64,000 bases of DNA from Psammoneis japonica (lineage: Eukaryota), in the NCBI GenBank assembly GCA_008632985.1, contig QPGO01000089.1, positions 124,001 through 188,000 on the forward strand, written 5' to 3'. The number at the start of each line of letters is the position of its first letter. Positions within the stretch are counted from its first letter, which is position 1. Below the pieces are notes generated by a model, which made no database searches, was not told the DNA's origin, and was given only the letters and a program-made list of their open reading frames with translations. Shown one piece after another: positions 1 to 64,000 of this stretch. A program made the position numbers and the translations under genes.

Positions 1-3000
1 GCCACAACGAAGAAGTAGGTGTAGCGGAAGATCGCCGTTTTCGTCGGTCCTCTTGGCCGACGCAAAGTTCTCCGCAAGAAGAGCCGTGATGACACCGATA
101 GAAGCATAATTACGACAAGCAATGTGAAGAGGAAGGCCTCCACCTGAGTTATTGGGAGGACGATACACCATCGTATAAGCACCTTCAGGAGACTTTGAGA
201 GCAAGAACTTAACCGTATCTACGGCGTCAAACTCAGCGGCAACATGAATAGGAAGGCGTCCCTTTTTATCGGTGTCGTTGATTCCCTCCTTGTAGGCACT
301 GTAGATAATCTCCAAGGCTGCCAAGTTGTCGTGGGCCGAAGCATGGTGGATGGGAAGAGCGCCCATATTATCTCTGTGGATAAGAGCTTTTGGATACAAA
401 ACGAGCACCATGTCGATTAGAAGAGTCCAAGCCCCGTTGTGTCGCGCAATCATATGAAGCGGTAGTTCTCCGCTCTTGGGTTCAGGGGCCTCTGATAGCT
501 CTGGATGCTTGTCCAGCACACTCTCAACCATCGCCCAGTTCTCTTCTTGAATGTGATGAAATAGCTCCTGTTGCATATCAGAAGAAACGGCAAGGGCGTC
601 CGTAGGAGTAGGAGGGGGCAACGAAGGCGTGATTTCGAGCTGAATCGGTTCGGGCGATTGGAACATTACGACCGGCGATCTGACTTTCTGTTTGACCTCC
701 TCTTCTTCCACGGCCTTAAGCAAAGCCTCACGTGTCCGACCACCCCGATAGATCGCTTGCATGGCAGTCACTGCCATCACAATATCTTGTTCTGTCATTG
801 AGTTGGATTCTTGCGCAATGAGCTGCATTCTGTGGTTTCTGTAGGAGCGCTGGATCTTAGTTGCAGCATTCGAACGCGTACTGACAATGCTATCCACAGA
901 CTTTCGCGCGGAATGCCCTCTCCATAATTTCTGCACCGTAGTCGCGGCACCATCCGTTCTCATCCGGCTCGCCCGCATGGCGGAAAGCTTCATGCGGAGG
1001 ATACTTTGAATCATAATAGCTGCTCCCTTCATCGTGAGGAAGTATGTGCGAACAATCTTGCCTCGAACAATCTTCTGAATCGCACTCGCAGCAAAGAAGA
1101 ATTTGTCCGACCTCAGCGCCTCGATTCTGTCAAACGCTTCACGTCGGAGAAACGCCTTTGTGCGTCCTAGCTGTAGACCAGCGACCGCACAACGGGAAGC
1201 AAAGTCCAGGGACAGAAATTCCTCTTCGGAGGTAGGACGAGCGACATTGTGCCCCTCTGTTTTACCTCCTCTCGAAGTTCTGCCGTTGCTGTCCCTTTTC
1301 TTTCGTTGCTTATCTTCTGGCGTCTTTACTGAACTTTCGACAACCAAGGAAAAGGCAGGACCTCGTGGACCTGTCATTTGCTTCGTTTGCTGATCGGATT
1401 GCCGCTGTTTAGAAGCGATAACGGAATGAAAATGTCAGCGACACGAATCGATTCAACCTATAATTCGAATATTCAAAAGTAACTTACATGAGCATATTTC
1501 GGAGACGACAAGAGAGTTTCTCTACGCTTCTCCTCCATCTCCAGAAGCGCAACAATGTGCTGATGGTCGGCTTCCCACAAATCAAATGCAATTTTCGAAA
1601 TGAGACGCTTGAGCTCGGACACTTGTTCGGTTTTGGACCGTGGCGAAAACATGGGAGACACAGGGCTAGTATCTTCAAAGTCACCAAGGATGTAGTATCG
1701 AGCCATAAACACATCGTGGGCGTATCGTGTTGGGTAGCCTGCACGACTTACACGGACAGCTTCCAGTACACCTCCACAACGAAGCTGTTCGACAATGTTT
1801 TTGGGTTCAAAGTAGTCCGGAACTAACTCATCGTTCGGTTTGAGGCAGCGAATGTAGTAGGGTACGGTAGTGTCAATCCTCGCACGAAGCGTACGCAACT
1901 GCTCGGAGAATTGGGCACCAACAGACTTGGTGGCAATTGTGCCGCGTCCCTCGCGATCTTCTGATCTGACATACTTTTGAATGTCCGAGATGAGGTGAAA
2001 GTCCGAAGACGTCAACAGGTCAGCGGAGGCAGCAGGAAGCTGGTCCTTGTTCTTTTCGAGCCATGAATCCGTCGTGTACTCTACGTAACCGGCGTAGTGT
2101 TCAATGCTAAACTTGTAGTCCACGCGTTGCGACGAAGTTGCGTGAAATCTAGGATGAGAATCGCACCGACCGTAAATATACCGAGTGAATTTCTGATCCG
2201 TACTCTTTGGAAGGATACATTGCTCATCAAGGAGAGCGAGAATACCCCTGTGCTTCTTGTCAATCAAATCAAGGACGTCCTGGTTGTCGGGGAACGAAAT
2301 GAACTTCCACAGGATTCCCTCCTTCTCGTATTCCACTTGTTCAATCTTATAGACAAACTTGTTGAACTGCTGCTGCAGAGTTTCGTTCGTGTAGTTGATA
2401 CAGAGCTGCTCGTAGTTATTAATGTCAAAGGTTTCAAAACCAAAAATATCAAGCACACCGATGGATGCTTCAGAACGCATGGACGGGTCCTCCTCGATAC
2501 TATCGTTCACTCGTTCGACAATATAGTCAAACGCCGCGCCATAGACGGCCTTGATCAGGGCCTCGCATGCCTTGGTCGATTCGTCAATATGAAGCGGCTT
2601 GTGCACAATCTCATTTCCAGCCAGACTACTCGGGTGGTTAGAGAGGCAGCGAGCCCCTCAACGCTCACACCCAAGAGCGCCGCAGTCTTCAAAGCAGCTT
2701 CTGTCTCATCCAAGGTGCAGGACTCTCCATCCTTAGAGGCGGTGAACGTAATGTTACCAGCAAAGAGGACAGCCATGACAAGGCGCATGAGAGCCTGAAC
2801 GGTTTCTGGTGAAAAGCCAATCGTAATCTGAATAAATAAGAGAGTTTTAGAAAAACAAATTAGTCGAGAAAAAAACGAAGAAAAGAAAAAACGTGACGAC
2901 GAAAACCACTCACCATTGCGTCAAGCATTTCTTGATGCGTCACTTCATCGCTCACACCGTCGCGGCGATCGTACGTCCCACTCTGATTAAGCAATTTGAA

Positions 3001-4239
3001 ATCTTCGAAGTGAAGGTTATCAATATAGAATTGCTCCCTTTCCGCCTTGGTAGCGCTGGAGAGAAACTGATAAAAGACGTGGTAGTTCCGTTCTCCTGCT
3101 GCTTGATGGATGAGTCGAACCTTTTCCAATAGATAAGTTTCAATTGAAGCGCCAGACAGCTTTCCAGACCTTGTGAAGCTAATGTCAATATATTTTTCAA
3201 AGCGGGAAGAGTTGTCGTTGCGGATCGTCCTTGCATTTCCAAAGGATTCAAGAATCGGGTTGCTCTGCAACACTTCCTGTTCGATACTGACGTCTTCGGC
3301 AGCACCCTTGGGAGACTTACGGGGCGAAGAGCTTTGCATTTCAGCTCGCTTGCGTGAAAGCATGGCAAAGTAGTTCATGACAATCTTGGTCGTGACCGTC
3401 TTTCCCGCACCACTCTCCCCAGAAACCAAAATACTCTGGTTGGTCGGATTGTCTAGGAGGGCAACTCGACCCTTGCCTCTTGATACCTGACGTGACTGTC
3501 CCATCAGTGCAGAGTTCTCAAGTCCCCTTGTCATTGCACGGTATGCATCATCGGCAGTCTGGTATACGTGTGGTGGAAGCCTTTGATGAGACACATCTCT
3601 TCTACTGGGACGACGCTTGAAAGGCGTAACCATCCCGTCGACCCCGTTCTCGGTGTTAGCTCCGACCCCCTTCTCCCCCTGAATTCTATAGCGATCCATC
3701 ATTTCAGACGAATGAAGACCCATTGGTTTGAACGGGTTGACCGCAATCAGGATGGGACCTGTGGCTGTGTAGATAATATCCGCATCGTACCTGAGTCGTA
3801 GGGCGTGCAGAATAGCAGGTTCGTGTAAATGCGTTAGCCCAATCAAATCGTCGACTCCTCCAACCACTGATTCGTCTACTTTGTTGGAAGGACTCGCAAT
3901 AACTCCCGCTTCTGGGTCCTCTCCCGCCAGATGGAAGCTCGTAGGCAAATTTCTCAGCTTAATGTCGTCGTGATCTGCAGTTTTGAGCTGTTCTGGATCC
4001 ACCGTCACCACCACTTCGAACTGGTCTCGCTCATCGTAGTAACTCGAGCGCTGTCGAGCAATACTCGGTCTAGAAGGAGTCATACCCATTGTCATCTCAA
4101 TGTTTGGGTCGTCCCTAAGGGTCAGGTTAAACATATCAACTCCCTGCACCGCAACTGGTGTTTTATCCGTAATAACAGCCGGCACCCATCCCCAGTGAGA
4201 TCCGTCAGAGCGGAGCCATACGTGCGCTCCCACCTCCAT
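1..4239 (-). CDS. Myosin heavy chain (motor domain, several IQ motifs, C-terminal ankyrin repeats), truncated at the window start; one apparent frameshift, so possibly a pseudogene or an assembly error
   Basis: P-loop GESGAGKT, LESFGNARTIRNDNSSRF, DIFGFE, YIRCLKPN, IQ motifs (IQKIVRG, IQSILR, VQKLWRG, IQRSYR) and ankyrin LPIH/LPLH repeats near 1-400. ATG at 4239. GT-AG introns at about 2828-2913 and 1405-1487. Frameshift near 2626. Confidence 0.93.
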
Positions 4240-5137
4240 GGTTGACACCTTAGTTTGCTATCTGGTCGTGTAGCAGAGCGAGTAAGCAAGAGACTAATGA
4301 GTATGGTGGGTTGAATAATAATCAATGCAATCGGTCGACTTGAAGTCGCATCACACTGCAATCGATCGATCGCGACAAACGAAAGGGCCTGGAACAAAGT
4401 ACCCAACAACATGCCACAGAGGTCACAAATCACAGTGTGCTCACCAGGGGATCTTTTAGAGGTAGTTCTGAGTCATCCTACCAAATTTTATGGCCCCAAG
4501 TGTCACCAGTGGTTCTTTGTATCAACGCATCCAAGGGTGGGCGAGGAGCCCGGCAACGCAAGCTTCCGCCTTTCCATTTTACCCAGTGCAAAGCCTAAAC
4601 TGGTCGGTACACTACCAAGATCTTCCAAAAAGCATGGGTGATGTCATGTTTTGACAATGAAGAGAATGTGGTTGTAGAGTAGGAAGAAAGGGTCGTCACA
4701 CCGTAGACCAGATAGACACCTGCACACATGAACTAGACACACAAAAAATCGCTCGTGAGACATGCGATTTTAGTCAAAACAAAGCCAAAACTCTCCAACA
4801 TACTCACAGGCTTATCATATTTTGACTATGATAAGATTGTCTGACAAATGCCAACGTCATAAGTGTCCTCCAGGCTCCATCGCGTCGTTTTGTTCCCAAG
4901 GCATGCATGCACTTTTCCAAAAATTTTGACGGCCGAAAAACGACATGCCGTGATTACGAGCCGACCAAGACCCCGAGAACCACATCAAGCATGTCACATA
5001 TCCAGCATAACATTCATAATGGGCACACCACAGGATGTAGAGTGAGATGAAGAGTAAGGCTCCCAAACGGATACGCTGCAGTGGTGCAAACGACGTGAAA
5101 AGACACCAATGTTGCAGAAGCGATAATCGAGCAAATC

Positions 5138-6540
5138 GACGATCAATCGACCTTACAAGCTGTAACAAAAAGCAACAATGATCTTTAGTGAATAAGAAAA
5201 CGATATAAAATGATAAGACACAAAGAGAACTTACCGTCGCAACGTTGTCGACCGTAATCACTGTCTCGGGTGAAGCCGAAGGAGAAGTTGAGATTCGGTC
5301 CGATGGGTGCGGCATCCGACGCAAATGGCGGATGAGTTCTACCACCATGACTTTCTTCTTCACTTCTCTCTCACATGCTATAAAAGCGACAAGTCTCCAA
5401 GGTCGCTACACCTCTCGATCATCGACACTCTTTCGTACGTACAAGTAGTGTTTTTATGAGAGCTTGTTATCACGCACGATTGAAATCTTTCGCCAAATCG
5501 ACCGACCGTACGAGACGATCAATCGACCTTACAAGCTGTAACAAAAAGCAACAATGATCTTTAGTGAACAAGAAAACGATATAAAATGATAAGACACAAA
5601 GAGAACTTACCGTCGCAACGTTGTCGACCGTAATCACTGTCTCGGGTGAAGCCGAAGGAGAAGTTGAGATTCGGTCCGATGGGTGCGACATCCGTTGCGC
5701 AGATGGTACGGACACGTTCTACCACCATGACTTTCTTCTTCACTTCTCTCTCACATGCTATAAAAGCGACAAGTCTCCAAGGTCGCTACACTTCTCGATC
5801 ATCGACACTCTTTCGTACGTAGTGTTATTATGAGAGCTTGTTATCACGCACGATTGAAATCTTTCGCCAAATCGACCGACCGTACGAGACGATCAATCGA
5901 CCTTACAAGCTGTAACAAAAAGCAACAATGATCTTTAGTGAACAAGAAAACGATATAAAATGATAAGACACAAAGAGAACTTACCGTCGCAACGTTGTCG
6001 ACCGTAATCACTGTCTCGGGTGAAGCCGAAGGAGAAGTTGAGATTCGGTCCGATGGGTGCGACATCCGTTGCGCAGATGGTACGGACACGTTCTACCACC
6101 ATGACTTTCTTCTTCACTTCTCTCTCACATGCTATAAAAGCGACAAGTCTCCAAGGTCGCTACACCTCTCGATCATCGACACTCTTTCGTACGTAGTGTT
6201 ATTATGAGAGCTTGTTATCACGCACGATTGAAATCTTTCGCCAAATCGACCGACCGTACGAGACGATCAATCGACCTTACAAGCTGTAACAAAAAGCAAC
6301 AATGATCTTTAGTGAACAAGAAAACGATATAAAATGATAAGACACAAAGAGAACTTACCGTCGCAACGTTGTCGACCGTAATCACTGTCTCGGGTGAAGC
6401 CGAAGGAGAAGTTGAGATTCGGTCCGATGGGTGCGACATCCGTTGCGCAGATGGTACGGACACGTTCTACCACCATGACTTTCTTCTTCACTTCTCTCTC
6501 ACATGCTATAAAAGCGACAAGTCTCCAAGGTCGCTGCACC
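5138..6540. repeat. Tandem array of about 3.7 near-identical 374-376 bp units
   Basis: Anchor gatcaatcgaccttacaagc at 5141, 5517, 5891 and 6265; identical repeated ORFs in the track. Confidence 0.97.
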
Positions 6541-8199
6541 CATCATTGCGATGTCATTGCCATTCTCGATCATCGACACTCTTACTCTCTTTCGTGTGAT
6601 TATGACGACAGAAATCGCTTTCGCCAAAAATCGGAAACGGTTGGATAGTTTTTAGTTTTGTACAGAAAATGCGATAGTAATGCTGTACGTAGAATCAATA
6701 CCATGACCTAGTATGTAGAACATCGGAAGGACGAGCAGACGAGCCGTGCGCAGACGTAGATAGACAAGCCGCACGGAAACATTCAACATGTGACGAAGAT
6801 CTCACGCGGACAAAAAGGCAAAGAGAGCAGAATTTGATCCCTTCGAATGGATCCGATCGCGCAGAAAGATGTCGGATGTCGCATCAGCGCCGGCCATAAA
6901 ACATGACACCCAACTGCCGCTGATGGCCGACGGCTTTTGAGATCTTAGGGCTACACAACACTTCCCGTATTCGCTGGGCTGGTAAATCTCTCTCCTCAAG
7001 AAGACTGACTCCTGTTTGCCCCAATCTCACCACTGTGATTGCTGAATTAGGACAAAGCCAATGAGGCTGCTGTGCAGGGCCCCATTGGAAGGTTGTTGCT
7101 GGGGCTGACACAATGGTGACACAGGAAGAAGCTGCCATGAGAAAAATGGTTTCCAGCAAAGGGCTCTCTCATTCTGATGAAATGCTTGCTTTGGAGTTGC
7201 ACAAAAAAGTTGTTGCCAGAAAGCACACAAGACCATCAATCAGAAGAAAGTCTTGACCTCAAACACCCCACAAGGGAAAGCATCAAGCAACACAAGGAAA
7301 AGCTTTGACTCACTGATTTGTTTGCTGAGGCTGCAAGCATGACCCATCAAGAGGAAACCATCTCAAGTTGTTGTTGACAATGTGGTGTCCAGCACAGACT
7401 TTGATGCAGACCAGTCTGATGTGCACATCAAGCTGTTGTCAGGGGAGGACATCATGCCCAAAGAAAAGGAGTTTTTGTCACTGGCCTTTCAGCACATTGT
7501 TGCAGACAGAGGCTTGGAGAAGCCAGAAAAGAAGCGGCAGTTTGGAAAATGACCAAGAGACAAAATCTTGCTCATGAAAAGACCAAGAAAAAATCAAGGC
7601 AGCTGCTGCTTTGCCAGATTTTTGTCTTGAACAATGACTTGCAGCTCAACAGCAAGGAAGCTTTTGTCTGATTGGTGGCCAGTCAGGATCTTGCTTTGGA
7701 AGAGGAGGCTCTTGCCAAGTCTGCAAGCCAACAAATTTCATTGAGCATGGGCTTGGCACAAGAAAGAAGATGCAGCGCAGAAGGTGGTCTCAGGGGATGC
7801 TGTTTCTGATGAGGAAGTCCAGCTGCTTTTTTGGGCATGCCAGAAAAAGTCCAAATCCAGCCAAAATGTGCTTGGCAAGTCTCATGACAAGACTGAGAGG
7901 TGACAGACATTGAGACAGGAGAGGTTGCTGTGATGATGCTTCTGAGAGTGCAGGCAGAAAAATCAACGACAGCAAGAAGGAACAAGGCTCCCATGCAGAA
8001 AATGGTGTGTGGCAAAGAGCTCTCAACAGAAGACACTTTAGACAGCTGCTGGTGCAATGCAAGCCACAAACTCTCTCTCCAACACAAATGAGCCCACAAA
8101 CAAAATGAAGTTTGGGACAGAGTCTGGCTTCAGTTGCTGTTCTGACAAGAGCCAAGAAGAGGACTTCTTTGATGCCATTTGAAAGCTCACTGTCACTTC

Positions 8200-9320
8200 A
8201 AATCAGGAGAGCAGACTTGGACTTCCAAACTCTGCAAAGTGAGAGGATCCCATGGTGGTGCCAGCCAACCTGACAACTGCAAACTGAGGACATTGGTGGT
8301 CTCTGGGGACCCCAGATGACAGTTTGAGAACTGTGGCTGAGCATTGCAAGGTTGATCTCATGGTTTTGGGAAACCATGTCACCTTGTCACCAACAGCAGC
8401 AGACCCAAACTTCCAAAACTCTGGAGTGCAGGCATCCCATGGCAATTCCTTCCAACCCAACAACAGCCAGCAGAGGGCACTGGCAGCATCTGGTGGGCCC
8501 AGGGTGAGACTTCAAGAGCTGTTGTTGAGCATTGTGAGGTTGATCTTGTGGTGTTGTGCCTCAGGGTCACATTGTCCCCAACAGGAGCAGACTTGACTTT
8601 GCCTGCTCCTGAGTGCAAGGATCCCATGATGGCACCAACCAACCTGACAACTGCCAGCAGAGGGCATTGGTGGTCTTTGATGGACCCCAGGTGAGACTTC
8701 AAGAACTGTTGTTGGGCATTGCAAGGTTGATCTTGTGGCACTGTGACCATGTGCAAAGTTGTGCCCAACAACAGCAACCTTGAATTCCCAAAGTCCTGAG
8801 TGAAGGGACCCCACGACTGCTTCAACCAACCCAACAACTTCAAGCTGAGAACACTGGCACTGTCTGGTGGTGCACCCCAGGTGTGACTTGAAGAGCTGTT
8901 GTTGTTCAGCATTGCAGGATTGCTCTTGTGAGTTTTGGCCCCTGTCACATTGTGCCCTCAACAGCAGCAGACTTCAACTTCCACAAAGTTTGCACCAAAA
9001 GGACTCCATGATGTCACCAACCATGCTGCCAGCAGAGGGCACTGGCAGCATCTCACAACCCGGGGCAAGACTTGGAAAGTTGTTGTTGGGCATTGCAAGG
9101 TTGATCTTGTGGTGTTGTGGCCCCATCATGTCACCTTGCCCCCATCAGGAGCAGACTTGAGCTCTCAAACTCCCATGTGCTGCAAGGACCCCATGTTGGC
9201 ACTGACCAACCCACCAGCTGCCAGCAGAGGGCACTGGCAGCATCTGGCAGACCAGGGGCAAGATTTCAATGTTTCAAGAACTGTTGTTGTGCGCTGCAAG
9301 GTTGACCTTGATGTGAGAAT
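8200..9320. repeat. Degenerate tandem repeat, about 190-bp unit, about 6 copies
   Basis: Motif gcattg(ca/tg)agg recurs near 8341, 8529, 8717, 8909, 9090 and 9291; gccagcagagggca(c/t)tgg recurs between them. Confidence 0.85.
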
Positions 9321-9499
9321 TAAGAGACCTTTTTTTCAATCCAGCAGTGCTGGACAAAGCCAAGATCACATGAGCCAAGCCTGCTGCAGCTCCTTGACCC
9401 TTGATGCATCCACCCAAACAGAGCTGGAGCTGGCATGTTGTGCTGCAACTGTCAATTTAAACCTTGGGGGGAAATGGCGCACATGCCACACCTGGTCCT

Positions 9500-11060
9500 T
9501 CTGATGATGACAGTGTGGTGGATCTGACTGTGTTGAAGAGAGAATCAAATGCAGACATGGAAGAGGAGAATCAGATTTCTGCAATCAAGAGAGACTGTTG
9601 GGAAGCAAAGGAGGTGACAAAAAAGCCAAGGAAGTTCCAAGTGGCGCAGTTGACTCAACCAAACAAAACAATTTGATGCATGTCAAACTCACGTCAGAGT
9701 TAAAAGCTGATGAGCACAAGGATCTGCTGAAGGCATTGGTCAAACAAGTGGGGCGGAATGTTTGAAAAACACACAAAGCAAACCGGAAAAAGGCAGCCAC
9801 ATTGTGGCTTGAGTCTGCCCCCCCCCCCCCCTGCCTCCAGACCACACATTGTGCTAAACAAGAAACAACTGCTGAAGGTGTGTGTGCCCAAGACTGCCAC
9901 TTTTCATGTCACTGCACACTGCACTGCAGATCTCATGCAGGTGCACCAACGTGCCCCAACTCTGTGCTGACCAAGGCAAAATGCCAAGAAAGCATCAACT
10001 GTGCAGCGCTGCATGGACTGCAACACCTTTGTGAATGCCCTGGCTGGCTGGAAGAAGGTGCCAGGGAAGAGATCACCATTGCCTCTCTCACCCAGCCAAA
10101 AATTGCTCCTTTCATTGCTGTGCGCTCAAACTGTCTCAAGAATGGATCTGGCATCCTGACTTGCCTGTGAACAATTTTTGGTCTGCGCTCCCAGTTGGCA
10201 GCAAATTGCCCCAAGCTTCAGCAGCAAGAAGCCACTGTGCCTTGCACATCTGCAAGTGCTGCACATCCGCACATTGTTCACTCCCACTGATGTCAAACAG
10301 CATGGAAGTGTGAACATTTTCCAAAAATGGACAAACCAACAGAGATCTGCTCTGTTGGAAGCTGTTGTCTGTGGCTCTCCAATGTGAGTGCCTTGCCCCA
10401 GGCTGCAACAGATCTCTCATGAGAGAAACAATTGAGCTCCGTCAATGGCACAGCACCACATTGTGGTGGTGAGGAGCAAAAAGTGGAGGATGCAAGTGTT
10501 GAAGTTGTTCTCACTGATTGCAGGGTGCTGATGCAGCCAGGAATGAAAATGCTGTTGTGGAGACAGACCTCCCTTTCATCACAGCATGGTTGCTGACACA
10601 ACACCACAAAAGCACACAGACAGAGCTGTCGCCACAGGAGCTGCAAATGAGTGGCTGTGCAAATGCAACAAACTCATGGCAGCAAGACAAGAACTTGTTG
10701 CACAACAGGACTCAGACAATGCAAGAAATGCAAAAGGGAGGGTGTGTCATGTGCAAAACAAAGACAGCCAACTGCCACATGGGGTGTCACATGAGTTGCT
10801 GCAATGACTCCTTCACAATGAAGGAAACAGTGTGCAGGAGTTTGCTGTGGGTCCCATCCTTTGCCATTTGCAGCTGCGCCAAACAATGCATCCAGCCCAG
10901 TTGCACGTGGGTTCTCCACACCAAACTTTGGCACCAAAACAGAAAGAGAAGAAGTTCATGGCACCACAAAGCCAATGACTGTGCGTCCATTCTAGATGCT
11001 TGCTTCACTCAAGAGCACCGCGCAGCTCTGCACCCAGACGCACAACAGCACCACAATGAT
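9500..11060 (+). pseudogene. Degenerate DNA-transposase-like remnant ending in a Cys-rich motif (possibly piggyBac-like)
   Basis: Fragmented frames ending in CVMCKTKTANCHMGCHMSCC, reminiscent of a C-terminal CxxC zinc finger. The superfamily is not established. Confidence 0.3.
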
Positions 11061-11343
11061 TCTGAAAACAAGCAAACACACACAGCACCAGTTTTTTAAT
11101 TCAATGCAAACCCATCAAGAGTGTTGTCTTTTGCAGTTGGCTGCCTTTGCTTGGTGCAACCCCTTTGCACTTTCGCTGAATTTTGGTCAGTTGCCACACA
11201 AGGTTTGTGTGGCACTGCTGCGGACATGTGAAAAACTGCTTTGGAGTCACATGTTGATGAGGATGACCAACAATGTACAAATTTTTAGGCAATTCAATGC
11301 ACAAATTTTTGGGCAATTGTTTGGAAAAACTCAAAATTGCCGC

Positions 11344-11603
11344 GGCCTGTTCCAGCTCCAGGTGCTCTGCTTTTCATCACGCGAGAGGCCGATTTTCTGC
11401 GCAGTTTGGCGCAATTGGCTCCTTCAATTTTGATCGTTTCGAAAATCGAAAGGTGAGTGTACACCCAAAAATACATGTAAAGTGCACACTTGCCCTTCGA
11501 TTTGGCAAAAAACGGATTTGGAAAAAGTTAGTTGCGCTAAATGCACAAGTTTCCAAATGATGGGAATCGAACCCGCGCAGAGCACCTGGAGCTGGAACAG
11601 GCC
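11344..11603. mobile_element. MITE, 260 bp, perfect 27-bp TIRs, candidate 4-bp TSD CCGC
   Basis: ggcctgttccagctccaggtgctctgc at 11344-11370 and its reverse complement at 11577-11603; ccgc at 11340-11343 and 11604-11607. Confidence 0.8.
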
Positions 11604-13559
11604 CCGCGTCAACTGTGCGACCCAACCATCACAAAACACAGCCATCAAGTGTGATGACAGCCCCGCCAGTCAAGCCAGTGCAATGCTGTGTGACAAGACA
11701 TGCAATGTGCAACAAATGCAAAAATCATGAGAGGCATCAGAGCAACAGAGGCAGCGCAACTCTGCAACAATGGAGAAAGCACTGTTGCAGAAGATGATTG
11801 CAAGAACAAACAGATTTCATGCACAAGCTCTCTGAGGGTTTCTGTGCAATGCACAGATTTCACACCAGCAGCCTCCTCACAGGGTGATCTCATTCGCTGC
11901 CCCCAACAAACTCTTTCGCAGACACAAAATGTTTTTCACAACAATGACCAGCTTGATGGAGACAGGTTTTGGAGGCAGGTTCGCACGGTCCTTCATGGCT
12001 CATGGCTGCAATCAGGAAGGCCACCACACCACCCACAACTTGCTTCAACCAGAGACATTTCACTCAGCCCTCTGACCCAGTTGCTGCCCACCACCAAGGG
12101 CATCCAATGGTTTTGTCATCTGGTGGCTCCACACCATGGGGCTTGTGGGCATGTCATCATTTCCCTTGTCTGGCTGTGCTCCAGCCATGCTGGGGGCAGG
12201 GTCGGATGGTCGAGGAGCACGAGAGCAAAAGTGAGCTGCAACATTGTCAGCACAGCCCTTCTGAGTTGCACTGCAAACAGGATGAAGTTGGAGAGTGGCT
12301 CACGTGTCCTGCCCTCTCGCTTTTGTTGTTGTTGTGATGATGCTTTTTGACCTCGCTGTCCCTCGTCCGGCAGCCGAACCCGGAAACCTCGCAAGGCGTT
12401 GTTTCGTCGCAACGCTTTGCTGCCATGCCATTGCCCATTGCCAATGGTAGACTTGAGCAGGCCTGACGCTGTGTCTCACTCGCGATTGCTCATGATCGCG
12501 ACGACACAGCACCGCTTTGCCTTGCACTCTAGAGAGCAGACTCTAGAAGTGGCGGGAGTGTCCATCGAGGGCTTGCAGTGCACCAATGTAAAGCAACCCA
12601 TCGCCCTGCGAAACCATGAGCTCAGCATCATCTGCGCTTGTCCGGGGGATGATCCCATCGTTGCCATGAAGTCAAGCCTTCCAAAGCACGAGAAGTGTTT
12701 TCGCAAGGATGGCATGATGTCTGGGCACCTCAAACCTTTCCCGGACTTTTCTTTTCTCCCATGCGAGACTTTGTTCTTGATCCGACCCTTTGCCATCTCT
12801 GCCACTTTTGCTTCCCTCTTGGGAGAACAAAGCGATGCCATTGCTGCCCATGTGTTTCATGCCATGCTGGCACCAGCACGGCTTGTTTGCAACAAGAAGG
12901 TTGACAAAAATGACAACAACGAAGACGGAGTGCGAAGCACGGCGAGGAACTCAATCATGCATGTTGGGCCTTCCTCAAAGACTCCAAAGTTCACGCCTCC
13001 GTCTGACATGCAAAGTGCTTTTGTTGGCACCATTGCCTTGACGTGCAGCACCATTTCAGATGTTGCATCACATCGGCTGTGATGATGCCGAAGCAAATGA
13101 AAAAATGGTTCGAAGCCATGACGCAACTTGAAGCTTGCCCATTTGGATGCATGTGGTGTGGGAGATGAGGTTGAAGGTGAGCCAAGACAATGCATGGACA
13201 ACAGAAGCTGACTCATTCCCGCTTTTTCAATTTTCAGGCCCTCATGAAACCCATGTTGCAAGGGCGTTTGCCAGATGACATGAAGATCTTGAATGACATC
13301 CAGGAGAAGAATGACGCTGATCGTTGCGAGAAGGCTCGGCCTTGCAATGTCAGCAACATTGATGAAGAAGCCAAAGAAGGAAATCAACACAAGAGGTTCA
13401 CTGCAGCAGGCAAGGCGTGGACGCATGCACATCTTCAATTGTGCTTGTCTGGCTTTTGTTTGACTCACTCAACCATCTCCAAAACTCCTGGATGTTGCCA
13501 GTTCATGGAACCGAAATGATTCGGAGCGCCATTGCGAAGTGGTCGACCCAGAAGATTAA

Positions 13560-13870
13560 AAGACAGCGATTGCTTGTCATGCCAAGATAAATGTCTCCTG
13601 AGGACGCGAAACTCTTGCGCGCAAAGGACGACAGCGATGACTGCCATGTTCCACACCACTTTGCAGCTGTGGACACAGAAAACAAGTCAATTGTGTGGTC
13701 ATTGCAAGGTGCACTGTCAATGTCTGGATCCATCGTGGACATTCAGGGCATGGAATGCAAGTGGCGGGCATTTCTCATGCTGCGTTCTCACTGCAGGTGC
13801 AGAACGAACCCAGTCGTGACAGGCGAAACCTGCAAACAAGGAGTCTCAATGGCCTGTGCGTAAAGCATGT
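13560..13870 (+). pseudogene. Class-3 lipase-like gene fragment, mutated
   Basis: HFAAVDTENKSIVWSLQGALSMSGSIVDIQG resembles the Lipase_3 motif (F/Y)VAVDHxxKSIVxSIRGTxSxxDxxxD. Confidence 0.45.
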
Positions 13871-16169
13871 TCAGTGACCACTTTTGCCATGCCGAGATTG
13901 CAGACTTTTTCGCATCCCGTTGGTTTTCTCAACCGCTCAGGCAACTGTGTGAGGCATGCCTGAGCATGGGGCATGGCCAATGTCCCGCCCCCAGGTGTTC
14001 CGTGCGGGCACATTTTGACAATCGCAAACAAAACCAGTTTTCTCATCGCCAAGCTGCGTTTCTTCTTGTTGTGAAAGCAAGCCGCCTGGACCAGGTAAAG
14101 GCAAGCCGGAGCACAGCCACAAGTCACTTGTCTCTCGTGCAGAGCAATGAATCCTGGTGCATTGCCAAAACTGGGCACCGCAGCACAACAGCCGCAGCCA
14201 AGAAACTTTGACAGCAGGCACTTGCAGAATCATCTTAAAGCTCTTGATCAATGAGGTCGTTGTGATTTTTCCTGTGCTCAACATGTTGACAGGTTGCGCA
14301 CCTTTCGACAACATCTTTTGTTCTCTCTGCTCCACGAAAGACTGCTGAAGATGAGACGTCTACTCGCAAAAGCAACAGAGCATTGAAAACAGCAGCGATG
14401 GCATCAGAGTGCCACACGCGAGAGCTGCGACCGTCAACGCAGTCCATTGACATGCACACGGAATGAATGGCACGCAAGTGAAGATTGCTGTGCTGTGCTT
14501 TCAGTCTTTCTGCTTCTCTGTTGTAAAGGTTCAAAGTGTGTTTCGAACATTTGAAACACGCCAACATCAAAAGTTGACAGAAATCGGTCACGCAGGATGA
14601 CATTGCCTCAAGAGCGCCATCATTGGATGGCGCTCAAGCTCCCTCCTGTTTTTGGGGTGGAAAACCACCCCAAAAAAAAGAAAAAGGGGGGGCGCACTGC
14701 GGAGACAGCAAGAGAATCTTTTGAGTCAACCGTGCACTAAATCAACACTCCCTGCGAGTGAAGACTTGCCGCACCACGTCACTGACACGATGGAACCCCA
14801 AACCCCGTGTTCCGTCAACGGCATGATCTGCTTGGCGAGCTTTTGCTGCTTTGCAGACGAACGCTGCTGTCTGTTTCAACAGCCGTGACCTGACGGGTCA
14901 AGCGAACAGGCAACTTCCTGCGGTCAAAGACACAGGAGCAACATGGGCTCCAGGCCAGCGACACACACTCGATTTGCCCCGACCTCCGGACTCAACTGGC
15001 AACACCTGCATTGCCAATTTCCACAGCACATTTGTGCTGAAGCAACTTTGACAAAAAAAGAGAGACACGCCGCCAGCATTGGAGCCAAGCTCAAGGTGAG
15101 TTGGGGAAAAAGAAGGATCCGATCACACCGCGCGGATGATTCTGCGGGTGGTTGTTTGTCGTGCTTCTCGAATGATGAAGCGAAAGAGAAGTGCTTGACC
15201 CTTCTCCACAGACAGAATGCCAGCCTGAAACAGATGGTGTCGATGCTCCACAGGTGGGGTTCGTTGCACTTCTCTTCACCCATGGCACCATCATCATTCC
15301 CGCACCAATCACTGATGATTCCCTTGCGGCGTTTGTGCGGAGATGAGCAGATTTTTGAAAACGGGCGTTGTTTGAAAATGGAGGAAAATGATGTGGCTGG
15401 AAAACCAATGGGTGTCTTTTGCTGTCACATTTTGTGCAATTTTTGCGAACCCCTGCGACGTCAGCCAAACTTCAAACAGCGCGAGCTCCGATCTCCAGAT
15501 TTCCTTGTCTCTACACTCCACACACACCGCACCGCATGCTGCCACAAGCCATGTGCACTGGTGCAAAAATCACGCAGAAATTTTACGTAGAAAAAAAATC
15601 ACAAAAATCAGGGTTTGGGCCGATTTTTTTCTCGTGCTTCTACCGTGCTTCTCCGCTCCACCGACGCCTCAAGGAATCGTTTTTCCCTGAAACCATTGAC
15701 ACTTTGCATGATGACTTTTACACAAGTGACACCATTCTGTGCATGAACACTTCAAAATTCCATTTTCAGAAATTTGATCAACACTTCACTGTGGTCTCAC
15801 CACGGTGAACATTTTCCAATGATGGAATTTTGCGGAACGGTGGACATCGTCGTGTTTGTCACACAAAAAAGTGAGCACGCAAAGTGTCAGCCGTCATGTC
15901 TGAAAACGATTCCTTGAGGTCGTGGCCTGTTTTTCGCAAAGCACGGGGCGGGGAAAGCACGACGAACAAGACACTGCTGCGTGAATTTTCTGCATGAGTT
16001 TTGCACCAGAAATCGGCCCAAACCCTGTTTTTTGGGACTCACAACCCCTGCACATGGCTTGTGCTGCCCATGGTGGACGGCGCCAGTCATCATGTCAATG
16101 TCGTGCTGAACTTCACCGGTGTCACAACATGCTAAAAGCACCCACAATCATGGGCTGAAGTGGGGACAA

Positions 16170-17175
16170 GAATGTTTCATCTCATGAGATCGCATCGGTG
16201 CGGCGGATCAAAAGGTCGGCGATGCCGATGGATGACAGGCAGATCGGCGCCATTGTTTGTCAATGCGAGCAATGCCCCGGATGACTTTGATCCATCCAGA
16301 GCTGTGGTTTGTGACTCCTTTGTGTCACATGAAGAAGGAGAATCTCCAGTGTTGGATGTGTTGGCTCGAATGCGTCGGCAAGTGACGTGAGCTTCATGCA
16401 GAAAAGTGCCTTTTGCTTCTGACACACTCACAACCTGCTTCTGTTGAAGCACCGCCACTGGACGTCGGTGCGAAAAGGGACACTGGGATGCAGTCATTGC
16501 GGGCTACAAAGAAGTGGAGCTCTTGGATGAATCTGTGCTCAGCGACGCTTCAAGAATTTGGGGGAAGTCTCCAGCCAGCTGCTGGCTGAAGAATTTTGTG
16601 TAGAAATTGTGCTGAAAGAGTCTGTCAATCTGTGCGTCAGGGGGGTTTGGTGAAAGCTGCACAGACTCGTCTTCTTTTGCGTGCGTAAAAATTGTGCTTG
16701 CAAAACCCCCAAACGCACTGACAAGCAGACTTTTTTCAGCCAGCAGCTGGCTGGAGTCTTCCCCCAAATTGCAATGGATCGTGTTCGAGAGCAATTGTTG
16801 ACCCATCATTTGCACACTTCCAGAGAAATTTTGTTTCTGCCGTGTCACGCGATTGATTTGAAAAAGGATGGCAGGCTCAAGGCTCATGTCGACTCTGTCA
16901 AATTCTCTGGAGATGTCGTTTCCGGAGTTGGTCTGCCATCTTCCAGCATCATGAGACTCAGACCAGAAACTTCAACTCAACAACAAGGCAAGATGATTCA
17001 GAGGAGCAGTCGGAAGGATGGGTCGACTTGCATCTTCCACCCTTGTCACTCCATGTTTTTTCAGGAGCGACTCGATGTCATTGCACCCACCAGCCACTTC
17101 CCTCTGCCTCTGTCTTTGAAGCACCCGACGGAACAGCTGCGACTGTCATTCGTGATCAACGACTCAGTGTGACAT
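16170..17175 (+). pseudogene. ALKBH7-like 2OG-Fe(II) dioxygenase copy, mutated and interrupted by a MITE
   Basis: RRCEKGHWDAVIAGYKEVEL...AIDLKKDGRLKAHVDSVKFSGDVVSG...SSSIMRL matches the ALKBH7-family HWDxxI and HVDS motifs; frameshifts present. Confidence 0.75.
16559..16766. mobile_element. MITE, 208 bp, about 32-bp TIRs, AATT TSD
   Basis: tgggggaagtctccagccagctgctggctgaa versus the reverse complement ending at 16766 (1 mismatch); aatt at 16555-16558 and 16767-16770. Excision restores the frame SDASRIAMDRVREQLL. Confidence 0.88.
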
Positions 17176-17803
17176 TCCTTGATGCCAAGGATTCGTAAAT
17201 GGTGTGTGGTGTGCTGGCAGCTCTCGTTGCGCATTGCTCGAACGTGGTTCCTTCTCTTTAGATGGCTCTTGGTCAATGCACACATGGGTCACCGTCTGAC
17301 GTGCAAGTTCGCGCTTGCATTGAAAGGACGACAACACTGCGGCTTGAATGAAGCCTCTCACAAAAGAGAAAACCCTGTCTGTGCACTGCACTCTGTTTTC
17401 AATGCAGATGTCATTGCACTCACGCCCATCTTGTCTCGTTCTTCTTGCGATCAAGATCCGGCTTTGCGATCTCAATCATTGAGTGGGCAGGCCGTTTTTG
17501 TGCTCTCCACCTCGTGCCGGTGGGGGGAAAGGGAAAAAAGTGTGTCATCAAGTGTGTCATGAGTGTGTCACTCAAGTGTGTCAATTTTTTACGCGCAATT
17601 TTGCACGTGTTTCGTCCAATGCGATTAAAACAACGTCACAGTGACGTCCAGTGACAGAAGGCCCGCACACGCCGCCACGTGTGCGTGTGAAGAGGAACCA
17701 CCACCACACGATGCAATCAGAATTCTGAACTGATGCGCGGCCACCCACCACACAGTGCACACCGTCCAAGTTCACATTCACATCGTTTGTGTGTTGGCAG
17801 ACC

Positions 17804-18964
17804 ATGATGTCGTCAAGTGTAAAGAATGACTTTCGTGCACTAAAGGCAGCTGTCAAGACTTCCATGAGGGAAGGAGGAATCCATTGTTTTGCCGCATCCA
17901 TGGGAGGTGGGGCAAACAACATGGAGGAAACACCCACCAAGCACATTTGTTTGCCTTGCGCCGCTGAGCATGGGGTGGAGTGTTCCATCCAGAAAGCCAC
18001 CACCCTCACCAGCCACTGCCAGAAGCATGGCCCTAAATGTGTGCACTTCAAGGCCTGGAGGAAGCACTTGAAGAGTCTTCAGAAGAAAAGGGGAAAAAAT
18101 GATGTCTCTGAGGGCACCAACAAGAAAAGGAAGATGGCTCCAAACAGCGACTTGGATGATGATGTCTCTGAGGACACTGACGGTTCCTCTGCCTGCAGTT
18201 CCTCTGATGATGCTGTTGCTGCTGATGGCTCTGATGATGCAAAGGTGGCAAAGTTGCCCCAGAAACACAGGAAGAAGAAGAGCAACAAGACAGGAAAGAA
18301 GCCCAACAAATCCCATCATGAGGGCATGGCAGAAGAAGACACACCGGCGGGCCACGGTGGCAAGGCCTTCCCAGAGGTTGCTGTTGTTGAAGCACATGAG
18401 CCCAGGAACAGGCGCCCGGTGGCAGCAGAGGATGCCATTGTTGCACAACATGGAAGGAAAAAGCAGATGGCAATGAAGACCATTTTGTCACACCGACTTG
18501 CCCCCAGGGGAAATCTCAAGGATCCAAAGAACTACGAACAGCACCACGTCGGGGACAAGGACCAACCTGAGGAAGATGAGCAGGTGGGTGATGGGGAGGA
18601 TGGGCAGAAGGACAAGCCGCAGGAGTTGCAGGACGAGCAGCAGAGGCATGACGAGCCACAGGAGGAGCAGTGCGAGCCGCAGGACGAGCAACAGGACAAG
18701 CACAAGTCCAATCCTTTTAAAGGTCGATCTGCAGCTGCTGCGACCAAGGCATGGCATGGCTACATTGAGTTTCAGGAGGGCCACAAAAGCGACAAAGACT
18801 TCAAAACAAAGGTGACCATGTTGGGTTGTTTTGAGAGAATTGGAGGAGAGAAGGTTTTTGTGTTGAAAGCCTTGGACAAAAGCAGTTGCGCCGAATTGAA
18901 AAACGCAACAAAGGCTTGTCCACCAGATCCGGCAAAGGCTGAAAAAATCTTGCGCCACATGTGA
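17804..18964 (+). CDS. MULE accessory ORF (Cys/His zinc-finger-like N-terminus, Lys-rich and acidic tracts), heavily mutated
   Basis: Open frame of about 386 aa inside the TIRs; CLPC...HCQKH motif, KKRK NLS-like patch. Confidence 0.5.
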   Translation: MMSSSVKNDFRALKAAVKTSMREGGIHCFAASMGGGANNMEETPTKHICLPCAAEHGVECSIQKATTLTSHCQKHGPKCVHFKAWRKHLKSLQKKRGKNDVSEGTNKKRKMAPNSDLDDDVSEDTDGSSACSSSDDAVAADGSDDAKVAKLPQKHRKKKSNKTGKKPNKSHHEGMAEEDTPAGHGGKAFPEVAVVEAHEPRNRRPVAAEDAIVAQHGRKKQMAMKTILSHRLAPRGNLKDPKNYEQHHVGDKDQPEEDEQVGDGEDGQKDKPQELQDEQQRHDEPQEEQCEPQDEQQDKHKSNPFKGRSAAAATKAWHGYIEFQEGHKSDKDFKTKVTMLGCFERIGGEKVFVLKALDKSSCAELKNATKACPPDPAKAEKILRHM

Positions 18965-19345
18965 TGGTGCAGAAACTCCTTGATGTGTGACATTGTGCAG
19001 CTTCATGTGTCAACACTAAACCGGCATTTACACCCACATGTTGTCATGCCATGTTTGTTGTGTCACATCACATCATGTGATGTCATGTGATGACATGTCA
19101 TGTCACATCACATGATGACATGATTTTGCACTTCAGCCAAACACACAACAATTTCGTTCACGTGTGACATTGTGCAACTTAATGTGTTGACATCATGTCA
19201 CATTGACCCAAAATGAGCTAAGATGAGCTAAATGTTGAAGAGCCCATGTCTGGATTTACCATCACGCTGCATGCAATGGTGCTTGAATTGTGCCATGATT
19301 TCACCTGAGATGAGCAAATTTTCAATTTAACCTGGTGTGAGCATC

Positions 19346-19560
19346 AAATAAAATTGCAGAACCAATGTCTGAATTTAAACAAAATTGCAGAACCAATGTC
19401 TGAATTTGCTTTGCTCTGCATTTGACAAAATTGCACAACTTTGCAGAACCAATGTCTGAGTTTGCTTTGCTCTGCATTTGACAAAATTGCATGACTTTGC
19501 AGAACCAATGTCTGAGTTTGCTTTGCTCTGCATTTGACAAAATTGCACAACTTGACACAG
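19346..19560. repeat. Tandem repeat, about 57-bp unit, 3-4 copies, inside the MULE spacer
   Basis: ttgcagaaccaatgtctga(a/g)tttgctttgctctgcatttgacaaaattgc repeated. Confidence 0.9.
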
Positions 19561-19742
19561 ACAATTGACAATTTTGCAGCTCATCACATGACACCAAAAA
19601 ATGAAATGTTGTCACAAACTAAATTGCAGAACTTGAGACAGACAATTGACATTCACGCAGTTCATCACATGACACAAAATGGTCACATTGTTTAACATCA
19701 TGTCATGTTGTGCAACATCACATGACACAACATCATGTCATG

Positions 19743-22700
19743 TCATGTTGTGTCATGTGATGTGATGTGATGTTGCACTTGAGTCAAACACACAATTAAA
19801 TGCCACACTTTCACAATGTGCATTGCAACTGAGTGACATGAAATGCAATTTTGTTGCAAACTAAAACGATGTGGTAAAATGTGATGTGGTGAAACAAGTC
19901 TCCACACAGCCAAAAAAGTCAGATGGAAGTGAACTTTTTGGGGCACCAGGCAACTCTTCTCCTGGTTGCCTGGTGATGCCCTCAAGGGGGGGCGCTGCTT
20001 GTTTCTGTGTCCAACAGTGACTGGAGCACCCTTTTCGCCTGCAGTGAAAACGAGTGTGTTTTGAGCACACTCTGTTGTTGTGTGGCAGAAGATTTCCTTC
20101 TTTGGCCTTCTCCGCACCCTCACCTGCATTGCCTCCTGCCCTTTCTTAACTCTTCCTTCACATCCCCTGCACTTTCTCCAGGACTCCATTCTGTCCACAA
20201 ACACAAACCTGAACTCCTCTTGAGAGCTGCCATTTGCCAATTCTGTGGTTGTTGACGAAGCTGCTTCTGGCTGCGGATGATTTTCTGGAAGCTCCTTTGG
20301 TTGATCAAGGGGCTCCTTTGGTTGATCAAGGGGCTCCATGTTTTCTGGAAACTCCTCCATTGTGCTGTCATGTTGCATGTCAAGGTTTTCTGGAAGTTGT
20401 TTCTCTGGGCTGGCAAGAGCTGCTCTGTTCTCCCTGTCCAACACTTCGCACAAAAGCCACTGCAGATGAAACTCAGTCTCTCCATTGTTTTGCATGTCTT
20501 TTGCCTCCGCCTCTGTGACCTCAAGAGAGTGCACTTGACATTGTGGAGTGCACGTGCCATCATGTGCAACAAAGCAGTTTGGCAACTTTACAATGGTTTT
20601 GAAGTGGTTGCTGGTTGCCAAAATTGCTCCCTTGAAATGCAGTTCTTTGTGTTTGTGAGGAACAACAAATGGCAAAGTGTTGAATCTTTGAGAGGAAATG
20701 CTGCTGTTTCCACTTTCGTCCACCCCAAGCCCCATGTCTACAACCAACAAGTTGGACTCAAATGACAACAGCTCCTCTGTTTTCACAGTTGTCCTTTCAT
20801 GACACATCGCGCAATTTACTCTCCTTTGCTTTTTGAAAATTTCAGATTCAAAAAACTCAAGGTCAATCCTGCACAGCTTGAAAGGTGCTCACCCATCCAC
20901 CTGCCAAGTGTCTCTTGCAGCTGAGAGAGGTCATCGATGCACTCAACAACAGTGCGTGTTTCTGTCACATTGGTTGGCTGTGCACTGGGGCACCAATCTT
21001 TTCCACCAGTGCAGTTGCGCTCAAATTTGACCTGAAACTCGAATGACTCTAAGAATGGGTGACCAAAAACAACCGAAATTGATGGGCCAAACATGTCAAA
21101 CTTTTTTGCATGTGTGCTGCTCCTCACCACTGTGCGATCCATGTAAGGCAGCACTGTCCGGTCAGCCACCCAAAGATGGCAAGCATCATCATGCCTGCCC
21201 ACCTTCATCAGAGCCACAGTTCTTGCCAACAGGTGATCAGGCTGTTGAAGCTCAGCCATTGGCCTGTTCAGCAGACCAAGGTGGTCAAGGCCTCCAAAAA
21301 GAACAGCAAAGCTGTCCACAGGGCATGTGTTTGTGATTCCTCTGTGTGAGGGGGTGCCCTCCACACCCCACCTTGGTGGGTCAAACATCCTGGCCATCAT
21401 GGAATTGGGGTCATCCCAAGAGCAGAAGTCTGTGACTGATGTTTGCATTTGTGTCTTGCTTGGCATTGTTGATGCGTCTTTTTTGGAAGTTTTTCGTGAT
21501 CGCTTGAGCAGCTTTTCTGACGTGTCAGGAGCTCTCCCATCATTTGTGAACTTGTGCTTTTTGCTCCTTTTCCTTGGACTGTTGCAGCCACTCTTAACTG
21601 TCTGAAAAGCGCCACAACGAGTGGGGAGTCCAGCCTGAACTGCCTTCCTGTCTTGTTGATCGGAGTTGCAGAACTTCCATGCATGAAGAAGCGTTTCTCC
21701 AACTGTCATTTTTTTCCTGACTGTGCATGTTTGAAAACGCTTCCCAACATTCTCTTGAGCATTGGTGTCATCACAAAGGCTGTCATTTTTTTTTGCCTGC
21801 CTTTCATTGAGATTTTTGCAAGCACCGAAAAAAATTGTGGCTCGTTTGGGATTGAGGCACCACTTTAACCAAGAAGTGACCTTTGGGAAGCACTTGAAGA
21901 ACAATTTGCAGCTGCTCTCCAACTTTTCGTACTGTCCTTGTGCAAATGACCTCATCTCATTTACCTGGCGGTTGAACTCGCCCTCCAAATCAGCAGAGAC
22001 AACACCTCTGTTGCGGGCAACTCTGGCACGTGACCTCTCAAAGTGAACATTGCAAAACTTGCAAAGGTGATTGGTTTCTTCATCTGCAACCTTTGCCTGG
22101 TCAAACTTTTCTTTTGCAAACACTTTCATGGCTGCAAAAAAACCCTTCCGAATGGCATCTGAGAAGTCGCTGGTGTTGCCAGGAAACTCGTCCACAAACT
22201 GCGGCCACGACTCAGCTCGTGTGCACTGGAGCACAGCCTGCCAGTGCACCTTGCAGTGGGCTTCTGTTTTCCCAAACAGAATGCTGATGCAAAGAGGGGT
22301 CCACATTTGCAGGGTGAGGTCGATCCCTGAGGTGAACGTGACATTGATTTCACCTTGGAAGTCCGGATCAAAAACAACACCTTCCACAGAGTCTGTTTGC
22401 AGGGGGGCTGTTGCCTTCTTTCAACAGCTCAATCATGTCATCATTTTGCACAATGATGTGTTGATTTTCTGTGGTGAGTTGCTCACTTTGAATGAAGGAT
22501 CTGCCCACATCATTTCTGAAGTTTGCCAGCTCTGCGATTGAGGAGCGGACAGACATGGGCTTCAGCGCCTTTTGGCGCAAACAACTCACTCTGTCCAAGT
22601 TGAACAATGATGGGTGCAGCTTTGAAACTGGTGCCCTGGTTTGGTTGCCAACCCTGAGCTGTGATGGAGTTGCCTCTGGAGCCAAAATGGACAAGATTGT

Positions 22701-23559
22701 CAAACGCACTTTGTGCTTGAGGCGTCAACTTTGATGGTGGGGGCTTGGGGTGTTTGTGTGTTCCTTTGTGCTGCACAAGCCAAGCAGAGCCTCCATCCTT
22801 TGTGAAGGTCATTGTGCAGGTGCAAGGCATGTGCTTCATTGCTGGCACCTTGCCCTCTGCGTTGCTTGGACAGTTTGGGCACACCAGCTTTGATGGCATG
22901 GGAGGCATGAACTTCTTTTTTCCACCCTGTGGCTGGCAGGGCCTTTCAACAAAAAGGCTGCAACCTGTGCAAATGTGGACACCCAAGCAGTGTTTGTAAA
23001 TTGTCTTTTTGGTGCCACGCTCAACACGAGAGTAGACTCCCATTGCCCAGCCAACACCTGGGCAGCGGCCTGGCAAATCTCCAGCAACAGACCACACTTG
23101 AGAGGAGTTGGGGAACTCGGGCAAGCCCACGTTGATGTTGGACAAGCCAGGGACAGAGGCAGCAGATGGGCCCAGGTCTGAAGTGCCAGACGGAGCTTTG
23201 GCAGAGGGGAAGCTTTTGGCAGCAGAGTGAGGCTGCCCCAGTGATTGGGTGCTTTTCCTGCCAACGGAGGACGGCGACAGCTGTGACACCTGAGCTCTGC
23301 GGGCCGCAGGTTGGCTGGAGCTGGGCTGCATTGGCGAAAAGCCAGCTTGAGCTGGAGCAGGCCAAGGTGTGGCAAGGTCAGGAGGCACAAGATTGGTGCC
23401 AGCTGCATTGTTCACCATCAAAAGCAGGTCTCTTTGGCGTTGCTCAAACTCCATCCTCTCCAGCAAAAGCTTGGATTGCACAAACTGAGCAAAGAAGCCT
23501 TGCTGTGCTTGTGGGGGGGGAGTGAGCCCATCCTCAGGCTCGCCCTTGGAGGTGCTCAT
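19743..23559 (-). pseudogene. MULE transposase with an N-terminal GCM-like (WRKY/GCM1-type) DNA-binding domain, frameshifted
   Basis: GWAM...KHCLGVHIC...CPNC...C...KGTHKHPKP (about 22740-23060); then DSVEG, SDFSDAIRKG, CNVH and TNAQE MULE-type motifs. Split over at least three frames (shifts near 22700 and 22400). Confidence 0.78.
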
Positions 23560-25609
23560 GGCTCAGCTGATGGTGTTTTTCAGGAGAAAAGATTTGTTGA
23601 ACAAGCTTGAGTTGAGATTTTCTGTCAAAATTAAAAATTGGGCCGCCGCGTCTGGCGGGTGGGTCAGGCTTCCTTTTTGCAAAAATGCAAAGACCAGCAA
23701 GAAGCTGCAAAGTGTGGATGGAACTCACCAAGCAGTGCTGTGCACTGGGCTCAGATCTGAACAAAAAACTTTCTCAGCCTCTTGGGGAACGACACTGAAC
23801 AGGAGAGGAGCAGGGGGCTTTCCAGAAAGGGGCGGCGACCGGTGCCTGGGCTTGCTGTGAGAAAAGTTTGTTGGTGCAGAAATGAGCCAACTTTTTCCCT
23901 GCTGGTGTTCTTTGTGGTTTTCTCCAACCAGCGCAAGTGCTCTGAGCACACCAGATCAATGTGTTCACCACTGGCAAAGCCGAATTAGTGACAACCAGGT
24001 GCCACAATTTTTCTGCACAAAATCTGCACCAGAGTCCTGCAGAAACAGTGTTCTGGACACAATTTGGCAGACACAAAAGAAAAACAAGTGCTGTTGACTT
24101 CTTTGTGTGACCAGAGTTTTTGTCAAGTTTTGGTGAAGAGCAGAAACAAGGAGAGAAAGAGTTGGTTGCGGAAGAAATGAAGCTCCTGTTGGTTGGCGTC
24201 GATTTGCCATTTTGATGTTTTGTGGTTCGCATCATGCAAAAAGGCGTGGATTCAACGCACAGTGTAGAAATCCACGCGGTCAGTGCTGCGGAAATCCACG
24301 GGATTAAACACAAAAACTCCAACTCAATTCTGGTTGCATGGACATTGGCACACAATGTCGTACAACACACTTTTCCCTTTTCCGCCATCAATTTGGTCGT
24401 GATTTTCGTGCATTCCACATGTTTGTGTGCCGGCAAGGGGGCTGTAGAAATTGAAAAACAAGTGTGTCAGGGGCAATTCAAATCGGTAAAAAAGTGTGTC
24501 AGCAAGTGTGTCACCCTTGTGTTTTTAAGTGCGCCACCCATGAGCAAACGAGTGTGTGTCACCCGGGTGCAGTTTGTGCAGAGTTTGCGTGATGGCATGG
24601 CACACTGACACACTTGACACACTTGTGACACACTTTTTTCCCTTTGCTCTGCCGGTGGTCACACCGGCATTCATTTCAAAATAATGTCACCGGGGAAGAT
24701 CAGGCTGGTGCTCCTTTTTGTGATTCGTGGACACTTTTTGGCACTTGTCTGCAACGGATGGTGGCACAATCGTTGCTCAAGATGCAAATGTGTGGTCATT
24801 CATGACATTCTTCTCACATTGGTTGGAGCATTTCGCTGCTTTCAACTGCCAGCAAGCACGAACCATGGTGACATTGCAAGCCTCAAATGAATTGTCCACT
24901 TGTTTGAACGTTTCGCAGGTGTTGTGAATGAAAATAAATGGCAAACTGCTCCAGCAACAGAGCACTCAGTGTCGATCATGTCGTTGGCAGGGCCCTGCCA
25001 CAACTCAGCCTCTGCTCGAGTGCCAAACTCTCGGCATCGCTGCTGTCCATTTTCATTTTATTTGGGCCATCGCGCGCAACAGGAATCATTCGAAAATGTC
25101 GCGTGGGTCACAATTGATGTTTTGCACAAGGAAAAACACAAAATCGTGCAGAAATGCACACAATGTCATGCGAGAGAGTGATTGGAGCTAATGACTTTTC
25201 GGGAACTGAATTGAAATGCTGTCTGGTTGACGGCATTGGCCTTCACTGTGTGAATCAAAATGCCGTCAATCAGATGGCATTTCAATTGATTTCCCGAGAA
25301 GTTGACATTCGTGTGTGGACGGATGGACAGACTGACAACAATTGTTTCTACGTGATGACTCTCAGGACCCGAATGATTCCCATTGATCACATCGCATGGA
25401 CAGACGCGCGGTCGCGACCCCCACTCATGTTTTTCTGGGGAGCCAGGACCAAGTTCAAAGTTCACGTTGAAAGTTCAATTCAAAAGACAACGAAGCTGTT
25501 GCAAGCTCAAGAGCAAAAGGTGGAACAAAAGAAGTGTGTTTCTCTAATTTTGTCAGAGAGGAAGGCTTTTTAAAAATTTTGCAAACAAAAAACAACCTCC
25601 AAGGAAATT

Positions 25610-26130
25610 CCACATGTTGACAAAATGTTGTTGGAATTGAGCAAGGAGGAGTGCAATGATCTCTTGATGCAAGTCCGAGGACTCACGGTGGATGAAGCCA
25701 AGGAGGAGATTTTGAATTGTGCAAGGTGTGGAGAGGTGGGTGCGGTCTGTGCCATCCTTCAAATCTACAGTCGTGATGGGGTTGTGAACGCGACAGACGA
25801 CAGTGGAAGCATGCCTCTTCATAAAGCATGCGCCAATGGGCATGTTTCAACAACCCGACTGCTGCTGCTCAGTGGTGCACACCATGCACCAAACAAAGCA
25901 AGTGATGTGCCTCTTCATTGGGCATCTGCTGCTGGTCATGATGAGACTGCAAAGCTGCTGTTGGATCACGATCTTTCAAAGCCGACGCGGATGTTTTGCA
26001 AAAGAACAACTTTGGTCAGTCGTCCTTGATGGAAGGATTCTTGAGTGAGAACACCCAACTTGTTAAATTGCTGTTGGAACATGATTCTTTGACAGAAGAG
26101 AAACTTTCAAGTGGGGCTTCCAACTGTTTG
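25610..26130 (+). pseudogene. YAR1-like small ankyrin-repeat protein copy, mutated
   Basis: CARCGEV...DDSGSMPLHKACANGH...VPLHWASAAGH...LQKNNFGQSSL; frameshift near 25980. Confidence 0.75.
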
Positions 26131-26199
26131 CTGTCATTGTCTTGGATCTCTTCTGTCCCATCCATGCACTCCCAGAACTTTCTCAACCAAACTTCATTG

Positions 26200-27400
26200 C
26201 ACTCATCTGTGTCTTTGCTCAATCTCTTTTCATGTTAATTGTGCTTCCCAATTTTTTGCATCTGTCCAGTCCCTTCTTGTTCCAACCCTGTTGACCCTTT
26301 TGCACTTGATTCGTTTGATCGCTGTGCTTCTTGCTGCCTTCACTGCACTTCGCAACCCGCCTTCTTTTCCACCTTCAACTTCTCCTTTGTTTTGCTGTGC
26401 ACGTGCGTCCACTTGTCACAGTTGTTCTCCAACGCCAGCAGGCCAAATGCCTTGTCACTCGCAGATGCCAACCTGTTCAAGCAACATCTTGATTTGAGCC
26501 GATGCTTCCACATTGTCTTTCCGCACCACTGTTCTCTCCCCTTTAGCATGTTTTCCAGCAATGGCATCTCAGTGCTTTCATCTGCTTGCATGTTTCTCTT
26601 GTCATGATCAATGCACCCTGTTCAGCACTCACGCAACACAAAGCAACGATGTGTGAGTGTCAAAGCATTGTCCCATGACCTCTGCAATTTGTTTTGATGC
26701 AGCACTTGTGGAAGAATTCTTCTTGAGTTCCCCACACACGTTGTTCCTCTTTCTTGTTGCATCTGCCTTTGCACCTTGTCTTTTGATGATTTCCAGAATT
26801 GAGCTCTTTTTTCTTGGGGCACATTGACTTTGGAGAGCACAGTGTCAGCTGCTCTGCCGTCACAATTTTTTGTGGCCTTTTCATTCAGGAATTTGCGCTG
26901 TCTGAACAACGTGTTCTTGCAGCGGCTCTCCAAAACAATCTTGTCCCTGTTGTCAATTTGTTCGTTGTGCTGCTTCTTCCTTCTTTTCTTGCTGGTCATG
27001 TCATCTCCCATGCTGGACAAGGTTAGAGTCCCACCCATCACAACTGACCAACCTCCTCCCACCTGCATTGCGGTTCTCACCGGCACATCCTCCTGTGTCA
27101 CGGCCAACCCATCCTGTCCCTGTTCCCACTGCTGCAAGCAACATTTTTGGCAAGTCCTCTGCAATTGCCACTTGCATGGCTCCGATGTCTCTTGCCTCAT
27201 TTTGTTGCAGGCTTTGGACCAAGTTGACGAAGACGGTTCTTGACCCAGTGACTTCACTTCCTGAACAAAGGCTGCGCTGTTGCGATGCATCTTTGATGGA
27301 CAAAAGTGGTGGAAACCCCTCCTTGCCTTTGAGTGGCCAGATTGGGAGGAATGGCGACCCATGGCGCCAGTGAGGATGTGTTGTTTGCATGGCCAAATGA
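26200..27400 (-). pseudogene. Degenerate transposon-associated ORF of unknown family
   Basis: Fragmented Lys/Arg-rich frames including SDKAFGLLALENNCDKW and LFRQRKFL...FW; lies within domain 1. Confidence 0.35.
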
Positions 27401-30400
27401 AGCTGGATGGTGAAAAAAATTGCGCTGGTGAGAAAAACTGTGTTGACAAGAATTTTGTGACGAGGGCACAAGTGAGCAAATGAAAATTTCAGAACAAACA
27501 AACTTGTGGGTCAAACAGGACATTAACACCATTTAAGGCCAGAGGTTGAAATTTTTGCACAATTGGAAAACAGATTCACTGTGGGGAAAAATGAGGTGAA
27601 CATTGCATGAAAAATTAGAGCGCTCAGACAAAAAGAGCAGAAGGAATTTGCAGGGGGGTTCCATGCAGAGAACATGCAGGAAGGAAGCCCTCTGGGGAAC
27701 ACCGGGGAATGTGTCTGCTTCAAGAGGACAAAGGCAAATTTAGTCAGGTGAACGTCAATTAAATTTGTCTGGGGGTCCACAGTCATGCGGGCCCCACTGG
27801 AGTCATGAGGGGTGGTGTGAAAATGATGAAGGCTGGCTAAATCAAATGAACTTGACACCTCATTCAAGGAACCAAAACCTCACAGAACAATTTGACCCCC
27901 TCATTGAACCCGCCTCTGATGGGGGGTGCCACTTCAGCCATGATGATGTCAAGCAATGAGGGATCTTGTGAGCTCAGTGACCCTCTTGTTGCTGATCCAA
28001 TGGAAAGCATGTTGAGCACCACCAAGAGCAACTGCACTGGGGTGTGCAGCACCAGCCAAACTGCCAAACTCAAAATTCTTGAAGAATTCTTTGGCTTTGG
28101 CAGCACCAACAGCAGCAAGAGCCACAAAAGCTCAAAAATCAGCAGATGGCCATCTGAGAGTTGCCTGTTTGCTTTGTTGGCAAGCTTGTGTGTGAAGAGC
28201 AAGTCTCTCCATTCTGATGGTGGAATGGTGCCAATGAATGGTGCCTTCTTGCAATGGAAAAACAACACTGCATTCACAATGACCAGCGACAAGCAAGTTG
28301 CAAGCAAGAACCCAAAAAAGCCCAGACCCAGGGGAACAAAGATCTTGATGACAACATTGTTGGCAATGTCCAGGTGAAAGCAAAAGGCTGCCACCATCAA
28401 TGCCAAAATGCAAGTGTTGACAAGAGAAACCTTTCCAAGTGCATCAAGAGCAAGCAAGAGCTGATCTTGTTTTTCCTTGGACAACCAACTGTGCAGAGCA
28501 GATGACAAAAAAAGCATGAGCTTGAGCTTGGTGGTGTGGCCACATGCCAGGAGAGAAACCAAGAATCAGAAAGAGGAGCACCCACTGAATGCAAGCATGG
28601 CAAAACTCCCCAGCTGTGTTGCCAAGGCTGAACTCAAACAATGGCATGGGGCAGCAAGACCAGATCTGAGGAGTTTTGGAGTGACAGCTGCACGTCAAAT
28701 GAAGCTCCAGTTGGTGGCAACTCTGGCAACAGGCAAAAGCCACTGGACATTTGAGGGAATTTAAGCATTTGATGTGAGTGCAAGTGGCACAGAGCCGCCT
28801 CCAGTTTGCAAACTTCCCAAGCATTCAAATGGCTTTGTGCTGGCAACAAAGGCTCAGAATGTTTGTTGCTTCTTTGCAATGAGAGAAAAATCAACACTTG
28901 CAAGCACACGTGCAAAACAAAGCCAATGTTCTGACTGAAACTTGCTTGTTGGCAAGTCATCCTTCTGAGTCATTCCATTTCAGATGTGCAGAGCAAAAGA
29001 TGCTTGCACAGTGACAAAAGCCAAAATGACAAGCATCAAATTCCACCACCACAAAAGATTCTTCTCACTGCAGGTTTCATGTGTGAGTCGTTGCCATTGT
29101 CAGCTCCATTGTTTGGAACATTGTTGCCCACACAAACTTGAGATGATGTCTCTGGCAAGATTTCCAAAAGCTCACTCACCATGTCCAGAACTTTTAAATG
29201 GACCACAATGGCGAAGGGGAGACAAGCTTGAAACTTTCATTGTCTTCTTTGAAAGTCCAACAAAAAGCTGCACAAGCCCACTTGTGATGCTGGAACAGCC
29301 AAGCATTGTGTGTGTCAGTCAAGAGCTGTGCAGTTGATGGAGTGCCAGCCTTTCTTGCCGTGTCACAGCAGAGCTTGGTGCCTCTGGCCAGCAGTGCAGT
29401 GTCGCCAGTGCTTGCAGCGGTGTCAAAACAGCCCCACAGATTCATTCTTGGATGTGGAAGATTGACAGAGACAGATGCTCTGGGAGCATGTGTGGATGTG
29501 TGATGCTGTGCTTTTTGTGTTTGTGCAAATGCTGCCTGCACTGAGGCCATTGCAAATGGTGGCACAACCACCATTGCTTGGATCAAGAGCATCCAGTGCA
29601 CAGCTGGCAAGCACAAGTGATGTTGGTGAAAAACAAGCAGGCATCAACAATGGCGCCACACATCAACAGAGATGAGCAACAGGGTTGCAATGCTCTTGCC
29701 AAGTTTCTTTGGACTGCCAAAGTTTTCAAATGCAAGGTTGCAGATCCTGGCTGCAACCACATCCATTTCGCAAAGCTGGGGTGATGTGCTGGTGGAAAAG
29801 CAATGATTTGTGCAGCTGCAGAGACACAATTGTTGCGCCAACTGGTGTCTTGAAGAGCTGGGCTCTTTTGAAGAAGAAGTCTCAAAGCAGGGAGCAGATT
29901 TCCTTGCCAAAAGTTCAAGTGGTCCCGACTCCAGGATGGCAGAATTTGCTGGTTGGTCTGAGCAGCTGCCTGGATTGGATGCGCTGTTTGAGAGGAAGGC
30001 TGCTCTTCCAATTTGCTGAGCATTTGTTGATCTTTTTCTTCACTGGGCTGTTGATGAGGATTCCTGTGGCAAAGTCATTAAGAAATGTGGAGCAACAGCA
30101 CATGGTTGACAAGCTTGTCCACATCACATCATTGGTGGAACCATCATGGCTCCACCACTGCTGACATGTTGAGGGTTGGCATGAGATCCATGCTCTCATC
30201 TGGGTTTGCATCTGCCAAAATGTTGGACAAGGCCAAAGTCTTGAGAGGCTTCAAAAGGCAGCCCAAACAACAAGAGCAGCTGCAATCTTGCGCGGCAGAA
30301 GAGCAACAGATGACTTGATGTCTTGAGCCATCATGTCCATGAATGGGGTGCGGTCAATGTCTGCAAAAGCACCTCCAACAAGAGACACCAATCATGGGCT

Positions 30401-33400
30401 GACCTTGATGATGAAGTCTTCTTGAAAAAGCTCACCACAAAATGTTCCTCCTCCATCAATCAACTTGACAGCAATGCTGCTGACATTTGTCACCATGTTG
30501 AGCCTCTCATCTGAAATCACAGTGGATGCCAAGTCTTGGGGGCACACATTTCTCTTCATCAACATCACTTTGGACAATGCACTGAGTTCCCCCAATTGAG
30601 TTTTGCCAATTGAAGCTGCAACTTCTCTGCACTTTTGAGCCACAATGGCAAAATTCTCAAGTGGTGTGAAAAATCTGAAATGTGAAAATGCACCACCCCT
30701 CTCATCAAGGAATGAATGACTTGTCCATTGACGCCATGAAAAAAATGTCCACAGCCCCGCTGTTGTTGGCATTTCCACAATGGCCCAGCAAATCCAGCGC
30801 CAGGTGCCAGACCCCCTTGTCAAGGCACCAATCCAGGATCACTTGGTTGAGCAAGAGCAAAATTGACAAGAACACACATGAGTCCAAAGCAACCATGAGT
30901 TGGGTGTGGTTGTTGGCCTTTGAGAATGGCTTTTGTCAAGAGTGGGTCAGCATTGTCTTGTTTTGCAGTGGACACTGCTGAGTTGCATGTGGCCACTGGC
31001 ATTTGAGAATGGCTCTTTTGTCAAGAGCCAATCAACACTGTCTTGTTTTGCAGTGGACATGGCTGCTTTCCAAGCCTTGATGAAATGCACTTGGCCAGAG
31101 GTTGAGAAAACAAGTCAACAAGTTTTGCCAAAATGACACGGCACATCAAACGCCCTGATGGTGGTTGCCATGTTCACACCATTGTTTGTGTTGCTGTTGC
31201 TCCAGCTGCTTGAAACAAGCTCCATGGCAACCTTCATGTTCTTGTCTCCATCATCCTTTTGATGAACGATGGATGCTGCCTTGCTTGTGCAAGTGGTCTT
31301 GACTTGTGCTTGCCCTTGCAGGTGGCCAACATGTCCACCAAGACAACCAACACAAGTGGAGTGGAAGTGCAATTAGAAGGAGTGTGCAGCTCAAGCCCAC
31401 GGAGCCCAGCATCACATTGGCGCCAACCACCATGTCACAACAAACTGACTGAAACAAACTGGCAAAAGCAGAGTTGGAGGCATGCATCAGAGCAAAGAAG
31501 CACACTTTTGTTGCAAAGAGTGCTTTCAGATTTTGCAGAAAAGCTCAACAATGAACACCCAATGCACCGCAGAAAAGACTCCTTTTCTTCATCAGGAATG
31601 GCAGCTGATGCGCAACACAACAAACATGCCAGTGTGTCATGTTGACTGCTGCAATGATCACAATCAAGAGCTTTGTTGTTGTCATGCTGTGCCAGGAGCA
31701 TGAAGATGATTTGGCAGAGACAGTGGCTTGCCATGAAAATTCCAAGCACAAAACAACCAAGAGACAGACTTTTGACAAACAATGACTTGCCGTTTTCTTT
31801 GCACACAGCATCAGAGTGCAAATGAGAGCAACAACAACAAGAGCAGCAGCATGACTTGAAAGCACAATGTGTTGTTGCTTTTGCATCATTTTGTGCAATG
31901 AACAAATGGAGCAAGGCATGAGGTGGCAGGTGCGTTCAATGCCTTCACTTGCAGACAAAATGCATGCTTGCATTTCACTTCCACAGATGAAGTGTGCACA
32001 TCATGATGTCACTTGTCTGTTTGTCAGACGAAACACTCAAGACAGATTTGTGGGCCCAGTGGCCCTTTTTTGGGTGCTGGCACCAATGCTGAGTCAGCTG
32101 TGTGATGCTGTCACAGACTCAAAGGATGACAACATTTCCTTGCAGGGAAAAGATCAAGAGCACCCCGGCACCATCAGCAGCAGAAGCGCACTTGTTTTCT
32201 TGGCTGCAGAGAGTTGCTCTTGCTCTTGGTGAAAACATCACAAGGAGCAGCAGCAGAGAGCAACAAATCAGCAACCAAAACAGCAATGAAGGGACAAAGT
32301 CCTCCTTTGAAAAGCCCAATGCTTGAGCTCTGAGCTGGCTCAAGGTTTTGCTCATGGCTTTTGCATGTGGATTGTTTGTTGCAGCTCAATGGAGTGTCCA
32401 CTTTGTTCTTCTTGTTGATGGTCTTCAACTTGGGCGACGACATTCTTCCATCCCTCAATGTTGTGTCAAGTCACTGCCACAGTGTGCACCCCCATGTGCC
32501 AGACAACAGCCCATGGTGAGACCACACAGCAGCCCATGGTGCTGCACAGCACAGCAGTGTGCTCTGGCACCAAGGAAGAGTGCTCAGCTCAGAGAGATTG
32601 GAGAGATGTGGAGCAATTTCAATGCAATCCACAATGCAAACAGATGGAAAAACTTGCATTGCTCCTGCCAAAAAAACTCTGCTTTTCCAGCTGTAAATTG
32701 GTCTCACCATTTTCACAGCAGCAGCAACTTTGCAACCCACTTGTTTCTTGTCACCTGTCAGAGCACAGGGCACTGCTCCTGACAGACTCACAAGCAGATG
32801 TTGTTTTGTTCATTGGAGCCTGTCAGGACAGCAAAGTTGCAAACAACACCCGTCTGCTGCTGTGTGTCTCTGTTCACATGCACAAGATGCAATGGAGCCA
32901 TTTGGGTGCCACTCATGTGCCAATCTTGGAAGTCCAACTGTCAATGCAATCAGCTCACTGGCAGCAGGATCTGACCAACATGAACCACAGGGGGGGCTGT
33001 GCCATTGGCCAAGCTGTCTTCTCTTCAGCACTCTTCTGCGCAAGCACCCACTGGCAAACCCTGCGTGTTTTTCTGTGGGTGCTCTCTCACACTGATGTCG
33101 CCCTTTTCAGATGGCGTTTTGCCAGATCCTCCAACACCCATTTGGCCCCTTTTGCTGCAGGTGCACCCTTGTTTCACCATGATGTGCAACAATTTTCAGT
33201 GGAAAAAGACAGGCATTGACGCCTTGTGGTTCACATGTGCTTGTTGTCTTGTTTGGTGATTTTTTGTGGATTCGGCACAATTTCCACACAGAATCCAGCA
33301 CAAATTCTGCATGCTTCAGAAACATCCACCAACAATCATTGCATCTTCAATGCAATCAATTTCCTTCCATGCCTGAAAGCTCCCAATGATTTCTTCTGCT

Positions 33401-35226
33401 CCTGCTGGCTGCTCAAGTTCTTCACCTCATGTGGGTGGTGAAAGCACTGTCCCTGTTGTGGCACCTGCAAGTGTTTGTTTGGACAAACCATTGGCATCAC
33501 CTGACGACCATCTGTTTGCTGCATGGATCAGCATTTCCACGCAAAAATCAGCATCAATTCTGCATGAGAATGACATTTCTTCCAACAACCTTCTCACCAC
33601 ATCACCAGGGCTTCCTGTTTCATGCCCGCAAGTCCCGAACACCCCTTTTGCACTTGCTGGCCTGCCAAAATCACTGCCCCAAGCAACGAACTGCACACTT
33701 TTGTTCCAGTGCATGCAATTGTGAAATTTAGTCAGTCTTTGTTGAAGACAAGACCTTCCCTCAGAAGCAAAGATTTTCTCCCGGAGTTTGCGCTGACTTT
33801 GACTTCTTTGCTTGATGCGTTTGTCCTTTGCTGTGGTGGTTTGGGTGCACTGAATCTTCTCCGAAAGAAAGCAATGACCTCATTGTTGTGAAATTTCTCC
33901 TTGACCTGTTGTCTCTGTTGGGCATCTCCATCTGGAGGTGCCGCAACCGGCTGATCACACGATCTTCTGCCGCGCACCCCCCAGCAGGGTGCGCTGGAAG
34001 TGCGGGTCAACCGGTGCTGCCATTGCTGGGCAAAGGTGCAACAGCACTTTAAAAAATGGGTTTGAGTTTTTTGTCTTCTCTTCAGCAGCAGGCTGCTCTG
34101 TTGCTGGCATTGACCCAAGATGATGGTGCATCACTGCCCGCAACTGCCACCCAGCCATGTGGTGCTGACGACACATGTCAGCCAAAGCACCGCCTGTGCT
34201 TGCTGCTGCTGCACATGAGAATTTGCAGTCTTCATTGTCACCACCAACAGCAGCAAATGGACAAGCCTCCATTTCCATCCATCAGCGGCAAGGCCCCAAC
34301 TCTCTCCCTTGTGGCCCAGCCCCTTGCCGCTGCTTGCCGCCTGAGCTGCTGCGCCTCCTGAGTGGCCGTGCTCCCGACCCCCACCCAGATGAGGGGACAT
34401 GACTGCTCAGCACAAAAGGCTCTCACAAACACATTAGGGAGCTTTTAAATTGGCCACGCAAATGACAACAACACAGGTGCTTCTCCTGTCCAGGTGTGCT
34501 GCTCGCATCTCTTTTTTTGTCACACAGCCTCGCAGCATGTCATGTTTCTGAAAACTCTCTGTGAACAAAGAGGAGATTGAACCCGGCATTGAGACTGCAG
34601 AATTGGTCACATTGAGCTGTGTCAAAATCTGTTCTGAAAAAAAAATGAATGGCACTGGCTGGAGTCTGCTGGCAAGGCTTCTTGGACAAGCACCAGCAAA
34701 GGCTCCTGCCTTTTGTCTCTGAGCGAGGGCACGACCACACAACTTGCTTGAGGCACCAGCAATCTTGCTGGCAGCACTCACGACAAGAAGAACCTCCAGA
34801 GCCATGCCAAAGGACATGCCAAAGGACATGCCAAAGCCCAAACTGAGGAGACTGTCGTCCTCATTGCTTTGACCATTCCCGCGCAGATGCGTGGATCATT
34901 GTCAAATTGTCGTGTGCCACGATTTAGATCCAGCACCAAAGACACACGGGACTCACAATAAAGCCCTTTGCGCGACCATCAATGACTGTCCGAAATCCGT
35001 TGGATAGATGGATCTCGAATTCCGTTGTCTTGTTCAAGCGATAGTGAAAGGATAGTGGACATTTTTGGCAAATTCAGTCATTTTATCATCGAGTAGCGTC
35101 CACTTTTTGCTGAATGACGAGCATCTTTCTCGGCTTTCTTGTGTGATGACCGTTTTCTATCTTTATCGCATCCATCCACTTCACAAAAAATAAGTATAGC
35201 TTTAGGGACTACCCACCGCTTTCGCC

Positions 35227-38200
35227 ATGAAGATGCTGCCTACACCCACCGCAATCATGCTGTTACTTCTGCTGTTGTTGGCCAAAATAGCAAACTTCGT
35301 CGGAGGAATAAATACTTCCCCAGCGGCGTTTCAAGAAGTTCAACAAAATGGAGTGCCAACGGGGAACTTGTACATGAAGGGAACGCACGTTTACCATTGG
35401 TATGAAGATGAGAATGGATATACGGTATGCATCGACCCGGAAACAAAAGATATGCCCATGCGAAATTGGTTCTACTGCAAACGAGGACCGAAAGGGGCTT
35501 TGATTATTGATCGCAGTTTGCAAGTGGGAAAGGCTGATCCAGAAGCAGCTGGTCTGAAAAAGGGGGAAAAGGACACTCATCGAACCATTTTGAAGAAGTG
35601 CGGTGGCTTCTGTAAAAAGGAAAAGAGTCATACCTCAGATGGAGCCAACAGTTCGAAGCCACATGTCTTCTTGCATCATGCGCAAAAACCCGATTGGCGG
35701 CGATTGGATACAACAACGCCAACCGTCATGCATAATTTGGCAGTGCCAATTATTTTTGCTGACCACTTGTCGCGCACAAATAGACCCAGCATCGAAGCAC
35801 TTAATACCTTCATGAACAGCGAATCTCCGAGTGCTACGTACTGTCCGACAGGCAGTCTCCAACAATATTACTTGCAAAACAGTTATGGCCGAGTAAAAAT
35901 TGAGACAACCGTGGCTCCCTGGGTTACGCTCAACTACACGGAAGTGTACTCGGCAAAGGGAAAAGGTGGCTTAACGTTTCGTCTTCGAAACAAGGTTCTT
36001 ACGAGCGCCATGAATCAGCTGGATATTGATGGTTTTGATTTCACGCAGCTGGATCCAGACAGTGATGGCAAAATTGACTTGCTGACATTTTTCCATTCCG
36101 GATTCGGTGGCGAGCACGGCGGTGCCGACGAATTTCTGACATCCAGTGCAAACAGAATCTTTTCTCACCAATGGTATCTTGGTAAGTCGGGTTGGACATC
36201 AAGCTCAGGAATCAAAATATCAAAGTACATGATTGTCCCTGCACTATGGGGTAACCGTGGCAGTGAGATTACGAGACTGGGCACTGCTGCGCATGAAATG
36301 GGGCACTTGGCATTTAATCTACCAGATCTTTACGATAGGGAAGGAAAGGGCGAGGGTCCAGGGTCTTTTTCGCTACTTGCCAATGCTTGGGGGTTCGATG
36401 GGTCTATGTTGTACCCGCCGATGTTGGATCCTTGGAGCCGGATTAAACTTGGTTGGGCTAACATTGTGAATTTAGATTCATACCAAAGGGACATCTCGGT
36501 ACACCCATCCTACACAACAAACGAGTTCTACAAGATCTCTGTTGGCTACCCAGATATGGAGTATTTGCTGATTGAAAACAGACAAGCCATGGGGTTTGAT
36601 GCCCGCTTACCTCAAGAAGGACTAGTTATTTACCACATTGACGACAGGCGGAGAAACCATAATCTCGAGGGGCACCCTGACCAGGAAGGCTGGCCAGAGA
36701 ATGGTAATCACTACCAGGTTGCTGTTCTTCAAGCAGACGGATTGTATGATCTGGAAAAGAGTGACAATCGCGGGGACGGTGGAGATGTTTGGTACAACAA
36801 CTCCTTGGCCATTGGACCCGGTTCCACATGCAAAGAGCTGTGTGGGAATCGAACATATCCCAACACAGACTCGTACCAAGGTGGAAACATCACCGAGACC
36901 GGGCATACCATCATGGGAATCAACGCATCTCATCGCGTTGTGACGTTTGACTTCATCAGTATCGATGAAGCAACGGGTGTTGGCGAGTATGCGCCATCCA
37001 AGGCACCCAGCCAAAATCCCACGATAACGGCTTCGCCATCATTGTCCTTCGTCCCATCGCTTGCTCCCACCAGCAGTCTTCGTCCAAGCCACGTTCCGAG
37101 TAGTCTACCAAGTAACACACCTTCAGTATCAAAAGCCCCATCGGCGAACCCAAGCCAAGCGCCGAGTTTGATTCCGTCGGTAACACCTTCGTCATTACCA
37201 ACAAAGTCACCTAGCCTCACTCCGAGCGCAACGCCGTCAATAAAGACCCCTGCTCCCAGTGACGTCCCTAGCGCCGTCCCGTCAGGTACACCCACTCACG
37301 TTCCGAGCGAATCTCCCAGTGACGTCCCTACTTCAGATCCGTTTAGTGTACCAAGCACTTTGCCATCTTCAGCTCCTTCCGGCAAGCCCAGCGCCCTTGC
37401 ATCTGCGACACCGTCTTCTGTTCTCAGCGAATCTCCCAGTATTGCCCCTAGTACACTTCTAACAGCGACGACGTTTGTGCCATCACTGTCGCCTTCGGCT
37501 ATCCCCTCAGGTATCCGTTCGGCAGTTCCGAGTGCGGAGCCTAGTGAGGTTCCGTCAAATCCTCCGTCCGCTCAGCCGAGTGGTGTTACGTTACTGACAC
37601 CTTCGACGGTTCCCTCAGATACACTTTCAGCTGCCCCGAGTACAGCTCCTAGTGTTGCGCCATCGGCGACTCCCTTATCTGAGTCCAGTGAAGCGCCGTC
37701 GGTGAAACCTTCAATTGTGCCCTCAGCAAGAACGACTGCTGTACCGAGCTCGGTACCCAGTGATGAGGCTTCCACAACTCCTTCAAATGAACCGAGCGGA
37801 GCGCCATCTCTGACACCTTCAACGGCAACCTCTGACACCCCTTCGATGAGCACCTCGGAAATGCCTTCCGTCACCAGAAGCACAGTTCTGCCCGTGGTCC
37901 CAAGTGTAGTGCCATCGATGGTCCCTTCGATTATGCCGAGCATCACCCCATCCGAAATACCAAGCGTGAACCCGTCCAGCAAGCCACCTGGAGCACCAAG
38001 CAATGAACCCTCAAGAAAGCCTAGTGGGACTCCTTCAAGTTCTCCATCACTTTCGCCAAGCGAATCTCTCAGCGACGTCCCTAGTGCAAATCCATCGACG
38101 ACACCGTCTGCTGTATCCAGTACTGTGCCCTCTACAGCTCCTTCATTTACTCCGAGCAATGAACCGACTGGCAAGCCAAGCGCCGTACCGTCAGATACAC

Positions 38201-39993
38201 CATCTTTTATTCTGAGTGAATCTCCAAGTGATGTCTCGACCAGTGGACCAACTAGAGAAGCCAGTGAAGCCCCGTCGACCACACCCTCCGCTCTTCCGTC
38301 GCTCGCCTTATCAGACGAACCAAGTCGGTACCCAAGCATACGACCATCGGATTCACCTTCAGTATCACCATCTTTTCCTCCGTCTAGCAGCCCAAGTGAG
38401 ATGCCACCTTTAGGGAGTGACGCGCCGAGTGGTTTTCCGTCAAGCCTCCCTTCGTCGGATCCCACAGTAAAATTGACGAGCGCACCTAGTAAAGTTCCCT
38501 CGACTACACCTTCCACTCATCCATCTCTTACACCTTCAAACGAGCCAAGCCAGTACCCAAGCATATTTCCGTCGGCGGCACCTTCAGCCCCACAATCTTT
38601 TGCCCCTACAAGCAGCCCAAGTGGTATTATAAGGAGTGACGCGCCGAGTGAAGCTCCATCAATTTCGCCTTCGTCGTTGCCCACGAGTGCACCCAGTGAG
38701 GTTCCGTCGACTGCACCCTCCACTCTTCCGTCGCTTGCCTCATCAGACGAACCAAGCCGGTACCCAAGCGTACGGCCGTCGGATTCACCTTCAGTATCAC
38801 CATCTTTTGCTCCGTCTAGCAGCCCAAGTGAGATGCCATCTTTAAGGAGTGACGCGCCGAGTGGTGTTCCGTCAAGCCTCCCTTCGTCAGTTCCCACAGT
38901 AAAATTAACGAGAGCACCTGGTGAGGTTCCTTCGACTACACCTTCCACTCCTCCATCTTTTATACCTTCCAACGTGCCAAGCCAGTACCCAAGCATACAT
39001 CCGTCGGCGGTACCTTCAGCACCACCATCTTTTGCCCCTACAAGCAGCCCAAGTGGCATTATAAGGAGTGACGCGCCGAGTGAAGCTCCATCAAGTTCGC
39101 CTTCGTCGGCGCCCACGAGTGCACCCAGTGAGGTTCCGTCGACTACACCCTCCACTCTTCCGTCGCTCGCCTTATCAGACGAACCAAGCCAGTACCCAAG
39201 CGTACGGCCGTCGGATACACCTTCAGTATCACCATCGTTTGCTCCGTCTAGCAGCCCAAGTGAGATGCCACCTTTAGGGAGTGACGCGCCGAGTGGTGTT
39301 CCGTCAAGCCTCCCTTCCTCAGTTCCCACAGTAAAATTAACGAGAGCACCTAGTGAGGTTCCCTCGACTACACCTTCCACTCATCCATCTCTTACACCTT
39401 CCAACGTGCCAAGCCAGTACCCCAGCATACAGCCGTCGGCGTCACCTTCGGTGTCACCATCTTTCGCACCCTCCAACGAACCGAGTCGGTACCCAAGCAC
39501 ACAGCCGTCGGCTTCACCTTCAGTATCACCATCATTTGCGCCGTCTGGCAATAACGGATTATCGTTGAGGCGCGACGCTCCGAGTGCAGCTCCTAGTGGT
39601 CTAAGCGAGCTCTGTTCTGTAATTTCTTCAAGGAAGCAATGCAACAATGAGTCACCCTGTCGGTGGAACAGAAGAGCAAAGGCGTGCGTGGTTATTTCCA
39701 CATGCTCAGCAAAACGACAAGGTTGTGACGTTTCTACAGACTGTTGCAATCATGTCTGCCGAGATGGCGAATGCAGAAATCAACAAAAAAATGTTGTGCC
39801 ACGAGTCTCGAAACAAGCTCAAAGTGAGAGAAAGCCACAGACTGCTGCATCAACCTTGTCATGGAGTTCCAACCCGAATTCCGCATGTTCGATGATTCTA
39901 ACCAAGGGAACATGTAGGCGCACTGATGCTTGTAGGTGGAACTGGAGAGCCAATCGTTGCGTGAGCAAGACAACCCACAAACAATATTTGTAA
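35227..39993 (+). CDS. Secreted M6-family (immune-inhibitor-A-like) zinc metalloprotease with a long Pro/Ser/Thr mucin-like stalk and a Cys-rich C-terminus
   Basis: Signal peptide, HEMGH-LxLPDLYD zinc motif, EYLLIENRQ and GLVIYHID; 1588-aa intronless ORF. Confidence 0.9.
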   Translation: MKMLPTPTAIMLLLLLLLAKIANFVGGINTSPAAFQEVQQNGVPTGNLYMKGTHVYHWYEDENGYTVCIDPETKDMPMRNWFYCKRGPKGALIIDRSLQVGKADPEAAGLKKGEKDTHRTILKKCGGFCKKEKSHTSDGANSSKPHVFLHHAQKPDWRRLDTTTPTVMHNLAVPIIFADHLSRTNRPSIEALNTFMNSESPSATYCPTGSLQQYYLQNSYGRVKIETTVAPWVTLNYTEVYSAKGKGGLTFRLRNKVLTSAMNQLDIDGFDFTQLDPDSDGKIDLLTFFHSGFGGEHGGADEFLTSSANRIFSHQWYLGKSGWTSSSGIKISKYMIVPALWGNRGSEITRLGTAAHEMGHLAFNLPDLYDREGKGEGPGSFSLLANAWGFDGSMLYPPMLDPWSRIKLGWANIVNLDSYQRDISVHPSYTTNEFYKISVGYPDMEYLLIENRQAMGFDARLPQEGLVIYHIDDRRRNHNLEGHPDQEGWPENGNHYQVAVLQADGLYDLEKSDNRGDGGDVWYNNSLAIGPGSTCKELCGNRTYPNTDSYQGGNITETGHTIMGINASHRVVTFDFISIDEATGVGEYAPSKAPSQNPTITASPSLSFVPSLAPTSSLRPSHVPSSLPSNTPSVSKAPSANPSQAPSLIPSVTPSSLPTKSPSLTPSATPSIKTPAPSDVPSAVPSGTPTHVPSESPSDVPTSDPFSVPSTLPSSAPSGKPSALASATPSSVLSESPSIAPSTLLTATTFVPSLSPSAIPSGIRSAVPSAEPSEVPSNPPSAQPSGVTLLTPSTVPSDTLSAAPSTAPSVAPSATPLSESSEAPSVKPSIVPSARTTAVPSSVPSDEASTTPSNEPSGAPSLTPSTATSDTPSMSTSEMPSVTRSTVLPVVPSVVPSMVPSIMPSITPSEIPSVNPSSKPPGAPSNEPSRKPSGTPSSSPSLSPSESLSDVPSANPSTTPSAVSSTVPSTAPSFTPSNEPTGKPSAVPSDTPSFILSESPSDVSTSGPTREASEAPSTTPSALPSLALSDEPSRYPSIRPSDSPSVSPSFPPSSSPSEMPPLGSDAPSGFPSSLPSSDPTVKLTSAPSKVPSTTPSTHPSLTPSNEPSQYPSIFPSAAPSAPQSFAPTSSPSGIIRSDAPSEAPSISPSSLPTSAPSEVPSTAPSTLPSLASSDEPSRYPSVRPSDSPSVSPSFAPSSSPSEMPSLRSDAPSGVPSSLPSSVPTVKLTRAPGEVPSTTPSTPPSFIPSNVPSQYPSIHPSAVPSAPPSFAPTSSPSGIIRSDAPSEAPSSSPSSAPTSAPSEVPSTTPSTLPSLALSDEPSQYPSVRPSDTPSVSPSFAPSSSPSEMPPLGSDAPSGVPSSLPSSVPTVKLTRAPSEVPSTTPSTHPSLTPSNVPSQYPSIQPSASPSVSPSFAPSNEPSRYPSTQPSASPSVSPSFAPSGNNGLSLRRDAPSAAPSGLSELCSVISSRKQCNNESPCRWNRRAKACVVISTCSAKRQGCDVSTDCCNHVCRDGECRNQQKNVVPRVSKQAQSERKPQTAASTLSWSSNPNSACSMILTKGTCRRTDACRWNWRANRCVSKTTHKQYL
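38264..39450 (+). repeat. Intragenic 432-bp (144-aa) tandem repeat, about 2.7 copies
   Basis: ataaggagtgacgcgccgagtgaagctccatc at about 38629 and 39061; repeated SDEPSxYPSxRPSD peptides. Confidence 0.88.
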
Positions 39994-41706
39994 GCGCCCT
40001 TGTTCGCCGACGATGTTGCGGATCGTTGCTCTACGGTAGAGTAGGCCAATCAAATCATGTTTTCAGACACTATTGTAGTTGTAGTACTATAGGGACACAA
40101 TGATTGAATGCACAATGCTCGTATCTTGTACACCCTTGTCGTGAAGCGAATATCGTGTCAAAGTTTCATCTGGTGTAGTAGTTCAATCTACAATCAGTCG
40201 TAACCTCCGCCGCCATTTTCTTTCAATCGACTGAAGAAAACAGAAACGTAACCAGAGCGTCGACCAGGGGTGGTGGGTACCTCGCATAGTGGCAGTGTGT
40301 ATCACCCTGTCGGATGTAGCGTTGTGGATGACGTGTCAAAAAATAGTCCGGATCCTGCAATGTAACCGTGTTTCCGGCAGGAATTGCATCCAAGTCCACA
40401 TGCTGCAGTCTCATCCATCCCATTTTCCAAAGATGAACAGCGTGTCAGGGATACAAGTACAACACAAAGAAACTCCAATGAATGCCATCATCGGTGGAGC
40501 TTTTTAAATGAGACAATCACTGTGCATGACCTTCTTCACACGAGAAAAAAAGGCATTTCATGGCGCATCGGAAGAAAGACCTCTTTCGAAAAAAGAAACA
40601 CTTCTCCCCATGGAAACCGATACCCGCGTCAACCCGTCCGCCCTAAGAATGTCTGAGATTTCCACCCGTTCATTCCTCATCCTTTTTGTTTTCGGATTTT
40701 CTTGCTGACACGCATCATGCATCATGCACCTCGTGTCGAAGGCTTGCCATGCGCTTTGCGCTCCGCATCGCCAAACTAACTAAAACTGTTAATTTTCAAC
40801 GTCTGTCAGTCGCAACCAAAATTTCGAAATTGTGTAAAGCTACGTAGAACATGTACCAAAGCTTCTCCCTCCACTATCAAAGGATTCCGGATTCCAATTA
40901 AGCTCAGAGCGAGGCGTCTGCCGACACAACAAATGCCCGCCACCCCGCCAATCAACCAGGCTGAGCACTACTTTGTTGTTCATGGACTGTAGCTAAATGA
41001 GGCACCAGTGCGGTGTGTGCCGGTATGTGGTGGAAGATACTTACAGTACGGTAAAAGAACATCGCGCAGGACGGAGGCTGATGCAGCATCATCATAGTCG
41101 AGGTGATCATTCCTTTGTTGCTGTTGATGACCAACGGGTCCGTCACAAGTTGAAATCTACCTGTATGTGGGAGTAACGGAAAAGGGCGTAAATAAATGAA
41201 TCACCTCCTGCTCCGACTCGGGACATTTGCAACAAATTGGCTGTACGTATGGTATGTATGGAACAATGGTGATTTGGACAAATGTCTATCGAGAGACGGG
41301 CACATTTGTAAACCTTTGAAAATGACTGACTTTTCGCGTATGACAATTCACGGCAATTTTTCAAATTTTACTATCGGCGAAACAACAACGACCTCACAAA
41401 AACGCGCGTCATAAAGTCCGAAAACACCTTTTTGTGTTGCTCTCCATCTCTTCGTTTTCGTCGTTCAATCAAGTCATTTTCTCGAGCGAAAGAGAACCAA
41501 TCCCGTCATCTATCATCTTGCGAAGTTTCACTTTTGTACAATACCTCGATTTTACAGTTTTGGTTGAACAGCTCTCGCTGATTTCCGAGTCACTCTAGAT
41601 TCTCTTTTGGCATGGTCATTTTGTCATTTCGTGAATTAATAATCATTCGCCCGCGTTGCGCGTATCGGTACACAGAAGAAGCCGATGAACAACTGATCCG
41701 AAGACC

Positions 41707-43668
41707 ATGATACTGTCAAGGCTACTGCTTTTGCTTTTGTCGGCTTCATGGACATCGCACTGCCCAGTTGAAGGTATAAACGCATCGCCGCTCCCATTTC
41801 ATGAGGTACAGGACGATGGGTCTACGACAGGCAAGCTGTACATGAGAGGCACTGAAGCCAACATATGGTACGAAGATGAAAATGGCTTCACCGTTTGTCT
41901 CGACCGAAAATTTCGACGCCGCGGGAACAATAAGCGAAGAAGATGGTACTACTGCAAACGAAATGTTGACGGAGACTTACAAATTGACTATGGACTACAA
42001 GTCGGTAAGACAGATCCTATTGCGGCAGGCCTGAAAAAGGGTGAACGAATGTCATCAGAAGCAATAATAAAGAGTTGTGGTGACTACTGCTCCTCGTTTC
42101 AGAAAAATGGCAACCAAAAGAAGACGCCAAACAACACCAAGAAACTACATCATGAACAGAAGAACGAATGGAGACGATTACAGTCGACGAGAGTTATGAA
42201 AAACTTGGTGGTCCCTTTCATTTTCTCTGATCACACGTCTCGCGAGAATCGCCCAAGTTTGGAAGAATTTGACGTGCTAATGAATAGCGTCACGCCCAAC
42301 TCAACGCTGTGTCCGACTGGTAGTCTAAGGCAATACTACACCGAGAATAGCGGAGGCAAGCTAACCATCGAAAGCACAATTGCTCCTTGGGTTAGGGTTC
42401 CCTACACTGAAGGGCACACTGCCAATGGCAAGCGCGGTATGACGTTGAAGATACACAATGTGTTGAAATCTGCCCTGACCGAACTGGACAAACAAGATTT
42501 CGACTTCTCCAAGCTTGACCATGATAATGACGGTGAAGTTGACTTGATGACATTTCTGCACTCTGGCTTTGGATCAGAATACGCCGGACCCGACGAGTAT
42601 TCAATTGGCAATGAAGATAGAGTTTATGCTCATCAGTGGCACCTTGGTAGAGATGGATGGACCTCAAAAAAAGGGATACACATCAGGAGGTATGTCATCT
42701 TCTCGTCCATTCATGGAAACCGAGGCAAAGATATTGTCCGTCTGGGCGGAATAGCACACGAGCTGGCTCATTTGCTGAACTTGCCAGACATGTACGACAA
42801 AATCGGTGTTGGCGAGGGTCAAGGCTCGTGGAGCTTAATGTCGAACGCATGGGGATTCGATTACACAATGTATCATCCGCCTATCCTTGATCCTTGGTGT
42901 AAGCTGCAGTTAGGATGGGCGAACATCACGACTTTAACCGGCTACCAAAAGAACCTGAGGTTAAAGCCATCGTACAAATCAAACCAATACTACCGCATCG
43001 ATATGGGATACCAAGAGAATGAGTATTTGTTGATTGAAAATCGTCAAGCAATGGGAACGGATTCTCTTATTCCAGAGGAGGGCTTACTAATATACCACAT
43101 TGACGATGCAAGGAAAAACCACAATCTCGAAGGGCACCCCGACCAGGAAGGATGGCCTGAGAATGGAAACCACTACCAGGTTGCTGTTCTTCAAGCTGAC
43201 GGATCATACGATTTGGAGAAAGGTACAAATCGAGGGGACGCTGGCGACGTCTGGCGTGGCAGCTCGGGGAGCCTCGGCCCGGGTAAAAGCTGTGGTGAAT
43301 TATGCGGGAATCGAAGTTATCCCAACACAGACTCATATCAAGGAGGCACAGTTCATGAGACTGGACACGTCATTACTCGAATCCGTCGAGGAAAGGGCGA
43401 CACCATGATGTTTGACTTTGTTGGCTTAAACGACGCATCGAAGATTCAAGCGCCCCGTTGCAAGGCAATCAAGAGAATTGGACGATGCCGGAGAACCGAG
43501 TCTTGTAGATGGAACAATTTTGGAAGAGTTTGCGTAGACGCGACGACTTGTGCTCCCAAAAGGGGGGCTTGCAGAACGGATTCAGACTGTTGTAACCACG
43601 TCTGTAGACCAAATGGGCGCTGTCTGAAGCCCAAAAAGAGAGGAGTTTCCCTCTTTACTGCAGACTGA
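41707..43668 (+). CDS. Secreted M6-family zinc metalloprotease; paralog of 35227-39993 without the mucin stalk
   Basis: Signal peptide, HELAH-LLNLPDMYD, shared NHNLEGHPDQEGWPENGNHYQVAVLQADG and a Cys-rich tail. Confidence 0.92.
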   Translation: MILSRLLLLLLSASWTSHCPVEGINASPLPFHEVQDDGSTTGKLYMRGTEANIWYEDENGFTVCLDRKFRRRGNNKRRRWYYCKRNVDGDLQIDYGLQVGKTDPIAAGLKKGERMSSEAIIKSCGDYCSSFQKNGNQKKTPNNTKKLHHEQKNEWRRLQSTRVMKNLVVPFIFSDHTSRENRPSLEEFDVLMNSVTPNSTLCPTGSLRQYYTENSGGKLTIESTIAPWVRVPYTEGHTANGKRGMTLKIHNVLKSALTELDKQDFDFSKLDHDNDGEVDLMTFLHSGFGSEYAGPDEYSIGNEDRVYAHQWHLGRDGWTSKKGIHIRRYVIFSSIHGNRGKDIVRLGGIAHELAHLLNLPDMYDKIGVGEGQGSWSLMSNAWGFDYTMYHPPILDPWCKLQLGWANITTLTGYQKNLRLKPSYKSNQYYRIDMGYQENEYLLIENRQAMGTDSLIPEEGLLIYHIDDARKNHNLEGHPDQEGWPENGNHYQVAVLQADGSYDLEKGTNRGDAGDVWRGSSGSLGPGKSCGELCGNRSYPNTDSYQGGTVHETGHVITRIRRGKGDTMMFDFVGLNDASKIQAPRCKAIKRIGRCRRTESCRWNNFGRVCVDATTCAPKRGACRTDSDCCNHVCRPNGRCLKPKKRGVSLFTAD

Positions 43669-46600
43669 GGAGAGTACAACCGCTCGATTGTTCGTCCACC
43701 TTGTGCACCCGTTGCCCTCGTTTCACAAATTGTCACAAGCTCTACGCCCCACCGTGCGCATAGACCGGCAGTCTTTATCGTCCTCAATCAATGTCAGCCA
43801 CAGGCGATCCTTTCAACCGAGAAAAGAAAGGTTATCCCGACACGGCACCAGTCGCTGTCAAGCTCTTATTGAGTTGATTGAATGGTAACATCAATCAACG
43901 TACGTCTAGTTTGAACGGCACGTGGCATCAGAATATTTGGGGAAGACAGCTCACAGCACCCCCATCCCCAAAGGCGGTTCACATATGTTGCGAGAAGCAG
44001 AGTCCTAAGCATTATTTTTGCACTCTTTGGTTGAGTTTCAGTCTCTTAGTACTGAGTTTAGTCGTAAAAAATTCGAGCTTCTATTTCTTGTGAAATGCGG
44101 TAGTGCGACAAACATGGCCATGTTGCAATTTTTATTCGAACCCATTATCTCTCGTTTTCCACTCTTCCGAGACTTCATCATGACATGCTGAACCGGAACA
44201 ATCCGACGATGCAGTGCAAGCAGCCACAACTACGAATGGCGAGAGGCAGAATTAGCCAGATGTCAACCTCAGTATCACCTGCAGCGCGACCCTTCTGAAA
44301 CACTGGCAACGAATTCCATAGATGAGGATCTATGGGGTTAAACTTCAGCGGCAGCCAAGAGGAACTTTTGCTGGACGGCACATTGTACGACGACCGGGTT
44401 TCGGTTGGCTCCAAGTCAACTTTGGTAGATCGCAGCCGTCGTTCTCGGAAACAAGACACAGATACGTCACAGAGGGTGGGATGTAAAACGTGTACAATAT
44501 CAACGATCATTCAGTGAAGGAAGACCTTCGAGTGACTACTGCAGACGACATATCGTCAGGCGAACCTACCGAAAGCAGCGAGGGAACCACAGATGACAGT
44601 GACAACCGACTAACGAATGAAACGTACGACTGTGCTTTAGTATTACCAGTCGCGACACTTGTTGGACGAGGTCGCCTGCGTAACCATGCCAATGAGACTC
44701 AGAATTTTACGGTGGAAAAAGTTGATTATGAATCATCTGAGAAGTCTCCCAGAGCCTCTCGCGTCGTTGAAGAAAGCTCACATCGTGTAGACGAGGTCAT
44801 TGTGACTGTTGCCATGCTCTGTCGGCGACGAACAACAATGCGTTACATCGAACGATGCGATTGACTCTCCGACCCGGAGTCTTACGGCAGGCTTGTTTGT
44901 GTCATTGATGAGCATTGGGTGCGCAAGTTGTTCCAGGCAAGAATCGCGTGCACCGACTGAATCTCAAGGATGGTACCGACAACAAGAATCCTCGTGGGCA
45001 GGCGAAGGAGGAAGCGCTTGGATGGATTTATCTCGTGCACTGCGCACATGATAACACCACCGAGTTCTTGACATGATGCTTCATAGCAACTACTCTGTTT
45101 GTGGCGCAAAATCTGCAGCTGGATCAGGTTCTTATTTCTTATTGCAAAGTGGTCTACTCTGGTTATTTTCAGTCGCTCAGTGTATCCATTCTTTTACGTC
45201 ATTTTAGCACTGATGCTCTTCGGACATGTTCCTGCGCCGTTGGTTTCTTTGCGTTCTTTTCAATGGGATGGACTGCGGTCTTTCAGGAGTCAATGCTGCC
45301 CCATTGTGCAGCGGAATGACAATGAGAGAGTTGCTACGGATGCTTAACTTACACGAGTGGTGGGCTGACAGAAATGCCGTCTGCTCTGGGTGTTGTCATT
45401 CGTTTGAGATCACAGTCGCACCTTCCTTTCTAATGCTTTTAATGCAAGTTCTCCACTGCACTTTTTGAAATTTAACAAGATTCGCAAGGTAATCACTTAG
45501 TTGATGCGACGGGCAACAGGCTCTGTGGCATGCCAGATGGGGTTGTGGGGTTCGTCCAAAAGCAGATTTATCACGTGCAGCGACTCTGGCATTTCAAAGG
45601 TTAAATCTGACATGTTTGTCATGATGTGACTGATGAGTTGGGCCTGAAACTGATTGGCACAGGATGGAGTGAACGGCCCACCCATCTACATGCCTTTTGT
45701 GGATGGGTTCACTTGGCTCAACAAGTGAACACAAGGACCTGCTGAGTGTGCCACACTTGGATGGGAGCCACAAGATGTTGGGCATTGTGATGTGATTCTG
45801 GCAGCATGGAAAGAATTCCGCCACAACCACACTCAAGAAGTGTGCCACAGCTGGGAGAGACCATGAGTGCCAGGTCAAGATTTTCCAGAATCTTGCTGCT
45901 TTGTTGTTGCCAAACCTGATGGAAGCTCACTTGCTGCAGTGACAGATCTGAACAGGAGATGGCATTTCTGCACTGCTTTGGTCTGCAATGTGGTGGATTG
46001 TGCAACAACTGCATCATCTGCACACAGAGCAAAGTTGCTTTTCAAGCACACAGTTCACACACCCAATGACTCTGGTGTTGACTCCACCAATTTGCATCTG
46101 ACAGAGGTGTGTTGCATGTGGTGCATTTCTTGGAAGCGACCTTGTGTCAATGAGAGAAAGTCTGTTGGGTGGCAGCATGTCAGCGGTGACTCCCCACAAA
46201 ATGTGAGACATTTAAAGCAAGAGGTTGGACTCCATTTGCTGTTCATTCAAGACATTGTTCCCCCTTGTTGGCAGCCTCAAGTTTGCCCACATTTTGCCAG
46301 TCCCATGTCATTTGGGAATGAGCAGAACATGCACCTCACTCTGTCAATCTTTGTTCCTGAGTCTTTGTCTCAGCCTTGGCTGCCAAACAGCAGCAGTTGG
46401 AGCATCAACTTGGCTGCCCCAACCTCCAATGCATGAGAAACAAACTCATTGTCATTTTTGGTTTGTTGTGCACCACTTGAAAAATGACCTGTGCTCATGA
46501 TTTTGCTTTTTTTCTGCCAGAGTGCTCTGCACACACTGGAAAACTGTGGAGGGTTCCCAAATTTGGCACACTCCTCCTCCTCCTCCCCCTCCTCCTCCTC

Positions 46601-47089
46601 AGCAGCAGCAGCAGCAACAGCAGCAGCATTTTCAAAGATTTGAAGGAGATGCACCAACTGCAGAGCTGCAAAAAGACATTTAAAACTCAGCTGTGAGGTT
46701 TTTCTTTGTGGCTCAGCTCCAAAAATGAGCCCTTCTGACCATCTCTTTGAGTGGCAAAATGGCCAATCATGGAACAAACAGCCTTTCAGTTGGAGTGGCA
46801 TCAATCTTTGAACTGCACTTGTGGCTTGTTCAACTGAAAACCTTGACTTGTTTGACCAAATCCAAAGCTGTTGTTTGGTTGATGCCATTGATCAGCTGCT
46901 GCTGCCAGAGCTGCTGCACACCTGGCTGGCAGCTCAAAATCAAGTGCTGCTGACAAATTTAATTGCTGACATCATGACTGGCAAGCAAAGTTTTTTTTTT
47001 GTTTCATGAGAAAGGCCATCAAGTGGATTTTTCTTTGTGACCACTGAATTTTCACAAGCAATCTCAGCATCAATCAGCAGAAAAAGCTG

Positions 47090-48830
47090 TGTCTGACAAT
47101 TTGTCTGCACTCTCAGCTTCTGAGCACACTGTGCACACCCCAAAGCATTGAAAGTGTTGAGCAAATTTTTGCCGGGTGTCTTGGCCACCATTGTGGTGGC
47201 AGCACAGCTTCTGTGTGTGTGTGTGTGCACAGACACACCTTGTGACCAAGTGTTCCCAAGCAGAAAAAGCACCTTCTCATGTCCTGAGAAACAATCTCAG
47301 TGTGTCAAGCACAATCTGGGGTGGCTGCCTTTTTGCAGTTGTGGTGGCAGAGCAAAATCCATGCAGCATGTTGAAAGTTGAAAGCCCTGGTGGCAAAGTG
47401 TCAGCCAGGAGATGAAGCAACTTCTGCCATTTGGTGTTTGCTTTCTCAGCTTCTGAGCACACTCTTCATGCAACAAGGAACAAACTCAAATCATTGAGCA
47501 CAGTTTGGCAGGGTTGCTTGACCACCACAATGGCAACAACAGCACAGCTTTTGTGTGTGCAAAAACACCTGGTGATGTGAGCCACCAGAAAAAAACTTCT
47601 TCAAAAAAGTTTGCACTCTCAGTTTCTGACCCAACTTCTGCATCCCAAGACACAATCTCAAGGTGCTGAGCACAGTTTGGGTGGGTTGCTTGGCTGCAGT
47701 TGTGGTGACAGAGCTGCCTCAGGCTGTGCAGAAACACCTGGTGGCAAAGTGTCAAGTGGCAGAAAAAGTCGCTTCTGCTGAGCCATTTGCAGCCCTGGCT
47801 TTTGAGATCTGTTTCCATGTTCCAAGAAATGATCTCAAAGTGTTGAGTTCTTGGCTGGAGCTGTGGCAAAAGAGCAGCCTCTGGCTGAGCAGGGGCACCC
47901 AGCAGCAAAGTGTCAAGGCGCAGAAAAAGTCACTTCTGCCAAACTGCATGCACTCTTTCTTCTGAGTGCACTCTGCACACACCCCAAGGCTCAAACTCAA
48001 GGCACTGAACACAGTTTGGCCATTTTGCTTGGCTGCCGTTGCGATGGCAACACATCTTCTGTGTGTGGAGAGACAGCTGGTTTGCCTGGTGTCAGTCAGC
48101 AGAAAAGTTGCTTGTGCCAAACAGTTTGCCCTCGCTCAGCTTCTGAATGCACTTTGCACTTCCCAGCACAGAAACCCAATTTGTTGAGCAAAGTTTGGCT
48201 GGGTTGGTTGACCACCATTGCAGTGGCAGCATGGCTTCTGTTTGTGCAGGACATCAGGTGTCACCCTGCAGAAAAAGACACTTCCACTGCATTGTTTGCA
48301 CCCTCAGCTTCTGAACTCACTCTGCACACCCCAAGACATGAACTTGGTTCATTGAACACACATTGTGGTGGCAGCACAGCTTCTGGCTGTGTGCACCAAG
48401 AAGAGCACCTGGGCACCATGTGTTGCCCAGCAGAAACAGTTGCTTGTGCCAAATGGTCTGCACTCTCAGCTTCTGAGCACTGATCACACACCCCGTGGCA
48501 CAAACTCAAAGCATTGAGCACAGCTTGACTGGGTTGGTTGACCAGTGTTGTGGTGGCAGCACAGCTCATGTGTGTGCACAAACACCTGTTTGCCAGGTGG
48601 CTGTCACCCAGCAGAAAAAGTTGCTTGTGCCAAACTGTTTGCACTCTCAGCTTCTGAGCACACTCTGTGCACCCCAAGGCACAAATTGAAAGCATGGAGC
48701 ACTGTTTGGCTGGGTTGCTGCTTGACCATGGTTGTGGTGGCAGTGCAGCTTCCATGTTTGCAGGAGGGGCACCAGGTGAACAGGTGGCACATGGCAGCAG
48801 AGAAAGCCTCTTCTGCCAAATTGTTTGCAC
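47090..48830. repeat. Degenerate tandem repeat, about 170-180 bp unit
   Basis: gcactctcagcttctgagcac-like motif near 47107, 47445, 47613, 47960, 48134, 48300, 48460 and 48641. Confidence 0.8.
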
Positions 48831-49099
48831 CAGCCCCTTTGAGGATCTTGGCTCACCTCGTCACAGAAGATGTTGTGGGTGGACTCACCCTCTTGCACCC
48901 TCTGGTTGAAATCCTTGATCCTTGCCTCCTCAATGATCTCAGTCATTGTGTCATGATCAAGCTTTGGCTCAATGCACTCACACCAGGAGTGCCAGCCTCT
49001 GCATTCTCTTGTTGTGGATGCACTCAACCACATGCTGCTGGCAGTGGTTGTTGTGAATGAGTTGCTTGATGTCCTTGTTGGCAACCAAGTTACACTCCT

Positions 49100-50500
49100 G
49101 GATGACAGAAACAAGGCAACCTGTCATTGTGCACTTCAACAAAGGCAAGAATGAGAGGAGTGCCACAAGCCTTTCTTGCACCCCAGATGAAGCCAATCTT
49201 CTCTCCAGGGTGGTTGAGCAAATGCTCCAGGCACTCAATGGAGATGTTGTCCTCATGAGCTGATGCTTGTGATGAAAGGTCACAGCAGTGGCACATCCAC
49301 TGCCTTCATTTCTCTCCAGTTGCCATGCTTCCACCAGTTTGTTTGCCCAATGTTTCTTGCATTCTGTTTCTTGATGTCATCAAAGACAATGAATGGACCA
49401 ACCAAGATGCTGGACTTGAGCTTTGCCACCATCATGCTGGGAGTGAAGCCCAGCTTCTCATTGGGTTCCAAGAGCCAAGTTGCAACCAACACAATTTGCT
49501 CTGACTGGCACAATGATGCAGCCCATCTTGGGAAAGCATCTTGCAAACCTTTGGCCCACATCAACAACTGTCTCAACTTCTGCCTCTTTCAGCACTTCCT
49601 GGACATGCTTTGCATCTGCCTCTGTCAACTTGTGCCAGTTTGACAAAACACTCTGGTCTGCACTGTTCTTTCAAATGCCCAAACCAGTGTGCTTGTGGCA
49701 CATTGCAAGGAAGCTGGTGAGATTGGACTTGTTGTTGCAGGCCAACAAGTGCGTGCCTCACAGCAGCTCCATTTTCTCTGCACAGTTGTCATGAATGTGG
49801 AGCAGCATGTTGCACACCTTTGGCCACATCATCACTGGATCTCCTGTCTCTGCAAAAATGCTTCTGGACAAATTCCATCCATGACAGCAGCAGCTTGCTC
49901 TTTGCACTTGTGTGCCCTGCCCTTGTCCCTGTTTGCTGCACCCTGCTCTCTTTGTTGTGCTGAATTTTCCATCATCAAGGCTGACAGCTTTGATGCACTT
50001 TGTCTTCTTTGAAATTGCCATGCACTTCCAAGTGCTGCTGCTGCCTGTGGCTCCACCAGAGTGTTCAGATGCTGTCTCACAGTCTGGGACTTCTTCACAA
50101 ACACGTTGTGCAGTGTGCAGCCAGCAGCAACAGTCAATTTGCCTTGTGTGGCTCCAGCCAATCAGGTCTGAGCGTTGCCTTTTTACATTGCCCCCTGTGC
50201 ACCATGCCCTTGATGATGATGAGGCCCAGCAGATGCCAATGAATTCCTGCACAACCTTGTCTTTGATGCTCTCACCCACTGGTGGACCGCAATGGGTGGT
50301 GCTCCAATGTGGTGTTTGCAAGAACACCTTCAATGCAGCTGTCATGAAGGTCTCCAGTGCTGAAAACAGCAGAATGGAGACAGCCAAATGTGGCCACAGT
50401 TCTGTCACTCCAGGTGAGGTTGGGGCAGCGTGTCTTTCCTTTTCAGCATGCAAGTTGTTGTGCGCAGACACAGAGTGGCGCGGCATGAGGGTGGACATCC
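49100..50500 (-). pseudogene. hAT-like transposase remnant
   Basis: TPHWSTT (TRWxS-like), NWWKH and LASSGVQER (C-terminal dimerisation-domain-like) in broken frames. Confidence 0.45.
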
Positions 50501-51276
50501 TCGCTGGCAGCTGTTGGAGTGTGTTGATGCTTTTGCTCTGAGATGATGTGTTGTTTTTGTTTGTTGAGCTCAATGTGGCAGTGTCCATGGCTGCCAGCAT
50601 GTTGGGGCTGCTGCTTTCAATTGTGAGATCAACAGGCAACAAAAAAATGGAGACAACAAGAAGCTTGCTCGACTCTCCAGTGCTGCAGACACCACAACAC
50701 TCAACTGCGCCCATCTTTCACACGGGCTCTGACCTCTTTCTCTGCTAGAATCTCCCTCTCTCCCTCATCATTGGAGCTAACTCTGCAATCAACCAGCGAG
50801 CGCAGCCATCCAGGTGGGTCTTCATCTTCATTTTTTTCTCGTGCACTCTTCTTCAACAACCAAGGGAGTGGCATTCTGGAAAGATGCTGATGAGTGTTGG
50901 TCAGGTGTGCTTCTTCGAGTCCAATGTCAGTACATTGCTACATACGTCCTTTTGTACCAGAAACTACGTAACCACGTCACCAGAAGCGCGCCAAAACGCC
51001 ACGTATTGCTTCTACTCGCGGTACTGCCAACGTAGAAAATATACCAAGTCGTACGTGATCGGCATGAAGCTCAAGCTAATCCTGTTTTCACTGCGAGAAC
51101 AAAACAGCTGTTGCATGTCATGCCAAATTGAAAGCTATAATAAAGCAAACAAGAACAAGGTGAACAACGACGAATCAGTTTTATAAACCACGACTCCGCA
51201 TTGCAACTTTTTGACAGAGCCATTTCTCGCTGGAGTAAAAGCAAAGCATTGTGAGCTACAGTACGAAACTACCGTA

Positions 51277-53919
51277 ATGGTGACCCGCTTTGCAACTCTC
51301 GTTTCGTTTCTGGTAGTTTGTTCTTGCTTGGGGTCATATCTGTCGTTGGAGAACAATGTGAGCAGGGGAGGAGCAACAGAAAATACGTCCATTACGACGG
51401 TATTCGAAGAGACTACCAGTGGAAACGAGAAGCAGCAATCAAGTGTTTTGAATAGCACAGAAGCTGTTCGCAGCAACACATTGCAAGAGGAGGAAGACGG
51501 TGTTTATCACGCTGAAGAGGAAGAAGTTTCTCCCGTCGATCATGTTGAAGTTGGAGAAGAAGAAGAAGTGGAGCGATTCCCGTCTCTCAGGAAGCTCAAA
51601 TTATGGACGACACGAAACTCCACCGCAGTCGTCAAGAAGCGAAGGTTTCTGGATCGCATTGCGCTCATTAGCAACGCTCTGTTAAATACCGAACACGATG
51701 CCGTTATTGATACGACGCAGCAAGTTACAGATGCTGTAGATCTCGAAAAGGTGACGCCTCAGTCAGACCTGACAAGGCCCGGCCGACACATTAGTGTCGT
51801 CACGACGGCTGCACTGCCGTGGTTTACGGGAACAGCAGTCAATCCGTTGCTGCGTGCTGCTTATCTCTGTCGCACAACAAAGAAAATCAATAACGACCAA
51901 GGACAATGGGTAACGCTAGTCATTCCCTGGTTGGAGTTGCAGGACGATCAAATGGAACTCTACGGGCAAGTCTTTCAAACGGCAAGGGATCAAGAAGACT
52001 ATATTCGAACGTGGCTCGCCGATCAGGCCGACATGGCAGACGTTGCTGATTCCGAAACTGGACTTCAAATCATGTTTTATCCGGCACGCTACCATGATGG
52101 ACTGAAATCTATTTTTGCAATGGGAGACGTGTGCTCGCTTATACCACATCGTGATGTGTGTATCTTGGAAGAGCCAGAGCATGTAAGTAGTCGACCAGTC
52201 TATGGTTACAATCGAGCACCTCTCCAACCTCTCACATTGTCGTATTATTGCTTTCATCCGCAGTTGAACTGGTATCGAGCACCCGGAGAGGGATGGACGA
52301 AAAAGTTTACATACGTTGTAGGCATTGTGCACACCAACTACAAGGAGTACGCCTCTGCTCACTACTCCGGACTATGGACTGCACCCGCCATTGCGGCTCT
52401 AAGGTATGTTATTCGTTGCCTTGAATCATCATATGGCTACGCTTTTTTACTCATTGTTGATTTGTCAACTGCCTTATTCAGTTCGGCCATGGTTAGGGCC
52501 TACTGTCACAAGGTTATTAAATTGTCAGATGTCTTGCAAACATTTGCACCCGAAAAGGAGGAGACTTCCAATGTTCACGGAGTAAGATCCGAATTTCTAA
52601 AGGAGGGGCGACGCCGCGCTCTGGAAAGCGCAAACAATGAGAATCGACAGGATAATGACATTACGACTCAGGTCTACTTTATTGGAAAGATTCTGTGGGC
52701 CAAGGGACTAGATCTATTGCTGGAAATGCAAAGCTATTGTCGGCAGTACACGGGGGATTACTTCGCTATTGATATATATGGAAACGGACCAGAGCTGGAA
52801 GAAATCAAGAGGTCTTACTTGGGCCGTAAATTCTATCAATCAAACGGAAAGAAGGCAGCCAAGAAGGCGTGGAAACGGGCCAAAAGAGCCAAGAGGGCCA
52901 AGGATAGACGAGCACGCCGACGTCGTATGGCGGCCAGCTCGGACTCGACGATTCGTATCCTTGGAACGAAAATACCTTTTGGCACGAACACTGACGTGGT
53001 GTATAGCGAGAACGATTCGATCAGTTTAGATGGATCTGTAACAGAGGAAGATGACATGTCGGATTTTGTATCGTCTGAAAGTGACGAGTACGATCCAGAC
53101 TCGGCACTTGAAGGAACTTTCAACTCTACTCAACAAGCTCTTGATTATCTTCAGGTTGAGGCACGGCGGAAGCTAGATCAACTCAAGGAAACCATCAAGT
53201 CTACTACGGAATCCTTGGAATTTGATGTACCCAAGTCTTTACACGAATTACGCCGCCAGCCTGTTCCTGCTACATTTCCTGGCCGCGTCGATCATGCATC
53301 AATAAAGAGCCAGCACAAGATTTTTGTCAACCCTTCCATCACTGAAGTTTTGTGCACCACAACAGCGGAGGCTCTGGCAATGGGAAAGTTTGCCATTGTC
53401 CCGCTCCATCCTTCCAATAATTTCTTTCTCAAGTTTCCAAACTGCCTGGCGTATCGCAACAAGTGGGAGTTTGTTGCGAATCTCAAGTGGGCGTTAGCTC
53501 ATGACCCTGAACCGCTGACACCTGAGTTGGCGTACGAGTTCACGTGGGAGGCCGCAACCGAACGTTTCATCAACGCCGCGGCCATTACGTGGGGAGAAGC
53601 TCAGGAACGAGAGCGACTGGGTACCAGCAAACTGGATGAACGGATTGCGTGGTTTCATAATGAATTGGGTAAAGGCGTCAAGGGGGACGCGTTACGAAAG
53701 GTTTTAGGGGCCGGACCGGCTAGTCATCAACACAGATATCTTAAGCAGCAGCAAGTCGCTTTAGAGATGGAAGACTCGGCAAAAGAACTCTTCGCTGAAG
53801 GTGGTGAAGAGGTAGACGAAGATGAAGATGAGGGTCTCCCGATCAAGTTTCGCAGGTCGTCCTTAGCGGAAGCACTTCGATCTACCGTCATCAATGGCTC
53901 GCCAAGCATCATTTCGTGA
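51277..53919 (+). CDS. DGD: Digalactosyldiacylglycerol synthase (GT4 glycosyltransferase) with an N-terminal signal peptide and two introns
   Basis: VVTTAALPWFTGTAVNPLLRAAYL, ILEEPEHLNWY, NVHGVR, FVNPSITEVLCTTTAEALAMGK; GT-AG introns at 52183-52263 and 52404-52481. Confidence 0.93.
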   Translation: MVTRFATLVSFLVVCSCLGSYLSLENNVSRGGATENTSITTVFEETTSGNEKQQSSVLNSTEAVRSNTLQEEEDGVYHAEEEEVSPVDHVEVGEEEEVERFPSLRKLKLWTTRNSTAVVKKRRFLDRIALISNALLNTEHDAVIDTTQQVTDAVDLEKVTPQSDLTRPGRHISVVTTAALPWFTGTAVNPLLRAAYLCRTTKKINNDQGQWVTLVIPWLELQDDQMELYGQVFQTARDQEDYIRTWLADQADMADVADSETGLQIMFYPARYHDGLKSIFAMGDVCSLIPHRDVCILEEPEHVSSRPVYGYNRAPLQPLTLSYYCFHPQLNWYRAPGEGWTKKFTYVVGIVHTNYKEYASAHYSGLWTAPAIAALRYVIRCLESSYGYAFLLIVDLSTALFSSAMVRAYCHKVIKLSDVLQTFAPEKEETSNVHGVRSEFLKEGRRRALESANNENRQDNDITTQVYFIGKILWAKGLDLLLEMQSYCRQYTGDYFAIDIYGNGPELEEIKRSYLGRKFYQSNGKKAAKKAWKRAKRAKRAKDRRARRRRMAASSDSTIRILGTKIPFGTNTDVVYSENDSISLDGSVTEEDDMSDFVSSESDEYDPDSALEGTFNSTQQALDYLQVEARRKLDQLKETIKSTTESLEFDVPKSLHELRRQPVPATFPGRVDHASIKSQHKIFVNPSITEVLCTTTAEALAMGKFAIVPLHPSNNFFLKFPNCLAYRNKWEFVANLKWALAHDPEPLTPELAYEFTWEAATERFINAAAITWGEAQERERLGTSKLDERIAWFHNELGKGVKGDALRKVLGAGPASHQHRYLKQQQVALEMEDSAKELFAEGGEEVDEDEDEGLPIKFRRSSLAEALRSTVINGSPSIIS

Positions 53920-54452
53920 ACGCAATTACACAATGCACAAGGTCCTATTCTCAAATTCACCCACAGAATAGAGTCATGAACAAGAAAAAATATGCTATGG
54001 GTGAAACTCTTCGGTACAGATAGATAGTTCCACATTCAGGATTCATACATCACGGGAGATGCTCTCTGCCAAACTGGACTTTTCATGAAGTTTCGTCACT
54101 GTCTCTCTCGCTAGTTGTACTAGCTAGAGGCCAACATGCGTCGATACCTGCTAGAATACTGTACAGTGCTACAAAATGGGCATGAATGGAGACAATACCG
54201 GGTACATTGGTTTTGGCCGAGAAGGACTCCTCAGGCAGGACAGACTGACAGACTCAGTTAAGCAGCCATTCTCAGTTGATGGACAGACGTTAGTGGAGGG
54301 AGTTTTTTGAAATTTTGAAAATGACCGACGCGAAAATGACCGAGCACGGAAATTCCCATCCGACGCCATGATGTCCGAAACCACATAAGAAGCTTAACTC
54401 CGAAAGGGTTGATGCATCTTTCGAAAACAAGGCGATAGTGCCATTGTTAACC

Positions 54453-55757
54453 ATGAAAGTTGTTGTTTATGTTTTACTTGCGGTCATTACATTGTCTCTA
54501 TGGACGATTTTCTACTATGGACGAAACGCGATGGATGTTACAACTTTTGTAGGCGACGAGTGGCAGCCAACAGAGGCAGAGACAACTAGAGTAATGATGG
54601 AGCGCGGGATAAAGCCACTGTTAATCCTTCATGTTGGGCCTGGCAAGACCGGTACCACGACCGTTCAATGGTTTGCGGAAGAGAACGGACCTCTGCTGGA
54701 AGAGGACAACTTTTATTATCTCGCCCAAGAACGACACGCCTTGGCAAGGACATGTCGAAGCAAGTCGCTACTCGATGAATGCAACGCAGCATGGAAAGAG
54801 TTCCACAGACTTCTGGAGCACCATTATAATGAAGGACACAACGTATTTGTGTCGGAAGAAGGCTTCTCAGCATGGGACGACGAAGAAACGGAACAAGCTT
54901 TCGTGTGGAATCAGTTTGAGCCTTTGAAGAAAAAGTGGAGAATCCGGGTCATCTACGTCTATCGCCGCTACTTCGAATGGGTCCCCAGCAAGTATGCACA
55001 AGCATACAATCCAAAAGCCGTTGGAGGACAAAGAGACTTGTGGCCAGACGCCGGTGGCACCCGTATCCCGTCGTTTCCTGAATATTTTACGAGCAAGCAG
55101 AAGCGACCTTACAAACACCCTCTGGCATACGTGAAGCGATGGCAACAACGCTTCAGCGACGAGGACAGCAGTGTCATTATCTTCAATATGCATATGGAAG
55201 GAGAATTTCTATCTAATTTTTACTGCACCATGATTCCCGAAGCCGAAACTGTGTGCAATCACTTAACTGCCAAAGCAATGGGCGAGCAGTCAAAAAATAA
55301 GAGCTCTGTGGTGCTAAATCAATCTTCTGATAAAACGCTGACGCTTCAGTACGACTTGATCGCTGTTGAAGCTTACAAGCGAAAATGGTTTAAGCCCCAG
55401 TTTCAGCGTGCTCTAGTCCGGCAAGCGGTGGAGCAACATGCAACACAAGACTTAAAGATGACGGAAACCAAGAAGTTCCCAATGGATTGTCTGTCGTCCA
55501 AGGATACATCTGCGCTGTTGGAGCAATCCATAAGAATGGAAAAAGAAATGATTTCTAAATATCATTCCAAAGACGAGCTAGAAGAAAGGTTTCAAGAAGC
55601 TGTCAATCGAAAGCTCTTCTGTTCGGTTCATGTTGACAAGCTCTTGACATACAAGTGGGAGTATTTTTTTCGATCCTTGAATTTAGACAAACTAAGCAAG
55701 ATGGACAAGCAAAAGAGCAAAAATAAGAATGATAAGCAGCCAGAAAGAGTTGCTTGA
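54453..55757 (+). CDS. Type II membrane protein, sulfotransferase-like/P-loop fold (family uncertain)
   Basis: N-terminal TM anchor, LILHVGPGKTGTTTVQ, FVSEEGFS and IYVYRRYFEW; intact 434-aa frame. Confidence 0.7.
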   Translation: MKVVVYVLLAVITLSLWTIFYYGRNAMDVTTFVGDEWQPTEAETTRVMMERGIKPLLILHVGPGKTGTTTVQWFAEENGPLLEEDNFYYLAQERHALARTCRSKSLLDECNAAWKEFHRLLEHHYNEGHNVFVSEEGFSAWDDEETEQAFVWNQFEPLKKKWRIRVIYVYRRYFEWVPSKYAQAYNPKAVGGQRDLWPDAGGTRIPSFPEYFTSKQKRPYKHPLAYVKRWQQRFSDEDSSVIIFNMHMEGEFLSNFYCTMIPEAETVCNHLTAKAMGEQSKNKSSVVLNQSSDKTLTLQYDLIAVEAYKRKWFKPQFQRALVRQAVEQHATQDLKMTETKKFPMDCLSSKDTSALLEQSIRMEKEMISKYHSKDELEERFQEAVNRKLFCSVHVDKLLTYKWEYFFRSLNLDKLSKMDKQKSKNKNDKQPERVA

Positions 55758-56149
55758 ATAAGCAGCAATTTCTTTCTGAAGCAGGACTGGTACAGCCAGA
55801 ATCACCAACTCAATTCTTTGCACAGCAACATGCTCGGGTAGAACAGTGCCGTCCATTCCGCGGAAGGTGCTTAAACCTATATGGTAGAAGCAGATAGCTT
55901 GACGCCAGCTGTGCTGACGAGCAGAGTGACTCTAGCACAGCGCGAATCCATCCACGTCACTCCCTCCCACTCAGATCTCTTTCGAAGGACCGAACTTGCA
56001 TCACGACGATGGACTTCCAAGAGATTCGAAGGAAGACGTTACTTTGGGCTGCACGATCGCAGCTGAGACCTCGCATTGTCGGCATCTTTTTGCTTGTTTA
56101 TAGTTGAAGTATTGACGATTCATCGCGATTCTGTTCAAACGAAATAGAA

Positions 56150-57160
56150 ATCCACTCGCGCTCCTTCTCGTTGCGAGTTCCCAGATTGTTTCAACGAAGG
56201 CCTTTACAACGCCCAAGCCTCGTTCACAGCCGGAAGCGGTCCAAGATGGAGTCAACCTGCCTCCGACTAGTAGAAGAACACGGGCGACGTCGATGTTGGC
56301 CGCCTCCGTGCCATGGCAGCTAAGTACCGAGCCGAAGCCACAGCATTAGAGGCGGAACGATCTCAACAAGCTGCACAAGTAGCAGAAAGAGCCTTTGCTA
56401 AGTTCGATAGCAACGATGATGGCGAAATCTCGCTCTTGCAACTCAAGGACGTCCCAGAGAAGCAACTCAACACCGACTTGCCCCAAAATTGTGTCGAAGA
56501 GCTAATGATGAAAGTTGATACATCTGAAGACAAAAAATTGCAACTGGAATCGGTTGTCGGCGTGGAACGATTCAAAACGGCTCTGGCAGAGTTCTTCGGG
56601 ACGAAAGGAAGCGTTCTCTCGAAATGCAAGCAAACGCGAAATGAGGCCTATCAAGATCGCCGAGATTTTGAACGACAAGCCACCAACGAACTTAGACAAA
56701 GTACTGTCTGTGATACACAACGTCTTTCCTCTTCTCTATACTCTTCCCTACACCAGCTTTCTGATAATGTACAATCCAGACAATCCAGTCACGCAGTGGA
56801 TCGCGGCAGTTTACTTTGTATACCGCTCCATTCCACTAAGCAGCTTCATTGCCACCTTGTCATTGACCTTTTTGTCAAGAATTCAGCTCATCAATCGTCT
56901 CATTCGTTTCAACTTACCTTGACATTGTCCTGTTTATCCCGTATCGCATTTGACGGGCCAGCAGGTACCAGTGGGCGCGGTAGCGACTGCCAGCAATGCT
57001 TTGTTCTTTACGTCCTTGTCCGCCATTTGTACGCCTGTGCCAGCTCTTTGTCCGGCCAGGAACCCGACAAAATGCCAATTGTTTCCAGTCCAGCCGAGTG
57101 AAAGGATTGCTTCCTACGGTGGAATTACCGAAGGACATTACCGGTATCGGGGGGCAAACT
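56150..57160 (+). pseudogene. EF-hand plus Tic20-like plastid protein, frameshifted
   Basis: FDSNDDGEISL EF-hand, then in another frame DKVLSV...FPLL...YRSIPL...INRLIRFNL (Tic20-like); multiple frame breaks. Confidence 0.65.
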
Positions 57161-60100
57161 AACCAAAACTAACAGTAAACGAGATAACAAGAACAGCGAT
57201 GAGAAGAACGACTAAAGAAATGGTAGCCTACAATTATCGAAGAAACATTTGTGTAAAAACTTCTACGGTACTCGCCACGACTAGCAAAATGATATAACAC
57301 GCAAAACAACAACCAATACAGATCTTGTAGGGTTTGTGTGAATCGTAGCAGACAAGAGCTCCTTGTGCCACGATTCTGGTAGGTACAGATCGGCCAATTG
57401 CTCCTTTAATTTGACCGTCCAATCCACGACGCACGATCCCACCCATCCGCCATCCGCTCCAATCGGCAGACCTCATTTTCCTTGCTAGGGGCATGATGAC
57501 TGCTGCGAATACACACCGATCATACCAGCCTTGACGAATCGGTTCCGGAACTTGGGTCCACACGAACACCCTGTCCTGAACTAGTTGCACCATGTTAGGG
57601 TCGAGTTCCATAACTTGCGTGATGGGAGCCAACGGGAGAGGAACATCAAATCCCAAAAGCCTCGCACAATACGTCAAGGAAGAGGTATCAGGTCGTGGCT
57701 AACGCAGCTCACTCCACTTATACAATTCGGCGCCATTAGGAAGACACTAGGGCGGAGGGTTTGTCTGATTCAGAGGGAACCTGCAGTCGTTTTTGTCGTT
57801 CCGGTTGTTGTCGTTGTGAGGGAGCGGAAAAGGAGGAGGCGGAGAAGACATTGGTATGTGCCCCGGCGTAACTGGACAAGCAGGCTGAGGAACCATGTGG
57901 GTGTCACGGGAGGATACTGAACGTGTTCCACTGCTGCGGTACAACTTGACCCGCTGCTGTCATATTTCTTGCTATTGGCCGTGATTGAATCGCAGTATCA
58001 TTGTTGCTAATGTTTGTTGCTGCTGTTTCTTACGTTGTAGTGCCCCACTAGCTGCTTCTACTTGCTGTGATAATATGAACGAAACACTCGGAGTTGGAGC
58101 TACTTGTTTTATTGGAAGCAACAACCGGAATCATCTAGAGAGAAACTTTAGTATTATGAATTTGTTCCTTTCCCCTACACACATCTTTGTCAGCCAGGCC
58201 AGAAATAAAGGCAATTACGCTTTCACTTTTCCAGCATGGCGTCATTCTTTTCCTCATTGAACCGTCCGCATGGACAGTGTGAGAAAAACCGCAAGTGTTT
58301 GCGCACTTCCATTGACTTGCAAAAAACAGAAACTGCCACAAAGCCTGCGTGCATCATCCACCACGACGAGGGTCCTCAGGCAAGTCGGATGCTCCGTGAA
58401 TGTCATTCCGTCTCCCACCACTGGCGGAGGAAGAACAACCGCTGCCATCACTCGATCGACTCCCTGACCATGCCACACGATTGAATCCTGTGCATGCCCC
58501 GAATGCCACCAAGAACATCAAGGCTGCAGTCGTTTTACAATGTCAAATTATGTGAGACGACAAGACCAGACCACCACACCAACAAACGCAGAACTTTGCG
58601 CTTTTTCTCGCCTCCTTTCGGCCCCAACATTTACGATACGAGTGCCAGCACAAAAAGAAATTGACGAGCGTCCAAATTGAAACCAAACACATCAAAAGTA
58701 CCGCTGAACAACGGTCCCGAGGACGACTCCGCATCGCCATTTGGTACCATCACTGCCTCTCCATTGGCGTTGATTTTTTTTCGATTACCCATGTTGCTAA
58801 CTTCAAAATAGGTTGGTGATAAGGTACAGAAGGTATTTCGTTTTCAGTGTGAATCGCATTGCTATGCGATTGTGATATGATGTGTTTCGCGTTTCGCGTT
58901 CGTGCTTCGCATCATGCATGCGGCATGCGCGTTCAAAGTGTGATGCGTGATGATGCTGGGCTTATTTTGGGATCGCATCGTGCACCAATTTCAGCCAGCC
59001 CGAGCTCTCTCTCTCTCCTCAACATGCAAGGGAAGCAGGTAAAGAAGAATGGGAATAAGAGGCTGGTGGTGGTGGTTCAGGGAAGCACAGCTCTGACTGT
59101 GCCAGCTGCTGACAAAACTCAGACTCCAAAGATGCCTGCTCACATTCCCCTGGTGGCATCTCATTCATGGTGTGGTGTGGAAGAAACCCATGATTCACTG
59201 TGCACACACCAGGAGCACCTTGGAAGTCCAGTTGGCTCCAGAAGCATGCATCGTTGATGCATTTGTTGTGGACTGATTTTGAGTCCATGCACAAAAACAC
59301 CAGCCTCTGGCTGAACCTGTCCTTGTTGTCTGGTTCTTGGTTGCTCTCTTTCTTTTTGTGTTCTTTCTGATCAGTGCATCCTTGAGTTGACGAGCCAGTG
59401 CACAGAGAGATCTTGCACCATCTGGTCAGCTGCATTGCACAGCTTTTGTTTGGTGACATCCATTGCAGCTGCCGCGCCATTCGATGCAAGAGAGGTTCTC
59501 TTGATTGTGGGTGTTGTCTGCTTTCTCAAGAGTTTCTTTGGGAGCTGGTCTGTCTTGATGGTTGCAATGCACGCTCTGATGCACGCAGAAACTTGCACCA
59601 CCAGAGAGGACAATGCACAGTGCACAGTGCACTGCAAGGCACCATGACAAAGCTCACACCACTGCTGTTGCAGCCTCCCCACCCTCGTTCCAGCTCTTGC
59701 ACGAGGTTTCCTTCATGAACAATTTTCGGTGTGCCAAAGCTGGCACTGAGGATGTCAATGCCATGTCAGTCCAGTGGCCAGCCACACCTTCTGCTCAGAT
59801 AGCATCCAGTCAAGGCCGTGGAAGTTGCATTGTTCGATGCATTGAGTGAGCTCTGTGTTCAATGTGGCACCAGCCAATGACGTGATTGTGGCAAGGAACT
59901 TTGTCAAATGTGGGCGCACAAGGAAAGGATGCATGTGCGCTGCAATGATGATGGAAGAAATGGGAGAGTTGCGCTGACTGGAGGTCATGCCTGTTGTCAA
60001 GTGTGGTCTCTCTTGATTTGTCATGTTCGTGTCATGTCATTTCTGGCACGCTGGGGTGCAAGAAAACAAGTGGGAATCAACAACTTTGGTGCATCGAACA

Positions 60101-60223
60101 GCACCAGCAAGGTTTACGAGGCACACTGGGAATCACATCACAGCACAGTCAAGGACAAATTGAGGGAAACAGAGCTCAACTGTGCAATCTGCAATTTCTA
60201 AATCTAGTGCCAGACCTGCACTC

Positions 60224-60611
60224 GACGCGTTCCAGGTCTAGGTGGGACCTCGCACTACTGAACTGTGACATCGATAGTTTTTTGAATCACGTCGTATGTG
60301 TGCACGTAGATTTCTACGTGATTTTCTTGATATTTTGTGTCATTTTACGGTACACTTATTGAGCGATCCGTCCAACAACTTTTGACATTTTTTGTTATAG
60401 CGCGATTCTATAATGTCTTAAGAATCGCGTAGGGCGGGTGCATTTGCAAAAACGTCGAGTGGTAAGAGGCATAATTGTACCACAAACTTGGCCGTTTATT
60501 GATGTTGAAGATAAATATATCCATTAATTAAATTCTCGTACTACGGAGCTCGCACGTAGAATTCTACGGGCCCAATGTCACACGGAGTCCCACCTAGGGC
60601 TGGAACGCGTC
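60224..60611. mobile_element. MITE, 388 bp, 25-bp TIRs (2 mismatches), 4-bp TSD ACTC; TpA-rich and apparently unmutated
   Basis: gacgcgttccaggtctaggtgggac at 60224-60248 versus the reverse complement at 60587-60611; actc at 60220-60223 and 60612-60615. Confidence 0.88.
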
Positions 60612-61034
60612 ACTCGAGTCCAACCCGAGTGTTGCTCAATTGATTGGCCGCACCCATCTGCTCCATTTCTGGTTTTTGTTTCTCACTTCTGGCGGGTGTG
60701 TTTCATCTTCCACCAGATCCATTGACCCACGCAACATCTGGCGACATTCTTCATCAAGATCCTTGGACTAAACTGTTTGTTGCAAAATCTCAATTTGCTC
60801 AGTGGTCAAGTCCCAACACTGTTCTTCCGTGCCTGTTGACTCCTCTAAATTGTCCTCCAAAGACGGAAACCAGCCGGAAGTCCACCAACCATTGAAGCTG
60901 AGGCACTTCTCTGTGGCTTGTGGGCTGATGGTTGTGACAAAGTGGGGAGCATCTGCATGAACTGAAAACAGCAACAAAAAGTGTTGCAGCTTGCGTGGAC
61001 ACATGAGTTGTGAGCCTCTTCTGGAACCCAATCT

Positions 61035-61975
61035 GCTGCAACACACAGCTGCCAATGAGAGTCAATGTATCACGGCGACGTGTCACAGCCTTTAAATGTC
61101 ACAAAGGGCGTGACAAAAATGACCTTTTGTCTGCATGCATGCTTCATTGTGAGTTCATGGCGGAGTGGTGCATCGCAACCACCAGGCAGGAGGCCAGGGG
61201 TTCGAAACCCGAGTGGGAGTTGTCTGCAGCAACATTGATCACTGTCGAACGCGTAAAACTCTGTGCAGTTCTGCACGTTCCTTCGTACGTACCCACACTG
61301 TTCCGCCAAAACCGTGCAGCGTCAGCACACGTCAGCAAAGAGCCGCATGGACGCGCGATGCATGGGGAGGAGTGCAACACACAGCTGCCAACAAGAGCCA
61401 TCACCAGTGAGACATTCTGTCACTTGGCGGCCCTGATCATGGGGGAGTGTGCAGCATGCCTCGCCACTGGACAACACGGCGAGACCGTGCATGAGCCTCT
61501 TGTGCGTGGCAACGCAGTGTTGTTGACACGCACCTGGGAAGCACGACCACAGGAGCACACTGGCCCGTCATCTGGCCCACGATGGCAGCGTGATTCCACA
61601 CGATGACATCACTCGTGCATGGCGCGTGATGGCTTGACACATCGCAACCACCACGCAGGAGGCCAGGGGTTCGAAACCCGAGTGGGAGTTGTCTGCAGCA
61701 ACGTTGATCACTGTCGAACGCGCAAAACTCTGTGCAGTTCTGTGTGTTCCTTCGCACGCACCCACACTGTTCCGCCAAAACCGTGCAGTGTCAGCACACA
61801 CCAGTGAAGAGCCGCATGGGCGCGTGACACATGGGGAGGAGTGCAACACACAGCTGCCAATGAGAGTCAATGCATCACGGCGACGTGTTGCAGCCTTTGA
61901 GTGTCACAAAGGGCGTGACAAAAACAACCTTTTGTCTGCATGCATGCTTCGCTGCAAAGAAACAAACAGAGCAAG
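61035..61975. repeat. Diverged direct repeats (61171-61390 vs 61640-61860; 61035-61145 vs 61842-61950)
   Basis: Collinear copies differing mostly at TA, CA, TG and CG dinucleotides. Confidence 0.9.
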
Positions 61976-64000
61976 TGCAAAATGAAAGGCAAAGGGGAAC
62001 ACAAGAGGACTGCAAACAGAAAAGCAACCACACTCACATGGAGCCCCACCCCATTGTGGCTTCCAGTTCTTTGTCAAGTGCCACACATGCGCTGCTGCAC
62101 GTCTGTCTAAAATGGTCAGCATGGGGCAATGAGTGATCGCCTGGCTGAAAGCAACTTGCTGAAGCAGAGCATTCTCCTGGCCAATCCCAACACCACTGAG
62201 ATCTTCCATGAATGCTCTTGCATCTGGATGATCAAACATGTCATGCGTCTTGTTCATGAGTTGCGCAAAGTTGTTTTTGTCGTGAATGTTGTGATGACTG
62301 AAGCCAAAGCCATCCTCTCAATGGCTCTTGCAATGCTGAAAATTCTTGGATGTGGCTGATTTGCAGTGCACTGCTGCTGCAAATTCAGGAACGAATGTGT
62401 CTTGAATGACAACTGGTTCTCCTTCATGCAGTGCCTCTGCAGTGTTGTCAAGAGTGTCGGGATTTTCAAAGAGCCTTGGGTTTGAACAGTTCACAATGCC
62501 GGTGCACTCAAGCTTGTGTTTGGGGCAAGACTTTGGGACACATGCGCCATTGTCAATGACCTCATCAGAGTTGCAGATCGCATGAACAGGCAAAATGATG
62601 TTTCCTCACAAAGAGATTCCCACAGAGAGAAGCAAAGATCTCAAAGCTGTGAACATCATTTTTCATTTTGCTGTTGTCAACAACAGCGGCAACAGGGTCT
62701 TCATTCTTTGTCACCCTCTCATGTCGTTCGCGCATGCATCCCGGCTTTCATGGTCCTGACATGCCCCCCCAAACCCACAGCTTTGCTCGCCAAAGTGCCA
62801 TCAGATGACAATTGATTGCAACACATTGGAAGAGTCTGTTCTTGATTTTGCTGCCCCCAGCATCTTTGCTGCCACTCTTGTTGCCAAGTGTGCATCTGGT
62901 GTGTGAACCTTGCAACAAAACAGCTTTTGCTCTGAGGCTTTGGACTCTTGCAACAGCTCCTCCCTGCTGTGAATTCCAAAGAGATGACTGGAAGTTGGCA
63001 CATCATCTTCTTTGCAAGCTTGCCAAGCAGAACCCAAAATCCTTGAGATTTTTGCAAGGGACTGGTGTGTGTGCTCTTGTGTTCTGCACCAGCAGCACTG
63101 GGGCAGACACGGCAACACATTTGAGCAGCCATTCCTCTCTGCTCCACTTGCAAAGATGACATGGCCCCAGAACAGTGCTGACATTGTCTCTCTTGCTTTT
63201 TCACCCCTGTTGTCCATTGACAATCACAATGCATTGGTTGATCACAAGCACTTTGAGTTGGCGTGGGAGTCACCCATTCTGAGCTGAGCTGTCTCCTTGA
63301 CCACGAGCCAGATGTCTCCAATGAAGCTCACCCACAGCCACACAGTTTTTCACTTTTTTGTGCTTCAAGCAAAGCAGAGCTCTTTTTTCTCATCTTCAAT
63401 GACTTGCACAGCCAAACCAGACAAGAACATTGCAGCATTTTTTGTTCGCAGCTCATGAGCCCAGCAGAGCTGCCGGCCCTTGTCAACTTTGAGCTTTCTT
63501 CAATGGCACTGGCAGAATGCTGGTGCCATTTCCATCAATCACATTTCTGTGACATGCACAACAGACAATTGCAGAAAATGCAATGATGAGAAAAGGGCAA
63601 AAGCCACTCAAGTGTGCCCTTCTGGAAAACAACAAAGAGCAAAACACACAAGAAAAAAAAGCCGCAGCAGGAGAAGCCCATTTCTAAATTTTTTTGGTGC
63701 TCACTTCATGTGGCCAAAAACAATGCCCCAATTTTCATGGACTGATTTTCATGGACTTCCCTGCTCATGAAATTTGCACAGCCCAAACATGCCTCATCCC
63801 CCACCACCGCTCACAAGCTGAGGCAGAAACCCTTGCTCCCACCTGCCACATTGTCCTGATGTCTTGCAGGGCCACACAGACATGTCAACATCCAGTGAAG
63901 AAGCAGCTCTGCACATCACAAGCCATCAGATCAAGCTGCTGCAACCTTGTTCTTTCTTTTTGTCAGTGTCACATTGCACATCGATGAGCACAGAGTGAGC

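Follow-up and report, generated by a model that had tools for sequence, protein, structure and literature searches.

The window analysed here is a stretch of 64,000 nucleotides from the diatom Psammoneis japonica, in which genic DNA (1-6990, 35000-45000 and 51000-58000) alternates with sharply bounded blocks depleted of the dinucleotide TpA (TA) and, to varying degrees, of CpG (CG). We read these as ordinary diatom genes alternating with silenced blocks of repeated and mobile DNA that cover more than half of the window, and give this explanation as a whole a probability of about 0.75. The evidence base was this one 64-kb window, one related contig (L007) and summary tables of one run. Survival of a dinucleotide is given relative to the genic di- and tetranucleotide densities of the same window, taken as the ancestral baseline; the starting composition of mobile DNA may differ from it, which blurs small contrasts and cannot explain 40- to 100-fold ones. 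The best named relatives of the window were Ditylum and Cyclotella.

The left edge of the first block is sharp, with the final CG at 6972 and the final regular TA at 6983, and here as at other edges the losses of TA and CG ended no more than about 12 bp apart. Both were erased in 6985..11200 (survival 0.10 for CG and 0.01 for TA in fast contexts), which includes a degenerate 187-bp tandem array (8244-9315). A MITE-like element of very high copy number follows (11343..11605), with 27-bp terminal inverted repeats at 11346-11372 and 11579-11605, and retains 5 TA and 15 CG in 263 bp. The bin holding it had a depth of 14754 in a public run (X1), compared with a few hundred in neighbouring bins, and the X1 contigs at this place had loose ends that continue into unrelated sequence.

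The flagged block, 11610..17800 on the forward strand, belongs to a multi-copy, intron-bearing family and is erased for TA with CG largely kept (survival 0.75 for CG, 0.05 for fast-context and 0.22 for slow-context TA). Its X1 depth was 1700-4000 across 14339-17006. A 61-nt GT..AG intron on the forward strand (13177..13237) is absent from the contig of a related copy in a second run (X2), where 36 letters matching 13141-13176 continue from about 13236; the X2 contigs are therefore probably RNA-derived. Two more intron-like gaps, from 13410 and 16378, open with GCAAG, the expected product of GTAAG after a TA to CA change. A 213-bp insert (16557..16769) has flanking inverted repeats of about 24 nt, its ends being mutual reverse complements save for one base, and is missing from a related X2 copy in which 16556 is joined to 16770.

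The next block (17800..24200, reverse strand) has an intermediate CG loss (survival 0.30) and carries three consecutive long transposase-like ORFs on the reverse strand (19746-20888, 20819-22420 and 22513-23562). Homologues were found for these ORFs (best E 1e-82), and the hypermutated gene probably encodes a Mutator-type transposase. Weak matches to GCM-type zinc fingers (E 0.006 and 0.003) were obtained as well, and Atlas pointed to NOF-FB and MULE transposase clusters with scores of 0.79-0.89, which serve as leads only. A second CG-kept, TA-erased block on the forward strand (24200..26000, CG survival 0.65) holds an ankyrin-repeat ORF (25574-26026, forward strand). Its Ank_2 match (E 2.9e-11) was the sole one above the Pfam curated cutoff among 139 ORFs from the depleted blocks, and Pfam showed neither a reverse transcriptase or integrase nor a viral domain in these ORFs. 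Beyond it lie an intermediate block (26000-27800, CG survival 0.33, fast-context TA n = 0), a CG-gone block (27800-33600, 0.13, n = 0) and another intermediate block (33600-34920, 0.51, n = 1), after which TA returns at 34925.

Further edges are found at about 45600 and about 50800-50930. TA and CG are erased in 45600..50800, with degenerate internal repeats at 47075-48830 that are 66-80% alike. A short depleted block (58990..60190, CG survival 0.31, 4 TA in 1150 bp) is followed by another MITE-like element with terminal inverted repeats (60195..60615), which lies within depleted DNA and has a full TA and CG content (32 TA and 28 CG in 421 bp, equal to 76 and 66.5 per kb); the stretch of dense TA is limited to 60199-60595. 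The two MITE-like elements with normal TA inside depleted blocks are either very young, or location in a block is insufficient for targeting. The CG-kept, TA-erased block 60620..62000 contains a pair of young duplicates (61037-61400 and 61640-61950), and a last depleted block reaches the window end (62000..64000, 2 TA and 25 CG in 2000 bp). The original prediction took all of the depleted DNA for transposable elements. The set of transposase-like ORFs, the two MITE-like elements and the multi-copy depth in X1 show this for part of the DNA. In most of the depleted DNA no recognisable mobile-element or viral gene was found.

TA and CG content along the window

Formal counts confirmed the observation that TA is rare and CG abundant in 11610-17700. 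In these 6090 bp TA occurred 25 times (observed/expected, o/e, 0.07), where about 246 are expected at the genic density of 40.3 TA per kb by our own arithmetic, and CG occurred 268 times (o/e 0.69); TG and CA had o/e values of 1.61 and 1.55. The stretch 61000-62000 was similar (TA 0.10, CG 0.76). Also as described before, both dinucleotides were gone from 7000-11000 (TA 0.03 and CG 0.09, counted over 7010-11000), 27900-33700 (0.01 and 0.14) and 45700-50000 (0.01 and 0.05, with 4 TA and 12 CG). Genic DNA had o/e values of 0.60-0.63 for TA, 0.97-1.12 for CG and 1.07-1.17 for TG and CA. About 58% of the window had a TA o/e of 0.01-0.1. In the depleted blocks CpA and TpG were doubled at a GC content (0.45-0.54) similar to that of genes, and TA loss was equal in all frames and on both strands, with TG and CA about equally frequent and without strand runs (z -2.5 to +0.2).

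Among 128 windows of 500 bp, 53 were normal for TA and CG, 20 were low in TA with CG kept, 55 were low in both, and none was normal in TA and low in CG. Depletion of TA and CG is thus not proportional, and the proportional behaviour that would have spoken against the original prediction was not seen, although residual TA and residual CG were still correlated in the 75 TA-low windows (Spearman 0.54).

Direction, context and speed of the losses

TA was lost by transition to TG or CA, after the sequences had arisen. In the tandem array at 8244-9315, TG and CA occupied one dinucleotide column 16 times, compared with 3-6 for control double-transition pairs. Between the window and related contigs the best-supported 40 of 1371 differences were classified: 5 were TA in the other copy and TG or CA in the window, 2 were the reverse, 3 were CG in the other copy and TG in the window, and 2 were TG/CA doubles. 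At 14754, 14768, 14772 and 14786 the window reads TG or CA, and related copies read TA. The places of difference with X1 comprised 1005 transitions and 336 transversions. Short X1 contigs, at a depth of about 57-200, differed from the depleted blocks at 0-8 letters per 420-600 bases, and 584 of 2672 X1 contigs were at least 99% alike to the window; the sequence of the blocks is therefore no one-off assembly error, with the reservation that this run may share its sample with the assembly. X2 contigs were found on genic DNA and CG-kept blocks only (12338-17673, 85-95% alike, and 24344-25000), with none on 7002-11670 or 17674-24343. Being merely 85-95% alike, they come from other copies and not from the window copy.

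Erasure of TA, measured as survival against genic density, followed the order TAT > TAC > TAG >> TAA. TTAA was nearly spared (survival 0.675), followed by CTAA/TTAG (0.26), GTAA/TTAC (0.12), CTAC/GTAG (0.065), CTAG (0.063), ATAA/TTAT (0.035), GTAC (0.034), ATAG/CTAT (0.007) and ATAC/GTAT (0.005), down to ATAT with 0 of 58 expected-scale sites. A product of per-strand values fits these data (s(TAA) 0.82, s(TAG) 0.32, s(TAC) 0.14 and s(TAT) 0.04, our own fit), and because the losses on the two strands multiply, TTAA is almost spared. The same order was repeated within CG-kept, intermediate and CG-gone blocks separately (chi-square p 2e-5 to 4e-19). CG loss had a flanking preference as well: in CG-gone blocks survival was 0.011 for TCGA, 0.124 for ACGT and 0.488 for GCGC, TCG being lost fastest. 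A 5' T is favoured in both losses, as T-A and as T-C-G.

The consequences for coding were visible in the transposase-like gene. At columns covered by 5 or more unaffected homologues, of which 60% or more had Tyr (TAT or TAC), conserved Tyr was kept in 0 of 7 cases, the window codons being TGC, TGC, TGC, TGT, CAT, GCT and GGA, whereas other conserved columns of the same alignment were kept in 96 of 157; a smaller, earlier alignment had given 0 of 5 for Tyr. Tyr made up 0.2% of residues in ORFs of the depleted blocks versus 3.2% in genes, with Cys at 4.6% versus 1.5% and His at 4.3% versus 2.6%. As TA to TG or CA never makes an in-frame stop, ORFs remain open or lengthen, and of the 242 stop-to-stop ORFs with 90 codons or more, 182 fell within depleted blocks. 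Among 20 related loci encoding transposase-like relatives, only the closest, L007 (57% identity), was depleted (TA o/e 0.03), and 3 of its 5 residual TA are TTAA; one conserved Tyr column reads TGC in the window and CAC in this hypermutated relative. The other 19 had TA o/e values of 0.43-0.88, some despite a CG o/e of 0.16-0.22.

The relative speed of the two losses was read from the duplicates at 61 kb, which are 91-94% alike and differ by 21 events: 6 TG/CA exchanges, 5 between TA and CA or TG, 5 between CG and TG or CA, and 5 others. These changes postdate the duplication. The copies share 17 CG sites, with 5 lost in one copy, and share no TA site, with 5 lost in one copy; as so few CG were lost, the 6 TG/CA doubles can hardly be CG-derived. 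By our own arithmetic the per-site loss of TA outpaces that of CG by a factor of at least about 12-17. Survival of fast-context TA was 0.078 where CG was kept, 0.028 in the intermediate class and 0.004 where CG was gone, and internal duplicates were 91-94% alike in CG-kept blocks versus 66-77% in CG-gone blocks.

The original prediction was thus partly supported. Its central claims, that TpA is lost by a separate process and that this runs ahead of CpG loss, held: TA is lost by a transition with its own flanking-base rule, and TA goes before CG both in the 61-kb pair and in the 500-bp windows. To call the two losses uncoupled was too strong, in that they differ and yet share their boundaries, and blocks low in CG also have less TA. 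The two ratios can date successive insertions only in a rough way: bulk TA is at its floor and carries little dating information, variation being left only in CG and in the slow contexts of TA, and besides age the retention of CG may reflect the state of the chromatin, since of the depleted blocks the probable RNA contigs match only those that kept CG.

Proposed processes and alternatives

We propose, at the probability of about 0.75 given above, that two context-specific transition processes acted on silenced blocks after this DNA arose or was inserted. One would be a fast, targeted A:T to G:C change at TpA, giving TG or CA, at a rate set by the 3' neighbour of the edited A (read on the T strand, with ATA fastest and TTA slowest). 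The other would be a slower C:G to T:A change at CpG, giving TG or CA, with the highest rate at TCG and the lowest at GCG. Both are restricted to the same sharply bounded blocks. The sequence itself shows which way the changes went, that they followed duplication, how their speeds compare, and their context rules and common boundaries. If the former saturates early and the latter continues, blocks go from TA-gone/CG-kept to loss of both; 11610-17800, 24200-26000 and 60620-62000 would be early stages and 6985-11200, 27800-33600 and 45600-50800 late ones. Diatom transposons are CpG-methylated. In the CpG process methylated cytosine would be deaminated. The TpA process may have been active until very recently. 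By analogy with the proposal for Bigelowiella natans (Mettrop et al., 2026, bioRxiv 10.64898/2026.01.13.699255), it may be an enzymatic adenine deamination of DNA, with inosine read as G, in genome defence. The two processes may not be independent, given their common boundaries, correlated residuals and shared preference for a 5' T.

Retention of CG in 11610-17800, 24200-26000 and 60620-62000 could instead mark a chromatin state rather than age, that of a transcribed, unmethylated family in which TpA editing hits regardless; the CG ratio would then be useless for dating insertions. Outside genic DNA the probable RNA contigs do match CG-kept blocks only, which makes this a possible though doubtful reading: those contigs stem from other copies, CG loss is ongoing in the 61-kb duplicates (5 events), and a younger age fits both the roughly 20 times higher fast-context TA survival and the lower divergence of duplicates in the CG-kept blocks. 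Nor does it seem likely that a single deaminase with a 5'-T preference, TadA/ADAT2-like or other, acts fast on A in T-A-N and slowly on C in T-C-G, so that TA-gone/CG-kept DNA is an early stage of one process in the same targeted chromatin. The identical boundaries of both losses, the lack of CG-low/TA-normal states in 128 windows and the presence of both change types in the young 61-kb pair agree with one enzyme, as does the strong TCG bias, in which the gap between TCGA and ACGT speaks against a general effect of A/T flanks. The natural tRNA target of ADAT2/TadA, A34, follows U33 and so lies in a T-A context. Deaminases of this type also fit by converting A to inosine, read as G, and amphioxus ADAT2 (BjADAT2) expressed in E. 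coli deaminates both C and A of DNA and prefers cytosine in 5'-TCG-3'; its preferred adenine context, however, is GAA and not TA (PMC10354150). Against one enzyme, cumulative TA loss (fast contexts) relative to CG loss varied, the ratio of the two -ln survival values being by our own arithmetic about 8, 3 and 2.5 across the three block classes, a variation that TA saturation explains in part, GCGC and CCGG sites were lost too, and relatives in other organisms lose CG while TA stays. The hypermutable regions of B. natans are, as its preprint describes them, nearly without C to T changes, 1 of 211 mutations being other than A to G or T to C.

Some protists have modified thymines at TpA, and formyluracil mispairs with G. 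Since an A to G change on one strand is a T to C change on the complementary one, the context rule holds in either notation, and the target might be T in N-T-A (A > G > C >> T), which after oxidation or another modification (hydroxymethyl- or formyl-uracil, for instance) would mispair with G. This is improbable in our view. No sign of such a thymine modification in diatoms turned up in the analysis, and the authors of the B. natans preprint favour adenine deamination and found an ADAT2-like candidate enzyme. Misreading of CG and TA as TG or CA at modified bases, through base-calling or assembly errors, is already largely refuted and hardly to be believed. Long-read base-callers do err in methylated repeats, the blocks probably are such repeats, and X1 possibly comes from the same sample as the assembly. 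But X1 k-mer contigs agree inside the depleted blocks, errors arising independently on each strand would make TA as often as destroy it, the loss obeys a clean multiplicative context rule, Tyr to Cys or His changes sit in sequence otherwise 40-57% diverged, and L007, a separate public contig, has the same signature. We consider it just as implausible that a donor, such as a virus or another genome, avoided TA and CG, or that selection removed them, even though most block DNA is without a homologue and the B. natans targets are, according to the preprint, integrated viruses. Conserved Tyr codons were destroyed, so that the proteins are damaged and not adapted, all frames and both strands were hit equally, and TA content is normal at 19 of 20 related loci elsewhere. 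This reading is largely refuted by the differences between copies, with TG exchanged for CA and TA still present in some relatives.

Relation to known mutation processes

Pucciniomycotina fungi have a TCG-targeted hypermutation of repeats, with C to T at CpG and a 5' T preference, which is not known to have a TpA component; it seems to resemble the CG loss of the window. ADAR prefers a 3' G, while the order in the window is 3' T > C > G >> A. According to the Discussion of the B. natans preprint ADAR edits repeat RNA, and as it acts on RNA it cannot alter both strands of a relic of a DNA transposon. In ascomycete fungi, repeat-induced point mutation (RIP), as outlined in PMC2621366 and PMC7296669, is alike in its dinucleotide-specific transitions in repeats, with genes spared and homology blurred. 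Its polarity is opposite, in that CpA to TpA changes yield AT-rich and TpA-rich DNA, whereas the window process destroys TpA. Methyl-CpG decay of vertebrates and plants likewise leaves a CpG deficit with an excess of TpG and CpA in silenced repeats (as outlined in PMC3829696), but the CG loss of the window is strongly biased by the 5' base and always comes after TpA loss.

The closest known case comes from B. natans, in which integrated DNA of giant viruses and virophages is hypermutated at TpA. In mutation-accumulation lines, 231 of 302 new mutations fell in two integrated viral regions; nearly all mutations there were A to G or T to C, and those were all at TpA (10.64898/2026.01.13.699255). 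As described in the preprint, that system and the window have in common TA to TG or CA changes on both strands in discrete foreign or mobile regions beside normal genes, and a long-term TpA loss with gain of CpA and TpG; a further likeness is that TpA-depleted predicted genes of B. natans are enriched for DDE endonuclease and reverse-transcriptase domains. The hosts differ, a diatom (stramenopile) here and a chlorarachniophyte (rhizarian) there. Erasure is near complete in the window, whereas the preprint gives the NCLDV region a TpA just 1.8-fold lower and, unlike in the window, the virophage region a TpA above that of the remaining genome. The targets recognised in the window are a transposase-like element and multi-copy repeats, with no viral gene, and in B. 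natans they are integrated viruses. In B. natans the process was observed directly in the mutation-accumulation lines; in the window it is inferred from sequence. The main text of the preprint has no mention of CpG, flanking context, TTAA or diatoms, so that what the window contributes beyond it is the TAT > TAC > TAG >> TAA rule and a CpG loss that is layered and biased to TCG. A targeted TpA mutation process has so far been reported in just one unrelated alga; the window adds a diatom and, over the B. natans case, near-complete erasure, a flanking-base rule and a layered loss of CpG.

Loss of TA and CG along the window

The original prediction described 11610-17700 as a stretch with abundant CG and rare TA, and the counts agreed with this (25 TA, observed/expected ratio (o/e) 0.07; 268 CG, o/e 0.69). 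The region 61000-62000, named as similar, indeed resembled it (TA o/e 0.10, CG 0.76), and both dinucleotides were nearly gone from 7010-11000, 27900-33700 and 45700-50000 (TA 0.01-0.03, CG 0.05-0.14). As a reference, the genic DNA had a TA o/e of 0.60-0.63 and a CG o/e of 0.97-1.12. TA o/e in the depleted blocks was 0.01-0.1, and CG o/e was 0.05-0.4 in most of them. In all depleted DNA TG and CA were found at 1.55-2.0 times expectation and in about equal amounts. GC content was at gene level, because the change of TA to TG or CA raises GC and that of CG to TG or CA lowers it. Near-total TA erasure covered about 58% of the window.

When 128 windows of 500 bp were classified, 53 were normal for both dinucleotides, 20 were low in TA with CG kept and 55 were low for both, while the state with low CG and normal TA did not occur among them. 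TpA and CpG depletion therefore did not track each other proportionally in all windows. The two losses had been called uncoupled; this is correct in that they are not proportional, but they are nested and have common block edges. The edges were sharp to within tens of bases and the same for TA and CG; at the left edge, CG ended at 6972 and regular TA at 6983. The TG share was 0.38-0.60 per 500 bp in every block, and runs tests of TG/CA order showed no clustering by strand, and thus no strand-coordinated editing (z between -2.5 and +0.2 for the depleted blocks; for genic DNA, between -2.1 and +1.0). We also observed that TC/GA was approximately 20% lower and TT/AA approximately 10-15% higher in depleted than in genic DNA, and that TCC and TCT were reduced relative to GCC and GCT in the depleted blocks. 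These differences may be a weak trace of C to T changes at TpC sites that lie outside CpG, or may simply arise because coding and non-coding DNA differ in composition.

As TAA and TAG were almost absent, open reading frames were inflated: among 242 stop-to-stop ORFs with 90 codons or more, 182 lay in the depleted blocks (7000-35000, 45600-50800 and 59000-64000), spread over all six frames. No in-frame stop can arise from a change of TA to TG or CA, which removes TAA and TAG, and only CGA to TGA truncates an ORF. Long spurious ORFs in every frame are a trap for gene prediction.

Outside the depleted blocks, long ORFs encoded ordinary eukaryotic proteins. On the minus strand, 1-4248 codes for a myosin that carries IQ motifs as well as ankyrin repeats. 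Two paralogous peptidases of the M6 (immune inhibitor A-like) family lie side by side (35227-39993, 1588 aa with a PT repeat, and 41707-43668), and a glycosyltransferase-like protein and an EF-hand protein are also encoded in the genic part. The first M6 peptidase gene contains an internal tandem repeat of 432 bp, 91% alike (38261-39476). The named best relatives of the myosin were from diatoms, Ditylum brightwellii (76% identity) and Cyclotella cryptica, with the best match overall being 88% identical, and we treat the window as presumptive nuclear DNA of a diatom. Adjoining the myosin gene is a 374-bp tandem repeat (5138-6540; 3.7 copies, 97% alike) with unusually high CpG (o/e 1.3-1.7) and normal TA. 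Contigs of the public run X1 and of a second run, X2, both extend over it. One contig joins 5128 to 6253, which indicates copy-number variation of this repeat.

Flanking bases and direction of change

TA survival, expressed relative to the density in genic DNA, depended strongly on the flanking bases. It was highest in TTAA (0.675), followed by CTAA/TTAG (0.26) and GTAA/TTAC (0.12), intermediate in CTAC/GTAG (0.065), CTAG (0.063), ATAA/TTAT (0.035) and GTAC (0.034), and lowest in ATAG/CTAT (0.007), ATAC/GTAT (0.005) and ATAT (0). These ten values fit the product of two per-strand terms set by the base 3' of A, the fitted terms being 0.82 for TAA, 0.32 for TAG, 0.14 for TAC and 0.04 for TAT. 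Predicted by the fit were 0.10 for CTAG, 0.02 for GTAC, 0.046 for CTAC/GTAG, 0.014 for ATAG/CTAT, 0.006 for ATAC/GTAT and 0.002 for ATAT. The order of erasure, TAT > TAC > TAG >> TAA with TTAA spared, held separately in CG-kept, intermediate and CG-gone blocks. The rule looks like the specificity of an enzyme that would work independently on each strand, and the target base may be A (T-A-N) or T (N-T-A), as sequence alone fits both.

CG loss had a context of its own. In the CG-gone blocks CG survival was 0.011 in TCGA, 0.021 in CCGA/TCGG, 0.065 in ACGA/TCGT, 0.124 in both ACGT and GCGA/TCGC, 0.24 in CCGG and 0.488 in GCGC. TCGA was lost far more than ACGT, which indicates a 5'-T effect and no general effect of A/T flanks. 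The TCG bias could come from a biased methyltransferase, a cytosine deaminase or the same 5'-T-preferring enzyme as for TA.

The direction of the TA change was evident from coding sequence. Tyr made up 0.2% of residues in ORFs of depleted blocks as compared to 3.2% in genes, and Cys and His were raised. A set of transposase-like ORFs (19746-20888, 20819-22420 and 22513-23562, minus strand) was aligned with translations of related loci from metagenomes, and a column was taken as conserved Tyr when at least 60% of at least five unaffected relatives had Tyr (TAT/TAC). The seven such columns read TGC, TGC, TGC, TGT, CAT, GCT and GGA in the window. Tyr was thus kept in 0/7, in comparison to 96/157 for other conserved columns (P about 0.001 if the Tyr columns behaved as these others did), and therefore TA was once present and became TG or CA. 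One of these columns is TGC in the window and CAC in L007, a public contig carrying a second hypermutated relative.

Repeated sequences gave the same picture. In a degenerate tandem array of 187 bp (8244-9315), TG and CA occurred in the same dinucleotide column 16 times, and other pairs separated by two transitions 3-6 times. The young duplicate pair 61037-61400 / 61640-61950 differed by 21 events, of which six were TG<->CA, five TA<->CA/TG, five CG<->TG/CA and five others. Among the best 40 of 1371 differences to related X1/X2 contigs, the window reads TG or CA at 14754, 14768, 14772 and 14786 in places where the contigs keep TA, and TG at 14209, 14791 and 24194, where they keep CG. Differences between X1 and the window comprised 1005 transitions and 336 transversions. 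The changes were thus transitions of A to G or T to C within TpA, and they yielded TpG and CpA on both strands. Both the TA and the CG changes came after the copies arose, the duplicated sequences being mutated post-duplication.

Relative speed of the losses and content of the blocks

The original prediction of a TpA loss separate from, and faster or earlier than, CpG decay gained support from the duplicate pair at 61 kb. CG was kept in both copies at 17 sites and lost in one at five, and TA was kept in both at none and lost in one at five, with six TG/CA doubles that come almost entirely from TA, because so few CG were lost. In one copy none of the 11 or more TA survives and 4/22 CG are lost; the other has lost 6/11 TA and 1/22 CG. 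Computed from this pair, per-site TA loss was at least 12-17 times faster than CG loss.

Dating of successive layers by the two ratios was upheld in part. With TA contexts sorted into fast and slow, pooled survival of CG, fast-context TA and slow-context TA was 0.74, 0.078 and 0.22 in CG-kept blocks, 0.33, 0.028 and 0.28 in intermediate blocks and 0.11, 0.004 and 0.067 in CG-gone blocks. Internal duplicates were 91-94% alike in CG-kept and 66-77% alike in CG-gone blocks. Survival order and duplicate divergence fit a time axis, but bulk TA is at its floor and the ratio of cumulative TA to CG loss is inconstant (about 8, 3 and 2.5 across the three classes). The two-speed loss is a rough relative clock for repeat layers, running from normal TA over lost TA to lost CG. 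Age may not be the only cause of CG retention, part of which may mark a family that is expressed and unmethylated, since X2 contigs, probably from RNA, match only genic DNA and CG-kept blocks; the less-diverged duplicates and the more numerous fast-context TA of those blocks are, on the other side, consistent with the time axis. In the oldest blocks only two fast-context TA were found in 16.8 kb, despite approximately 230 TG and CA per kb from which ordinary C to T changes could regenerate TA. This is an indirect hint that TpA scrubbing may have continued until very recently.

The transposase-like ORF set (19746-23562) had homologues down to E 1e-82. With E up to 1, a Pfam search of this family matched nothing but UCH, in a single homologue, and, weakly, a GCM-type zinc finger; a PDB profile search gave GCM1 as the sole match (E 0.003), and the Atlas leads were NOF-FB and MULE transposases. 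The ORFs probably belong to a eukaryotic family of Mutator-type transposases, a label that rests on Atlas leads scoring below 0.9. The closest relative is L007 (57% amino-acid and 65% nucleotide identity), with TA o/e 0.03 and CG o/e 0.13 over its whole length of 2034 bases. Its ORF of 349 codons has no Tyr, 18 Cys and 14 His, and three of its five remaining TA are TTAA. L007 may come from the same species as a further copy, or else show the process at work in a relative. Three other relatives from metagenomes (L016, L017 and L020) had CpG o/e of 0.16-0.31 and normal TpA (0.46-0.80), which indicates that CpG decay without TpA erasure is usual elsewhere. Of all depleted DNA, the 800 bp at 19055-19900 within the transposase-bearing block had the lowest GC (0.40) and retained the most TA. 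Located here are a 10-bp ATGTGATGTC-like periodicity (19055-19117 and 19735-19777, as inverted arms about 600 bp apart) and a 56-bp tandem repeat (19385-19553; three copies, 95% alike).

The stretch 11610-17700 contains introns and is present in multiple copies, the X1 depth being 1700-4000 over 14339-17006. The GT..AG intron 13177-13237, which begins GTGAG, has no counterpart in the X2 contigs; X2, although labelled 'DNA?', is probably from RNA, an origin deduced solely from this missing intron. At 13410 and 16378, two gaps that resemble introns in comparison with a related, transcript-like contig start with GCAAG. A 5' splice site of the GTAAG type becomes GCAAG after TA to CA, or else GTGAG, and both forms are still usable. 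No homologue was found for the read-through ORF 11694-13079 (plus strand), whose true reading frame may differ, and ORF 17729-18961 (plus strand) had no match among 1.84 billion representatives. Out of the 182 ORFs of at least 90 codons in depleted blocks, 139 were searched against Pfam, and 138 had no match at the curated cutoff. The sole match was an ankyrin-repeat ORF (25574-26026), and no viral or retroelement domains were found among the depleted-block ORFs searched. The label of transposable elements thus holds for part of the blocks, through the transposase-like ORF set and the multi-copy X1 depth with diverged copies. Self-comparison of the window gave only internal tandem repeats and no matches between depleted blocks, which rules out that they are copies of one family. 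Rfam and tRNA scans of the whole window gave no match.

Two MITE-like elements with normal TA lie inside depleted DNA, at 11343-11605 (27-bp terminal repeats, X1 depth 14754) and 60195-60615; either they are the youngest layer, or they escape targeting. A duplicated unit (61160-61260 / 61640-61730) has a tRNA-like T-arm motif (GGTTCGAAACCC) and may be a tRNA-derived short repeat, with nothing called by ARAGORN or Rfam. An insertion of 17560-24002 into a CG-kept element was hinted at by one X1 contig joining 17559 to 24003 and was set aside. The contig has 41 letters on its shorter side and 10 unmatched letters between, no terminal inverted repeats or target duplication were found around 17560-24002, and CG density falls at about 17800-18000, not at 17559.

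Known systems and biological meaning

We considered it very improbable that the loss of TA and CG is an artefact. X1 contigs covered 30/30 bins of 5001-25000 and differed from the depleted blocks by 0-8 per 420-600 bases, 584/2672 contigs being at least 99% alike; X1 may be the assembly's own sample. The same signature was present on the separate public contig L007, and the coding and context structure of the pattern is unlike sequencing errors. RNA hyperediting of the ADAR type, which would change A to G on the transcribed strand alone and be passed on by retrotransposition, was rejected: TG and CA were balanced in every block, no strand runs occurred, and the one element identified carries a DNA-transposon-like gene. 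Fungal RIP, described as changing CpA to TpA with AT-enrichment (PMC2621366, PMC7296669), is a functional analogue of opposite chemistry. RIP raises TpA, lowers CpA/TpG and makes AT-rich blocks, whereas in the window TpA was 0.01-0.1 and CpA/TpG 1.55-2.0, with GC unchanged. RIP is also triggered by duplication; such a trigger may or may not apply to the window, whose duplicates (the 8244-9315 array and the 61-kb pair) were mutated after duplication.

Methyl-CpG decay shares with the window a CpG deficit matched by TpG/CpA excess, and CG<->TG/CA differences between copies. The strong TCG bias leaves room for an enzymatic deaminase or a context-biased methyltransferase as the possible agent of CG loss. 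That a single 5'-T-preferring enzyme lies behind both losses we regard as doubtful. In its favour, the 5'-T preference is common to A and C, and amphioxus ADAT2 is described as acting on DNA, where it deaminates A and, at TCG, C (PMC10354150). This preference is the sole fit of the window with a TadA/ADAT2-like deaminase, and no deaminase domain was found within the 64 kb.

The closest parallel is the chlorarachniophyte Bigelowiella natans, treated in the sole directly relevant paper that we found for TpA hypermutation (bioRxiv 10.64898/2026.01.13.699255). In its mutation-accumulation lines, 231/302 new mutations fell in integrated giant virus and virophage DNA, with the rate in those regions raised about 1000-fold. 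Nearly all mutations in these regions were A to G or T to C, and those were all at TpA. The genome is reported to hold 124 clusters of TpA-poor, CpA+TpG-rich windows, and a defence by deamination of adenine in DNA is what the authors propose; CpG, diatoms and flanking context are absent from the preprint's main text. Shared with our window are the TpA transitions and their confinement to discrete regions beside normal DNA (53/128 windows fully normal). The process was watched in B. natans, whereas in the diatom it is read from sequence. The targets in B. natans are foreign or mobile DNA, and the window has the transposase-like ORF set and multi-copy repeats, with no viral gene seen. Beyond B. 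natans, our findings add an unrelated algal lineage as the second one, TA erasure that is nearly total over more than half of the window, the TAT > TAC > TAG >> TAA rule in which TTAA is spared, and a CpG loss that is slower, biased to TCG and located in the same domains. No report of TpA erasure in diatoms was found in the literature searched, with subscription journals outside its coverage.

Both the enzyme and the trigger of the TpA loss are inferred. The boldest reading, with a probability of roughly 0.4, is a RIP-like defence of reversed polarity in diatoms. A DNA deaminase system with a 5'-T rule (T-A-[T>C>G>>A], perhaps T-C-G) would target silenced mobile DNA and scrub TpA continuously; genes would be killed by missense changes, with GC content and open reading frames left intact. 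As the same TpA signature arises live in a rhizarian alga, the system would have an ancient origin and a wide distribution across the SAR supergroup, and it would join fungal RIP and animal APOBEC/ADAR as the third of the major mutational defences of eukaryotes.

The flanking-base rule is a concrete fingerprint that can be applied to candidate deaminases and published mutation lists. Depleted blocks are missed by GC- or RIP-index scans because their GC content is normal, and repeat libraries and homology searches fail on them. An enzyme deaminating adenine in double-stranded genomic DNA would be of interest for base-editing research. A mutational defence changing A:T to G:C at TpA was previously reported once, for a single chlorarachniophyte species, in the B. 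natans preprint of 2026. That a diatom shows the end state of such a defence, over more than half of a 64-kb window, suggests that the process is widespread among marine algae and able to shape large parts of genomes.
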